Shown: positions 1-64,000 of the stretch, in pieces
Layout of the letters: each line of letters starts with the position of its first letter
Position numbering within the stretch: position 1 is the stretch's first letter
Assembly: GCA_039621445.1 (NCBI GenBank)
Contig: CP154954.1
Location: 47,533,847-47,597,846, forward strand
DNA length: 64,000 nucleotides
Direction: 5' to 3'
Source of the DNA: Euglena gracilis
Taxonomy: Eukaryota
Notes under the pieces: generated by a model
What the model saw: the letters and a program-made list of their open reading frames with translations, nothing else
What the model was told of the DNA's origin: nothing
Databases searched by the model: none
Made by a program: the position numbers and the translations under genes

Positions 1-215
1 GCCCCTCCAATGGGTCAAATTTTCTTTCCGGTTCTTCGCGGCGAAAATTTTGGGCATTTTTGATTTTTTTTTTTGCCCTAAAATTTTTTTTTGACCATTT
101 TGGAGGGTCAAAAATTCTCGGTGGGGGGCTTGGCGCCAGGCCGCAGATCAGTCACATGGACGGACCAGCACTGGGTGAGGGGTGGGGGGTGCCCCCCCCC
201 CCGGACTGGGTCTGA

Positions 216-874
<659 letters not shown>

Positions 875-913
875 GTCAATGCTGGTCGGCAGCAAGCCAA
901 CCACAATGCACGC
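875..913 (+). CDS. psaD: PsaD exon (VNAGRQQANHNAR)
   Basis: 13 codons matching the PsaD VNAGR...N.R segment. Confidence 0.9.
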
Positions 914-1550
914 AGCCAGAGCTCACAAGAGCACCCAAGAGCACACACAAGCACCCTATAGCACCCATCCGACCCCCCCCCCCCCCGGGGGTAGATGTTC
1001 CCCTGGGCTCCTGTCATGCTTGTGCTTACCGACCGGGGGGTGGGGGTGCCATAGGGTGCCTGCCTTTAGCAGGCACCCCCCCCCCCGGGGGGGGGTCCGG
1101 GGGGGGCGCAGAAAATTTTCATTGAAAATGGCCTTTTCCAGGCCCCCGGCGCCGAGGTCGGGGGGGGGGAGTACCTGGTATGGGCAGGCACCCCCAAGAA
1201 TCCTCCGAGGCGGGAGGATTTGAATTGGACACGGCAACCACGTGCCCATCCATTCCCAGGGTCGCGTGCACAGCCAAAAGGACGGGTAAAAGGAAGCGGA
1301 ATTGTTGAGGGTTTTCATTTTGACCCCCCGTGTTTGGGCAGTTCTCTGAAAAAGATGCGGGAGAAAATAATCTGGGAGAAAGTTGCAGCTTCAAGGACCT
1401 TTTCTCACCTCTTTTGAACAAATTCTGGGAGCCGGAGTTTTTTCAGGAGTCCCAATACCCGGTGATTTTGCAAAAAAAAATCCACCATTTGTCCACCGGA
1501 AATTTGTTTGGACCCCTCCTGCAAGCCATGGTCTGGTGGGCGCTGCGGGC
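914..1550 (+). other. Nonconventional (non-GT-AG) euglenid-type intron in psaD, 637 nt
   Basis: c|agcCAG ... CTGcgggc|a: Y|R at both junctions, CAG at +4..6, CTG at -8..-6, partly complementary ends. Removal gives NAR|SIGEN in frame. The exact register can slide because gcagc is repeated at both junctions. Confidence 0.85.
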
Positions 1551-1616
1551 AGCATCGGTGAAAACGTGGAGCCCGCCTCCGTGAAGTTCAGCGGCAGCAC
1601 CCCCAAGGATTTGTGA
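1551..1616 (+). CDS. psaD: PsaD terminal exon (SIGENVEPASVKFSGSTPKDL*)
   Basis: Matches the PsaD C-terminal pattern SIG.N..P..VKF.G....DL and ends in TGA. Confidence 0.92.
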   Translation, partial: SIGENVEPASVKFSGSTPKDL

Positions 1617-1920
1617 GCGGCTGGCCCGCTGTGTTTCCGCATTTCACTTTCAACCCGCTGTCTTTCACACTCGGCTTTTCCACGCCTTTCTGGAGACCAA
1701 CCACCAAGTGAGTTTTCCAGTGGTGTGCATTTTCCACACGGTTGTTTGCAGTTGTGTGGTTTGGAAGCGCTGACAAAAGCCCCAACTGCTTTGGGGCAGG
1801 GTGGGGAGGCTCAACAGGAGCATATGTGCGGGTCAGCGGTCAGGCCAAGAAGAGGGAAAAGAGCCAGAGAGAGGCATCACAAGCACATCAGGATTTGTAA
1901 AAGGAGTTTGGGTCCCCTGC

Positions 1921-1976
1921 CCCAGGACACACTGGCAAACGTTCTTTATGATGTTTGCTCTTATTCCTGGGAAGAT
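1921..1976. repeat. Hairpin-forming repeat, second copy at ~3790-3845
   Basis: cccaggacacactggcaaacgttct...atgtttgctcttattcctgggaagat is near-identical in both copies. Stems are cccagga/tcctggg and gcaaac/gtttgc. Confidence 0.75.
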
Positions 1977-4900
1977 ACTGGCAGTCCGAAGTTCAGTGGC
2001 ATCACCCCCAAAAGATTCAGTTGGCCTCAGAGCATTGGTTTTGTACAGGGGGAGGGGGTATGGCCCAGTATTGCTGTTTAAGGCAACAGATTTTTTAAAA
2101 AAAAGATTAAGGCTTTTGAAGGCGCTATTTTCCAGCGCGGTTTCAGAGCTGTCCCAGTCATCAAGCCAATGCTTTTTGGTTTTGTGTGTGGTCCAAAATC
2201 AAAAAGTCATTTTTTAAGTTTTGGTTGGAAAGGCAATGATGTTTCAGGGGTGCGGAAGTAATTTAACTTCCTGCAGCCTGTTTTTTTTGCCGAGATTTTC
2301 TGTGTACATTTTTGCTCAGTTGGATCTCATTTTTCCTGTCAGAATTCTTAAACAGCATTTTCAGGGATTTGGGTTAAAGTCTTTCAGGCGCATTTGAAGG
2401 CATTTTAATGTTTGTTTCAAGGCGCGTTAATAAATAATAACGATTGGGACCCCACCAAGGGGTGCCTGTGTCCGACCTGGGTGCTTTAAGCGACTGAGTT
2501 ATTTTTTGGCTCCAGAACCCCCCCAAATTCTCCAGCGTTTTGCGCCAGGGGGTGACTTTCCACTTTCAAAGCACCAGTCAATCATTTTTCAAAAATAAAA
2601 AGTCACCCACTTCCACCCCTCCGCCTGGGAGGAAAGTGCCAATTGTCTGGTCGGACCCCCCCGGATCATTTTTCTTCTCTGGCACTTCATGTCACAAAAT
2701 GCATGTTTTTTTGTCATCTGTTTTCGTCAATTTGAAAGTCATCCGAAAATGCAATTTTGGGCATTTATTGAAGCCCCTGAAAAAATTTCCTGCGCTCCCC
2801 CCCCCCCCAACCGCTTTGGGGGCAGGTGGGTGGGGTCGACCCCCCCCACCCTGCATCTGCATGGTGGGCGGGGTCCCCCATCACCTCTTCCCATTGTTCC
2901 GGAAGCACCAATTTTTGCACCCCCAAAATTTTTTCCCAGCGCTTTCGGCAGTGGGTGTGTTTCGACCCATTTTGGGGCCCACATGGGAGGTCCCCCCAAA
3001 CCCCATTTTTTCACACTTTCCAAAATTTCAACATTTTCTCAAAATTTTGATTTTGAGAGGTTTTTGAAGCAAAAAAAAATGCCATTGAAAACCCAAAAAA
3101 TTCCCAGAGAAATAATTTCAGTGAAATTTAATTGTGCCAAAATTTGGTCAAAAATTTTTGAGTTTTGTTTCCCGGGTGGGGGTCGACCCCGCCCCACCCG
3201 GGAGGTGGGGGGTGGGTCGACCCCTGGACCCCACCACCCTTTCCTTTTTTCCCAGTGTCGCTGATTTATGGACTGAAACTCTCCCGAAAGTGGAAATGGA
3301 AATTTTTTTGTGCCAGAAAGATGGGGTTTGTGTGTGGCCCCCCAAGCGACCCTGGCCGTCGGGGCAAGGGCACCTGAGGTGTGGAGAGGGGGGTCTCCCT
3401 TCTGGGCTGAACGATGGGGTTCATCCAGCGGGACACCCAAAAGGTCAGTTTTTGGCGGTTGGTCGCCTTGCGCTGAAAATTTTGGCATTTTTTCCCCCGA
3501 AAAGCTTTTTTGGCAAATTTGGGGGCAAAAGTTTTCGGCCCGGCGCTTCGCCTCGCTGAAAATCGTTCACCCACCAGCCATTGCACAGGAGGGGGTTGCT
3601 GTCCTGCCATACTGGACCGGGGGGGTCCTAAAAACAGCCAGGCAAGAAGAAGGGATAAAAGGCACCAAACAAACAGCCACAGTGCACACAGGGGGGCCTC
3701 CCCTGTCTTCGAACACCTCTACAACCACAGGCTGACAGGCAACCGGCCAGGGGCCAGAGTATTTGCAAGAAGAGGTTGGGACACCCCACCCCAGGACACA
3801 CTGGCAAACGTTCTCATAATGTTTGCTCTTATTCCTGGGAAGATGTTGCAACGCCAACCATATTTTGACCTCTTCTGATCACCCAAATGATGCCCACCCT
3901 CCACCACATGGGGATTCTTCATGGTTCGACAGGGACAACCCGCACCTAAAGTCTGGACCCAGACCATGGATTCATTTTAGAGACCCCACACCCCCCCACC
4001 CCCCCCTTTTTTTGCCCCCCCCCCCCCCCGGTGAACCCATCAAGACAGACCTTTTTTGTATCAGACCCCTCCAGGCAGGCACGTCGTGGCTGATTCCATC
4101 TGCTGGCGTTGTGCATCCTTTTTGTCTCCCAATTTCGCGTGAGGCACGTTCCTATAAAAGCCTCGTGTATTGTTCTGAAGTTGTTCGCTGTTCACATGTG
4201 GATTCAAAGTGCATAAGAGCACAGTTGACATGTTGATACACTGCTTTTTTTTGCGTTTTCCTCTGGAAAAGGCATGATTTTTTTTTTGAAGAATTCCCTT
4301 GAGGGAATTGAACGAACTGAACAGCAGCGACCTGCTGAGCTGCTCATTGCACGGGATGGGCGGTATAATTGGGGACCCGGAGCTTGGCCAGCCCTCTTCT
4401 TGCCGGTTCGACTGACTCCCTGTTCCTCCTCGTTTCAGGAGATGGCCACCCGCATTGCTGGCAAATCCAGCTTATTGTGCAGTTGTTTTGTTTCGTCAGA
4501 CCATATATTAGTGTTTCGGGTTGTCCATCCCAACCTCTTTGGGGAGTGTGATTGACTGATTTTTGGCTCTAGACCATGCCATTGTTTAAGCTGTGCCTGA
4601 CCCCACCCTCTGGGGGGGGGGGTGACTGGCTGGTTTTTCGGAGTGACTGGCTGGTTTTTGGCTCCAGACCCCCCCCCCCCCCCGAGGGGGTTGGCGTCGA
4701 CCAGGATTTGCCAAAGGCGCCGAAAATTTTTTGGACTCTTGACCAAAATTTTTTCATTTTCGTCTTTCTTTCGCCGACTGGACAAAGTGACCGACCCCCC
4801 CGTGTTGATGAGCAATGGTGTGCTCCAGACCCCCCGAAAGGTGGAAAGTGCCCACCAGACGCTTTTTTAAATATTGGCTAATATCCATTGGTTTTTGGAT

Positions 4901-5740
4901 GACTGGCCAAGGTGATCGACCTGGCGACTGGGGCGGGGTGGCCACGGTGGTGAGGGCATCCCCACGCGGGACAACAGGAGGGGTGGCCGCAGTGCTCAGC
5001 CAGCATCCAAGGCAATCGTTGTCCTCCCTCGCTAACCTATATCTGGGAGGCAGGAAGGAGGTGACTGTGACACCGAAGCATTCACAGCTTGAGGAAAGAA
5101 TGGAGTTTAGGTTCCGGGCGACAGGTGGAGGGGTGGTTGAAAGTGAGCATGAACCCCGACAGTTGCAGGGTTTTGGCTGTATTTTGGCTTTTTTATTTCC
5201 GGCACAAAGCCCTGACAATTTTTGATATGACCCCCAAAAGTGGGTCCCGCAGACATAGATTCATTTATCACCGTGACCCACCCCCCACCCGGGTGTGTGC
5301 CCCCCATCCTGGCGGCAGGGGGTCCGACCACCCCAAGCCTTCCCGCATTCCAGGGGCGCCGATTTTTAGGTCCAAACTTGCTTTCGGTGCGAAGGAAATT
5401 TCTATGAGCGGGTCCCATGGTGCCCTCCCCACACTCCGGGTCCAACCCCCTGGGGGGGTCACCAAGTGAATCGATGCCCCAGCCCCCTCCTGAGAGGGAC
5501 ACCAACACACAGAGGTCATATTCACCACCTGCATCTGTCTGTGGAGTTGCATTGTCTATCCCTTGATTGACTGGCTTCCCCATGAGAGCTGCCTGTGTGA
5601 GCCAGGGAACAGCTTCCTTTTTGCAGACTTTTGTGTGTGCAAAATTTTCAGAGTTTCAACAGAGTGCTGGTGGCCGAGAAGGGGTTCCCTACGGGCCATG
5701 ACGAGAAATCGCCAATGGTGCAGTTGATTGTGGCATATCG

Positions 5741-6237
5741 CAGGGGGGGAGAAAATTGCACGTGCAATTTTTGCAGTTTTGTGCAATTTTCGATTTTCCT
5801 GAAATGTGCAATTTTTTTGCAATTTTGTGCAATTAATTGCACATGGTCCAGGACATTTTGTTTTGGAAAATGTCAGTTTTTGATACAATTGAGAACTTAC
5901 CGGGGTTTGTTTGCTAGGAAACTGGTGTGCGTAGTGAAAATTTCTGTTCAAAGGCTGTTTATTGTTGGTCTACTCAGTGTGCAAACCGATAATTGAATGA
6001 CTTAAGCATGACAAGTATGAAATGTGGTGCTTTCCCCTGGATGATGAACAAATTTAGGATGAATGGAGTAAGCACTGCCAACGCATATTGTCACGGATTG
6101 TGTTGCAATTTTTTGGGCGAACCGACCGGGTAAATTGGCAGAATATGCGGCCGGTCTAGTTTCTGGCATGGCTTTCTGGTATGTGTAATTTTGTGCGATT
6201 TTTTTGCACTGCAATTTTTTGTGCAATCCCCCCCCCG
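5741..6237. mobile_element. Non-autonomous TIR element (MITE), family CAG-G(n)-aaattgcac
   Basis: TIR-like ends with aaattgcac subrepeats and a 7-bp TSD catatcg/catgtcg. Homologous in inverted orientation to 62442-63607, with a partial copy near 37000. Confidence 0.8.
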
Positions 6238-6859
6238 CATGTCGCCCTTTGCTCTTCGGTTAGTGAGAGAGAGAGAGAGATAAAGAAAATGGACAGACCA
6301 TTCCGCGACATTGTGTTTCGGGAAAAGAGCGTGGGAAACCACAAATCGCGCCCTTCTATTTTTTTGAATTCACAGCAGGAGGGCGGAGAAAACTCGGACT
6401 CCCACGACAGAGGTAGGGGGAGGAAGGGACCAAGAGGGCGAAGCACAAGAAGATGGTGAGGTCCTGCTTTCTTTGCCGGCTGCTCTGTTCTGGTGTTTGT
6501 GCGTGCGCGGGGGGTGCTTCTTAATGCTTTTTGTTGCCGGAGTTGGCGATGTTGAGGCCTCCTCCGACACCTTGGCGACGCTGAACCGTCGTGGCCATTC
6601 CCCCCCCCTCTCCCTTGGTCGCTTGGTGGGCCCCCCCCCCCTTGATGGGGATGGTGGTCTCTTTCTGTGTTGCTGGGTGGGTGGTTGGGGCTGCCTGGTC
6701 CCCTTTCTGGTTGGGATGTTTTTCTTTTTCTGCCGATTTTTTGGGCGGGAGGGTTGGGCTCACCATCTTCTTGTGCTTCGCCCTCTTGGTCCCTTCCTCC
6801 CCCTTCCTCTGTCGTGGGAGTCCGAGACCATTCGGGCTCCGCACTGCGAGATGGTGAGG

Positions 6860-7800
6860 TATTGTGCACCCCCCTTTGGGCCATGATATTTTGGAATTTT
6901 GAAACGACACCCAGCCTCAAATAATGAGCTTGGAAGGCCCCAAAATTTTTCCACTGACCCAGTTGCTGGACTTCTTCCACTTGCAAACCAGCATTTTTCC
7001 ACCATACAAACCCCCGCCCCTCTGGTGCTGTGGGGTTTCCAGTGGGTGGTGTCCACCCCCCCCTCTTGCAGAATTTCTCTGGTCAGGGAATTCACCCTTT
7101 CTGATGTCAAAGGTCTTTTACCATCCAAAGACCATAACAAATTATTTTTGTGTCCAATCATGTGGGCTGTCCTTTCCACATACTCTTTCAATAAATGCCA
7201 GGGGCTGATGAGGGGGGTGTGTGTGGCAAATTCAATACTTCTTCCCATCTTGGGAATTGCCACCCTTTCCTTTGCAATAAAATAAAAAATTTTTCTCCCA
7301 CAAAACTGATTTTTCGCTGTGTCCTGGCTAGATCAACCCCCCTGTGGAGGGCCAAAAGCCTCCAACAGATGATGAGTCTGTTTCTGAGCTCTTTCACAGA
7401 TAGGTCTGAGAGGGGTGTGGAATTCCTCATGATGTTTTCTAGGAAATCAGTGGGGTCCCAAAAGTGGGCATACTTGCAGACATTGGCATTCCACTTCCTT
7501 TTCAATGGAGCCAGAAGAGGTGAAAATCTCAAAGACCCAAACCCTGGGAGTAACAATGCTGCTGCATATGCATTTCGTGCAGTATTGGTGCTATGAACAG
7601 CAAGATCAAGGATGGCTTCAGCCATCTTGTGGACTGTGCAATCCTGCAGGGGCACCCCTTTGTGCAATAATTGGCCCACCAATGCCCTGAAGGCTGAGTC
7701 ATATCTTTTGACATTTCCCAGATTTTTTATGTAAGTGTCGATACTGGACACCGAAACTTCCTGGGATTGTAATATTTGCCTGACACAATCAAGCAGGCCA
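6860..7800 (-). pseudogene. DIRS A tyrosine recombinase domain
   Basis: LHRGVD (catalytic R), HSTRGAG (HxxR) and AHYLRL (Y) are spread over ORFs 7188-8747, 6760-7263 and 6156-6986 by frameshifts. Confidence 0.9.
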
Positions 7801-9620
7801 AATTCCACCTTGGGGGGGGGCATCTCCTCCCCCCAGCAGTTGGTGAACAGACCCCATTGGGGGGGTACCAGCAAAACTCTGCTGCCTGGCTGCCTGATTG
7901 ACATTAATTGGCGCCACCATGATGTCGAAGCCCAGTGGGGTACGATCAACAGACAATGCAGGTCTGGGTTTAACATTAATCTCTGAACCCATTGGGGAAT
8001 GATGCTCCAGGGGGGGTTTGCATAAAATGGGGGGAGACCCCTTAAATCTGCCCTCAAGGCATCCACCAGCAAAGCCCCTTGGTGGGGGTGTCGACAAACA
8101 AACTTGGGGAATTTTTTGTTGCTGGGTGTGCAAAACATGTCCACCTCTGGGGATATGTCTTTTCTGAAAAATTGAACAATTTGGTGAAAGATGTTCAGGT
8201 TTAGGGTATAATCCCCTGGGTCCTTTTGTTCTCTGGTCAAGGAGTCTGCCAATTGCTCCTTTGTGGGAACCCAAACCACCTGCAAGTTGATTTGCTTTTC
8301 TTGGCAATGATACAGCAGGGGTTTTAAGATGGAATTTAAATATGGCTTTCTGCCTCCCCATTTTGTTAAATAACTCACAGCCACCTGGCTGTCCACATGA
8401 AGCACAATTGTTTGTTTTGGTTTGGCCAGTGCTTTGACAGTTTCCACTGCAGCTTGCAATTCTTTTTGATTGATATGAAGGACATGCAGGTCCCTCCAAA
8501 AATCCTGCACCTTTTGGCCTGAAGCCTTGTCCAGCCCCCCCCACTGCCAGGTGCTGCTGTCTGAAAAGAGATTCTGAGTGGCCTGGGATTGAAATGCCCT
8601 GCCAACCCCTGGCTGCAAAAATGCCTTTAATTCCACAATTTGATCCTTGACCCCCTGGGGAATGGTTAGGGTGTGGTCCCAACCCCACTTTGTGTGCAGG
8701 TCCACCATTTTGCAAAGTTGATCTGTCAGAATTCTGAGAAATGGCATTTAGACTAAATAGCTTCTGACTTGACCCACAATCGAACTGAGTTTTCTGCAGC
8801 TCATTTTTTGTGCTGTGAGCACCTTGCCTAGCTCCTTTCTGAGGGATTTCAGCTTTTCTTGAGGAATTTCTAATTGGCCTTTTTTCAGATTGATCCACTG
8901 GCCCAAATGTTTTATTTCCTGTGTTGGTTCCAGACAGGATTTGGGGAGGTTTAATCTGAAACCTGCCAACAAAAGGTCTCTTTTTACCTCTGCCAAATTT
9001 TGGGCTGCTGTCTTTTTGCTGGGGGCTAGCAGCAAAATGTCGTCCAGGTAGATGAAAACTACCTTTCCCTCCTTTCTCCACTTCCTTTCCCAGACTCTCA
9101 TGAGAGTCATAAACTTTTGTGGCAGGCTGCTGATGCCGAAGCATGCAGCCTGAAACTGCCACGTTTCCCCCCCACCTGCATGCAAACATGTTTTTCCAGG
9201 CTGCTGTGCAGCTTTAGGTGAAAATAAGCATCTTTCAGATCGATTTTTCCACAGAACCAACCCTTTTTAAAATATGGGAAAATGTTTCCCATGTGTTCCA
9301 GTCTGAACTTCTGGGGGGTGAAGTGGAGATTTAATTGTCGACAATCTGAGATTAATCTTTCTTTTGTCTTTTCCCCCTCTTTTTTGGAAATGATGAAATA
9401 AGGGACAAAATGTTTTGCCTCCTCTGGGGGGATTTGCCTGGTTGCCCCTGCACATTCGTATTCCCTCAGAATTTTTTGGGCAGTCATTATTTCTTGGGGT
9501 GTCTTGAAGGGAACTTTTAATGACATCTGAGGGGGAGGGGGAGATCTGCCATAACCCCTTCCCTTATCAGGTTTAATACCTCTCTGGTGGCTCCTGCCTT
9601 GACCCAATGGGGGATACTGG
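7750..9620 (-). pseudogene. DIRS A pol region: RT, RNase H, N6-adenine methylase
   Basis: Motifs ISDCRQLN, IDLKDAYFH, IYLDDIL, FSDSS, HINQKEL, DMFC..NPPW. In-frame TAA at 8748-8750 and frameshifts in C/G runs near 9530, 9170 and 7815. Boundaries approximate. Confidence 0.9.
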
Positions 9621-11175
9621 CCTGCAGGGCCTTGTAGGGGGGCACCCCTGGGTGTAATGTATCTGGGGATTCCACAGGCCCCATCACAGGGGTCCTTCCC
9701 CTGGGCTGCCCCATCACTGGGGGCCCCTCTGGGTGCCCCATCACTGGGGCTGCAGCTGGCCCTGCCATAGGGCTTTTCAAAGACAGGCTTTCCCCCTGTT
9801 TTGGAATGAATGGGGAAGGTCTGTGGTGGGGTGGTACATATAATGCTGGGCTGATTATCTTCTGGGGGGGGCCTGCCTGAGCCAATCTTGGGCCTCCCCC
9901 CCAAGGGCTGATGTGGTCTTGATGGTTTTGGCCACCACTTGCCTTCAGGGCCCTTTGGCCTCCAGAGGCACTCAGGCCTGCTTGGCCCCCATTGGCCTTT
10001 TCTCCAGGACTTCTCTGTCCATTTGCCTCCATCTGGCTGCCAGTGGCACACAGGCCTGCTTGGCCTCCATTGGCCTTCTTTCCAGGACTTTCTCTTCTCT
10101 GTCCTTCTGGGTTCCCAGTATAGGCCACCATGGCCTGTATTTGGCATTGGCTTGCTGCTCCTGGGAGGTTTGTGTCTGAAATTGCTGGGGGAAAAGTTGG
10201 ACATACCTTTCCCCAATGGGATCTCTCCAGGCTGGGGTACTGGCTGCCATAGCCTTGCCCCTGGGCCCACTGCCCTCTTGAATAATGGCTGCCATAGCCT
10301 TGATTCTGGGCCCCAGGCCCTGTTGAATGATGGCTGCCATAGCCTTGATTTTGATTTGAATCCTTTGGATTTCTGATCTCCCTTGAGAGGCTGCCATAGC
10401 CTGTGCTTCTTCCCCTGGAAGGGGAGGAACTGAGAAAAAGGGGTGGAGTCTGTTGGACCTGTGATGGTAGTCTCCCTGTGTATTCTCTTCCTGACCACAG
10501 TTGTCCATGGTCCATGGCCATCATTTTGAGTGGGGGAGTCTGAAATCTTTGATTTGCTGGGGGGTGGGGGGGTTGCGATGGCCACGGACTGACGTGCTGC
10601 TGCCGCCTCATCTCCTTCTGCAGCTGCCGCTGTGACTTCACCTTCCCCAGCTTCAGTTGACTTCTTGGAAGTTCTTTGCAGTTCTTCTTGAAATTCAGAG
10701 TTTCTTTGAAATTCATTCTTCATGGAAGTCCTTTGTTGATATCTGTGTTTCTGTTCTTTGAATTTCTTGTTCCAGTTGAACTCGAGGCGTTGAATTCTTC
10801 CTTCAGGAAGTTGAAGTTCCGAAGAAAGTTCGGTCCACCAGTTGGTAAAAGTATTGGTTCTCGGGAAGGTAGTACTCCTCGAAAAGCAATTCCACTTGAA
10901 CTCGTAGCAGTAAAACTCTTTCTCCTTGAGGTCGAAGGGCAGAATTAGGATCAGCCAACTCCGGCAACAAAAAGCAGTAAGAAGCACCCCCCGCGCACGC
11001 ACAAACACCAGAACAGAGCAGCCGGCAAAGAAAGCAGGACCTCACCATCTCGCAGTGCGGAGCCCGAATGGTCACATTTGAGACAACTTCAGGGAACCCC
11101 ATACGTTCCAAGCGGCACCATTTTTGACCAGAGCAAAAATCAAGCATGTGTCCCAAAGTTTTTTTGGGGGAAAGC

Positions 11176-14100
11176 CTCGTACTCCCTCGAGGAAAACCGA
11201 CAAGGGGGGAGGGACACCGAGGGCGAAACACAAAGACCTTGTGAGGCCATGCCTTGCTCGCCGGCGGTGTTGTTTGGATTGTTTACACGTTGGTTGTCAC
11301 GACCCGCCGTTGGACGGCCACGGGGCAGCTCATACTGCTTGCCGTGGCACGCCCTCAGACGGGGAACTACACCCAAGGTCCGGCCAACCAGTGTCTCGTC
11401 CTTGGGCGCAGTTACGCGCGCCGGTCGATCCCCGCGGTATGCCCTCTGCCCGTACGGGATCGACCAGGACTCACACGGCGGACCTTGGGTCTCGAACCCA
11501 CGACCTCCCGCGCGTGTGAGCCCAGCACCTTACCGAATAAGCTACTCGAGCGATACTCGGCTTGGTACTACGCGCCGGCTACCAACCTCCGTAGGATCTC
11601 CCGTCTGCCGCACACACTCCCCTCCCAAGAGCCTTACTACACTAGCCCACTGCGTCACTATGGCCGTGGCCCCTGCAGCTCGGGTTATGCCTCACACGGC
11701 CCTAGTTGGCTGAGTGCTTCTCACGAGTACTGCGTCACCAGGCTGCCGACCCCTGCAGCTCGGGTTTGCTATTGCCGGCAGTTTACGTGTTGTCGACTTC
11801 CACGGGCTCTGCCTCCTTGGAGCTCCCCCTTTGCATCGGCTTGAGACTTTGGAACGGTGTAGGAGTTTCAGTCGCCCTAGACTCGGCGCGTCCGCCTCCG
11901 CCTTCCGGGCGCCGTGGGGTCAGGCTCTGATTTCCCGGTTCGTGTGGCATTGGACGGGTTCCCCTGCTACCATGTTTACACGTTGGTTGTCACCACCCGC
12001 CGTTGGACGGCCACGGGGCAGCTCATACTGCTTGCCGTGGCACGCCCTCAGGCGGGGAACTACACCCAAGGTCCGGCCAACCAGTGTCTCGTCCTTGGGC
12101 GCAGTTACGCGCGCCGGTCGATCCCCGCGGTATGTCCTCTGCCCGTACGGGATCGACCAGGACTCACACGGCGGGACCTGGGTCTCGAACCCACGACCTC
12201 CCGCGTGCGAGCCCAGCACCTTACCGAATAAGCTACTCGAGCGATACTCGGCTTGGTACTACGCGCCGGCTACCAACCTCCGTAGGATCTCCCGTCTGCC
12301 GCACACAATTGTTTGCTGTGTTGTTTGGATTGTTTGCTGCGTGACTTCTTGCCCCTTGGGGGGTCCCCCCCCTCTCCCCCCCTGGCCCCCACTCTCTGAC
12401 CAAGGGCTCTTGAACACACATTTTCTTTTACAGGTGGGGGGGTCGGGCTCACAAGGTCTTTGTGCTTCGTCCTCGGTGTCCCTTCCTCCCTTGTCGGTTT
12501 TCCTCGAGGGAGTACGAGACACCTCGGGCTCCGCACTTTGCCCTTGTGAGGCCTGATTGTGCACTGAAATTAAGAGGGCCAGGGCATTTTCCAGGGCACC
12601 TTGGGCACCAAGTCTTTGATAATGGGCTGTAAAAGCCTCCACCCCCTCCACTGACCAAATTCACAAACTTCTTGGGCAGAAAGGCCGAATTTTTTGAGTA
12701 AACCAACTCCTGCCCCTCTGGTGGACTGGGCCAGCCAAACCTGCGGGGAGCCCACATGTTTGGCAAAAATTTGTTTTCTGATAGAAGCAACGGTGTTTGC
12801 ACTTATGGCTCTGAAGGGGGTTTTAATGAAATCAGGAGAGGCCCCCAGGTCTCACGAATAAACGTGTGGCAGCCACATAACCCATCATTAAATGAAAAGG
12901 GCTTATTTGTGGGCACTGGGGTATGGACACAAATCTCTTTCCCACTTGTCGAATTTTTCGACCTTACGTTCAATTTTGCTGTAGGGTGCCCTACCCAACA
13001 CACTGGTGGTTCGTTTGACTTGTGCCAGGTCGGAAGATCTGTATAAACAGAGGATTCGTGAGCAAAAGATCAGTTGTGTGCGCAATGTACAACTATCAGT
13101 GGGCAAAGGGACCTTGCTAGCCACAGGAGGATTGGGAGTGGATCCCAAAATGCCCCATACTTTTCCAGGTTCTGGTTCCAAAGCCTCTTGTAGGGAGTTA
13201 ACAGGGTGTGGAATCTCAGCCCACCAAACCCAGGAATCAAAGCATAGCACTATATGCATTACGGGCTTGGGCCTTGGAAAATTGGAATAATTGAATTAAA
13301 GCGTCAGCCACTTGGTCTGTGGTGGCTTCAGGGGGGGCACCCCCATGTGTTCCAAAATGACCCACAGAAGTGCAAAAGCACTCTGATAACGCTTTAGGTT
13401 GGGGTTTTCCCCAAGAAACCGTTAATGGTCTGAACCTGAATTTGTTTCCCCTCCAAAATTTGCCTGAGCAAATCATGCAAAACAGGGGCCACCTGGGGGG
13501 TGGCATTTTTCCCCCCTGCAGTTGGTGAACATACCGCTGTAGGGGGTGATTTTCAGGCAGGGGGTCCCTGGAACTTTCATTTTTATTAATTCGGGCCACC
13601 ACGTGGCTGAATCCCAGTAGGGGGTGACCATCAAAACTTTGGTCTGGGGAAACATTTTCAACCTGGGTAGAAATTGTGGAATTATTGACCAGGGGGGTTT
13701 GCATAAAGATCCCCCATGTTGTCCAGTGGACATTGTAATGCATTTACTGCTGTGGCCTCCCAGTGGGGCCACCTGGCCACAAATTGGGGCAGTTTTTTTG
13801 TTGCCTTGGGAGGCAAATAAATCTGTTTCCAGATGTAGGAAACCTTTGAATTGCTTTCTGAGCTATTGAAAAAGTTGGGGGTCTAAGGAGTAATCCCCCC
13901 TGTCCATTTCCCATCTGCTTATGGGGTCTGCCAGGCATTCTTTTGAAGGTACCCAGTTCACTTGAAGGGAAACTTGTTTCTCCATGCACCATTTGAAAAA
14001 AGGGTCTTAGCATTTTGTTGAAGGGGTCCTTTCTGCCCCCCCCTTTTGTCAGGTAATAGTAGATTGCTTGGTTGTCCACTGACAAAGAAACAGTTTCCCC

Positions 14101-16717
14101 AGGTTTGCTCAAACTTTTTACAGTGCTTATTGCTGCACTCAGCTCCTTTACATTTATGTGTAAAATGGAGCCTTTTCTCCAAAGTTCCTGCACAATTTCT
14201 CCTGTGTGGATGTCCAGCCCCCCCCAGGCATGGGTGCTGTCGTCTGAGTGTAACTCCCCTGGTTGCATTTTGGGGGAAGGGTCTGCCCCCCCAGGTGTCC
14301 AGCAGAGTTTTTATTTCCCTTAATTGGGCCTTGATTTCCTGGGAAATGGGGTGTTTTGAGTCCCAGGGGGCTGTGGACTTTGCCACCAAAAAATTTGCCA
14401 GGGTGTCTGTAAAAGCCCTTAAAAAGGGCAGGGCCATTAGGTTGAATCTTATTTGACCCAAAATGGCAGCCAGCTGCCTTTTTGACATGTAATCTTTTTT
14501 CACAACTTTTCCTAGCTCCTTTTTTATGGTTTTGGCTTCTGGGGGGGCACCTGCTGCTTTCCTTCCTGGAAGTTTAGTTGAAAACCCAGATGGGTTACCA
14601 CTTGGGAGGGCTGGAGGGTGGACTTTTTCACATTGATTTTGAACCCTGAATTCAGTAAATCTTTGACGACTGTGTTCAGGTTATTTTGTAAAGTGCTTTG
14701 GGTAGGGTCCACCGGCAAAATGTCGTTCAGGTAAATAAAGACCTGGATGCCCCTTTTTCTCCACATCTTTTCGAAAGTTTTCATAACTGACGTGAAAATT
14801 TGGGGCATTACATTTAGCCCAAAGCAGCCTGTTTGAAATTCCCAGGTCTGCCCCCCCACCTGATGCCTTAAAAATGGCCTTAGGCCTGGACTTAATGGAA
14901 TATGGAAATAGGCATCCTTCAGGTCTATTTTTGCTGCCCAGTGACCTTTTTCCAAAACTGGAAAAATGTGCTGGATATGATCCAGCTTGAAAGGTTTTAC
15001 CTGAAACTGCTGATTCAGTTCTCTGCAGTCGCTGATCATTCTCCACTTGGTTGTTCCCCCCCCCTATGGTTTTGAAATTGAAAACCATGGGATCAAATGC
15101 TGGGTTTCTGAATCCCAAACTCGTTTCACTGACCCAGTTTTTTTCGTAATCCAGAAGAATTTTTTCTGCCTGGTTTAGGTCCAAGTTGGCTCTGGGTTTT
15201 GGATGGGTGGACAACTTTGGGGGATTTACCCAGGGGGGTTGAATCCCATTTTTGATCAATTGACATGTTGCTGGGGGGCATGTTTTGACCACCATTGGAG
15301 ACTTTTTTGAAGTCTCTGGTACAGGGGGTGTCTCCCCATTTTTCCTCCATGGAATTTATTTTCCCAACTAGATGATTTTCTGGGGGCTGGGTGGGGGGCG
15401 TTGGACATTTCACAGCCCCTAGAGCCCCTAGGGCTTGAGCCCTTGGAAAAAGAAAATGTTTCTGGGGGGATGTGCACGCACTCTCTCCCTCTCTGCTCAC
15501 ACTCTCTCTGGAGGACCTTGTTGTTGGTTTCCATACCATAGGGCTTACTGCCCCGGATTTGCCTGTCTGGCCTTCTTGATGTTGATGGTGTTGGTAGCCA
15601 TACCATAGGGGGGCCACTGTGGGTCCCCCCCTTGCTGATTGAGCAGATATAAATGCTGGTGGGGAGTCTTCCCCTTCCTGTTCCTCCTGGGGCTGGGCAG
15701 GGGGCTGCCCATTTAAATACAAAGCCCTTGCAGGGCTGCCCCTTAGCTTCCGGCGGGGCCTGTGATGGACCCCCCTTGTGATCTTGTTGCAATTGATCTG
15801 CTTGATATTTCTGGCCCCACTGGCCTTGATGATAACTTGAAAGGCCACAAAGGCCTAATTGATTTCTGGGTCGCCATGCCCAATTGAAATCTTGAGGGGT
15901 TCTTGGGGCCCAACCCTTGACCCCTGGGGGGTGGTGTGATTGGGAAATGATGGGGATGGTGTGTCTGACCTTTTCTGCCCCTGCCATGTCCTGTGGGGCC
16001 TTGGTGCTGGTGGCAACCTTGGCCTTTGTTCCAGCGACTTTGGATGGTGTAGATGCCTTCATGGCTGGTTGTGCCGTCATGGCCTTTTTTGCCTCCATGG
16101 CCTGTGCGGCTCTGGCTGCAATAGCCCCGCTTGAACACATGATGTGTTTTGGAAAGTTGGCCACCATGGCCCTGGTTCCAATGGCCGCAGTGGCCTGCTG
16201 GTTGTTGCTTCTGCTCCTTGCGGGGTCTTCTGACCACTGTCTGCCAGGGTCCGTGGCCATCACTTTCGGGGGTTTGGGTTGTAAAAGTTTCTTTTGGGGA
16301 AATTTCTTTTGGGGAAGGGGCAGCCACGGTTCGCCACAGTCGACCCGCGCTGTCAGGTTGTCCAGGTGCTGCGGTTTCTGCTGCTGCCCCTTGAAGTTCT
16401 CCAGCGCTGTTCGTCTTGGAAATTGCATCTTTCATTGAAATCTTTCAGATACTTCAACAATTTCTGTTTTGAGGTTCTGCACGAGCGTCTCTTTCTGGAT
16501 ATTTTGAATTGATTGATTGACTTCTTCTTCTTCCAATTGATATGGTATTTGACGTTTTTTCTTCTGGGTGTCGAAGGGCAAATTAAGAATCAGCCAACTC
16601 CGGCGAAAAAAAGGCACTAAGCAGGTACTCCTAACCCAACGCAGCAAACAATCCAAACAACACCGCCGGAGAGCAAGGCATGGCCTCACAAGGGCAAAGT
16701 GCGGAGCCCGAGGTGTC
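11176..16717 (-). mobile_element. DIRS1-type retrotransposon B (family 2), degenerate
   Basis: Left ITR at ~16590-16693 and ICR at 12448-12553. The right ITR is interrupted by an LTR element and partly deleted. Fragmented RT (active site reads YLND), RNase H, methylase and YR (LYRSSD). Confidence 0.93.
11280..12307 (-). mobile_element. TRIM-like non-autonomous LTR retroelement
   Basis: Two near-identical TG...CA repeats (11280-11616, 11973-12307) around a ~355-bp core with no recognisable domain. On the minus strand, PBS TGGTAGCAG follows the 5' LTR and polypurine tract GGGAGGGGAG precedes the 3' LTR. Confidence 0.88.
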
Positions 16718-16894
16718 CATACTTTTGCTTGATAAGGTTGCTGGTGCCCCGGGATGGCAGTGAGGGACGGAGGGCCTTCACGGGCGGGGGAGAGAAAAGG
16801 TGTGTCCCCCGGACTGCTTCTTGAAAAGAGGGGGAAAGCACAAAAAGGCGACAAAACTTACACTCGCGAAGATCTGAGTAAATATAACTATCAA

Positions 16895-19404
16895 GGCACT
16901 TCGGTCTCTGCCATTGTGAGGCCATGCCTTGCTCGCCGGCGGTGTGGGTGTGATTGGGGCCATTCGGGCTCCGCACTGCGAGATGGTGAGGTCCTGCTTT
17001 CCTTGCCGGGTGGGGGGGTTGGGCCCACCATCTCCTTGTGCTTCGCCCTCTTGGTCCCTTCCTCCCCTTTCCTGTGTCGTGGGAGGCCGAGTTGGAACTT
17101 CGTGCCTTGTCGCCGGCGTTGACTGACCCTTAACTTTCCCTTCGACGCCCAGAAGAAAGGAAAAGAGTTCACGAACAAAGGAGAACCAAGTCAATATAAA
17201 TTCAATATCCAGAAGGGCACGAACCACGCAAATATCAAATGAAAAGTCAATCATCAAATCTCAATTTTGAATTCAACGAAAATGCTGTGGAAAAAAAATT
17301 GGAATTATATGGCCGCGGATGTCCTGCAGCAGTGGCCGCAGCAGCTGTACAACTTGGGGATGCGGTAGACACGTGGAAACCGGTGGCCGTTCTTCCCCCC
17401 CCCCCCCAGACCCCGACGCCAGAAATTTCCCAGCACAACCCCCCTCCCGAGTGACGGCCGCGGTCTTTGGACCATTGTGGCCAGAAGGCCCAGAAAACAG
17501 AAGTCAGCAAGTGGGCAAAGGATGGGCCATAGAGGCCCAAAATGCTTCACAAATGGACATCCAAAACCCACACATGAAGGGCATTGCCCCCCCAAAGGCG
17601 CCCAGTGGCCTGCACACAAATTGGTCAAAGGATGGGGAGACGGGATCAATGTCAAGGTGATCACCACTGCAGGGGCGATGGGGGCCACTTTTACAAGCAA
17701 ATCCCCTCAGGAAGGGGCAGAAGAGGTCTGTCAAGCCCCCCCCCCCAATTCATCTGGCACAACAGCCCCTCTCAAGGGGAAAAGGGGGGGCCACTGCAGC
17801 CCCCATATTTACAGTGGTTTTGGAGACCAAGAATAACTCAAGACCTGGAAGACCAAAAGGTGGATTATGGAAGTAAATTTGCACAGGGAGACCTTGGAGG
17901 ACAGCAGGGTGGACCCACAGTGGCCACCAAGAAGCTAAGGAAGTTGCTGGAGAAACCACCCGAGGGACCCACGAGGCCCTCTGTCAAAAAAAAATGGGAA
18001 AAAGGGACCCACGGTGGCCCTTTCAATGCTCCAGGAAGAAAAGGGACCCACAGCGGCCCTTTTGGAGGGAGGGGAAGTAACCCCTCCAACATTCACTTCT
18101 CAATTCCCGAAAATTCAATCAAGGGGGGACCCACAAGGCCCCCCTATGGTATGCCCACCAACCACATCAACATGGAGAAGACCTGAAAGACAAAACAGGG
18201 GTATTAAGCCCTGTGGTATGTCCTCCAACAACAAGACCCTCCAGAGAGGTGAGCAGAGAGGGAGAGAGTGCATGCACATCCCGCCAGAAAAAAATTCCTT
18301 TTCCAAGGGCTCAAGCCCTAGGGGACCTAGGGGTGCAATGTCCAACACCCCAAGCCCAGGCCCCCCAAAATCATCTTATCCAGGAAAAAAATCTTATCCA
18401 TGGAGTAAAAATGGGCAGACACCCCCCTCCATCAACGATCCTAAAATGAAGGACAAACAATGCCCCGCCAACAACATGTCAACTCATCAAGGATGGAAAC
18501 CCCCTGGGTAAGCCCACCAAAATTGCCCACCCATCCAAAACCCAGAGCAAATTTAAACCTTCACCGAGCAGAAAAAACACTGCAGGATTAAGAAAAATCT
18601 GGGTCTGTAGAGAGGGAGAGGGAAGGTTCCAAGTAAAACCTTTCAAGCTAGATCACATCCAGCACATTTTTCCAGTGTTGGAAAAAGGCCACTGGGCAGC
18701 AAAAATAGACCCGAAGGATGCTCACTTCCACATCCCAGTAAGCCAGGTCTTAAGGCCATTTCTAAGACATCGGGTGGGGGGGGCAGACCTGGGAATTCCA
18801 GGCAGGCTGTTTTTGGCCTGAATGTAATGTCCCAAGTTTTCATGTCAGTAATGAAGACATTCGAAAAGCTGTGGAGGAAAAGGGGCATCCAAGTTTTTAT
18901 TTACCTCGAAGATGTTTTAATGGTGGCCCCAACACAAAACATCTTACAAAATCACCTGAACACAGCGGTCAGGGATTTAATCAAATCAGGATTCAAAATC
19001 AACCTAAAAAAGTCCACCCTGCACCTAAATCGTAAATCATCTTGGGTTTTAACTAAACTTACAGGACAGAAAATTATAGGTGCCCCCCAGAAAATTAAGA
19101 CAGTAAAAAAGGAGCTGGGAAAAATGGGCAAAAAGATTACATGTCAAAAAGGCAGCTGGCTGCCATTTTGGGCCAAATCAGGTGCAATCTGATGGCCCCA
19201 GCCTTTCCAAGGGCCTTTGTGGATGCCCGAGAAAAATTTTTGGTGGAAAATTCCAAAGCCCCCTGGGACTCAAAACACCCATTTCCCAAAGAATAAAGGA
19301 CCAATTAAGAGAAATAAAACTTCTGCTGGACACCTGGTGGCAGACCCTTCCCCCAAAGTGCAACCAGGGAGTTTTGCTCAGACAGAAGCACCCGTGCCTG
19401 GGGA
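16895..19404 (+). mobile_element. DIRS1-type retrotransposon E (family 2), degenerate, interrupted by element C
   Basis: Decayed left end, then gag-like and RT remnants (YLED) colinear with element D. Stops in RNase H at 19404 and resumes briefly at ~22999-23014. Confidence 0.88.
16958..17091 (+). mobile_element. 134-bp miniature family-1 DIRS derivative inside the left ITR of E
   Basis: The family-1 left end (ccattcgggctccgcactgcgagatggtgagg...) is joined to the family-1 right-extension sequence, which ends ccgag. Confidence 0.85.
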
Positions 19405-22400
19405 GACACCTCGGGCTCCGCACTTTGCCCTTGCGAGGTCATGCCTTGCTCGCCGGCGGTGTTGTTTTGATTGTGTGCTGCGTTGGGTTAGGAGTCCCTG
19501 CTTAGTGCCTTTTTCCTCGGAGTTGGCTGATTCCTAATTTGCCCTTCGACTCCCAGAAGAAAGGAACGTCAAATACCTCATCAATTGAGAAAAGAAGAAG
19601 ACAATCAATCAATTCAAATTTTCCAGAAAGTCACGCTCGTGCAGAACCTCAAATCAAAAGTTGTTGAATTTTTTGAAAGAAGTCAATGAAAGATGCAACG
19701 TCTAAGAAACACAGCGCTAGAAAACTTCAAGAGGGCAGCAGCAGCTGGACAACCTGACGACGCGGGGGGCCAGCTGGAAGGGGGAGACTCCCCACCAGCA
19801 TTTATTCAGTCAACAAGGGGGGGACCCTCAGAGGCCCCCTAGGGTATGGCTACCAACCCCATCAATATCAAGCAGACCAGAGAGGCCAAACAGGGGCAGT
19901 AAGCCCTGTGTGGTATGTGTTCCAACAACAACATGCTCCAGAGAGAGGAGAGAGCAAGCACACCCCCCAGTAACATTTTGTTTTTCCAAGCGCTCTAGCC
20001 CTAGGGGCTCTAGGGGCTGTGAAATGTCCAGCACTCCCTACCCAGCCCCTAAACAATCATCTAATTCAGGAAAGAAATTCCATGGAGGAAAAATGGGGAG
20101 ATACCCCCTGTACCAGAGACTTCAGAAATGTACAAAATGGTAGCAACATGTCAATTGATTGATCAACGGAATTCAACCCCCCTGGGTAAATCCCCCAAAG
20201 TTGTCCACCCACCCAAAACCCAGAGCCAATCTGGACCTGAACCAGGCAGGAAAAATCCTGTTGGATAACGAAAATACTGGCTCAATAAAACGAGTTTGTG
20301 ATTCAGAATCCCAGCATTTAATCCCATGGTTTCTAATTTCGAAACCAGAGGGGGGAACAACCAAGTGGAGAATGATCAGCGACTGCAGAGAAATAAATCA
20401 GCAATTTTAAGTAAAACCTTTCAAGCTGGATCATATCCAGCACATTTTTCCAGTTTTGGAAAAAGCCCACTGGGCAGCAAAAATAGACCTGAAGGATGCC
20501 TATTTCCATATTCCATTAAGTCCTGGCCTAAGGCCAATTTTAAGGCATCAGGTATGGGGGCAGAGCTGGGAATTTCAAACAGGATGCTTTGGGTTAAATG
20601 TAATGCCCCAACTTTCATGTCAGTAATGAAAACATTCGAAAAACTGTGGAGAAAAAGTGACATCGAGGTCATTATTTACCTGGACGACATTTTGCTGGTG
20701 ACCTCCACCCAAAACATTTGAACATTGAACAGAGTTGTCAAAGATTTGCTGAATTCAGGGTTAAAAATCAATGTGAAAAAGTCTACCCTGCAGCCCACCC
20801 AAGTGGTAACCCACCTGGGTATCCAACTAAACTTCCAGGAAGGAAAGCTGCAGGTGCCCCCCCAGAAAGTCAAAACCATAAAAAAGAAGCTGGGAAAAAC
20901 CGTGAAAAAGGATTAACTGTCAAAAAGGCAGTTGGCTGCCATTTTGGGTCAAATAAGGTGCAATCTATTGGCCCTGCCCTTTTTAAGGGCTTTTACAGAC
21001 ACCCTGGCAATTGGTGGCAAAGTCCACAGCCCCCTGGGACTCAAAACACCCCATTTCCCAGGAAATCAAGGCCCAATTAAGGGAAATAAAAACTCTATTG
21101 GACACCTGGGGGGGCAGACCCTTCCCCCAAAATGCAACCAGGGGGTTGCACTCAGACGGCAGCACCCATGCCTGGGGGGGGCTGGACATCCACACAGGAG
21201 AAATTGTGCAGGAATTTTGGAGAAAAGGCTGGTCGTGATTATTCGTGCTACCCAAAAATCGCCCGTTTTTTTTTTAACTTATCCTGCCCAGAAAACCAAT
21301 GCACACTCCTCATCTATTGTGTATCACCTCCAACGGCAGAAATATCAAAAACGAAACTCTATGACCACCGAAATTGGACAACAATATTGAACATAAAGCA
21401 AAGCTGCAGACAGAAAGTGACAATGACAATAACAAGTGAAAATGACGTTGTTGCTGACGCCCCCCCGGTCAATAATTCAACAATTTCGGCCCAGGTTGAA
21501 AATGTTTCCCCAGACCAAAGTTTTGATGGTCACCCCCTACTGGTATTCAGCCATCTGGTGCCCCCAATTAATGAAAATGAAAGTGCCAGGGACCTCCTGC
21601 CTGAAAATCACCCCCTACATGGGGTATGTTCACCAATTTAGGGGGGAACAAATGCCACCCCCCAGGTGGCCCCTGCTTTGCATGATTTTTTCAGGCAAAT
21701 TTTGGAGGGGAAACAAATTCAGGTTAAGACCATTAAAGATTTACTGGGGATAAACCCCAGTTTAAAGTGTCATCAGAGTGCTTTTGCACTTCTGTGGGTA
21801 ATTTTGAAACACATGGGGGTGCCCCCCGCTGAAGCCACCACTGACCAAGTGGCTGACGCTTTTATAAAATTATTCCAATTTTCCAAGGCCCAAGCCCGTA
21901 ATGCATACAGTGCTATGCTTTTGATTCCTGGGTTTGGTGGGCTGAGATTCCACACCCTGTTAACCCCCTATAAGAGGCTTTGAACTAAAACCTGGAGAAG
22001 TATGGTGCTTTTGGGATCCCCTCCCAGTCCTCCTGTGGCTAGCAAGGTCCCTTTGCCCACTGATATTTGTACGTTGCGTACCCAGCTGATTTTTTGCTCA
22101 CGAATTCTCTGTTTATATCGATCCTCTGACTTGGCACAAGTCAAACGAACCACCAGTGTTTTGGGTATGGCACCCTACATTTAATTTAAACGTAAAGGCC
22201 AAAAGTCTCACAAGTGGGAAAGGGTGGTGTCCATTCCCCAATGCCCACAAATAAGCCCCTTTCATTTAATGATGTCTCATGTGGCTGCTACACGTTCATT
22301 CGTCAGACCTGGGGGCCCCCTTCTAATTTCTTTAAAACCCCCCCCTTCAGGGCCATAAGTGCAGACACTGTGGCTTCTATCACAAAAGATTTTTTGGCCA

Positions 22401-22998
22401 AGCATGGGGTGACCCCCCAGGTGTGGGGGGCCCACTCCACCAGAGGGGCAGGAGTTGGTTTACTCAAAAAATTCGGCCTTTCTGCCGAAGAAGTTTGTGA
22501 AATTGGCCAGTGGTGGAGGGGGTGGAGGCTTAAACAGCCCACTATCAACGACTTGGTGCCCAAGGTGCCCTGTAAAATGCCCTGGCCCCCCTAATTTCAG
22601 TGCACAATCTGGCCTCACAAGGACAAAGTGCGGATCCCGAGGTGTCTCGTACTCCCTCGAGGCAGACCGAGAAGGGAGGAAGGTACACCGAGGGCGAAGC
22701 ACAAACAACTTGTGAGCCCGCCCCCCCCCCCCGTAAAAGAAAAGCCCTCAGTCAGAAAATGGGGGCCAGGGAGGACAGAGGGGGGGACACCCCCCCAGGG
22801 GCAAGAAGTCACGGCGCCAAGTCGGAGCAGCATCGTCAGCCAACTCCGGCGAGGCGGCGCTAAGCAGGGCCTCCTAACCCAACGCAGCAAACGATCAAAA
22901 CAACACCGCCGGCGAGCAAGGCATGGCCTCACAAGGTCTTTGTGCTTCGCCCTCGGTGTCCCTTCCTCCCTTGTCGGTTTTCCTCGAGGGGGTGCGAG
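19405..22998 (+). mobile_element. DIRS1-type retrotransposon C (family 2), internally deleted, nested in E
   Basis: Both ITRs and an ICR (~22612-22716), RT YLDD and YR HSTRGAG. Gag region shortened. Part of RNase H/methylase is replaced by unrelated DNA at ~21231-21460. Flanked by GAG on both sides. Confidence 0.92.
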
Positions 22999-23473
22999 GG
23001 CTGGGCACTCGAATTCATGCGTTCGTTCCATGACCACAAATTCCATGACCACACACTCGTTTGTTCCCTGGCGTTTTTGGCGAAGGGACAGGCAGGAGGC
23101 CTAGAGCTTTCCAGGTCCTTTGCCAAAAACCCTTTCCTCCGCACTTTGTTTGAAGACGCTCGATTTAGAGAGGCACGAAAACCCTGAGGACCGAGGAGAC
23201 ACCTCGGGCTCCGCACTTTGCCATTGTGAGGCCATGCCTTGCTCGCCGGCGGTTTGTTGTGTGATTGTTCGCTGCGCTGGGTTAGGAGGTCCCGCTTAGT
23301 GCCTTTTTTCGCCGGAGTTGGCTGATTCCTAAATTGCCCTTCGACACCCAGAAGAAAGGAAAAGAGTTCACGAACGAAGAAGAACCGAGAAAAGAAGTCA
23401 ATATCAATTCAATATCCAGAAGGACACGAACCAGACGAATATCAAATCAAAAGTCAATTATCAAATTTCAAAT

Positions 23474-26400
23474 TTGACTTCAATGAACAATGCAGTTGAG
23501 AAGAAATTGGAATTTCACGGCCGCGGACGTCCTGGAGCAGATGCCGCAGCAGCTGGAGAACTTGGAGATGCGGTCATCACGTGGCAAACCGTGGCCGTTC
23601 TTCCCACCCAGCCCCCCACCCCAGAAATTTCCCAGCCCAAAACCCCCCCCAGTGACGGCCACGGTCCTTGGACCACAGTGGCCAGAAGGCCCAGAAGACA
23701 GAAGCCAGCACCAGCCCTTTCTGGGCAAAGAATGGGCCATGGGGGCCCAAAATGCTTCAAATGCAAAATGCTTGGCCAATCAAAGCCCACACATCAGGGG
23801 CATCTCCCCCAAAGGCGCCCAGCAGCCTGGGCACAAATTGGCCAGAAGATGGGGAGATGGAATCAAGGCCAAGGAGGTCAACACCACAGGGGCCATGGGG
23901 GCCAGTTTTTCAAGCAAATCCCCTCAGGAAGGGGCAGAAAAGGTCTGTCCAACCCCCCCAATTCATCTATCACAACAGCCCCTCTCAAGGGGACAAGGGG
24001 GGGCCACAGCAGCCCCCCCAGATTTCCAATGGGGTTGGAGGCCAAGAAGAAATCAAGGCCTGGAAGACCACAAGATGGATTATGGAAAAAAATTTATACA
24101 TGGAAACCTTGGAGACCAGCAGGGTGGACCCACAGTGGCCACCAAGAAGCTAAAGCACCAGCAGGGTGGACCCACAGTGGCCACCAAGAAGCTAAGGCAG
24201 CTGCTGGAGAAATCCCCCGAGGGACCCACAGAGGCCCTCTGCCAAAAATGGGGGAAAAAGGGACCCACAGTGGCCCTTTCATTGACCCAGCCCCAGGAGG
24301 AAAAGGGACCCACAGTGGCCCTTATGGAGGGAGGGGCAGGAACCCCTCCAACAATTATTCCTCAATCCCCAATGATTCAATCAAGGGGGGGACCCACAGA
24401 GGCCCCCCTATGGTATGTGAACCAACCACATCAACCTGGAGAAGACCAGATAGGCAAAACAGGGGCATTAAGCCCTATGGTATGTCTTCCAACAACAAGA
24501 TCATCCAGAGAGTTGAGCAGAGAGGGAGAGAGTGCATGCACATCCCCCCAGAAAAAATTTCTTTTTCCAAGGGCCCAAGCCCTAGGGGACCTAGGGGTGC
24601 AATGTCCAACACCCCCAACCCAGCCCCCCCAGAATCATCTTATCCAGAAAATAAATTCAATGGGGGAAAGAGGGGGAGACACCCCCCTCCATCAAAGGTT
24701 GCAAAAAAGCCTAAAATGTCCAACACCCCCAGCCCAGCCCCCCCAAAATCATCTGATCCAAGAAATAAATTCCATGGAGGAGAAATGGGGAGACACCCCC
24801 CTCCATCAAAGGCTGCAAAACAGCCTAAAATGGTGGACAAAAAATGCCCCCCCAACAACATGTCAACTCATCAGGGATGGCATTCAACCCCCCTGGGTCA
24901 GCCCACCAAAATTGTCCACCCACCCAAAACCCAGAGCCAACCTGGACCTGAACCAGGCAGAAAAAATACTGTTGGATTACGAAAAAACTGGGTCAATAAA
25001 CGAGTTTGGGATTCAGAAACCCAGCATTTAATCCCATGGTTTCTAATTTCGAAACCAGAAGGGGAAACAACCAAATGGAGAATGATCAGCGACTGCAGAG
25101 AATTAAATCAGCAGTTTCAAGTGAAACCTTTCAAGCTGGATCACATCCAGCACATTTTTCCAGTTTTGGAAAAGGGCCACTGGGCAGCCAAAATAGACCT
25201 GAAAGATGCCTATTTTCATATTCCAGTAAGTCCAGGCCTAAGGCCATTTTTAAGGCATCAGGTGGGGGGGCAGACCTGGGAATTCCAGGCAGGCTGTTTT
25301 GGCCTGAATGTAATGCCCCAAATTTTCATGTCAGTCATGAAAACATTCGAAAAGCTGTGGAGGAAAAGGGGCATCCAGGTATTTATTTACCTGGACGACA
25401 TTTTGCTGGTGGCCCCAACACAAATCATCTTACAAAATCACCTGAACACAGTGGTCAGGGATTTAATCAAATCTGGGTTCAAAATCAATGTAAAAAAGTC
25501 CACCCTGCAGCCCACCCAAATCGTAAATCATCTTGGATTTCAACTAAACTTTCCAAGAGGGAAAATTACAGGTGCCCCCCCAGAAAATAAAAACAGTAAA
25601 AAAGGAGCTGGGAAAAATGGTGAAAAAAGATTACATGTCAAAAAGGCAATTGGCTGCCATTTTGGGCCAAATCAGATGCAATCTCATGGCCCTGCCCTTT
25701 CTAAGGGCCTTTACGGATGCCCTGGCAAATTTTTTAGTGGAAAATTCCACAGCCCCCTGGGACTCAAAACACCCCATCTCCCAAAGAATAAAGGACCAAT
25801 TAAGAGAAATAAAAAACCTGCTGGACACCTGGGGGGGCAGACCCTTCCCCCAAGGTGCAACCAGAGAGTTGCACTCAGACAGCAGCACCCATGCCTGGGG
25901 GGGGCTGGACATTCGAACAGGAAAAACTGTGCAAGAATTTTGGAGGGAAAACTCCATTCTGCACATAAATGTCAAAGAATTAAGTGCAGCAATAAGCACA
26001 GTTCAAAGCCTAAGCAAACCAGGAGAAACTGTGTCCCTATCCGTGGACAATCAAGTAATTTACTATTACTTAACAAAAGGGGGGGGCAGAAAAGACCCCT
26101 TCAATTCCATGCTAAGACCCTTCTTCAAATGGTGCATGGAACACAACATAAACCTGCAAGTAAAGTGGGTCCCCTCAAAAGAATGCCTGGCAGACCCCAT
26201 AAGCAGGTGGGAAATGGACAGGGGGGATTATTCCCTAGACCCCCAACTTTTTCAATGGCTGAGGCAGCAGTTCAAAAATTACATAAGCCTGAAAACAGAC
26301 CTTTTTGCCTCACCAGGCAACAAAAAACTGCCACAATTTGTGGCCAGGTGGCCCCACTGGGAAGCCACAGCAGTGGATGCATTGCAATGTCCACTGGACA

Positions 26401-27848
26401 ACATGGGGGGCCTTTATGCAAATCCCCCCTGGTCTTTAATTCAAAAATTTCTCCCCAGATTAAGAAGGTTTCCACAAGCCAAAGTTTTGATGGTCACCCC
26501 CTACTGGGATTCAGCCACATGGTGGCCCCAGTTAATAAAAATGAAAGTACCAGGGTCCCCCTGCCTGAAAATCACCCCTTACAAGGGTATGTTCACCAAT
26601 TGCAGGGGGGAAGAAATGCCACCCCCCAGGTGGCCCCTACTTTGCATGGTTTGCTCAGGCAAATTCTGGAGGGGAAACAAATACAAAATACATCCATTAG
26701 CGATTTCCTGGGAAGAAACCCCAGCTTAAAGCGTTATCAAAGCGCTTTTACGCTTTTATGGGTGATTTTGGACAAAATGGGGGTACCCCCCCCTGAAGCC
26801 ACCACTGACCAAGTGGTTGACGCTTTAATTCAACTGTTTCAATTTTCAAAGGCCCAAGCACGCAATGCATACAGTGCTATGCTATTAATCCCTGGCTTTG
26901 GGGGCCTGAGGTTCCATACCATGTTAGCACCTTATAAAAGGCTTTGGAACCAAAACCTGGAGAAATATGGTGCATTCTGGGATCCCCTCCCAATCCTCCT
27001 GGGGCTGGCACAGTCCCCCCTGCCCTCTGATATTTGTACATTGCGTACACAACTCATTTTCTGTTCACGCATCCTCTGTTTATACAGAAGTTCAGATTTG
27101 GCACAGGTCCAAAGAACCACCAGTGTGTTGGGGGGGGCACCCTACATCAAAATTAAACGTAAAGGGCAAAAGCTCCATAAGTGGGAGAGAGTTGTCTCCA
27201 TTCCCCAGTGCCCCCAAATCAGCCCCTTTCATTTAATGATGGCTTATGTGGCAGCAACACGTTTCTTTATGAAACCTGGGGGCCCCCTGTTAATTACGTT
27301 AAAACCCCCCTACAAAGCCATTAAGGCAGATACCATTGCTTCTATCACCAAAGAATTTTTGACCAAACAGGGGGTACCCCCCAGGTTTGGGGACCCCACT
27401 CCACCAGAGGGGCAGGGGTTGGTTTACTCAAAAAATTGGGCCTTTCTGCCCAAGAAGTTTGTGAAATTGGTCAATGGAAGGGGGTGGAGGCTTTCACAGC
27501 CCACTACTTGGTGCCCAAGGTTCTTTGGAGAATGCCCTGGCCCCCCTTTTTTCAGTGCACAATCTGGCCTCACAATGGCAAAGTGCGGAGCCCGAGGTGT
27601 CTCGTACTCCCTCGAGGCAGACCGAGAAGGGAGGAAGGGACACCGAGGGCGAAGCACAAAGACATTGTGAGCCCGACCCCCCCACCCACATACGAAAATT
27701 TGTCTTCAAACGCCCTCGGTCAGAAGATGGGGGCCAGGGGGGGGCAGAGGGGGGGGGACCCCCCCAGGGGAAAAGACAGCGCCATGGTCGCCACGTCGGA
27801 GACAATGCAGCCAACTTCGGCGAGGCGGCACTAAGCGGGACCTCCTAA
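23474..27848 (+). CDS. DIRS D overlapping frame: gag-like N-terminus to C-terminal tyrosine recombinase
   Basis: DGHGPWTTVARR and CFKC..H near the start. YR motifs LYRSSD, HSTRGAG and AHY from ~26640. Further indels near 27380 and 27506. The frame continues through the ICR to a stop at 27848. Confidence 0.75.
23490..26729 (+). CDS. DIRS D pol frame: N-terminal extension, RT, RNase H, N6-adenine methylase (two compensating 1-nt indels)
   Basis: ORF 23490-25031, the RT portion of 23474-27670 and ORF 25572-26729 join after adding an A near 24998 and removing a T near 25552 (copy C has the uninterrupted versions). Motifs YLDD, HSDSS, HINVKEL, DLFAS, NPPW. Confidence 0.85.
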
Positions 27849-28117
27849 CCCAGCGCAGCGAACAATCACACAGCAAACCGCCGGCGAGCAAGGCATGGCC
27901 TCACAATGTCTTTGTGCTTCGCCCTCGGTGTCCCTTCCTCCCTTCTCGGTCTGCCTCGAGGGAGTACGAAAAGAGCCTCCCCGTTGTTTAAAACTTGCGG
28001 TCTTGAAGAAAAAAACAGGGGTACCCCTTGAAGGCAACCAAAGCTGCCGCAGCTCCCCCCCAGGTCCCCATTCGCGAGGCCGGGACAGTGCTCCCAGTGG
28101 TTTGGTTTTGGTATGCC

Positions 28118-28188
28118 CTCGCACTCCCTCGAGGCAAAATGCCAAGGGAGGAAGGGACACCGAGGGCGAAGCACAACGACCTTTTGAG
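28118..28188 (-). mobile_element. Isolated family-2 DIRS right-end (or ICR) remnant
   Basis: ctcgcactccctcgagg...gggacaccgagggcgaagcacaa matches the right extension of elements B, C and D. Confidence 0.75.
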
Positions 28189-30577
28189 AAGGGTTTTCCA
28201 GGGGGGGAATCTAAACAATAAAATACCGAAACAACAGTTCACCTAAACAGTTTGGCCCCCCACGTCCAAAAGTGCCGTTTTGGGCACTTTTTGAGGCAAA
28301 AATTTGTCAAAAATGCAAAAAAGGAGGAAGGAAAGTTTTGATTTTTGGGGGGTCCTGGTACCCTTGGGAGGTGGGGGGGTCCGGTCCACGGGGGGTGCCC
28401 CCACCAAAACCCGCACGCCCTCCTTACATCGAGCCCTGAGACCGAAGCCTCGTCTTCCTTCGGTCTCGGTCAAGGTGGACGTGCTTCGCTGTCGGTGTCC
28501 CCATCAACCCTTCAATGCGAGGTCATAATTTCCACAAAATAATTTCCGGTGGGCCAAAAAAAAAACCCAGGGTGACAGCGACGGGCAGGTGCGAGAACTT
28601 TGTCAAATTGGCTGACTTTGCGTTCGGCTTGGTTCTTGCGTTCGAACCGCAACGAAACCAGAAATGTTTCCACCAATATGAACAAGGAACTGCATGACTG
28701 CACGGTGAGCAGGATATCTCCAACACAGGCAGGCAGGCCTGATATGGGCGAGTACAGGTTTGGATGCAAGCCGAGCTGACCCGGTGGCTGGAGGACATAC
28801 TTGAATGACCCACTGACCTTTCTGATAATTGCCATTTGCCCAACTGAAGATAAGGCACAAAGCCACCATGCTGATGTTGCCATTCCACCGCCAGGATGCA
28901 TTTAAAAAAGGCAAACACAGACAAATTTCCTTCTTTGGAAGGCGGCTGCCCTGCCGTTTGATGTGGGTGACCGCGACAAAAAAAAGCACATGATTTTCAC
29001 TATCCAAAGAGCAAATGAGGCTTCCACCGCCCCTCAGGTCCTGCAGACCGCACACTTTTGCTTGGGGGCATGTTTGTCACCAGTTGCCCCAGTAGTGGTC
29101 AGCAAAAAAACAAATAGTTTGCGTGGTCTGCAGTGAGGGCTTTTCAAAAAGGTTTGTGAACAACGTGGGGCAACTTTTGACACTCTGGACGACTGGCTCG
29201 TGACGTTTTTTAAATCAAAAAAAATTGGGCTAGTGTGGGGGGGGCAGGGTGGCGAATTGGTGCAAATGGCAGAAACTGGGACGGGGGACATTCACAAAAA
29301 CCTGAAACATAAAAGCAAGAGGCATGGGTCCGGGGTCTGCAGAGGATGATGGAAGACGGGAACAAATACAGCAAGTCCTGGCGTCGAACCCTGGGAAAAA
29401 AAATAGCAAGCAATATAAAGCAAGCAACACAAAAGTGCGGCTGCGTTGATCCACAGCAGAGTTCCGACTTCAAAGAACATGAAATCAACGTTCCTTTGAT
29501 GCATGTCCAGTCATCTCAATTTTCGACCCCCATTTTTTTTTTGCTTTGGCTGGCCGAAGGAATGACCAATCCCTGACCAAGTCTGGTTTGGTGGTCAACC
29601 CTTTGGGAGTGGGGCGTTCAATTCATGTAGCACCCCCCCCCCAATAAAGCAACCCCTTTTTGCATGCAACCCCCAATTATAAACAACCCAATGATGAGCA
29701 ACCCTCAGAGCCAATTTTCGGAAACCCAAATACACGCCATCGGTTGCTTGCTTTTGGGGGGTTACATTTCCAGAAGCAAAAAGCAAATACTTATCCTGGT
29801 TTGCTGGTTTGGTTTTGAGCCATGCGTGGGATGGGAGAGTTAATGAGGTCAAACCACCAGCCATTTTTTTTTTTTATTGGTTGTGGAAAATTCTGGTTGG
29901 TGGTAAATTTTTTGGGGAGGGCTCAATCTTTCCATAGTTTGATAAAGGAAAAAAAAACACTGAGAGGCGAAATGCAAAGACCTTATTTGGTAATCATCTG
30001 TCCCGCCCTGCTTGTTCTAGTCAGTAAATTTGACTGTGCAATTAGGCAGACAAACAGGGGGGGGGGTGTCTTTCTACCCAAGGCCTCAAGAGAGAGCGTT
30101 CGTGGAGGCAGGCACCTTGGAGAACAAAAATTGGATTGGATTGAGTTGGATTGGATTATGACGGCTTCGTCTGAACGAGCAATGCTTTTGCTTTGAAAAA
30201 GAGTTACTGTTTTTGAAATCTGGGAAATACTTTGCAGATTTCATTCCATCACCTGCAGAATAAGAATCTTAATACGCCGACCTCATTCTAGCGTCCTGCT
30301 GGGAAAGAAACCGCCGGCTGCTAAATGAGGAGGACCCTTTCAGAAAAAAAAACCCAGTACAAGGCGGTGGAAAAAAATTGGAGATCCAAAAAATCCCAAA
30401 ATTAGAAAAAAAATGGAGATCCAAAAACGCCCCAAAGTCGTGTTTTCGAGCATTATTATTTTTTTAAAAAAATAGGGGTGCGGAAACCGGACCCCCAATT
30501 GGGGCCCTTGGGGATGGTCCAACCTCCTGTGCAAAAACAAAGCTCACTTAAAACCTGGTCCCGATTTCGGAAATCTG

Positions 30578-31571
30578 CTAGCCGGCGACAGCAGCCACGG
30601 GTGCGGGTGCAGGTGCAGGTGCGGAGCGGCGCAAAGGTCACCGCGGTCACGCCCTGGAGGTCGGGGCTGGCGGCATGGCGTGGCCGCCCCTCTTCCCCTG
30701 CCCTCGAGGCGCGTGCAACGCGGGGTTTCCGTTCAAAGCTTTTTTCCACAGTCCCTCTCTTGGCACCCAAAAGAACCTTGCCGTTGGGGTTTTCCTTTTG
30801 AACTTGAACTCAGGCCGCTCAGGCGCGAGGGGGCTCATTTGAAGGGCCTTCGTTGGGGAATTCACCGCAGGCTGCGGACACCCCCGACGAGTTGGCCCCT
30901 CCCTCCCCTGAACCCTGAACCCCCCTCATCACAGGGAAATTGTCACATAACAGGTCCGGGAACCCTGGCAGTTCCCAGGAGGGACAGACGGCAGTTCCCT
31001 TGGGGGGGGAGTGAAACATCACAGCCAGGGCAAAGAGCCAGGGCCATGGGGGCGTCCGGACCACGGTCCAGGGGGCGGGGGCGGGGAGGAACCAAAGCTG
31101 CCGGATGTCGTGGATGCTGCGGTGGGGGGGGGCAGGGGAGCTGCAGGGGCAGGTGTGGGCTGCTGCGGGCAAGGTTGGCAGGGGTGTATGGGCCGTGGGG
31201 CCGCGGTTGACGGCGCGAAAAGCGCACACGTTTCCGGGAGCAGGTTCCGGCAGCGTAGCTCGGGCCACGAGAGAGGTCATTTCATCGTGCCCATCCAATC
31301 GCATGGTTTGGCCTCCACAACCGGTCGGTCACTGCGGAACGTTTCTGGCTCTTTCGGCATTCTGTCCTTGACAACACCAGCATTCCAGACACAGTCCATG
31401 CTGCATTCCTATGCCACGTGCGACGGTGACTGGGGAGCTGGACCAGGGGGGAGCAACATGCATACACATACTCGACACATACTCGAACGCGGCGCACAGG
31501 GCGATGGTCTCCTCGATGCCCAGGCGGCCCCCGGGGCGCCAGTTCAGGATCGGCCCCGAGCCGATCGCCGT
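30578..31571 (-). CDS. Probable 3' exon(s) of the large minus-strand gene, structure unresolved
   Basis: GC-rich coding-like blocks (TAIGSGPILNWRPGGRLGIEETIALCAAFEY... and ...APAPAPVAAVAG*) after a CAG acceptor at 31572-31574. The frame is not continuous. Confidence 0.35.
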
Positions 31572-31801
31572 CTGCCCCCAACAACCCCGACCTGGCGCAG
31601 GGGACTTAGCGGCCCCAGCCACTGGTTGCATTCCCCAACCGCAACTTTTTGGAGATGGGACTCCTTCGCAATTTCCCCCATGGGCCCCCGTGCATGTGTC
31701 TTGTCTTACGTGAAATCCAATAGTCCAAATAGAAGCGCACCCCCTGCCGCCGGGGGCGGCGGTCCTCTATAAGCGCACCCGTACTTCTATTAGGGGGGGG
31801 G

Positions 31802-31990
<189 letters not shown>

Positions 31991-33227
31991 TGACTCACAC
32001 TCAAGGGGGGATGAGGTTTCACTCATTGCCAAAAAAAAGCCCAGGCCCAAAGGTGCGGAGGGGGTCAGTGCAGTCAACATGGAGCATATAAAAAAAAAAA
32101 CACAAGCAAAAAAAAACTTGATTTTGTTTTGCATTTTCGGTGGTGCGGGAGGAACAAAAATGTGATAACGTGTTTTCTTCAATTTTGGAACGTGATGATT
32201 TTGAAATCTGCTTTTTTGGCAAAAACTCCATAATAACAAAGAAAATTAAAAAAAACTTGGTTTCAGGAGAAAACAACATCCAAAATTCGGATTTTCAGAG
32301 TCGAAAATGCTTCCCAACTGAATTAAAAAAACACACACCGAAAAACACACACAAAACACAAAGAAGCTCAAAAATAAAAATTTTGCAAAAAAAACCAGCA
32401 GCAAAACAACACGACAAAAACAACAACAATCGCAAAACGTGAAAATACAAAAATGTTTGTGGCCATTCCCCTGGCTAACCCCCATAAAAGATTAATTGCT
32501 GGAAACGTCCAAAGGAACCTTATTTAGAGAGGGTGTTATTTCTAGATTTTGGGTTTTGCCTTGACAGACTTGTCACAAAAATCATCATCAAAACCAAAAT
32601 CATTTTCGAGTTCCCAAAAAAAAAACACGAAGATCTTCCTTCGACTTGTCAAAGAAAATTGATTTTGAGAACAGAAGACCTAGCTGGGCGGCCCATTTTG
32701 TAACCGGTTTTCTGCTTTGGTGTCCTCTGAGCTCGCACCTTTTGTACACAAAAGAATATGGAAGTTGCTTGAAGTGATTGAATTTGGCCCGGGTTTGTGT
32801 GGTTTTTAAAGCAGAAGGTTGATGAAAAGGGAGATAAAACTCAAGGAAGGACAATTCTGTTTCTGAGGGTTGAAAAAAGCGGCTTTGTGTGTGGCCCCCT
32901 GCGAGTAAAATTGCAGGGTGGGGACTTGGATGCAGGAAGCAGAGAAAACCAAACAAAGTCAGCATGCAACATAGTTTTTGAACCATGAAGCGAATGAAGA
33001 ATGGGTCGTTTCAATGGAGGGGGAATCACTCACAAAATAAATGCAAATCAAACTTCGATGGGTATGGGTGTGTTTGAAAAAACTGTGTGCAGTCACGTTG
33101 CAGGGGAATGCTGTTTGGGACTTCAACACACACACAGACACATATTCATAAGTTTCAGTGGGCTGGCATTTTTCGGTTGCAAAATCAGGGAAGCCCCTCT
33201 CCCCAAAGGTCAGGGGGGCGTGGACAA

Positions 33228-33362
33228 GCTTCTGCGGCCTCCGGCGGGAGAGGCTCGGCCGGGTCCCAGCGGGCCATGCGGGCCAGGGCAGCCAGGGCGG
33301 AGAACTGCGGCGCCGTCAGCTCCCCCGAGGGGACGTTCTCTGCAGCGAGGGCCCGGCCGAAA
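33228..33362 (-). CDS. Exon of minus-strand gene (FGRALAAENVPSGELTAPQFSALAALARMARWDPAEPLPPEAAEA)
   Basis: GC3-rich. CAG acceptor in phase 2, compatible with the donor at 34162. 3' boundary uncertain. Confidence 0.6.
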
Positions 33363-33435
33363 CTGACCAACCCCGGGGGGGGGCAGGGGGTCTCGGAGCG
33401 CCGTGGAAGCCCCGGGCACGCAGGAAGGCACAAAA

Positions 33436-33675
33436 CCCCCCCCCCCCCCCCCCCAACAGAAGCGCGGGGCCGCTACAAGCGCAGGGTCCAAATAAAAGGG
33501 CACCCCCCGCCGTCGAAGGCGGCGGTCCACTGCAAGCACAACCCCCATTTTGATGGGATTTTTTAAAGCAAGTTAACAAAAATCGGGCGGGAAGGGTCCA
33601 AATAGAACCGCACCCCCCGCCGCCAGAGGTGGCAGTCCGCTGTAAATGCACCCGCGCTTTTATTAGGGGGGGTTT
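33436..33675. mobile_element. MITE-like element with poly-C/poly-G inverted ends
   Basis: Ends cccccaacagaagcgcggg and cccgcgcttttattagggggg. The internal unit recurs at 31725-31803. Confidence 0.6.
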
Positions 33676-34162
33676 ACCCCCAGCCCGGGGGGGGGGGGGG
33701 TTGTGCCTGCCTGGTCATGGATCTAAACGTGCCCAGAGTGGCCTCTTCTGGGCTTGCGGCGCCAGAAGCAAAACCAACTTCCTTGAGGACAAATTGGAAA
33801 ATATACACTTGAAAAAAGAGAAATTTGTCTCAACCGCCCCCAGAAAAAAGAAAAATCTTGGGGAAAATGCAAAAAACCCACAAACACTCTAGAAAACTGC
33901 AAATGAATCCTGGAACACACATGCACACACAAAATGCAGATGTGTTTCCTATGTAGACCCCAATTCCACTCCAAAGGCTTCATATGGCCAAGTATTCCCC
34001 CGGAGATGTTCAACTCAACACTTGAAAGGCAACATTGTGCAAATTGCACAAACAAAGAAACAACAGATCCATTCTTTCTATCCCAAGCGTGTGCGCACAC
34101 ACACACACACGCGCGCGCGCACGCACACACACACACAGCAGTCGCAGAGATAGGGAGTCCAC

Positions 34163-34277
34163 CAGCGATGGAGAAGTGGTGCTGCAGCGCCGTCAAGGGC
34201 CTTCCCAGCAGGGGCGGCGAAGAAGTTGGGGGCAGTGAGGTAGCGCCTTCCACCGGGGGATCGAACCATCCCTTCCC
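34163..34277 (-). CDS. Exon of minus-strand gene (EGMVRSPGGRRYLTAPNFFAAPAGKALDGAAAPLLHR)
   Basis: CAG acceptor and GT donor. The donor phase matches the next exon. Confidence 0.55.
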
Positions 34278-34839
34278 CTGTGGCACAGCAGGCCAAGGCG
34301 TCAGGCACGCAAAACGGCCAGTGCAGAGGGGGGGGGTTGTCCCATAATAACAATATTTCTCCCCAGGGACTGGTATGGGGACTTGTCCCTGAGACTACTC
34401 CCAAGGACTTGGGGGAAACGTCGGCAATTCAGGAATTTTCTTAAAAGTTGGGGGGTCGGTAGAAAAAATGCTTTCTGGGACCCCCCCCCCCCCTGGGGGT
34501 GGGTCCGGGGGTGAGTTCCAGCTCTAACCACGCAAATCAGTAGTATTCTCTCAAACAGCCTTTCCTTCAGACCCAGGGATGAACGGTTACACTTCCACAA
34601 GCCAGATCTGAAAAAAGCCAGATCTGTCCCTGCTGTGAGACAGCACCCCAGCCAGGAAGAGCTCGATATAAAACTGGTGCCTCTGGTCAAGGAGGGGGGG
34701 ATTGCCGCCCAAACCATTGCACAGTGGGCCAAATTGACCAAATTTCAGCCCAACCGAAAATTTGAAATCAGCCAAGAATGCGATTTCGGGCACTTTTCTT
34801 TGGTGAATTTTTGGCCAAAGTGCTGAAATTCTCTGGCGT

Positions 34840-35074
34840 GAAATGCTGGAGGGACTTTGGGGTTCCAGAGGGCCGGGGGACACGCCTGCAGGGGTGGGCC
34901 GGCACTGGGGGGCTGCGGGGCCGGGGGAGGGGGCAACGCTGTCGGGAGGACCAGGCCCCTTCCCCGCAGTGGGGGGTCGGGTCCCACCGACCACTGCTCC
35001 AGCCCAGTTGTGACTCACTCACCGATCACCGCCAAAGAACCCGGGACGGCCGTGGTCCTCGTTGTGTCCTCCAA
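34840..35074 (-). CDS. Two candidate exons (35023-35074 and ~34840-34993) split by a 29-nt GT-AG intron
   Basis: GTGAGT donor at 35022 and CAG at 34994-34996. Splicing gives a Pro-rich in-frame product. Confidence 0.4.
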
Positions 35075-36085
35075 CTGAACCGTTGCATGCATCAGCCGGC
35101 AGGCCATGGTTCCCATTGCATTTTCATTTTTGAGAACCGGTGCACAAAAAAGGGGTGCTTGGATTTAGGGTGAGAGTCAGGGTTTACTCTCCAATGAGAC
35201 ATTTGGTCTCCTGCAATATATGCAATTGGGCAACGGCCAACTAACTAATGCTGACACTGGTTCTGTGAGAGATAATGATAGAAAACAGAGAGCTGATAAA
35301 CACATTTATTGGTTCCTCAAATGGAACATCAAGCCCTGATGACGTGAAAACGTTAAAGACGGTAATTGAGCACTTGGTATATTTTACAGGAAGGGGACAA
35401 AGCATTTGCAAGGCATAAACCACCCACCCTCCCTCTGCACCCTCCCAGATTCCACCGCAAGCTGCACAAAGGTCACGGATGCTTTCTTGCCGGGCAGGTC
35501 AGGCTTCTTTTTACCAACCCCTGTGGGAGGAGGGGCAGGGTTTGATACAAGTCCAGGTGGTGGGTTGGACCCCTCCCCCCGTCTAGGAGGAGTGGGGGGC
35601 CATCCCCCCACCAAAACAGTGGCATGGTAAAAGTGACTGATTTTCGGTTCAGTGCGAAGCGCCGAGAAACAATTGACTTCCAAAACGGCAGTCAGTGCCT
35701 TTGGGAAAAAATTTATCGAAAATGCAAAAAAAATTCGACGCAATTGCCGGAAGGAAAACTTTGACCATTTTGGGGTTGGTACCAGGTACCCCCATGGGGT
35801 TGGTCTGGATCCCCCTGGCAGATGGGTGGGGGGGTGGGCCGAATCCCCTGGTCCAGGGAGGAGCAGTGGAGGGGGGGAGCCACCCCCCCCACCTAAATCG
35901 TGTACACACTCCTTATGTCGAATGGGGTGCCTGCCCAGCAGGCACCCCATCCCCCGAGAGGGGTTCACAGGCATATTTCCCTTAAAAATGGCCATTTTCA
36001 GACCCCTGGGTCTATGGCAGCGGGGGTTTGGCATGACACCCACCCAAACCCTTGCCATCCCGGAAGCGAACCCCCTTGTCTGCTC

Positions 36086-36288
36086 ATAGCAGTCTCTCCC
36101 ACAAGGAGGTGTGACGTTCCCGAAGAAAAAAGCATTCCAACGGCAGGCCCGTCTCTTCCCCGACCCCAGCCACGAGCCGCGCCGGCCCTCCATGGTGTGC
36201 CCTGGCAGAGGCCTGGGCGGTGGAGGGGCCGAGGCTGGCGGCCGACCAAGACAGGGCGGCGGGGGAGGCGGCGAGGGGATTTCTCGCA
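36086..36288 (-). CDS. Candidate Pro-rich exon of minus-strand gene
   Basis: ccttcag acceptor, GC-rich open frame (REIPSPPPPPPCLGRPP...GRDCY), possible nonconventional donor t|gagCAG. Confidence 0.45.
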
Positions 36289-38311
36289 CTGAAGGGGTTG
36301 GTGCCCGGGGAGATCAGCCGGTGGCCACGCTGGTCCCCAACCCCAGGCAAAGCACTGGAGTCCCGGGGTTACAGTTTGGAAGTTGAGAGGTCATGAGAAA
36401 CCCCCCTCCCAACCCTCAAAGACGCCATTTTGGACATTTTGGACCTGGGGATGGGTTGCCCGGCTGGGAGCTGCTGGCTGGTGGCTGCCCCCACCCAAAG
36501 TCAGCAAGTGGAGTCCTCACATGATGACAAATCCCCTGGTGGTGGTGCTGTGTCAGCGGGGGTCCTTTGGCTGGATCGATTGGTGGATGAGGGTGGCCTG
36601 TGGCGCAGCGGAGGCAGAGAAGTGGCTGTGTGGAGTCGGTTGGCGTTCGGTCCAGCACAGTCAGAGTTCCATATTGGATGTCTCCCCTGGCCAATTTGCA
36701 CTCAAAGCGCTCTGAAAAGAAGCCAGGCCGCATTTCGGAGCGAGTTTGGTCGAATTGAGGCTGACTTTTGGAGAAATGTCATTGAAAATGTGACCAAAAA
36801 TTTTTTCTGAAATGGGGACCCAACTTCCAACCTTTCCCTAAACGGGGCCAATCCTTGGCGTGCCAATCCTAACCCTAACCTTATTCCTAAGATTCAGTGT
36901 GAATCCTCCCCGAATCCAACAACAATTGCCCAGACCAAGCGCAGTTCCGGCACAAAATGGACCGAAGGATTTGGAACGTCGGGCCTGGGTGACTCCAACC
37001 AGGGAGGGGGGGGAACTGCACACGGGCCGTTCAAAAATTGCACTGCAAAAAACTGCAACAAACTTCAAAAAACTGCACTCCAACAAAAAATCACAACAAA
37101 GAAGCTGAAATGGTGTGAATATCCAAATCAATGTAATTTGCGACCCCATAAGCACCTCCATTCACATTTAGCATTTTTTTTGCACAGTTTTGAAGCTGCC
37201 GATGGCGAAAATGGAAGTAATCAACCAAATCACACTGTACATGTTTTCTTGTCTGAAACATCTTTTTTGGAGAAACCATATATTTTGATTGCAAACTTGC
37301 TCATCTTCAGTAGTTGTTTGATACGCTTACTGCAGACAAAGTATGTGTTCGATGCCGGGTTGCCGACTGGTTTCCGAATTATGCCTCACATCGCCTCGGT
37401 GTAAAATTAGTGCAAATGTTGTCAGCGTTGGTGACACAGATGGCAAATTATACAGCATTGGCAATGCCTTCCAGCTGCTGATGACCTAAAATGTCTTCCA
37501 GCGCACCACACGGCTGTCTAAATGTTGGTGAAACAAATTTCAAGTTTAGAACCTTGTGGCTTCCAAAAGCTTTTCTGATTTTTTTGTCACAAAGAAACTC
37601 TAAATCTCTGTAAAAAAGGCATTGGATGACTTCAGGTTTGAACGTTTTCTTTGTGTAACGAAATTGCCTGAATTAAATCTTGTTCTTTTGTCATCTTCCT
37701 CAAATCCTTCTTCAGTCGCAACCCCCTCAAAGCCAATGCATCCATCTGGGAAAAAACCCATAGCTAAGCAAAACATAACATGGGCAATGGCATTCACACA
37801 CATAACAAACAAGTAATCTGAAAGTGAACCACAAGAACTGCCCTGTATTTGCGTGATTGTTTTCTCATGTGGAACGCAGTGGGCGATAATTAAGAACTCG
37901 AAACTTCTTGACATGCAAACAAGAATGATCTCTTAAATCCCATACGTTTCAATGGGTGATGCATTCAGTCTCATTATGACAAATTTCCCATCCAAAAGTT
38001 TGTCTGTCACAGTGGCATGGAATCCAGTGTCAACTTGCGTTGTGCAAATGCCAAAAGAACTGCAGGGGCACCTCTGAGGCCCGTAGAAACACAAAGAATG
38101 GGAAGAGTGCAACTCTCCCTCAACAGCACGTTGAAAATCCATGATTTCCCCAAAAACGTAAAATATTTCCTCCCACAAGGATTTTCACAGACACACAAAT
38201 GCAAAAAGAAAACAAAACCAATCTTGGAAATCAAAATTGACATATGAGAAATTAAAATGGGGCTATGTTGCCCTCCTGCGTTGCAAATTAAAAAGCCAAC
38301 TGGTGGTTACA

Positions 38312-38675
38312 CCTCCCCCCCTTGTCTAAGCTTGTCTAAGAACTGGAAAAGGTGGGTAAGGATGGTGCTCAATTTGCCAGAATATGGGTAAGAACCATGG
38401 AGATTACACAAGGGGGAAAAGTTTGGCTGAAAGAAAAAATCCGGCCCTTCTCGTAAAAGCGAAAAAATTCACCGTATTTTGAAGGTCCAGTGTTGAACTT
38501 ACAGGCTTTTGGGTGCAAAAAAAAGGATTTTCCAAAATTTCGAAAATTTCGAGACATTTCTCTTAAAAACAGTCACAAACAAAGCCTCCCGGAGGAGATG
38601 ACCATTAAAATAGATGGGTAAGAACTAGGTGGTTGCTTAGACAAGGGTGGTGCTTAGATGGAGGGGGGGGGTAGG
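38312..38675. mobile_element. MITE-like element, CCT(A/C)CCCCCC-type ends
   Basis: cctcccccccttgtctaagc ... gcttagacaaggg...gggggggtagg. TSD not intact. Confidence 0.55.
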
Positions 38676-38791
38676 TTCCACGCATCATCACACACGAAGG
38701 GGAGTGCTATTTTTTGAGGGGAATTAGAAAACCACCACAGTCGGCCGTTCTACCAATGGAAAGTCAACGAAAAGAACACAACACACTGAAC

Positions 38792-38919
38792 AGCGGTAGG
38801 CACTGCGGTGGGGAGCGTTGGCCATTCTGCCTTGTTGCAGCGCCGCTGCTGGACGATGGACAGCACCGCGAAGTACACCTGCCACACGGCATGGTCCCCG
38901 ACGTCGACAGGGCGCATGC
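38792..38919 (-). CDS. Exon of minus-strand gene (MRPVDVGDHAVWQVYFAVLSIVQQRRCNK...)
   Basis: GC3-rich. CAG acceptor in phase 1 matches the donor at 41790. 3' boundary uncertain. Confidence 0.55.
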
Positions 38920-39877
38920 CTGCCGGACAGAAGGGTCGACAGACCTCGGGGCTTCCCCGCAAATTCAGTTTGCTGCCTTCTTGGCCGAGCGGTAGCCAGA
39001 GTTTTGCTTGGTCCCCCGGGGGATCACTTTTCACAGGCCCACCCATGTATGACCCCCAGGGGTGGGTGGGTGGGTCGACCCACCCACCCACCTTGGTGCT
39101 GGCCACTGAACCACCTCCCTGGGGGGCTGGGGGGGGTTATGTGGGTCAGTCTGGCCTGGCCAAATGCCGTGCTGGAATTTTGAACAGTTTTGAACGGTTT
39201 GAACGGACACGCCAACCCAATTGAATGCTGATGACTCCTTGGACAGGTTGGAATTAATCCCCTGGGCTGCCTGGGCAGCCCAGGCAGCCTTTAACCAGGC
39301 TGCTTTTCAAGACCCCTGGAGGGGGGGATCCCCCCACCCAGCCCGGCGCGGGGGAATCGGGCCGTCTGAGGGCACTTCCAAAAAAATTTCGATGCAAAGC
39401 GCCAAAACCCACACTCAGGCCTCTGGCCCCGGACCCCCTCCCCTGTGTGCACTGTGCAAGGGTTTTTTATCTTTTTTAAGACCGGGGGGGGGGTCCCCTC
39501 CCCCCCCCCCCCCCCCCTGGGTTGGGGGGGCCCGGGGGGGTCCCGGGGGCCCCCCAAAAAAATGGCGGGAAAACCGCGAAAAGTGCTAAAAAGAGCACTT
39601 TTTCGGCGCCTTCGGCGCCGAAAAGTATAAGCCACCACCCCTGGGGGGACCCCCCCCCCCGCCTCGGCCCGACATACCCCCCTCCCCCCCCCCCGGGGGT
39701 CAACGACTAAAAAACCCCTGCCACTGTGGCTGATTGTTTGGTGCCTTTTATCCCTATTTCTGGCCTGGTGCTGTTTTTCGCCTCTGGCCCTTTTTTGTCT
39801 GTGTACGTGGAGGTGGTCAGACTGGCGGGACTTACCTTGTTTATGACGCCGGCCACCAAGCGCCCGCCAGGCACATA

Positions 39878-40185
39878 CCTACCCCCCCCCCCGGGAAACT
39901 GTCACCCGACAGGTTGGCCAGTACCAGGGACCCTGCCAACTTCCTATACTGACAGGTTGGCCAGTACCAGGGACCCTGACAGTTTCCCGGGCGGGACCCT
40001 GACAGTTTCCCGGGTAGGGCATTTCAAGGGAAAGTCAATGAAAAATGACCCTGACAGGTTGGCCGGTACCGGGGACCCTGACAACTTCCTATACTGACAG
40101 GTTGGCCGGTACCAGGGACGCTGACAGTTTCCCGGGCGGGACCCTGACAGGTTCTCGGGCATGACAGTTTCCCGGGGGGGGTAGG
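39878..40185. mobile_element. MITE with TA target duplication (Tc1/mariner-like)
   Basis: TA-cctacccccccccccgggaaactgtca ... tgacagtttcccggggggggtagg-TA, with internal tandem units ctgacaggttggcc.gtacc.gggacc. Confidence 0.85.
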
Positions 40186-40715
40186 TACTCCACTTTAGTT
40201 ATGGAGGGTCTCCTTCACCGTGACGAAGCACCCCAGACCCCCCCGGGGGGTCCCAGACCGAGCCCACCCACCCACTCCCCTTCCCCCCGGGGGGGGGGGG
40301 GGGAGGAGGCCTTCTGACCTTAACCCAAAACCCTTAAAATTTTTGGCCAAAATGCCTTAAATTGCCTTAAAATGCCTTAAAGAATTCGGACTGGCAGAAT
40401 CTGACCAAGCAAAAATGAAAGCGCCAAATCTCGACAAAAAAAAACAGGTCAAGTTTGGGGGAAAATTATTTCTGGCATCACTGGAACATTGTCCATCCGA
40501 CCAAAGCTCAAAAAAATGCGGTTATAAACTTTAATTTGATTTTGGCCCACGTGCAAGATCAAAAAAGTTGGTTCGATGATGATAGCCCTTCGACCTGGAG
40601 GTGGAAAAAAAAACGCTTAAACAGCCTTAAAATGCCTTAAAAGGCTTAAAAAAAATGCATTAAAATTCTGAAAAAAAAGGCCTTAAAAATAATTCCTGGC
40701 TGCCCGCTGGGCAGG

Positions 40716-41056
40716 TAAACCCCCCCAAATAATAAACCCCCCCAAATAATAACCCCCCCAAATAATAACCCCCCCCCCCCGAGGACCGACTTCGGCCGCC
40801 CAAATAATAAACCCCCCCATCTGGCAGGTGTGAGGCAAAGAAAAAAAGAGTCAAAAATTAGCAGGAATGTTGCAAAAAATCACAAAAATGGATCAAATTG
40901 GTGCAGAAAATACGCCAAAAAAGCACCCAGTTTTCAAAAAATGCCAAAAATGCCCAAAAAAGTGACCATTGGAGCCTGTGGAGGAGTTTTCGGGACGATT
41001 CTTGACTTCGAAAATTTTGCCCAAATAATAACCCCCCCCCAAATAATAAACCCCCC
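40716..41056. repeat. Repeat with multiple ccccccaaataataa units, probably a MITE end
   Basis: The unit is repeated about 6 times. Related ttatttgggggg arrays occur at ~61575-61760. Confidence 0.6.
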
Positions 41057-41790
41057 TTGACCCCGACGACGAAGAAACAAACCCCGTCCATGACTGAAAA
41101 ATCCAGCCCGGAGCGACAAATTCACATCGCATGGCACAATTATGCGCATCTGCACATGCGGGGGACACACCCATACAATTTTTTCTGAGGGGGGCCCACT
41201 TCCACCTTTCCAAAAACCAGCCACTGATTATTTATCGGGAAACCACTCAGTCACAACCCCTCCCCAAAGTTGAGCAACTCGTTGCTCAAATTTGTATTTT
41301 AGCCGATCTGCCCAAGGGGTGCTTAAGTTTGGCGGTTGCTGAAATCTGGGTTTCACCAGACACATCGAGGGGTTGTTTGAATTCGAACTAAACGGTCAAC
41401 AGAAAAAAATGTCTCTTCTTGTTCAAATGAAAGGAGGAGGAGGGTTTCAGAGCGAAAGTGCATGCGACAACATGATGATGTACCCCCCAAAAGGCGCAGA
41501 TTCGACAAGTTTGACAAATTCCCTTGAACTTATGCTATTTTTGTTATAATATTTTGTTTTAATAAAAGCCTGAGAAAGCACCAGAAAATAGTCGCATATT
41601 GGAAAATACACATTGAGCAAACCGTCCAAAAATATCACTGCATTCGACATCAAATTTGTCGTGCCGGATTGTGTTCAACCCCCACCTGAGAAATCACCAG
41701 ACTGCAATGATCTTTCAAACCTGGTGCGCAGTGGGGCGTTGCATTGGAGTAACACGTCCAGCTGATTCCTCACAACATGCTTATGCATAC

Positions 41791-42056
41791 GTGACTGCCG
41801 GGCCTCCTCTGCCGCCTCGTACTCCACCAGCAGCCGCCGCCACTCCTCCGGGCCCCCCTCCTCCTCCTGCTGCGGCTGTCGCCCCGCCGGCTCCCTCACA
41901 CTGGAGGGTGTGGGGATCTCCTCTGGCTCGGGGCTGGGGGCCGGGGGCGGCACCGCTCGCAGGGTGGGTGGGGGACTTCCCCCCGAGGGGTGGCAGGCGG
42001 GACTCTGCAACCGCCAACCGAAGCCTGGCGTGGCAGCGTGCAGCAGACCCGGGGAT
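41791..42056 (-). CDS. Exon of minus-strand gene (SPGLLHAATPG...EEWRRLLVEYEAAEEARQS)
   Basis: ctccag acceptor (phase 2, matches donor at 43486) and gtatgc donor. Confidence 0.65.
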
Positions 42057-42347
42057 CTGGAGGTTCCATATGTGTGCCCCAAACGTGTGAGGAATGCCGG
42101 GTTTGGGGGTGATGCGAAAGGAGGGAAAACATGACGGGCAGATGGAGAGGATGGGATGTTAAGAAAAGTGTTTCCTTGCACACATGACCCCCCTCAATCG
42201 CTTGCTTATCCAACCAGGAGGGTACTAGAAGCCATTTTGCAGAGGCTTTTTGTGGGAGGACACTATTGCCTTTCCTCTTCTCAATTAACGTAATTTGTCC
42301 TACCGAGGGGGGAATCTGACCGGGAACATTTGCCGATGGGAAAAATT

Positions 42348-42920
42348 CTGCCGGGAAAAATATTGGACGAATCCTTAAAATGCCGGGAAAAATCCTGAAC
42401 GCTCGCTTAAACCAGGTGGGAAAAAATATTAGACAGCTGGGAAAAAAGCGCAAAGGTTTTGCGCTGACCAGCAGTTGAATGAGAAAGCATGGCTGCGCCT
42501 GGTGAATCCAAACAGAAACCACAGTCAGTATTGGCTAGTATTGGCTATTGCACAGTATTGGCACAGTATTGGCTATTGCACCACCACCTCCCTATCCATT
42601 GGTGTACCTTCCGCACGAGCACCATCAAAATACTTCCTTAAAACAGCAGTTTCCGACTGCGTCATCAAACCAGGGCGGCCCACTTTGCCGATACTGTCAC
42701 CCCTTGCCAACTGGTTACCCAAAAAATGGATGGTTGACTTTGGTTGGTGCTTCCTGCCATACTTCAGCTGCACTGCAAGAAAAAGAAATATTCCTGCTGC
42801 AAATTGGCTCGCAGCGCCGAATATTTTTTTGGGGGGTCATTCACTGGAGGAAAATGGACTTTCCTTAAATCTGCCGGGAAAAATCCTGGACGAATCCTTA
42901 AAAAGGCGGGAAAAATCCTG
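42348..42920. repeat. Direct repeat of ~50 bp (42348-42397, 42871-42920)
   Basis: ctgccgggaaaaat..tggacgaatccttaaaa.g.cgggaaaa(a)tcctg in both places. Confidence 0.7.
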
Positions 42921-43486
42921 GACAAAATTTCGTCCAGAATTTTTCCCACAACATTTTTTTCCCCTAAAAACCCCCCCCCCCCCCCCGGGACTTCCTGGTC
43001 TCCTGGGTAATGACAGATGAGTGCACTGAAAACTGGCACGATGCGAAGTTTTCTGCGCTAAACAACCCAAAAATGATGGGAATTGGGGGGAGGATGAGCC
43101 CAGAAAGAGAAAAATAAAGAACCAGGGAGCCTCCAAATGTGCAAGCCTTATGTCACTGTACAACTAGGCAAATAATACAATTGTTTCAGGTGCCGCTTTT
43201 GCCTTAACAACGCAAACGTTGGTAAACTTTTTAATAATAATTCGGGAATTATGTTAAAAGTACAACTTCAAAGTTCCAAGGATTGGGGTACTTATTTAAA
43301 CGCTGTACATTTGTGGAAGGGATGGAGATCACATTTAAATGCAAAATGAAATATGCCGAAGATTTGGGTTGGAATGAAAACCGCAGAAATCCTTGTGCCT
43401 CTTGGCTGGCGGGAAGCAAACAGACCCAGCCACTTGGTTTAAAGCCCAACGATGCAAGATGAATGTGACGCTCCAAAATTGCCCAC

Positions 43487-43593
43487 CCTGCCCTGGCCTT
43501 CCGCTTGCCCTTCTGGTCACCGCTCGGGCGGTGGGCAGTGCGGACGGAATAGTGCGCAGCGCCTTCCTCCAGCTTCACGCTCGGCGGGGCTTC
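43487..43593 (-). CDS. Exon of minus-strand gene (EAPPSVKLEEGAAHYSVRTAHRPSGDQKGKRKARAG)
   Basis: AG acceptor in phase 0 and GT donor in phase 2, consistent with both neighbours. Confidence 0.65.
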
Positions 43594-45156
43594 CTTGGCA
43601 GATTAAAGGAAGGTGGTGGGGGGTTTGCCTGGGTGCTGTGTTGAGGTCCTGGACAGGGCTGTACGGGAAAGCCTGGTGGGGGGGATGGGTTGACCCTCTC
43701 ACAAAGTTCGTTCGGCGCCAAAGGTGTCGAAGGAAAACTTTGACCTAAAGATTGGCGCCCCCGGAAATATGGGGAGGCCAGGTGGGGGGGGGGGCGGTCG
43801 GACCCCCCGCCAGCATGGGGGTGGGGGGGGGGGGGGGGGCGACCCCCCAACACCCATGGGGTTGCAGGGATTCCCATACAGCCATGGTCCCGACGTACAC
43901 CATATTGAAGCCTGTGAACTACCCATCAAAAAAAGGTTTCCACTCATTTTCCTGAATTCCCCCTCCTTCCTGAGTTTTGAGCCCCTCAAAATCTAAATGG
44001 CCCACAACTCCGGAATCCCGAGGAGTTGTGGAACTTGGTGCCTTGAATTGCCCATGAAAACAAGATGTCCAGATCAAAGCTAGCCATTTGGACACCCAGA
44101 AAAAGTTATTTTACGATCTTGCTACCAGCTCAGCCCCATTATGTTTGGGAAGACACAAATTCCATAAAAAATGCAGCTTTTTTGCAGAGTTGGCATCAAT
44201 GCAGCACACAGCCAACGTCACATTGGCGTCAATAAGGCAAAAAAAATCAGGGGACCTCGTAAAGACTTTTGTACCAGTGTGTTGTAAAGACTTATGCACC
44301 AGACCACCGCCGCCATAAGCAGCGGTCCGCTACAGTCTGGCAGGCTGTATTTTGGTCAGGTGCCGACCCCACCCCGAGGGGGGGGGGGGGCGGGGCGAGG
44401 TGGGTGCTTTGGACGCGATCACGCAGGTGGGTGCTTTGGAACCCACCTGCGTGATTCTTTTTGTCATTTTCTTCATGTTTTCTTGCCTTACTAATTGGGT
44501 GGGTGTGCTCTTGTAGTGGACTGGAGGGTTCGGCAGCAGAGGGTGCGTTTTATTTGGACCCTGTGCTTGTTGAGGCCAGACGTTCATTCTCCAATGCCAT
44601 GTGATGTACTTCTTGGGACCTCCCCTATGTTGGGGGGAACAAGTTTTTCCAAGCTTTATTTGTTTACAAAAAAATCCTTTTGTCCTAAAAATTCCTTTTC
44701 CAAAACACAAATTGGCAAAGTTTGCAACCCTTGAAAAAACCGATTGAACCTTTAAAACAAACATTTTTTGGACCGACAAAAGACTGAGAGCCACCAAGAC
44801 CAAAGAAAATGCTTATTGGGGGGGATGTAATGGACATTTACAATCATTCAACGACCACTGGCTTGTTGCAAAAAAGTACAAGGTCTCATGGTCAAACAAC
44901 TCATGCACTTACCATTTTCCAAACCGGATATTTTTCGATTCCAATCCTTGAATTTTGAAAAGCTTGTGCGAGTCTAGATTTTTGATGAGAGTCTCTCAAA
45001 GTGAAAATTGTTCACCTTCAACTCCATATAAAAAGCTTCATGGTTTGTGCTCTCGTTTGTCCACCAAAAAAGCATCTACATTTTCAATACAAATTAAAAT
45101 TGAATGGAAAAAAAGATACAAAATGAAGCCCCTGTGGAGGAAGCAGTCATCATCAC

Positions 45157-45840
45157 CAGAGGCTTCTCTTCGGCTGCACCGACATCAACGTCTGTAACTG
45201 GGAGTCTGCGAATAACAGGGCCGACGTCGGCCCCCAGCAGGTCCGCCCAGTACGGGTGGTTTACCGGCACGCGGTGGCGGAAGAAGAAGCCCCGCAGCAG
45301 CTGCTGCCGCCGCAGCGTCTCCTCCGGGAACGACGATGCCTTGCCGTACGTCATGCTGGCCGGGCTGTGGCGCGACATGCTGCGATATCGGTTGCTCACC
45401 ACTGCAGCGGTACGGTGGGGCAGCAGCGCCGTGACCGTCTTCCAGTCGATCGGTCCACTCTGCGATTCCACAGCACTGAGAATGGTCTGGTCCTCCTCCG
45501 CCGTGAACGCGTCGGGGCCAGGCTGCCACCCACGAGGGCACCCATATGGTATCCGTGCGCAGCCTGGGCGTAGCTGCAGAAGACCCGCCGGAAGATGTCA
45601 CCGACGAGGTGAGTAATACGTTTCTTCTTGCTGCACAGTGTCTGCGCCGTTGGCCACAGCTTGTCCAGGTCGAGCCAGCCCTCCTCCTGAAGGCAGTCGG
45701 CGATGCACCGGACGACGGCCTCGAGGTGGCCCTCCTCCGGGGTGGCGGGGGTGATGTAGGGGACGGGGGCCAAATATCGCAGTGACTGGGGCTGGGCCAG
45801 AGGGTACTCCACCGTTCCTCTTAGGTTCAGCCCATATTCC
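45157..45840 (-). CDS. Large exon with Myb/SANT-like domain, one apparent frameshift near 45540
   Basis: FTAEEDQTILSAVESQSGPIDWKTVTALLPHRTAAVVSNRY fits the Myb pattern [WF]T.EED..I.......W..[IV]A..LP.RT....NR[YW]. The GC3-rich upstream part is in a different frame. Confidence 0.75.
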
Positions 45841-45927
45841 CTGACAGGCCTTTCTGATCTTTGAACTGAATGCCGCCCAAAAACAAACGAGAGACTTAAA
45901 AAAACAACTGTATACCTATGGAAGGCC

Positions 45928-46927
45928 TAACCCCCCCAAAAAATAAGACCCGGGTCTTATTTTTGGGTCCTTTTCTGGAGACCTCCAGTCATATATTTTG
46001 GGGGAGTCTTATTTTTGGATTTTTTCTTGACCGACCCGGGCCCGAAAAAAATGTCATTTTTCAGGTTCCAAAAAGCATCAAATATTTTCCTTTGGCGCTG
46101 CGCCATGTGGTGTGAGTTGACATTTAGCATGTTTTTTTGCACCCCAAAGATCAGAAATTTTTTGAAATTTCATCATTTTTGTAATTTTTCAGGGAAAATC
46201 TTCGGCTCTTCGCGCCGTCAGGGGGGGTAGCCTCCAGCCACCCTTTGGGCAGGGTCCAAATTAAAAAAAAAACTCGTCGATGGTCGATGGAGGGGAGTCC
46301 GGGGCAAGAAAAAGGCTGCTGGCTGGACCCCCCTTCCTGGGGATGGGGTGCTCAAGTGACGCCCTGATTGGAGGACCTTTTTTGATTTTCTTTTGGGGTT
46401 GTCAAACTTAGAAGACCTGCTTTCCACGCAATTTCTCCTCAGCGGCAAAAAAAAAACTCACGTGGTTCTTGGTGGTGTGAAGAAACACAAACTCTGTGGA
46501 AACCCCATTTTTTCGATAGGGTGGATTCACTGAGGTTTTGCGATGGATTTGACCCCCTTTGAACGCAGGCGAGGGGAATCCCCAGCATGTGCACACAGTG
46601 CACATTTTTCGAGGGCGATTTTTCGATTTCCCAGTGAATTTTTAGGACAATTTTATGTGGAGGCCAATTTTGATATTGCAAAGCCATGTCCTGGGAAGTT
46701 GCCACTGAGGACTGTGCCTCATGGGTTGACATGAACATCAAAAGGACGGTCCGTTCCGTCTGGATCTGGGGGGACGTTCATCGGGTATGGGGTGCATTTT
46801 GTGTTTGCATTTTTGCTTCAAAGGTGACAAGCACGACAGTCCGGGGGGTCTTATTTTTGGGGGGTCTTATTTTTGGATTTCTGCTCGATCGGCCCAGGGT
46901 GGGGTCTTATTTTTGAGGGGGTTTACC
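45928..46927. mobile_element. MITE-like element with subterminal gtcttattttt repeats
   Basis: Inverted ends taacccccccaaaaataagaccc and gggtcttattttgagggggttta. TSD not clear. Confidence 0.6.
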
Positions 46928-47203
46928 GCAAGTTCCTACCACGCAATTATTCCCAGACATTCTGAGGGGTCACTTTCCACTTTAAAAAAAAGCCTATCCA
47001 GGTTCTCATATAAAAGCGTCGGTCAGGTTGTGCCATGCACATAAATTGCAGCCATAAATTGGTGGGATCCACCAGTCTGCTGAGGGGATTGGACCATCCA
47101 TTTTATGGTAAAACCGTCAAATTCCTCTTGTGTTCTCATTGGTCATGACAAAACCATCGATTTCTCATTTTCCCCGCAAAATCCTGGGAAGTCTGGGTCA
47201 TGC

Positions 47204-47371
47204 ATAGGATTAGGGTTTGGGTTCGGATTTGGCCCAAAACCAAACTGAGGACTGAACTTGGCCAAAATTTGGGCCTGATTTTGAACTTTGTTAGCCTGAA
47301 ATTAGGCACAACTGCCTAAATTCAGCCCAAAATTAGCGTCACCCTAAACCTATTCCAAACCCTGATCCTAT
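47204..47371. repeat. Foldback with telomere-like inverted ends
   Basis: ataggattagggtttgg pairs with ccaaaccctgatcctat at 16 of 17 positions. Confidence 0.6.
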
Positions 47372-50300
47372 CCCCAACCACCAACCCTGTGTGCTGTGTG
47401 GGCACCATGAATCCTTGGGTCATCTCCGGGTGGCGGGGCGTTGCCAGCCTGGGTGTGGATCTCAGGCCCACTTCGTTACCCAGGCGGGTCTCACTGCCCC
47501 CTCCACAACGAAGTGGGACCCCCCCCAGAGAGTCTCACCAGTTCATGGCTGCCGCTTAGGTGGCCTAACTTGCCTTAATGTTGGAAATGGCTGGGGCATT
47601 GCGCAAATGCACAACCTCCAAAAATTTTCCAATCTCCAATCCCGAGTTGTGATTTCCAGGAAAACCCATGTTGGTGTGCTGGATGCCCTCACAGCCTGGC
47701 ATGAAAGCAACAACTTAGAACTTTTCTGTCTGTGGGCATAGGTCTCCCAAGGTCCATTGTGCATGAACCTGACAGCGCTGGGCAATGAAATGAGTGGACT
47801 CCATTGAAAAGATTCTGTGTTTGCGCAACGGAGAACCTAAATTTTGAATTGCAAAAAATAGAAATATTGTGCATTTGCAAAATGTTTTTTAATTAGGTGT
47901 AACTCTGAATGTGGGTGATCATTGCCCAAAATCATTGCATTTGCGCAATAATAATAAGCACCTTCATACTTAAATTTGTTTTTGTTGTGTATCTGTGCAA
48001 TGGGTGTCAGACCTTTTTCTTTTTATCAACCCTGGGGCTACTCTTGTCTGTGTGGTGCAGACAGTTAAATATGAGCTCTGCATCACCCTCTGGGGGGGGG
48101 GGCTGAAAAACAAGCTCCACAGACAAGTCAGCGTGGGACGGAAGAATGGTTCCACCACCCATGGGGCACCCTCTGGGACAGGGGATGCCTTGTGGTATGG
48201 AGAGCCTGCCCATATGTTGTTCATCTGCACAACGGCCACGCGGATTTAGAATTTAAAAATTCCATGTCCATCGTGTATTTTTGCATTGAAACATTTAAAC
48301 TTTCGTTCTAAATCAACTTGCTTTCTTTTGAAAAAAAAAGTTTGCACCCTCCAAGGGTGGGTGCTGGGTATTTTTTTTTTAAGTTTGGACCCCCCGAGGA
48401 GGTTCAAATTTGGTCAGGTGGAGTGGGTCTCCTGCCGGGGGCGGGGTTTGCTTCTTTTTCGACGCGAAGCGCCAAAATTTTTTGGATCCCAATTTCCCCC
48501 CCCCCCCCCCCAAAACCACCCCCCCAAGGGGTCGGGGGTGGGTGGGTCAGTTCAGGTCTCCCCTGAGTCTTTAAAAAGAAACCCCTGGCAGGCCGGGGGT
48601 GGGGCATTTGCAACCCGGGGGGGGGGGTTGGGTTTTGGAATGGTTGCGCTGTACATGCACACCCGGGCATTGAAGGCACCGAGGGCCCGAAAATGGTCAT
48701 TTGGAAGAGAAAGGTGGCTTGGTTGGCAGGCACTGGGACCCAAAACCGATCCCGGGGGGGGGAATCTCACCTCACAACAAAATATATTATCTATTTTCTC
48801 ATTTTCTGTGCCGATTACACATATGTGCAACAGAAACACATATTTCAAAATGCAAATTAGCTTGGTCATTGGCAATTGCGCAACAATCACCAATTTTGGC
48901 ATCACTGTGGGCAGGAGAACGTTCCTGGAACCATCTCAACTCCAGAGCAGACAAAATTGAAACGCAGAACAGCCTTGCTTGGGACAGGCAAACACCACCC
49001 TGGTGTGTGTCTGGACCCGGGAGGGAGAAAGCTCTGGAGCTTCCACAAACGACCCCGAACGACCCTCGGGGAGGCTCTAGATGCGCCTTGAACGTTGTTT
49101 GAGGAAGCTCTATAACCTTCTCATATGTCGTCAGAGGTCTTTCGAGGAGGCTCTAGAGCCTCCTCCCACGTCCATGCATGCACGTATCACGAGACCCCCG
49201 GGGACATCAAATGGGGAGCGGAGGCAACAAAGCAACAGAAACGGAGGCAACAAAACGTTTTTGGTACACGACCTCCATGTGTCACGTGTCATTTCAAAAA
49301 CCCCTTTCACCCTTTTGCGTGCATGTTATGTTTGACCCTCCTAAAAAATTTTGGCTTGCATGTTGACCTAACACTATCTGTTCAAATAGCAAACGTCAGG
49401 AATACATGATACTGGAGTGGATGCTCTTAAAGGCAACAACCACCCCGCGCACTCCAGTGTTTCCATTCCAATACTTCCAAAAACACCTTGGATGGCCAAA
49501 GTGGCACTTAAGGATATCACCAAAGCATGCACCCCAGGCGGTCTCCGTGGGAATTCCCGGGACCTGGCGGTGTGCTTGAAACCACCAGCCGGAGCGACAT
49601 GCACACACCGCACGCACGCACGCACGCCGCGCCCGCTCACAGTAATAACACCCCCCCCCTTCTCTGCGCAATTGCGTGCGCCCGTTTTGACCCCCAATCG
49701 CACGCATTGAGGGTGAGTTCAGGCGCAAACTGAATGCGACTGACCCCTCCAGTGTGTCGCGTGCCTCGGCACTGGGGGCAACCCAGAACAAGCGGCGACA
49801 CTGAGAGAACCAACAGGGACACAGCACTGAGTTTGGTTGCAAGCGAAGAAAATATAAAGGGAACGGTGGCACACAACAACTAACTACCTGTGGGTAGTGG
49901 CAGAACAAGAATGAATCGACCACCGAAAAACTGTGGAACACACACCAGGTGACAAGAACCGAGCCCTCTCCGCCGCCCCTGTTCGAGGACCCCGAGCCAG
50001 AGGGAACACCACTACAGCACCAAACCACGCGCCTACACCTACGCGATGTACACCACTCCGTGCCGCACTTGCGTGATTAAGAGATGGATGAGGGACCCTG
50101 TGGCCCGGGATGAAAACGCAGAGAAAGAGGTGAGGAAAACACATTGTCGAAGCGCAATAGCCCATATTAAAAAAGAGAAATGAAAAAACACGCGGCTAAC
50201 ATGCAATCTGAGAATGAACAAGCAGTGGCATTATATGCCTACTCACCAAGCCACACACCAGGCTTGCAGAGAGGCCCCTGACACGAAACCGTAAACATCA

Positions 50301-53300
50301 ATGGAACCCAATGCTCAGCACAAATGTCGTATGCATGTCATGTGTGTTGGTTATCAGCTCTTCGTCTGCGTAGCCCCTATTTTGAAGCCCCTGCCAACAG
50401 ACACATACGCAGGGAGGCCAACACTGTCCCCAGGCGCAGCACCAGAGGAGGCAGGCCTTGACTCTGGCCATAGGTGAGAGGGGTCTTTGGTGGTCGGGTC
50501 GCGCGCATGTGCGCCAGATTGGGGATCTCTGAGGAGAGAATGACACATCTGAAACGTGCTGAACGAGGGGGGGGGTTGTTAAACCTCATTGAGCTGCACG
50601 GCGGCGAAAACATAATGCACCCTTGGTTCTGAAACACCCCCAAACCGCCCTAATTTATTGCGATGGCTGACAACTGGTACCACAGTCGGCAGGTCTGATT
50701 TTGGATCCCTGAAATAAACCCCCTCCACAGACCTGGTTTCTGGATTGCACGCAACATGAACACGAGTCGAAAATGGACTTGCCAAAAACAAGAGGGCATC
50801 CTGGACCCAAATTCAAAAAAAACGAGGCCTTGTCCATATAATTTCCTTTGGAAACACGCGTAACACTGCCAAAAAAAGGTCATCATTTCTGGAGTTTCTG
50901 GGGCGGCAGAGCAGCACCGTGCCCAACAAACACTGTGCCATGAAGCGAGGGTGATGGAGTCTCCATTCCTAAAACACGGACGCAGTTGTGCAGGCGGCCC
51001 ACCTCATGGGGCGCTGTAGACCTCTCACGCAGTCGCACTGAAGGTTTCCAAAGAGGGGCTGCAACAGGGTTTTGAAGGCGAGCCTGAAAACTACCCTCAG
51101 GTGCGCACGGTCCTGCGGACCAGTCGATACATCGCCTCCGGATACAAGCCCTGGGGTACCCCCTTCCAGACATCAACTTCCGTTCCCTTGAAAATCCTCC
51201 ACTGTTCTAAGACCAGAGGCATTGCCTTCTCCTCTGTTTCCCGGTGAAAGCAAACCCTCTGCCTAGTGCAAACAGCCATGCCATCTGGAGGTTCTTCTGC
51301 CTGAGACTGTCACATTGACAAGCTAAATGGGGGGCTCATTCATCACTTTCTAAACCCAACACCCTCCAGCCCAGGGGCACATCTGCGCGCGCCTCATGTA
51401 CCAGCGTTTTCCACTGGCGTTCAGCATCGGAGACGCTGCGGGACGACTTTAACACCCTTCCCACAAAGCACCGCAACCGTCGCCTCACCCTGGCCATGCT
51501 CACAGGGCTGGAGGCTGCACACCCTCTCCCTGTCAACAGCCCCAGATCGTGCGTAGATGCGCGCGCTTGTTGTGTTTAAACGGGTGCACCTGGTGCGTGG
51601 ATTGACTGGAGGGGCACACTCAGCTTACCCCACGTCAAACCACCGGTTGGGAGTGTCCTCATCTGTCTTACCAACTGTGGGCAGATGCAGGGTCTGTACC
51701 ACGGCAGGGATCACGCATCTCCTCCCGCCAGCATGCACACACGACGTCATCCAACGCATCGACACAACTCCAGCCCCACTACTGCACGCATGTCCAAAAT
51801 GGCCCTCAATGATCATCCGCACACCCTCTGCGGCGCCCAAAGCTCCCAACGCTCCAACCTAATGGCACCCTGCACAGCACACCCCACGCCTTGCACAGCT
51901 GCGGCATTTGGGGGGAGGGTTTATTTGAATGAGAAGCTTATCAGGATGTGATCAGCCTAACACGGGGAAAATGCACTACTATTAGCCTGTCGTAAAAATG
52001 CACAAAGGTATGCAAAAATGTGCAAAATCTGAACAGAGAGAGAGAGAGAGAGAGGGAGATAAAGCACAAAAATCACAAAAAAATGCAAAATCGCCCAAAA
52101 ATGCAAAAAAATAGAAAGAAGAAATCATATGGAAATACGAGGGAAGCTTCAAAAAAGGCCAAAAATTTCAAAGAAAAACGCAAAAAAAGCCCAAAATGGC
52201 CAAAAAAAATGTCAAAAATTGGGCAAATCACAAAAAAAGTGTGCCGAAAAGCACACAAAAAAGCACTGAAAAAAAACCGAAAACAAAACTGCCAAAAAGC
52301 AAAGAAAAACTTGTGCGAAAAATGCACGAAAAATGTGAAACACATTCCCCTGATTCGTGCTGAGCTCTTTGTTATCAAAAGCAACATGCCTCAGCCCGGC
52401 CTTGCCCGGCCAGGTCTGGAGGCCGGGCGGTCCAATGGCCCGGCCCGGCCTGGGCTTAATTTACGTCTCCAGGCATTTTGCTTGATTTTGCTTCTTTTCG
52501 AGATATTTGGGATTTTGCGGGTTTTCGAGCCTAAATATGGCCCAAAATGGGCCGAAAATTGGCCGTTCCTCAGGCCAGGTGGTGATTTGGAAACAAAAGT
52601 CACCACACAATGTGGAGCGTTCCCAGGGCTTTCTTTTAGGTCGCCGGACATTCCTTTTGATTCTGCGCCATTTTTAATAAACACTGGACAAATCGATTTT
52701 TGACCCAGAAATGGTGGAAAACGGTATAATAAAAAGCCCGTGAGGCTGTTTTGGGCCGTAAATTGGCCACATCTCGTGCTAGGTGGAGAGTTGCGGGAAA
52801 TCAAAATATCGTCAGATAAAGCCTTTTTAAGGGCTTCAATTAGACAACCGTTAGATAAAGCCTTTAATTCAGATTTCTGGACATTTTGTTTGGTTTTGCT
52901 TCATTTTTGAGATGTTTGGCATTCGCGATTTTCTGGTCCAAAAAAAAAAAATGGCCCGAAATGGGCCCGAAAATGGCCGTTTCTCAGGCCAAGCGGGGAG
53001 CTATGGGAAAATCAAAATACAGTTAGATAAAGCGGTCTAAAGGCTTTGTTTGATGTCACAAACATTTCCTTTCATTTTTGGCTTCTTTTCCAAGTTAGTT
53101 TGAAAGGGGTTTTTTTGCCCATTTTGGCTTAAATGGGCCGAAAAACGTGTCAAAAATCGAGGCTGTGGATTTGGGGCGTAACTTTTGCCAGCCGAAGATG
53201 CCGGGAAAGCCAGGTACCGCAAGCAAGCAAACATGATGTAACCTCCCATGTAATTTACGTAATATTGATGACGTGATAATTTTAGATGGAGCTCCCCTGG

Positions 53301-53954
53301 TCCAACTAGTTTGTTCGCCGGGGGCCTTCAGCCGACTGAATTTTATTGCATTTTCCTTGGTTCCCCAAGCCACCCTGGAGGGGCGGTGTGCCGGAGGGGT
53401 GGTTATTTGATTAGGGTTAAAATAGGTCAGGGAGGTCCTTAAGCATAAAAAGGTTCCCAGCACATTCAATGAAAAAACCACAGGAAAAATGGTCCATATT
53501 TTGGCAAAACGGGTCGACTTCGAGGGGAAAACATGATTTCTGGTATTCTTGGACCATCGCCCATCCATCCAAAATGTCAAAATGCGTTTTTTTCAACCTT
53601 TTCATATTTTTACTCCATTCGAGCCCTGGACCATCGACCGGCCCTTGGGCCCAAGGGCGATCCTAAAGCGGCGGTCCTTAAACAAAAAAAATCATCCAAA
53701 AGAATCACCCGTCCCTTGTGGACCGCCCTGGTTAGGGTTAAAGTCAGTGTTAAGAATGGGGTAAGGTCACGACCTTCTATTACGCTTCAGGACTAATTTA
53801 CAATGAAATTTCGGCCCGACTTCGGCCTCACTTTTGGCCTAAATACCAGCCATAATCTGAACATGTGTTGTCTTTTCCCTTAAACAGGAGTGGCAGGAGG
53901 TTCCAATCAAGACATTTTGTTTCTGCAGAAAGCACTGGTCGCGCTGTAGCTCAC

Positions 53955-54179
53955 CGTCCATCCAGCGGGCCCAGTACTGGCTGAAGAGGCCCAAGGCGAA
54001 TGCCCGGGAGCGTGCGGACGCCACAGGCTTCTGAACCTTCTTTCCGGCGACCCGCCGGGCGAAACATCTCTTGACAAGCTTCAGCTGCAGGCCTGGCAGT
54101 AATGAAAAGATTCTCTGCTCCGGCAGACCCCGCCGGTGCAGGTCGTAAAACACCTCAGACGTGCTGCCGAACACAGAGT
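53955..54179 (-). CDS. Exon of minus-strand gene (SVFGSTSEVFYDLHRRGLPEQRIF...QYWARWMD)
   Basis: GC3-rich frame continuous with the upstream exon once the MITE insertion is removed. Probable gtgagc donor. Confidence 0.7.
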
Positions 54180-54184
54180 CCGAC

Positions 54185-54293
54185 CATGCTTGTGCTTACC
54201 GACCGGGGGGGGGAGGTGGGTGCTATAGGGTGCCTGCCCCTAACACCCCCCCACCCCCTCGGTGGGGTAGGCACCCGACTAAGCACAAGCCTG
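54185..54293. mobile_element. 109-bp MITE with 8-bp TSD (hAT-like) between two in-frame coding blocks
   Basis: TIRs catgcttgtgctta and taagcacaagcctg, perfect TSD agtccgac (54177-54184, 54294-54301). The same family occurs at 1016-1065 and, inverted, at ~951-968. Confidence 0.9.
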
Positions 54294-54296
54294 AGT

Positions 54297-54509
54297 CCGA
54301 CCATCCCTGCAACACGTGAATTCTCTCGGTCGATGTCAGGTCCTTCGTCGCCTCGGCTTTCGCAGTGACTGGCTGTCCAACGTGCACGTTGGTGGCCGCC
54401 GCCGCCACCACCACCTGCAGCCGTGCCTCCCGGACGGTCTCGGCGGCCAGCAAGGGGCAGCAGAAGATGTCCATTTGTGAGGCGATCAGCTTTAGGTTTT
54501 GCAGGGCAC
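54297..54509 (-). CDS. Exon of minus-strand gene (ALQNLKLIASQMDIF...TERIHVLQGWS)
   Basis: cccacag acceptor and GC3-rich open frame. Confidence 0.7.
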
Positions 54510-55329
54510 CTGTGGGCGAAAGACAAACTCTTGCGGGGGCCCACACTAAGGGGAAAAGCATGGAGGCACATGTTTGGAAACAGGCGAAAGTTTGCAAAAC
54601 CGGTGGCTCACAGGCGCATTTTTAGCACTGCTGTTGGCACGCGGACAGTTCAACGATAATCACGTCAGGGAAGATGATAGAAATCCTTCAAATATAATAT
54701 CACCCGATTTTTTTTTGAACCCCTCCCAAACAGCATGGCAGGCAGGGGTCCTTGAGAAACTCCCTGCCCGGCGTCATAAATGGATCCATGCGTGAATTTT
54801 TCAGAAACAAACACAACTTGAACGCTCTTTTGTGTCGTCGTCACATGCTTTCTTTAAGGAGGGGGGCCTGTCCAACTGAGGGGGTGGGGGTTGGAAAGGC
54901 AGCAATGACCAAGGGCAAGGGAGCCCATATGGCTGGAAGTGTTGTTCCATTTAAAGGGGGGTGTCCAGCCGGTTGCTGGCTGGGCCTCCTCCCCACTAGG
55001 GGTGGGGCGTCTGGTCCGACCAAATACTGGGCTGGGCACAGCTGGTGCCCAAAAACTTTCAAAACAACCCAAATCCAGCTTGGTTGGCATTTTTTCAGCC
55101 AAAATTTTGGACACTCACCTTAAACCTCTGTTCAAACTTTTTATGCTTTGGGCCGAAATTTTGTCAATCCAGCCTGCCTCCGCCAGGCTGGAAAAACCAG
55201 ACTCGCCGGGGTGGAAAGACTCGCCGGGGGGGGGGGTCCACAGCCCAGCTGGAAGGTGTTGGCTGGAAAAAAAAAGCTACTGGACCCCGGGTTCCGGATT
55301 AAGGGATTCCTTGCCCTGAGAAATTTACA

Positions 55330-55667
55330 CATTTTGAACACAATATTCTGAAAGACCAGAATAAATAGAGCCTGCTGACACGAACAGAACTTTTGTGGGG
55401 GGTCAGGGATAATAAGGGAAACCAGAGGAGGGGTTTGAACCCCCTCCCAACGCAAAAGCACAAAGGGGGTGGGGATCCCAAAAGGCGCCATACTTCTCCA
55501 TATTTTGGTTCCAAAGCATTTTGTAAGAAGCTAAAACGCCATGGAACTTCAGGCCACCAAAGCCAGGGATTAAAAGCATAGCACAGCATGCATTACGGGC
55601 CTGAGCCCTTGAAATTGAAAAAGTTGAATTAAAGCGTCAACCACTTGGTCAGTGGTGGCTGCAGGGG
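55330..55667 (-). pseudogene. Degenerate family-2 DIRS tyrosine recombinase fragment
   Basis: The reverse complement aligns with element D ~26797-27110 (ATTDQVVDALIQ, LLIPG, WNQNMEKYGAFWDP). Confidence 0.85.
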
Positions 55668-57553
55668 AATCGGAGGCCCCTTGTTGACCCCCCCCCTCAA
55701 AACTGACAACGCCTATTTTTCATTTGGTTTAAGAGCCAACCGAAATTGAAAATAAATGCGAGAATTTGTTGGAAGAACCCTGATTTCCTTGAGAAATTAC
55801 CGAAAACTGCTATATTATGCACTTTTTTCATCTTTCTCCAGGGAAACACGATGATACAAAAAACACAAGCAAGAAACCCAGCGGCAATTCAGTTTGGAAA
55901 GAATACCAAAACTGTTGGCCACCAAAAAAGATACAATTACACAAATTCACCTACCCTTTTCCCCACACTGTTTGCTGTAGAATTGCAGCAAAAAATAATT
56001 GACATCTATTTCTCCTTAAAAATACATTCAATAAAAATATTAAAACAAAAAATTCCTGTCATTCCTGCTCCTCGTACTTCTTATCGCTCTTTCCAAAATG
56101 GGGCTGACAAAAAATTATGGATGCATTTAATTTCCATAACTGCTTTCAAATGTCGACAAGGAAACAAGAAAGCAAAAAAAAAAAACTGGGAAACTGAGAA
56201 AAATGATTTTGGAGAAATAGGCTTTGCATTTCATTCCAAAAAACTTTTGGACAAAAAATAATCTGCAATTTTGTCACGTGGTTTTTGCCAAATATGGCGA
56301 AGAAATGTTTTCAAAAAAGCACTTCTTTTCCAAAAAAAAACTCTCTGTCTCACTCCTTTTGGGGAAAAAAGAACGACACAGAGCTACACACTATATTTTT
56401 CTTCTTCAAATTTTCATTATTGGAAACACATCGTATGCCGAAAAGCAACCGTCTTTTTCGAAAACTTCTTTGCAAAAAATCACCAAGATTCCGCTTTTCT
56501 GTAGAGAAAAATCCCCTGGGAGCTCATGAACAACTGAAAGAAAAGCAAAATATTTGCATATATGTGTATATATAATATAATAGGAAAAAAGAAATCAGTC
56601 CCAAGAAAAGACAAAAAAGGATAAAACATTGAAAGTTCACAAAAAATAAGTTTAATTGCCACAGAATATGCAATGAGCAAATGAGCGAAATTTGAAGGTG
56701 ATGTGAAAAACCTGGAAAAATTGCGATTTTCACAACCTATCTCTGACGCTCAACAGCGGAAGAGAATATTTCATGGCTTTAGTTTTCTTCTTAGGAGGGG
56801 AACATCTCAATTCGGAGTTGTTGTCGACCCCCCCCCACTTGGGCATCACTTCGATCACTGAAAGAACGTCTTCATTTCCCAAGGAAAATGGTTATTTTTT
56901 TCGTACCAGGCTTCTTTTAACTTGGAAGACCCCCGGGGGTGTTCCAAATTAAAAGAAGGCTCTGGTATGAGAAAATAAACACATGTTGCGCAAAACAATT
57001 GCAAACCTTGGGACCAGATGAAAATGAAAAGGAAATGTGAAGAAAATGTTCCGTGTATTACAGACATTGCGCCATGATGCAAACAATGCAACAATATTTT
57101 TGTTTGTTGGGATTCGCTGGATTGCTGTGGGACAGAAAGAATAAGGTCTCTAATCAACATCCGAAGCTGCCGAGGACTCACCTTTTAGAATGAACTCTGG
57201 ACTAAGCCCTCTTGCTGGGTTAAAAAGGCAGCAAAACTTAAGACTTCAACTGAATTGTCTCATGTAACCACTTGCAGAAAAAAAATGCAAAAATCAGGAC
57301 TAAAATCACACCATTTGGTCCAGCAAATGAAGCAAATGCAAACAAGAAAACTCGGGGGTGAGGTCAAGGAGGGGCCTGGCTGGCCAAAGACGCAGCAGGC
57401 AAGGGCAGGCTAACGCAGACAGAAAACCATCATCGGTGGCAGTCAAACATAAAATCATTCAGGCCGCAGGTGGCTTGTGACATGAGAAATGCTGCAAACC
57501 CGCCTGAAATAATCGTGGCCATCCTTGGGGTCACAGAACCCTCTCTTCAAACA

Positions 57554-60500
57554 CTTACACGGCCGGGAATGCACTTTTCTTTACGAGTCACAAAATTTAG
57601 GCAGTTTTATTGAAAATGCGCATCCGCGCATTTCCGAAGCGGAGTGCGCAGGTGCGCATTTTGGATGGCTTGTCTCTTCGAGACTGGGTGTGAACACCAC
57701 AAAAATGAGCTGATTGGATTTAACACGACCACAGGGACAACCCCTGTTTACTGGTTCAACTACATATCATGTTGTTTACAGCTGTTTCATGACGACTGTG
57801 GTACAGTGCGTGGCTGGACACACACTGGGCACACTCCACACGACATGTGGAACACGGGTGACGCAGGACAACCTGGATCTGGGTGTGCCACCTTGTGTTC
57901 ACAAATGCGTGCTGATGGCTCCTGGGGGCAGGGCCTGGCGAACCTGGGATGAGCATGGGAAGGAACTCTTTGCAGCCACAGAGACACAGCCCTCCCCAGA
58001 TCGAAACATTTGGGGTGTTACCGAGTATCAGGGCTGACGAATGTGCACCTGCGCATTTTTTGGAAACCTCAAAGAATGCGCAGGTGCGCATTTTTTTGGA
58101 ATGGACACAGGCTGTGGGAAGGGGGGGGATATGCACACGCGCATTGACTATGAAGGACACACTGGGTATGGCCTGTTGTTTGCCTGCCATGGATGCCAGC
58201 TGTGCACCGCTATGATGTGGTTTCGGGCTTGTAGAACATGGGTGTGTGGGGGGGATGAACCAACAGAATCACCCTGGGCAACCATGTCGCGGTACCAGAC
58301 CACACCCTGAAACATGGCACCTGCAGCAGCATGGAAAACCCTGGGCCTGGCGATGGCAGGTGCCAAGGCACAAATTCATGTCCTTCAGTGACAGGGGAAC
58401 TGCCCCCCTGCAGCTCAAGTCATTGAACAAATCAGAATGCGCACCTGCGCATTCGACTTGTGCCGCTGCAGTCCAGTGCCCAGCCCAGCCTACGCTGCTC
58501 TCATAAACGTGTGGAGCACGTCACAACGCACAGGCAACGGTCCCCCCACCCGGCGGAGGTGATGGGCAGGTTGCTGCCAGCGTTGTCCGACCCCACGCCC
58601 CAGAGCGTGCATGGCAGCACACAGCCAATGGCCGCACTGAACAACCTTACATTGGGCTGCAGTACACGGTGCCAGGAGCACTGTGCCCCACAATTAGGGT
58701 CAACGCAGGGGGTTGTGTCTGGTTCCACACACAGTGCTCACGGGGTTGGCACCCCGAGAGCGAAACACGCCTGTCACCACCTTCGGCATCATTCCCAAAA
58801 AACGGTCTGTAAACACAGAATTAATTCACAATCCAAATGGACTCAAAGAAGCGAACACCACTGGTTAGTCCTTGCCCAGTCCCTGCCCAAATTTTATCCA
58901 GGCCCTTGAGACCGTGAGACGGGCACAAACACACCACAACAAAAACTTGCCGATAAACCCAGAATTTTTTCCGTTCTGCTTTTTCTGTGTATTCCACTGT
59001 GTCGTACCAAGGGAAAATGGATGAGAAAAAGACTTCAGTGCCCGAGGAAATTCCTCAGTGACGGGCACCCTAATTCCCAACTGCAGTCAGCAGTCTTTCA
59101 TGGCATGAGTGAAAAGCTGGTGAATGCGTAGATGCGCAAGAAATCGTCCTGTGCCTTTCTTTGAATGACAGCCACACCGTCGAATATTCCCACTCCCAGG
59201 TGGGTATTCCACCACCCACGCCAACTCCCCCCCACCTGGCCTGGGTTTGAAACCACAAGGCTGAGGTGTGACCTCCCTGCGAGGATCGAATGGTGTCCGA
59301 GGACGAGGCAGCCCTGGAGCGAAGCACGGCAGAGGAGGACCACCACCTGTGGCCTTGCTGGCAACAAACGTCACCCACCACACAGAACCCTTATTTATCA
59401 TGAACTCAGAGTCGACGCTCCAACACTGCAAACTACACAACCCCTGGCAAAGGGACCAGGGAAAGCACATATGCACACACCTTCTCCACACACCCCATCC
59501 GCAATGGCTGCAGTCAAACATGGCACATCGGGGTGAATGCGCACATGTGCATTCCCATCTTGTGTCTCCCCTTAAAGCACCCTGGTGGGAGGTTGCTACG
59601 CAGGGCCATGTCAAACAACTCAGCACACAAGGTGGAGGCACAGCCCAGGAGACATACACCCTACTCTGGCGGGCATCCTCCTGTGCAATGAGATGCCTCT
59701 GAAATCGTTGACAAAAGCCAGTAGTGCACCATGGGGGTGGCCCTGCCACAATGCTGTGCTGGCACTGGGTTCAAGGGTGCGAGACACAGCTCCCCTCAAC
59801 ACAGAGAATGCGCACCTGCGCACTCCTCCTCATGAAATGCGCAGGTGCGCACTCTTGTGGTTGCCCAGCGCTGCTCCCCTCCTGCTCTCCTGCAGATAGA
59901 ATCACACAGCCAGCGAAGGAATGGCCTCAAGAGTGCGCACGTGCGCATCCTTGTGCCTCATGCAACCTCGGAGAGGAGCCATTTTATGTTGTTTGTGAGG
60001 CTGTTCTGGAGGGTGTGGTCTGTAGCAGAAAGGCTTGAGGCGGGGCTCCGCTCCGTAGCTTTAAAAACCAGTGACACACAGGAAAGGGGTGCAATCCATA
60101 CCCAGCACCCCATCCCAAACGTCACACCTAAACACAGGTGGTCCCACATGGTGATGTAACGTGGTGCCTATGAGAAGGCACATGAGGAGCGGACGGCATG
60201 CGCCACTGGAGGGATGCTGTGCCTGCATGTGTCACAGAGGGGTGCAGTGCACCGTGTGGAATGGCAAACAGCACGCAGCCTGAGGAGGGTAACGAGCCCT
60301 CCCCTCCAGACATGTTGTGTGGATTTAAATCCACCCTCCCCACCACTCTCTGAATACAGACCACACACACACACCAAACATTTGCTAGCGCCCCCTCGTG
60401 CCCTGCTTCCAGTACAGGGCACAGAACCTCCCCTCCACTTTAACCGTAGAGACCACAGTGCCCCCTTCCCACAACCACCCCTGGGAGCCATAATCACTGT

Positions 60501-60903
60501 CCAAAACTTCTGGAAAAGGCCGGGACGGAGAGGGGGGTGAATGCACACCTGCGCATTCACTGGGCACCACAAAACAAGGGGGACAGCGACAGGTACAACG
60601 CCTTCACTGGACGAGGATGCCGCCCCGAAAAACAGCGTTTCGTATCGCACCGGCTTCGCTTGACGAGGTGTTTCCCCCTGCCGGCGGAGGTCAAAAACAG
60701 GTCTCCCAAAAATGAAAAAAGTCGGATTCCTCAAAAAAAAAAATCCTCGGACGCCGGAAGTTGTGGCACACAGTCCCACTTGGTCACCTCGACTTGACGG
60801 GTCGGCCGCCCCGCCAAATGATGGCGACACACTTGGTCACAAAAGAATGCGCAGGTGCGCAAAAAACCACCAAAAATGAAAAATGCATTCCCGGCCGTCT
60901 AAG
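57554..60903. mobile_element. 3.35-kb non-autonomous TIR element with 5-bp TSD and dispersed 20-bp palindromes
   Basis: TIRs cttacacggccgggaatgcactt and aaatgcattcccggccgtctaag, TSD aaaca (57549-57553, 60904-60908). Confidence 0.8.
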
Positions 60904-61183
60904 AAACACCGCCTGCCCACCCACCCGCCCACCTGTCCGCCTGCCTGCCTGCGCACATGTGTGTACATGTGCTTTGGGGTCTCTATTTGGGGTCTCATTT
61001 TTTTCACAAATCTTTCGTTCCTTCAACCGCACACCACACACCAAATAATGCAGGGAACCCGGGTGTGACCTTTGGGCTTGGTGGGAAATCCCCCAGCTGA
61101 ACCCTCCAAACACACGCTTTCCCGTACCACGCCACCCGGGGGGGGGGGGAGGGTGAGTGAAGGGAGGGCCCTGGCCCCATCAC

Positions 61184-61366
61184 CGCGTCCACGTCGTCGG
61201 CGGGGGGCAGCAGCCGCCGACCCTCAAAGTCCGCCACGCGCCGCGCGGGCCCATCCCGCGCCGCGCTGTGCAGCTCCGCCGCGAACGCCGCGGCGCAGCG
61301 GCGGCCGTCGCGGAGCACGTCCTGGGCCCACGGCGGCAGCCCCGCCCCCGTCGTTCGCTCCAGAGC
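61184..61366 (-). CDS. Exon of minus-strand gene (ALERTTGAGLPPWAQDVLRDG...LLPPADDVDA)
   Basis: cccag acceptor in phase 0, GC3-rich, probable gtgatg donor. Confidence 0.7.
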
Positions 61367-61418
61367 CTGGGCCAATATGGGTGTGGGTGTGTGTGGATGT
61401 GCATGTGTGTTTATGCCC

Positions 61419-61450
<32 letters not shown>

Positions 61451-62210
61451 GGTGCATGTGTGGTGTGTGTGTATGTGTGCGTGCGTGCGTGCGTGCGTCT
61501 GTGTGTTTGTGTTGTGTGCATGCGCAAATGTAAACTCATAGACGTTTTAACTCCCCCCCCAATCACCCCCCAGTGTGTTATTTGGGCACCCGAACTGGGG
61601 CCCCAGGGGGTGTGTGTTATTTGGGGGGGGTGTTATTTTTGCATGGAAAACCAAAGGAAAACAGGGGGGGGTGTTATTTCGGCGCTCGAAATCGGCCCCG
61701 AGGGGGGTGTGTGTTATTTGGGGGGGGTGTTATTTGGGGGTGTTTATTTGGGGGGGGGGTCAAAGGACAACAACTCCCTCTTCAACCACCACAGAAATGA
61801 AACAGTCGTGATGATGATTTTCTTTCTTTCAAAAGCACATGTATGTATCGATCCATCGCCTGAGCTGGAGGGTATCAAACCACGCAGGGTCCACTTTACA
61901 GAAACTGATGTTCGCTTCTATCACAAGATCACAAACACTTTCCAGCTTGGTTGACTGGGCCATAACACGGCGTTCTTGTAAGGAATTCCAAACGTGTACA
62001 GGCACCACACGCGGGCACGCAAGCACACAACACAGCACACAACACACAAACACAGAACACACCACAAACACACAAACGAATACACACACAGACAGGCAGG
62101 CAGGCAAGGAGGCAGGCGAACTCCTGTACTCCTGACATGCATGTGCATTTCTGGGTTCAAATTGCCAGAAAACTCAAACATTTTCGGCAGAACCAGTGAT
62201 GCGCACGTAC

Positions 62211-62315
62211 CTTGCGCAGAGGGTCATGCACCCGAAGGGTCTCCAGTGGCAACCCCTCCGCCCTGGCCGGGTCGTCATGGAAGCGGGCAATGTTGTAGCC
62301 CATGATCCAGAAAGC
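62211..62315 (-). CDS. Exon of minus-strand gene (AFWIMGYNIARFHDDPARAEGLPLETLRVHDPLRK)
   Basis: cgcag acceptor and aag|gtacgt donor. 105 nt, phase 0-0. This frame is not in the supplied ORF track. Confidence 0.7.
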
Positions 62316-62441
62316 CTGCGAGCCAACAAAGGACATCGCAATCCTGCCCTTGCCTGGGTTTGCACTGAAACATCATTCTGTTCACAGAAGGCTTCGCCTG
62401 TGATATATTTCAGTGGACGGGCTGCCCAACCCAACCCCACG

Positions 62442-63607
62442 CAGGGGGGGGGAGAAATTGCACATGGGGAGGTCAAAAATTGCAGTGCAAAAAATTGCAC
62501 AAAATTGCACAAAATTGCACAAAATTGCACACACCAGAAAAGCCATACCAGAAACCAGAAAAGCTGCGTGTTCTGCCAATTTACCCGGTCGGTTCGCCCA
62601 AAAAGTTGCAACACAATCAGCCGTGGCAATATGCGTTGGCAATACTTGCGCCATTCATCCTGAATTTGTTCATCATCCAGCGAAAGACACAACAACTCAT
62701 ACTTAGAAGTTATCAAGGCACAAAATACGAACCTGTTTGTAGAACGCCTATTTCTCCTTTGCCAATTGGCCAATTGGGTTTGAAAACTGAGTACCTCCCC
62801 CCCCCTTGTCCAACGACCACTAAATATCGCTACTGACCGGGGGGGGGGGTCGCTATTTTGGCCAAATATCGCTACTGACCAGGGGGGTGGTCGTTAGACA
62901 AGACCGGGGTCAAAATTTTTTCTCCCGCTTCGTCCTAAGGTGAACAACAGGTGAACAAAAGGTGACAAAATGGCCAAAAGTGGTCAAAAGGGGGCAAAAA
63001 GTGGATAAAAGCTGTCAGAAGTGGCTTAAAATGGCCACAAATATGCAAAAATAGCCAGAAGCAGCCAAAAATTGGTATAAATGAAGCAAAAATGCATTCA
63101 AAGCAGCCAAAAGTGGTTTAAAATGCGAAAAATGCAGCCCAGAGTGGCCAAAAGTGTCCAAAAGTGGCCAAAAGTGGTCGAAAATAGCCAAAAACATGGC
63201 CAAAAAAGGCCAAAAGTTGATGATTTGCAGTAAACCAGGCAAAAAAAAGAATGGAAATCAACTACAGATGGGATACTGGTGGAAATTTGTGAAAATTGCA
63301 AACACGAAAAAAAGATCACCTGCAAAAAGATCGCTACTGACCGGGGGGGTGGTCGTTGGACAAGGGGGGGGGGTAAACCAACAATAAACAGCCTTTGAAC
63401 GGAAATTTTCATTATGCACATCAGTTTCCCAGCAAAAAAAAAAACAGTAAATTCTCAATTGCGTTAAAAACAGACATTTTCCAAAACAAAATGTCCTGGG
63501 CCATGTGCAATTAATTGCACAAAATTGCAAAAAATTGCACATTTCAGGAAAATCGAAAATTGCACAAAATTGCAAAAATTGCACGGTGCAATTTTCCCCC
63601 CCCTCTG
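62442..63607. mobile_element. MITE of the CAG-G(n)-aaattgcac family, carrying a nested element
   Basis: CAG...CTG TIRs and 7-bp TSD ccccacg. Homologous to 5741-6237. Confidence 0.85.
62794..63373. mobile_element. Nested MITE with TA duplication
   Basis: TIRs cctcccccccccttgtccaacgaccac and gtggtcgttggacaagggggggggg. The host copy at ~5970 shows the empty site with a single TA. Confidence 0.88.
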
Positions 63608-63640
63608 CCCCACGGCATATGCCACCCACCCCCCGTTCAC

Positions 63641-63724
63641 CTTGCGGGTTGGGGTGGCCCCGGCTTCCAGCAGGTGCACCACCGCCTCCAGTTGGTCGGC
63701 CAGAACGACAACATGCAGAAGGTC
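63641..63724 (-). CDS. Exon of minus-strand gene (DLLHVVVLADQLEAVVHLLEAGATPTRK)
   Basis: cccag acceptor and aag|gt donor. 84 nt, phase 0-0. Confidence 0.65.
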
Positions 63725-64000
63725 CTGGGAATGGGGGAGGGGTCACACCACACCTCCCGAATCGCGCTTGGTGTTGATGCGGCGCAAATCCATTCAGAGA
63801 GTGATGGGAGGCCTTTGCGGCCGTGAGGATGAGAAGAGGGCGGTTATGGCAACCGAGACTTCTGTAAAGCCAAAATCCTACGGCTTGACAATCGCACATA
63901 CCCATCCAGCCACCCACCATGCCCCCCCCCCCCCACACATCAAAACACGAACGCACGCGCGCGCACACACACGCACACACACAGACACACACACACACAC

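What the first reader, a model, noticed from the sequence alone, without database searches (positions are those of the whole stretch)
909..1553. psaD nonconventional intron looks like an aged transposon insertion in the same 5+3 register
Seen: the 8 nt before CAG are cacgcagc (909-916) and the 8 nt after CTG are cgggcagc (1546-1553). They are 6/8 identical, and the differing bases of the second copy lie inside the intron. The ends CAGagctcacaagag and (reverse complement) CAGcgcccaccagac match at 11/15. The intron also holds pieces of the 54185 MITE family. PsaD homology fixes the intron length independently. Inference: these are a decayed TSD and TIR, i.e. an older product of the process proposed at 54177-54301.
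Basis: partly seen in the sequence, partly recalled or inferred. Interest (0 to 1): 0.75.

Follow-up and report, generated by a model that had tools for sequence, protein, structure and literature searches.

The report
Euglena psaD nonconventional intron, transposon-like ends
This is a typical Euglena "nonconventional" intron in a photosystem I gene whose flanks look like the worn footprint of a transposon insertion, which fits an already published idea about where such introns come from but does not prove it for this intron.

Summary
The feature is a 637-nt nonconventional (NC) intron in the last PsaD unit of a Euglena gracilis-type psaD polyprotein gene. Its canonical register is 914-1550, with CAG at +4..+6 and CTG at -8..-6, the published 3-nt and 5-nt spacers, and a terminal helix.

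The transposon reading is plausible but weakly supported for this intron. 6/8 has p about 0.007 against window composition and about 0.023 against older published E. agilis NC introns, where flank matches cluster at the two bases beside each cut. The inverted ends are needed for splicing, and no other copy of the termini exists in the window.

The general model is better supported:
- The MITE at 54185-54293 has an 8-bp duplication and an empty-site paralog.
- The youngest published NC intron (E. agilis gapC intron 4) shows 8/8 in exactly this "5+3" register.

MITE origin and TSD-like repeats are already in print. I did not find the link "3+5 spacers = 8-bp TSD, hAT-like" in print.

Verdict: a new member of a known kind, of moderate interest.

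The parts
481..668 (+). psaD exon (third PsaD unit), entered in phase 1 after an ...AG acceptor at 479-480
   Evidence: Pfam PsaD E=2.7e-29, profile positions 43-105. 97% identical to E. gracilis PsaD record P0003.
669..874 (+). Conventional GT-AG intron, with a 4-nt junction repeat AGGT
   Evidence: Sequence. Offset-206 comparison. Exon continuity with P0003.
875..913 (+). Short psaD exon (VNAGRQQANHNAR; the Ser codon can come from either side of the intron)
914..1550 (+). Nonconventional intron, 637 nt, phase 0, shown in the canonical register. Starts 912-917 all give the same mRNA, and none has GT/GC-AG ends.
   Evidence: Junction fixed by P0003. The 3-nt/5-nt spacer rule is from PMC12501133.
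909..916 (+). Left 8-mer CACGCAGC, the putative TSD copy 1 (5 nt exon + 3 nt intron)
917..931 (+). 5' arm beginning with CAG. It is also the start of a 10-nt tandem array spanning 918-967.
1015..1100 (+). Nested, 3'-truncated copy of the 54185 MITE
1531..1545 (+). 3' arm ending with CTG. It pairs with 917-931.
1546..1553 (+). Right 8-mer CGGGCAGC, the putative TSD copy 2 (5 nt intron + 3 nt exon)
1551..1616 (+). Last psaD exon, running to the stop codon
54177..54301 (.). Reference MITE. The element is 54185-54293 (CAT...CTG, 13 of the first 14 nt match as a TIR), flanked by AGTCCGAC on both sides. The exact repeat is really 12 nt. It sits inside a minus-strand ORF.
   Evidence: Empty-site paralog P0123.
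45514..45569 (-). Second NC intron in the window: 56 nt, gcc-CAG-GCTGC...GCAGC-CTG-gcccc. The 8-nt register scores 5 of 8.
   Evidence: Homology to P0125 across FCSY|D.FT with a frame change. Fold.

Best explanation
Positions 914-1550 are an ordinary euglenid nonconventional intron in the last PsaD unit of a psaD polyprotein gene. The pre-mRNA pairs CAG (917-919) and the bases after it with CTG (1543-1545) and the bases before it. The still unidentified NC-splicing machinery then cuts 3 nt upstream of CAG and 5 nt downstream of CTG, joining ...CGC to AGC ATC... in frame. The helix, the spacing and the junction are shown here at sequence and protein level. The cutting itself is taken from published experiments.

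The most likely origin (inferred) is a short non-autonomous DNA transposon with CA...TG ends, hAT-like, that made an 8-bp target-site duplication, CACGCAGC. Removing the element plus 3+5 = 8 flanking nucleotides restores the original reading frame exactly. The insertion was therefore tolerated, and its inverted ends were kept as the splicing helix. The intronic halves of the two TSD copies were free to drift, and two changes are seen at 1547-1548. The interior later grew through a 10-nt minisatellite and a nested, now truncated, MITE copy.
For: NC intron:
- None of the six mRNA-compatible registers has GT/GC-AG ends.
- CAG lies at +4..+6 and CTG at -8..-6, with a purine starting the 3' exon.
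- 14 of 17 bases pair at the ends; the duplex is -18.4 kcal/mol against -11.3 +/- 2.8 for shuffles.
- The junction matches P0003, and also P0005 and P0006.
- The 3-nt/5-nt rule and the need for CAG/CTG were shown experimentally (PMC12501133, passages).

Transposon origin:
- 6/8 in the predicted register, with both mismatches in intronic bases; p is 0.0067 to 0.023.
- Both termini read CAGAG and CAGCG, which fit the hAT terminal motif YARNG; 8-bp TSDs are the hAT hallmark (PMC3014272, passage).
- The same window holds a bona fide element with CA-/-TG ends, an 8-bp duplication and an empty-site paralog.
- A second NC intron in the window scores 5/8.
- The newest published NC intron has 8/8 in the same register (PMC4770533 text; supplement, counted by eye).
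- The MITE-origin hypothesis and 'TSD-like' junction repeats are in print.
Against: - In my hand tally of the published E. agilis junction table, 54 rows at nine older N or I/N positions give 157 of 432 matches. Per position the counts are 15, 11, 20, 9, 31, 35, 18 and 18 of 54. The outer four positions are at chance (55 of 216), and the excess sits at the two bases flanking each cut, a Y|R consensus.
- 22 conventional-intron rows in that table average 3.45 of 8, with 4 rows at >=5 and none at >=6. Short junction repeats are therefore not specific to transposon origin.
- 82% of E. agilis CAG-CTG introns are 'slidable', and so are 95% of its GT-AG introns (Dataset S7).
- The inverted ends are maintained by splicing, so they cannot count twice.
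- The termini have no second copy in 64 kb.
- The repeat extends 2 nt into CTG.
- In the minimum-free-energy fold the exon's own CGCAGC (911-916) pairs with 1542-1547 and the canonical CAG is bulged out.
- No transposase was found in the 178 ORFs of 118 aa or more.
- I found no cDNA and no orthologous empty site.
Confidence: 0.5

Rival explanations
1. It is a standard NC intron, but the flank similarity is not a TSD remnant. It comes from the sequence preference at both cleavage sites (pyrimidine|purine, plus weaker preferences nearby) together with chance. The origin of this intron stays unknown.
For: The per-position tally of older E. agilis NC introns shows enrichment only at positions 5 and 6 (31 and 35 of 54), with 55 of 216 in positions 1-4 (counted by eye). 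Four of the six psaD matches are positions 5-8. Conventional introns reach 5/8 from their own consensus (4 of 22 rows), and this window's own conventional intron scores 4/8. A blind window scan for CAG...CTG pairs with DR>=6 and stem>=8 gave 8 hits against 1-5 in 14 offset controls, and most of the hits were not elements.
Against: Even against that background, >=6/8 has p of 0.023, and only 1 of 54 older rows reaches it. The mismatches fall only on unconstrained bases. Young insertions (gapC intron 4 and the 54185 MITE) show full 8/8 in this register.
Confidence: 0.33
2. The intron arose by repair of a staggered double-strand break with filler DNA. The repeat is fill-in of the overhangs rather than a transposase footprint, and the pairing ends evolved afterwards under selection for splicing.
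For: The authors who found the 8-nt repeats at the newest gapC intron proposed this (PMC4770533, passages). The repeat at offset 637 is 8 of 10 and not neatly 8 nt. The interior is a patchwork of G/C-run repeats and a minisatellite.
Against: It does not explain why the ends already carry CA...TG inverted repeats in the newest published intron. It also does not explain why a true repeated element with the same end type and the same 8-bp duplication exists in this window.
Confidence: 0.12
3. A former conventional intron lost its GT-AG ends and was taken over by the NC pathway.
For: A transition between intron types is one of the hypotheses in PMC3935182 (abstract). The neighbouring psaD introns are conventional.
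Against: No GT/GC-AG is left in any of the six registers. The full NC signature is present. The published view is that NC positions are lineage-specific gains.
Confidence: 0.05

Closest known systems
Euglenid nonconventional introns (Milanowski et al. 2014, PMC3935182; 2016, PMC4770533; PNAS 2025, PMC12501133)
   Same: Non-GT-AG ends, CAG at +4..+6, CTG at -8..-6, a terminal helix, 3-nt and 5-nt spacers, a purine at the start of the 3' exon, a short direct repeat that makes the boundary 'slidable', and a length within the published range.
   Different: Nothing structural. This intron has not been described in the papers I read (the term psaD has 0 occurrences in PMC12501133 and PMC11170887).
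Transposon-derived introns / introners (review PMC11282704; Micromonas, Fritillaria, Amoebophrya)
   Same: A short TIR element inserted in an exon, with a TSD at or near the junctions; removal at RNA level makes the insertion harmless.
   Different: Introners are removed by the spliceosome using GT/AG supplied by the element or its TSD. Here removal is by a pathway guided by a helix with fixed offsets. No family of copies is shown for this intron.
hAT-superfamily non-autonomous elements (8-bp TSD, YARNG termini; PMC3014272)
   Same: The flank repeat sits in an 8-nt register. The termini CAGAG/CAGCG fit YARNG. The window's MITE has an 8-bp duplication and CA-/-TG ends.
   Different: No transposase, no family for the intron, and the TSD is only 6/8. 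The MITE ends CATGC/CAGGC do not fully fit YARNG.
Merlin transposons of E. gracilis (PMC8101967)
   Same: The only DNA transposons I saw documented in E. gracilis. They have 8-bp TSDs (passages).
   Different: Merlin TIRs end in 5'-GG-3'. Both the intron and the MITE here start with CA.

Membership tests
Euglenid nonconventional intron | No GT/GC-AG ends in any register compatible with the mRNA | tested here: met
   Six equivalent registers (starts 912-917); the end dinucleotides are GC-GG, CA-GG, AG-GC, GC-CA, CC-AG and CA-GC.
Euglenid nonconventional intron | CAG at +4..+6 and CTG at -8..-6, i.e. 3-nt and 5-nt spacers | tested here: met
   Register 914-1550, with CAG at 917-919 and CTG at 1543-1545. 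The rule comes from PMC12501133.
Euglenid nonconventional intron | A helix next to CAG/CTG that brings the two ends together | tested here: met
   14 of 17 pairs; duplex -18.4 kcal/mol, equalled by 15 of 1000 shuffles. In the global MFE a competing helix, 911-916 with 1542-1547, is used instead.
Euglenid nonconventional intron | Junction confirmed in the mature message | tested here: inconclusive
   Confirmed at protein level only. P0003 reads ...NHNARSIGENVEP.... I could not tell whether that record rests on cDNA, and no transcript data were available.
Euglenid nonconventional intron | Spliceosome-independent removal as a circular RNA | not testable with these tools
   Known only from the literature cited in the review passages.
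TIR DNA transposon / MITE (this intron) | A target-site duplication of fixed length directly flanking the termini | tested here: inconclusive
   6 of 8; p is 0.0067 to 0.023.
TIR DNA transposon / MITE (this intron) | Terminal inverted repeats | tested here: met
   11 of 15. This is confounded, because the same pairing is needed for NC splicing.
TIR DNA transposon / MITE (this intron) | Several copies sharing the termini | tested here: not met
   No further copy of either terminus in the 64-kb window. The genome could not be searched.
TIR DNA transposon / MITE (this intron) | An empty site in a paralog or relative | not testable with these tools
   The other two PsaD units and other euglenid psaD genes lie outside the window, and no euglenid DNA collection was available.
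TIR DNA transposon / MITE (element 54185-54293) | TIR, TSD, a second copy and an empty site | tested here: met
   13 of the first 14 nt match as a TIR. The 8-bp flanks are identical, within a 12-nt exact repeat. A second copy starts at the same CATGC. Paralog P0123 is colinear except for a 39-codon gap.
hAT superfamily | hAT transposase, or a demonstrated autonomous partner | tested here: not met
   No transposase domain in the 178 ORFs of 118 aa or more in the window. This is not expected for a MITE, so it is uninformative.

The most novel reading that the evidence does not exclude
The fixed offsets of Euglena's nonconventional splicing (3 nt before CAG, 5 nt after CTG) sum to 8 because the pathway evolved as an RNA-level 'precise excision' of hAT-like elements with CA...TG ends, removing each element together with one copy of its 8-bp target-site duplication. 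On this reading, NC introns such as the psaD one are aged insertions, and elements like the MITE at 54185 are the still-mobile source. In four searches and the passages I read, I found the MITE hypothesis, 'TSD-like repeats' and one 8-nt repeat. I did not find this numerical link or a named element family.
Probability: 0.4. Interest if true: 0.8.

Novelty: new member of a known kind. Interest (0 to 1): 0.5.

Why it matters
The origin and removal mechanism of euglenid nonconventional introns are open questions, and these introns make up most introns in Euglena (PMC12501133). This psaD intron adds only one weak data point.

Read together, three things turn a vague 'MITE-like' hypothesis into a sharp one that public genomes could test:
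- this intron,
- the true 8-bp-TSD element in the same window, and
- the published 8/8 repeat of the youngest known NC intron.

The prediction is that flank identity should be a step function of length 8 in the 5+3 register, decaying with intron age, and that young introns should cluster into element families.

Tried and rejected
1. A blind window scan for CAG...CTG pairs with 8-nt flank repeats found 8 pairs with DR>=6 and stem>=8, against 1-5 in 14 offset controls. DR>=7 alone gave 59, against 44-73 in the controls, which is noise. The one perfect hit (27618-27953, 8/8 and 12/12) is not a TSD case. Its flanks are palindromic and continue the inverted repeat, and it belongs to the end of a DIRS-like retroelement. 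The hits at 24229/24268/24313-25182 and 58081/59197 lie in repeats or palindromes.

2. A scan for CAG...CTG candidates whose removal joins ORFs of 60 codons or more gave 149 candidates with random-looking flank scores. Open frames are too common in this DNA for the scan to be informative. It also missed both true introns, because of a short exon in one case and a short stem in the other.

3. I compared the three or four retroelement copies for MITE-sized indels. The only private insert, 24657-24770, is a 114-nt tandem duplication.

4. A search for longer relatives of the ORF half upstream of the MITE found none. The downstream half did find the paralog.

6. Rfam gave no family in the window.

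7. Not done:
- No euglenid genome or transcript collection was available. So there was no cDNA check, no cross-species intron comparison and no genome-wide family search.
- The published junction table was tallied by eye because I did not type its sequences into a script. The counts may be off by a few.

Full report
**What the locus is.** The window begins inside a Euglena psaD gene. Positions 483-671 match Pfam PsaD (E=2.7e-29, profile positions 43-105), and positions 1554-1613 match profile positions 119-134 weakly.

The best database relative of the first exon is a 698-aa protein that UniRef names photosystem I reaction center subunit II of Euglena gracilis (P0003; 97% identity). It contains three PsaD units (three Pfam stretches). 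The window carries the last unit.

- The translations of 875-916 (VNAGRQQANHNARS) and 1554-1616 (IGENVEPASVKFSGSTPKDL*) abut exactly as in the C-terminus of P0003.
- Two other euglenid-like PsaD sequences, P0005 and P0006, also have no insertion there.

The gene structure is therefore:

| Feature | Coordinates |
|---|---|
| Exon | 481-668 |
| GT-AG intron | 669-874 |
| Exon | 875-913 |
| Intervening sequence (637 nt) | 914-1550 |
| Last exon, to the stop codon | 1551-1616 |

The junction is therefore confirmed at protein level only.

- Six intron registers (starts 912-917) give the same mRNA, and none has GT/GC-AG ends.
- Only the register 914-1550 places CAG at +4..+6 and CTG at -8..-6. This is the geometry shown experimentally for Euglena NC introns: 3 nt before CAG, 5 nt after CTG, and a purine starting the 3' exon (PMC12501133, passages read).
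- The ends form 14 of 17 pairs. The duplex energy is -18.4 kcal/mol against -11.3 +/- 2.8 for shuffles, and 15 of 1000 shuffles do as well.
- In the whole-intron and two-piece minimum-energy folds a competing helix is used instead. The exon's CGCAGC (911-916) pairs with 1542-1547, and the canonical CAG is bulged out. That alternative register would not give the known protein.

**Is 6/8 more than chance?**

- For random position pairs in this window, P(>=6/8) is 0.0067-0.0068.
- The core of the signal is a 5-nt exact repeat, GCAGC; the probability of the last five being exact is 0.0017.
- At the same offset the similarity continues 2 nt into CTG (8 of 10). A strict 8-bp TSD does not predict this.

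**A published control set.** The supplement of Milanowski et al. 2016 (PMC4770533) prints 5 exon nt plus 20 intron nt at both ends of every tubB, hsp90 and gapC intron in six E. agilis strains. That is exactly what the '5+3' 8-mer comparison needs. I tallied it by eye, so the counts may be off by a few.

| Set | Rows | Matches | Rows >=5 | Rows >=6 |
|---|---|---|---|---|
| Nine older N or I/N positions | 54 | 157 of 432 (mean 2.91 of 8) | 7 | 1 |
| Conventional (C or C/I) | 22 | 76 of 176 (mean 3.45 of 8) | 4 | 0 |

- In the older NC rows the per-position matches are 15, 11, 20, 9, 31, 35, 18 and 18 of 54. The outer four positions are at chance (55 of 216). The excess sits at the two bases flanking each cut, which is the known pyrimidine|purine preference.
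- The conventional rows owe their matches to the AG|GT consensus.
- With the position-specific NC frequencies as background, P(>=6/8) is 0.023, P(>=5/8) is 0.108 and P(8/8) is 1.4e-4.
- The strain-specific, recently gained gapC intron 4 (two alleles) scores 8 of 8 in exactly this register, around an element with CAT...ATG ends. The paper's text notes 'eight nucleotide direct repeats' and reads them as double-strand-break repair.

**The reference MITE.** The element 54185-54293 has CAT...CTG ends (13 of its first 14 nt match as a TIR). It is flanked by AGTCCGAC on both sides. The exact repeat is really 12 nt, GAGTCCGACCAT.

- The copy nested in the psaD intron begins exactly at CATGC, which supports the 8-bp partition.
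- The element interrupts a minus-strand ORF. Deleting 117 nt restores an open frame of about 260 codons.
- A 169-aa paralog (P0123; 89% identity over the downstream half) is colinear with the locus except for a 39-codon gap at the element. That is an empty site.
- This ORF family has no Pfam domain of its own. A second member lies at about 45.2-45.8 kb.
- On the coding strand the element reads CAG...ATG. Whether it is spliced is unknown. 'CAG-nnn' introns are a recognised class in E. agilis (Dataset S7).

**A second NC intron in the window.** Homology to P0125 across FCSY|D.FT, with a frame change, defines a 56-nt intron on the minus strand at 45569->45514. It reads gcc-CAG-GCTGC...GCAGC-CTG-gcccc. 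It obeys the 3/5 rule and scores 5 of 8 in the 8-nt register.

**What does not support the reading for psaD.**

- The termini have no other copy in 64 kb.
- The inverted ends are needed for splicing, so they cannot count as independent TIR evidence.
- The MITE material inside the intron is a 3'-truncated nested copy, together with G/C-run repeats shared with other parts of the window.
- The 5' arm is part of a 10-nt tandem array at 918-967.
- No transposase domain occurs in the 178 ORFs of 118 aa or more; they yield only reverse transcriptase, weak RNase H and Dam-like hits, and Myb.
- Window-wide scans added no clean further case.

**Comparison with what is known.**

- The MITE-origin hypothesis dates from 2013 (PMC3935182, abstract and passages).
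- A 2024 review states that TSD-like repeats are frequent at NC junctions and draws them in a figure (PMC11282704, passages).
- The 2025 PNAS paper repeats the MITE idea and reports that 84.4% of E. agilis introns are slidable. In its Dataset S7, 129,984 of 157,875 CAG-CTG introns and 148,480 of 156,999 GT-AG introns are slidable.
- 8-bp TSDs with YARNG termini are the hAT hallmark (PMC3014272, passage), and the psaD ends CAGAG/CAGCG fit that motif.
- The only DNA transposons I saw documented for E. gracilis are Merlin elements. They also have 8-bp TSDs, but their termini are GG (PMC8101967, passages).
- Searches combining Euglena or nonconventional introns with transposon, target site duplication, TSD, hAT or transposase returned no paper that states that the 3+5 spacers equal an 8-bp TSD, or that names a Euglena MITE family. 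Subscription journals and unread full texts may hold such a statement.

**Verdict.** The object is a normal NC intron, which makes it a new member of a known kind. The 'aged transposon' reading is reasonable, and I put it at about even odds for this intron. The broader model it illustrates is better supported by the MITE and by the published youngest intron than by psaD itself.

Noticed in passing
window 1-1616; protein P0003: psaD is a polyprotein gene: the E. gracilis record has three PsaD units (698 aa). The window starts inside the gene and holds only the last unit. That unit differs from P0003 at 2 residues of the first exon (ENVFYFS against ENIFYFA).
   Followed up: partly
window 12340-16717 (-), 17098-22997 (+), 23195-27969 (+): Three or four copies of one retroelement, 72-89% identical to each other. 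One has an intact 1445-codon ORF (23333-27667) with reverse transcriptase. Weak RNase H and Dam-methyltransferase-like hits suggest a DIRS-like element (that name is recalled, not tested).
   Followed up: partly
window 27601-27970: A 336-nt hairpin element with roughly 54-nt perfect inverted arms, CAG...CTG ends and the palindromic flanks CCTCGAGG. The inverted repeat runs on beyond the flanks, so the 8/8 'TSD' is spurious. Its arm recurs at 22663, and it lies at the 3' end of the retroelement.
   Followed up: partly
window 24657-24770: A 114-nt in-frame tandem duplication that is private to the intact retroelement copy.
   Followed up: yes
window 57613-60857: At least 8 copies of a 22-nt palindrome of the form GAATGCGCA-SS-TGCGCATTC, with an E-box-like centre (CACCTG, CAGGTG or CACGTG). 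The half-motif gave 21 matches against 4.9 expected. Its meaning is unknown.
   Followed up: partly
window 45190-45848 (-) and 53842-54621 (-): Two members of an unnamed protein family (relatives P0123-P0127). One carries a Myb-like domain and a 56-nt nonconventional intron (45514-45569). The other is interrupted by the MITE.
   Followed up: partly
window 911-916 with 1542-1547: The exon's own CGCAGC can pair with GCTGCG at the intron's 3' end, and it wins in the minimum-energy fold, bulging out the canonical CAG. Using that register with the 3/5 rule would remove 4 extra nt.
   Followed up: partly
window 11280-11616 and 11973-12307; 5740-6227 with 62479-63608: A 337-nt direct repeat at 97% identity, and two inverted-repeat pairs (82-90% identity) that link the 6-kb and 63-kb regions.
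   Followed up: no

Follow-up and report, generated by a model that had tools for sequence, protein, structure and literature searches.

A MITE-like element splits a conserved exon motif in Euglena gracilis and resembles a nonconventional intron

We analyzed a 64,000-nt stretch of Euglena gracilis DNA (hereafter the window), in which a minus-strand gene, whose product has a conserved domain at its N terminus and a weakly Myb-like region, carries a short element within its first exon. Exon 1 (53941..54474, minus strand) was delimited by tblastn and alignments with P0001-P0005. It begins at the ATG at 54474, the equivalent of the methionine at which all homologues start, and comprises 139 codons without the 117 nt described below. 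Exon 2 (45570..45839, minus strand, 90 codons) was placed by tblastn with P0002 together with the sequence itself, and exon 3, also on the minus strand, extends at least over 45193..45513, where tblastn matches it at 42% identity (E 1e-18) to the part of P0002 that is Myb-like. All three exons are open, over 139, 90 and 107 codons. The Pfam model Myb_DNA-bind_6 scored 21.4 bits on P0002, below its cut-off of 22.9; Pfam searches of two exon pieces and the homologues gave nothing above cut-off, and a search of the ESM Atlas with P0002 gave no usable match (best score 0.84). P0006 was dropped as unrelated, since its similarity (E 8e-4) was limited to six short segments of a protein with a repetitive sequence. 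Exon boundaries at a GT donor (53954) and an AG acceptor (about 54509) were also rejected, since the homologues continue through GELQR and start at the ATG.

Euglenid nonconventional introns, whose junction model is that of Milanowski et al. (2014/2016), have a genetically defined code, 5'-N3CDG-/-CH'GN5-6|R (Nomura et al. 2025, PMC12501133). According to the literature they leave transcripts as circular RNA and make up 71.8% of E. agilis introns; published sets comprise 649,158 junctions for E. agilis and 28,337 introns for E. gracilis. A preliminary description of the window had invoked the euglenid splice geometry with CAG and CTG near the intron ends. This genome uses the N3-CAG...CTG-N5 code, and two introns of the same gene, both defined by homology, fit it perfectly. 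Intron 1 (45840..53940, minus strand, 8101 nt) reads GAC-CAG-TGCTTTCTG ... CAGAAAGGC-CTG-TCAGG, followed by exon G, with its junction set by homology at ...ELQR|EYGLNL.... Intron 2 (45514..45569, minus strand, 56 nt) reads GCC-CAG-GCTGC ... GCAGC-CTG-GCCCC, again followed by exon G. Its placement follows from the homologue junction FCSY|D.FT and from a shift of frame on passing from exon 2 to exon 3. In the predicted fold the two ends of this intron are base-paired.

The insert in exon 1 falls within a W-S-x-x-V-F motif, which runs without interruption in 6/6 homologues and has an invariant W (alignment A2, comprising P0001, P0002, P0007, P0003, P0004 and P0005). Removal of 117 nt brings this motif back, as expected from the earlier proposal that it would restore a coding block. 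The in-frame TAG noted previously (54225-54223) is one of two in-frame stops that are encountered when the minus strand is read through the insert. A near-identical copy, P0001, lacks the insert and is identical to the two flanks at 54/61 and 95/107 residues (about 89%). P0001 runs on into intron-1 sequence and is therefore derived from DNA or unspliced RNA. It diverges from our gene by about 11% in the exon (15/139 residues) and at 3/25 residues in the intron-1 read-through. We searched the protein collection for a transcript-derived product of the locus: among longer proteins the exon-1 piece found only P0001 (1/69 candidates), among near-length proteins it found none, and exon 3 found none among longer proteins (0/317 candidates). 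This lack is weak evidence either way.

The element itself occupies 54185..54293, is 109 bp long and non-coding, and reads CAGGCTTGTGCTTA ... TAAGCACAAGCATG on the sense (minus) strand. The repeat finder and the sequence both return terminal inverted repeats (TIRs) of 14 nt, paired at 13/14 positions (93%) and 81 nt apart: arm 1 (54185..54198, plus strand CATGCTTGTGCTTA) and arm 2 (54280..54293, plus strand TAAGCACAAGCCTG). They thus agree with the preliminary description of a MITE with TIRs and a target-site duplication between two coding blocks. The two copies of the duplication, AGTCCGAC at 54177..54184 and again at 54294..54301, are identical at 8/8 positions and directly abut the TIRs. 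The earlier account of a perfect 8-bp duplication stands insofar as the 8-nt parse AGTCCGAC is the one that yields symmetric ends, CA[T/G]GCTTGTGCTTA; the direct repeat is in fact 12 nt long and not only 8, with 54176-54187 identical to 54293-54304 at a spacing of 117. The additional 1+3 bases belong to the element, whose final G and initial CAT match the flanks. Element and one duplication together make 109 + 8 = 117 nt, or 39 codons.

How readily such an arrangement arises by chance was judged by requiring an inverted seed of 9 nt within 1500 nt, together with an 8-nt direct repeat next to it at any of 10 offsets. This criterion is weak by itself, because 13/100 Markov shuffles reached it at least once. 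The real window held five matches, of which one was this element, one fell in a family of palindromic repeats and three belonged to a tandem array. The element rises above chance through its 12-nt repeat, its 14-nt arms only 81 nt apart, the two copies that share its termini and its placement in a conserved motif. For a 12-nt repeat beside an inverted pair, our own arithmetic gives about 463 pairs x 10 offsets x 4^-12, or about 3e-4. None of the 11 other long inverted pairs in the window had an adjacent direct repeat of at least 4 nt, and one had a 3-nt match. Splicing aside, we are confident that the insertion and its anatomy are real.

The element has two relatives in the 64-kb window, both partial, each sharing one terminus with it, and with similarity that ends at the same points. 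One, at 1015..1093 (plus strand; blastn 82% over 83 nt, confirmed by alignment), comprises the left terminus with the arm 1 end and part of the interior. The other, at 44341..44390 (minus strand; blastn 78% over 50 nt, likewise aligned), has the opposite terminus, the ...AGCCTG of the arm 2 end; no partner end was found for it. The CATG end of the element also occurs in the copy at 1015-1093 and hence is not private to the insertion at 54185-54293, and the element family itself is therefore not tuned to the splicing code. Intron 2 resembles the element only in CAGGCT-type ends, and 144/500 shuffles scored as well. A scan of metagenomes with the TIR motif returned 3 loci, all of them chance matches in unrelated coding-looking DNA.

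These copies bear on whether the insert arrived as a transposon. It might instead be filler DNA captured during repair of a double-strand break, with the flanking repeat as the footprint of repair and no transposase involved. Such an origin has been proposed for the 8-nt junction repeat of a gapC intron (PMC4770533), and the repeat here, at 12 nt, is longer than a standard 8-bp duplication. However, the insert carries 14-nt TIRs, and both of its termini recur in partial copies within 64 kb with similarity stopping at the same end points, which is the signature of a mobile family. We regard capture of filler DNA as very improbable.

The insert can be removed in 13 equivalent registers of 117 nt, all of which (13/13) give the same product. 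We compared it with the nonconventional code in one of them, 54180..54296 (minus strand), which reads ACT-CAG...ATG-GTCGG before the exon resumes with A. None of the 13 has GT/GC-AG or AT-AC ends, in keeping with the earlier statement that no GT-AG pair lies at the ends of the insert. The 22 in-frame GT/GC-AG pairs nearby would all alter the conserved motif, which is not the pattern of a spliceosomal introner. On the sense strand (54296-54291), ACT precedes CAG and supplies N3 and the 5' C-D-G; the 12-nt repeat leaves a choice of register, and this makes the 3-nt spacer attainable. The sequence after CAG pairs with that before the 3' trinucleotide over 11 perfect bp in the predicted fold, and after the N5 spacer, GTCGG, the exon opens with a purine, A. 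The preliminary description had pointed out that 3 nt before CAG plus 5 nt after the 3' trinucleotide equal one 8-bp duplication, and the geometry is as it described. The one departure lies at -8 to -6, where the code calls for C-H'-G (CTG, CCG or CAG) complementary to the 5' trinucleotide and the insert has ATG (54187-54185). The T and G of this ATG pair with the A and C of CAG, leaving the A at -8 opposite G. CA at +4,+5 and TG at -7,-6, the most conserved positions among 74 introns (PMC3935182), are both present in the insert and paired in the predicted fold. That fold (54160-54320, minus strand) has a predicted energy of -89.9 kcal/mol (z -5.0), with equally stable structures in 0/200 shuffles, and the perfect 11-bp stem GCUUGUGCUUA/UAAGCACAAGC is present in both the minimum-energy and the centroid folds of the element region.

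From these features of the sequence we put forward, as the likeliest working model but at a probability that we would place slightly under even, that a non-autonomous transposon inserted into exon 1 and is cut out by the nonconventional machinery as a segment of precisely 117 nt, making the element a young, transposon-born intron. A short non-autonomous DNA transposon of a small repeat family would have inserted into exon 1 and produced the 8-bp duplication. Read along the sense strand, a nonconventional intron layout (N3, CAG, the TIR stem, the 3' trinucleotide, N5 and a purine as first exon base) would then be made up of three parts: the final 3 nt of the duplication copy upstream, the element itself, and the initial 5 nt of the copy downstream. 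The nonconventional machinery would excise the element plus one duplication (117 nt) from the pre-mRNA, and the conserved frame would be restored. Excision of this particular copy is something that we infer, as is its placement by transposition rather than by another process.

A plainer reading is that the insertion simply disables the gene. It would be retained in any transcript together with its two stops, the gene would be a fresh pseudogene or null allele, and the likeness to the intron layout would be incidental, stemming only from CAG-type ends and an 8-bp duplication. In a knock-in test intron, every single substitution inside CAG or CTG led to loss of function (PMC12501133), and the A at -8 breaks C-H'-G at a position where single substitutions abolished knock-in splicing. 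The junctions of the element also favor this reading. A pyrimidine stands at the last exon base in 49/55 published introns and at the last intron base likewise in 49/55, and downstream exon bases 2 and 3 are A in 43/55 and C in 30/55, respectively (PMC4770533). In the insert the last exon and last intron bases are both G, giving G|A versus the preferred pyrimidine|purine, and downstream exon bases 2 and 3 are C and T. Since the close, insert-free P0001 exists, a null allele could be tolerated, and the divergence from P0001 given above does not indicate, on small numbers, that the exon is the more constrained. A very recent, unspliced disabling insertion would likewise show a perfect duplication and intact exons. 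On the other hand, the remaining gene is intact across three exons, all other elements of the code are present, and the stem is far longer than the code requires. In addition, 38.8% of annotated natural nonconventional introns fall outside the strict code (PMC12501133), so natural deviations exist. We consider a disabling insertion a possibility to be taken seriously, at a likelihood of perhaps a third.

It is also conceivable that the insert is removed in a different register that has the full code, leaving an in-frame protein short of 9 or 4 residues. The 144-nt alternative (minus strand, TTG-CAG...CTG-TGTTC followed by exon G) is in frame and fits the trinucleotide and spacer rules, as the preliminary description had it; its coordinates were one base off there and should read 54312..54169. 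A 129-nt alternative (54296..54168, minus strand) reads ACT-CAG...CTG-TGTTCG|G, with a 6-nt spacer. Both combine C-A-G and C-T-G with allowed spacers, an exon purine and a length divisible by 3. However, these registers delete the invariant W and/or the conserved V-F. The 144-nt form would delete both the W and V-F and is therefore disfavored as a functional form. Pairing beside CAG and CTG is also poor in both registers, and the predicted fold has the TIR stem setting the register; for the 144-nt form, CAG and CUG are not paired with each other in that fold. In synthetic introns pairing was needed for splicing (PMC12501133). We consider removal in either of these registers unlikely.

With ends and a duplication that nearly coincide with the signal for excising Euglena-type introns, the element provides a tangible case in which to test the proposal, already in print, that such introns originated as mobile elements. 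It has intact TIRs, a perfect duplication and a conserved codon block around it, and it reproduces the splicing code but for one position. A MITE origin of nonconventional introns has already been published (PMC3935182), as a hypothesis from 2013, and CAG/CTG have been termed TIRs and the junction repeats TSD-like (PMC11282704); the available portions of the literature to 2025 describe both the origin and the removal mechanism of these introns as unknown. In those portions we found no element family named behind the MITE hypothesis, nor any explicit argument that 3 + 5 nt equal one 8-bp duplication or any link to hAT elements.

It stands to reason to ask what that sum would mean more widely. 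We suggest, as a tentative proposal that we hold to be a little less probable than precise excision of this copy, that a single 8-bp duplication, divided in two, accounts for the code's spacers (3 nt before CAG, 5 nt after CTG), and that nonconventional introns descend in bulk from hAT-like transposons with CAG...CTG ends. The excision machinery would then take out an element plus one duplication and leave no scar. The mirror-image junction rules, including C at intron +3 and at downstream exon base 3, would be one target preference seen twice, and the element at 54185-54293 would be an example caught in the act. The odd 3/5 spacing would gain a historical explanation, and the transposase family would offer a lead to the excision machinery. 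A window-wide test of the 5+3 register, using 284 of 297 CAG...CTG inverted pairs (13 were dropped as low-complexity or near an end), gave an average of about 2.2 matches per 8-mer, a chance-level value from a 64-kb sample in which the test has no power. The only pair matching at 8/8 positions, 27618-27953, is palindromic and lies within a longer inverted repeat.

The hAT-type label given to the element would be a provisional one, drawn from duplication length and short TIRs only. P-like elements are also among the superfamilies with 8-bp duplications, and the CATG end presumably recalls P-element ends. The element probably agrees only in part with the consensus motifs of hAT ends and targets. 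It may be a transposon of a superfamily other than hAT, mobilized by Merlin, P-like or other elements that make 8-bp duplications, and we give this a probability clearly short of even. Two Merlin families with 8-bp duplications have been described in E. gracilis (PMC8101967), and no hAT transposase was seen among the ten window ORFs scanned (nine of the 14 longest and one shorter, from 31 ORFs of at least 200 aa), in which Pfam found only RVT_1, a reverse transcriptase. Against a non-hAT assignment, TIRs of 5-27 bp with 8-bp duplications are structural hallmarks of hAT elements (PMC4316626).

Among known systems, hAT-derived MITEs are alike in being short and non-coding with an 8-bp duplication, and the 14-nt TIRs fall in their 5-27 bp range (PMC4316626). 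The Merlin elements of E. gracilis are likewise euglenid DNA transposons with 8-bp duplications. They differ in having TIRs of at least 24 bp with a conserved terminal GG and duplications of 8-9 bp (PMC8101967), whereas the element has 14-nt TIRs and CA...TG ends and falls outside that definition. With euglenid nonconventional introns the element shares the absence of GT-AG, the N3-CAG, the stem, the 5-nt spacer, the exon purine and a direct repeat at the junction, by virtue of which the intron is 'slidable'; it differs in its 3' trinucleotide, ATG and not CTG/CCG, its G|A junctions, its 12-nt direct repeat and its status as a predicted intron only. Intron 4 of gapC in E. agilis ACOI 323 is a similar case: it was newly gained within coding sequence, shows all nonconventional features and has a direct repeat of eight nucleotides at its junctions. 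Unlike our element it is known to be strain-specific, and its authors read it as a product of double-strand-break repair (PMC4770533). Finally, introners and MITE-derived spliceosomal introns (Micromonas, dinoflagellates, Fritillaria) are also transposons with TIRs and target-site duplications in exons, in which the element and part of the duplication supply their own removal signals and leave the mRNA unscarred (PMC11282704). The primary introner surveys are PMC9860276 and PMC12130899. Introners are removed by the spliceosome at GT/GC-AG or relaxed sites, whereas the element described here matches the non-spliceosomal-looking code of Euglena.

The element, a MITE-like segment of 109 bp at 54185-54293 (read on the plus strand), carries 14-nt inverted-repeat ends. 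The repeat finder returned terminal inverted repeats (TIRs), CATGCTTGTGCTTA / TAAGCACAAGCCTG, that are complementary at 13 of 14 positions with 81 nt between the arms, and a surrounding direct repeat with a spacing of 117, the first 12 nt of which are identical (54176-54187 and 54293-54304). Symmetric element ends result when the duplication is parsed as 8 bp, AGTCCGAC, with copies at 54177-54184 and 54294-54301. The remaining four identical bases belong to the element itself (its terminal G and initial CAT) and match the flanks by coincidence. The interior is self-complementary and rich in G/C runs, and the sense-strand RNA of 54160-54320 had a predicted fold of -89.9 kcal/mol (z = -5.0), with none of 200 shuffles as stable.

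In a deliberately loose chance control, an inverted 9-nt seed (partner no more than 1500 nt away) had to be accompanied by an 8-nt direct repeat next to it at one of ten offsets. Among 100 Markov shuffles of the window, 13 contained such a pattern one or more times, and therefore TIRs with an 8-nt repeat are not compelling by themselves. The real window gave five hits, of which only that of the element was clean. We place the element above chance because of its 12-nt repeat, its long and close arms, its recurring termini and its coding context. Each terminus recurs within the same 64 kb, with the similarity ending at the same end point: a partial copy at 1015-1093 has the CATGCTTGTGCTTACCGACC end and interior in common with the element (82% over 83 nt), and another, at 44341-44390 (78% over 50 nt), shares the ...AGCCTG end. 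A further, internal fragment lies at 948-980. Because the copy at 1015-1093 and the element have it in common, the CATG end would be a feature of the family and not a private mutation of the element. None of the 11 longest other inverted pairs in the window had an adjacent direct repeat of at least 4 nt, and a metagenome scan for the element TIR gave chance matches only.

Other inverted structures were also present. Foldback-like units lie at 27602-27969, 6393-6826 and 22646-22998. The three measure 350-430 nt and have related termini (CTCG.ACTCCC...) and arms of 68-74 nt that are 99%, 99% and 88% complementary, respectively; none of them has a flanking direct repeat. In 57640-60940, a near-palindromic unit based on ATGCGCAGGTGCGCAT and ~16-24 nt in length occurs many times and in either orientation (inverted pairs I13-I15 and I20), forming a family of short, dispersed palindromic repeats. 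Long G and C homopolymer runs occur across the whole window, whose AT skew is below zero from 1 to ~16 kb and above zero over the rest.

On the minus strand, the sequence flanking the insert is open in a single common frame, and read-through of the insert meets two in-frame stops. The homologue P0001, a Logan-derived protein of 169 aa, had 54 of 61 residues in common with one flank and 95 of 107 with the other, and nothing at the insertion point. When it was used in an exhaustive profile search, P0002-P0005 came up as four remoter relatives (E 7.5e-16 to 3.9e-9, 31-41% identity); a sixth hit, P0006, was dropped as a repetitive unrelated protein. In an alignment of six homologues (P0001-P0005 and P0007) the insertion site was uninterrupted in all six and the W-S-x-x-V-F block had an invariant W, and the start methionine of all homologues corresponds to the ATG at 54474. 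P0001 reads on into sequence that is intron 1 in the window, so it derives from DNA or unspliced RNA, and it probably represents an empty site for the insertion. The protein collection searched contained no transcript-derived product of the locus, which says little either way.

Excision of exactly 117 nt restores the W-S-x-x-V-F block. The 12-nt repeat permits 13 registers, which share one product and all lack GT/GC-AG and AT-AC ends; each of the 22 nearby in-frame GT/GC-AG pairs would change the conserved block. The preliminary description, made from the sequence alone, had proposed a TIR element with an 8-bp target-site duplication (TSD) between two coding-like blocks, an in-frame stop within it, no GT-AG pair at its ends and restoration of coding by removal of 117 nt, and all of this was borne out. 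From the TIRs, the 12-nt repeat, the family ends and the homologues, we are highly confident that the element is a real TIR/TSD insertion inside a conserved coding block.

Two further introns of the gene were located by homology. A tblastn search with P0002 placed exons 2 and 3 at 45839-45570 and 45513-45193 (minus). Intron 1 (8101 nt, minus) falls between ...ELQR and EYGLNL... and reads GAC-CAG-TGCTTTCTG ... CAGAAAGGC-CTG-TCAGG, then exon G, while intron 2 (56 nt, minus, with a frame change) falls between ...FCSY and D.FT... and reads GCC-CAG-GCTGC ... GCAGC-CTG-GCCCC, then exon G; both junctions are required by homology. Homology places the first junction between ELQR and EYGLNL, and a model of exon 1 that relied on 53954 as a conventional GT donor was therefore rejected. 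Nomura et al. define genetically a nonconventional code, 5'-N3CDG-/-CH'GN5-6 followed by R, the first exon base, with pairing beside the trinucleotides (PMC12501133), and introns 1 and 2 fit it fully. They also agree with the E. gracilis intron logos in PMC11170887 (CCAGG at +3..+7, CCTG at -9..-6), and we call the genome euglenid-type because of these two fits.

Between exons matching the host-gene family (45 kb and 31.5 kb) sits an uninterrupted frame of 1444 codons at 23336-27670 (plus), with Pfam RVT_1 at residues 572-737 (E 7e-22), which looks like an intact retroelement. P0005 and its cluster mates have a C-terminal motif, ...NWRPGG...EET..., that occurs twice, and the short segment 31428-31568 (minus) matches it at ~40-43% identity (E 1e-5). 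This segment is an exon of the host gene lying far downstream or else a second family member. A series of long open frames, the largest of 644 codons, occupies 7000-16500 (minus). The frame at 14527-15063 (minus) contains ...LKDAYFHIPL..., which we take to be a reverse-transcriptase-like motif; seven others in the series gave no Pfam match at E 0.001.

On the sense strand the element reads ACT-CAG-GCUUGUGCUUA ... UAAGCACAAGC-AUG-GUCGG, then exon A. It thus has the strict 3-nt 5' spacer, CAG, the 5-nt 3' spacer and the exon purine, and in the predicted fold an 11-bp perfect stem beside the trinucleotides agrees with the pairing rule; synthetic introns described in PMC12501133 carried a 12-bp stem and required pairing. 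The CA/UG at +4,+5 and -7,-6, the most conserved positions among 74 published introns (PMC3935182), are present and paired in that fold. At -8 there is an A where C is expected, and in the knock-in assay of PMC12501133 no variant carrying one substitution inside CAG or CTG remained functional. The junctions are G before and A after the cut, and exon bases 2 and 3 are C and T; of 55 published introns (PMC4770533), each junction has a pyrimidine ahead of its cut in 49, exon base 2 is A in 43 and base 3 is C in 30. The main rival reading, that the element is a fresh insertion disabling the gene, has a real prospect of being right, if a rather less than even one. Of annotated nonconventional introns, on the other side, 38.8% depart from the strict code (PMC12501133). 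Removal of the element as the predicted 117-nt nonconventional intron is plausible, at slightly below even chances. Two other in-frame registers, of 144 nt and 129 nt, satisfy the trinucleotide and spacer rules; both would delete conserved residues of the alignment and lack adjacent pairing in the predicted fold. The 144-nt alternative had been noticed in the preliminary description and does exist, but one base away, at 54312..54169 (minus).

The register check suggested there compares the last 5 exon nt plus first 3 intron nt with the last 5 intron nt plus first 3 exon nt. At window scale, 284 CAG...CTG inverted pairs averaged ~2.2/8 matches, which is the chance level, and the check has no power within 64 kb. 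Counted by eye, the element matched at 8/8, intron 2 at 5/8 (also computed) and intron 1 at 3/8. A 293-nt segment at 33421-33713 has 27-nt inverted ends, CAGG...CCTG, of the nonconventional-intron type, with no flanking duplication and 0/8 in this register.

The frame of the idea, MITE-born introns, is already published, because the MITE origin, the TIR- and TSD-like labels and 8-nt junction repeats are all in print. A MITE origin was proposed in 2013 (PMC3935182) and restated in papers of 2016, 2024 and 2025. In a 2024 review, CAG/CTG at +4..+6 and -8..-6 are given the label TIR, and the repeats at the junctions are described as TSD-like (PMC11282704). Also reported are direct repeats flanking 84.4% of E. 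agilis introns (PMC12501133) and eight-nucleotide junction repeats at a strain-specific, newly gained gapC intron, read by the authors as a double-strand-break repair footprint (PMC4770533). In the literature searches and main-text passages covered, we found no paper spelling out that N3 and N5 add up to one 8-bp duplication, no link to a transposon superfamily and no named repeat family coinciding with a nonconventional intron. The 3+5=8 argument refines the MITE-origin hypothesis in a sharp and checkable way, and the element locus is a new, unusually clean test case for it. By the published mirror-image rules, each of the two cuts falls between a pyrimidine and a purine, and intron +3 and exon +3 are both C (PMC11170887, PMC4770533, PMC3935182); we infer that the duplication model would explain them as one target preference seen twice.

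The label 'hAT-type' for the element is a guess. Short TIRs and 8-bp duplications are structural hallmarks of hAT (PMC4316626), and the element likewise has both. Merlin families with 8-bp duplications like that of the element are documented in E. gracilis, although the Merlin TIRs end in GG (PMC8101967).
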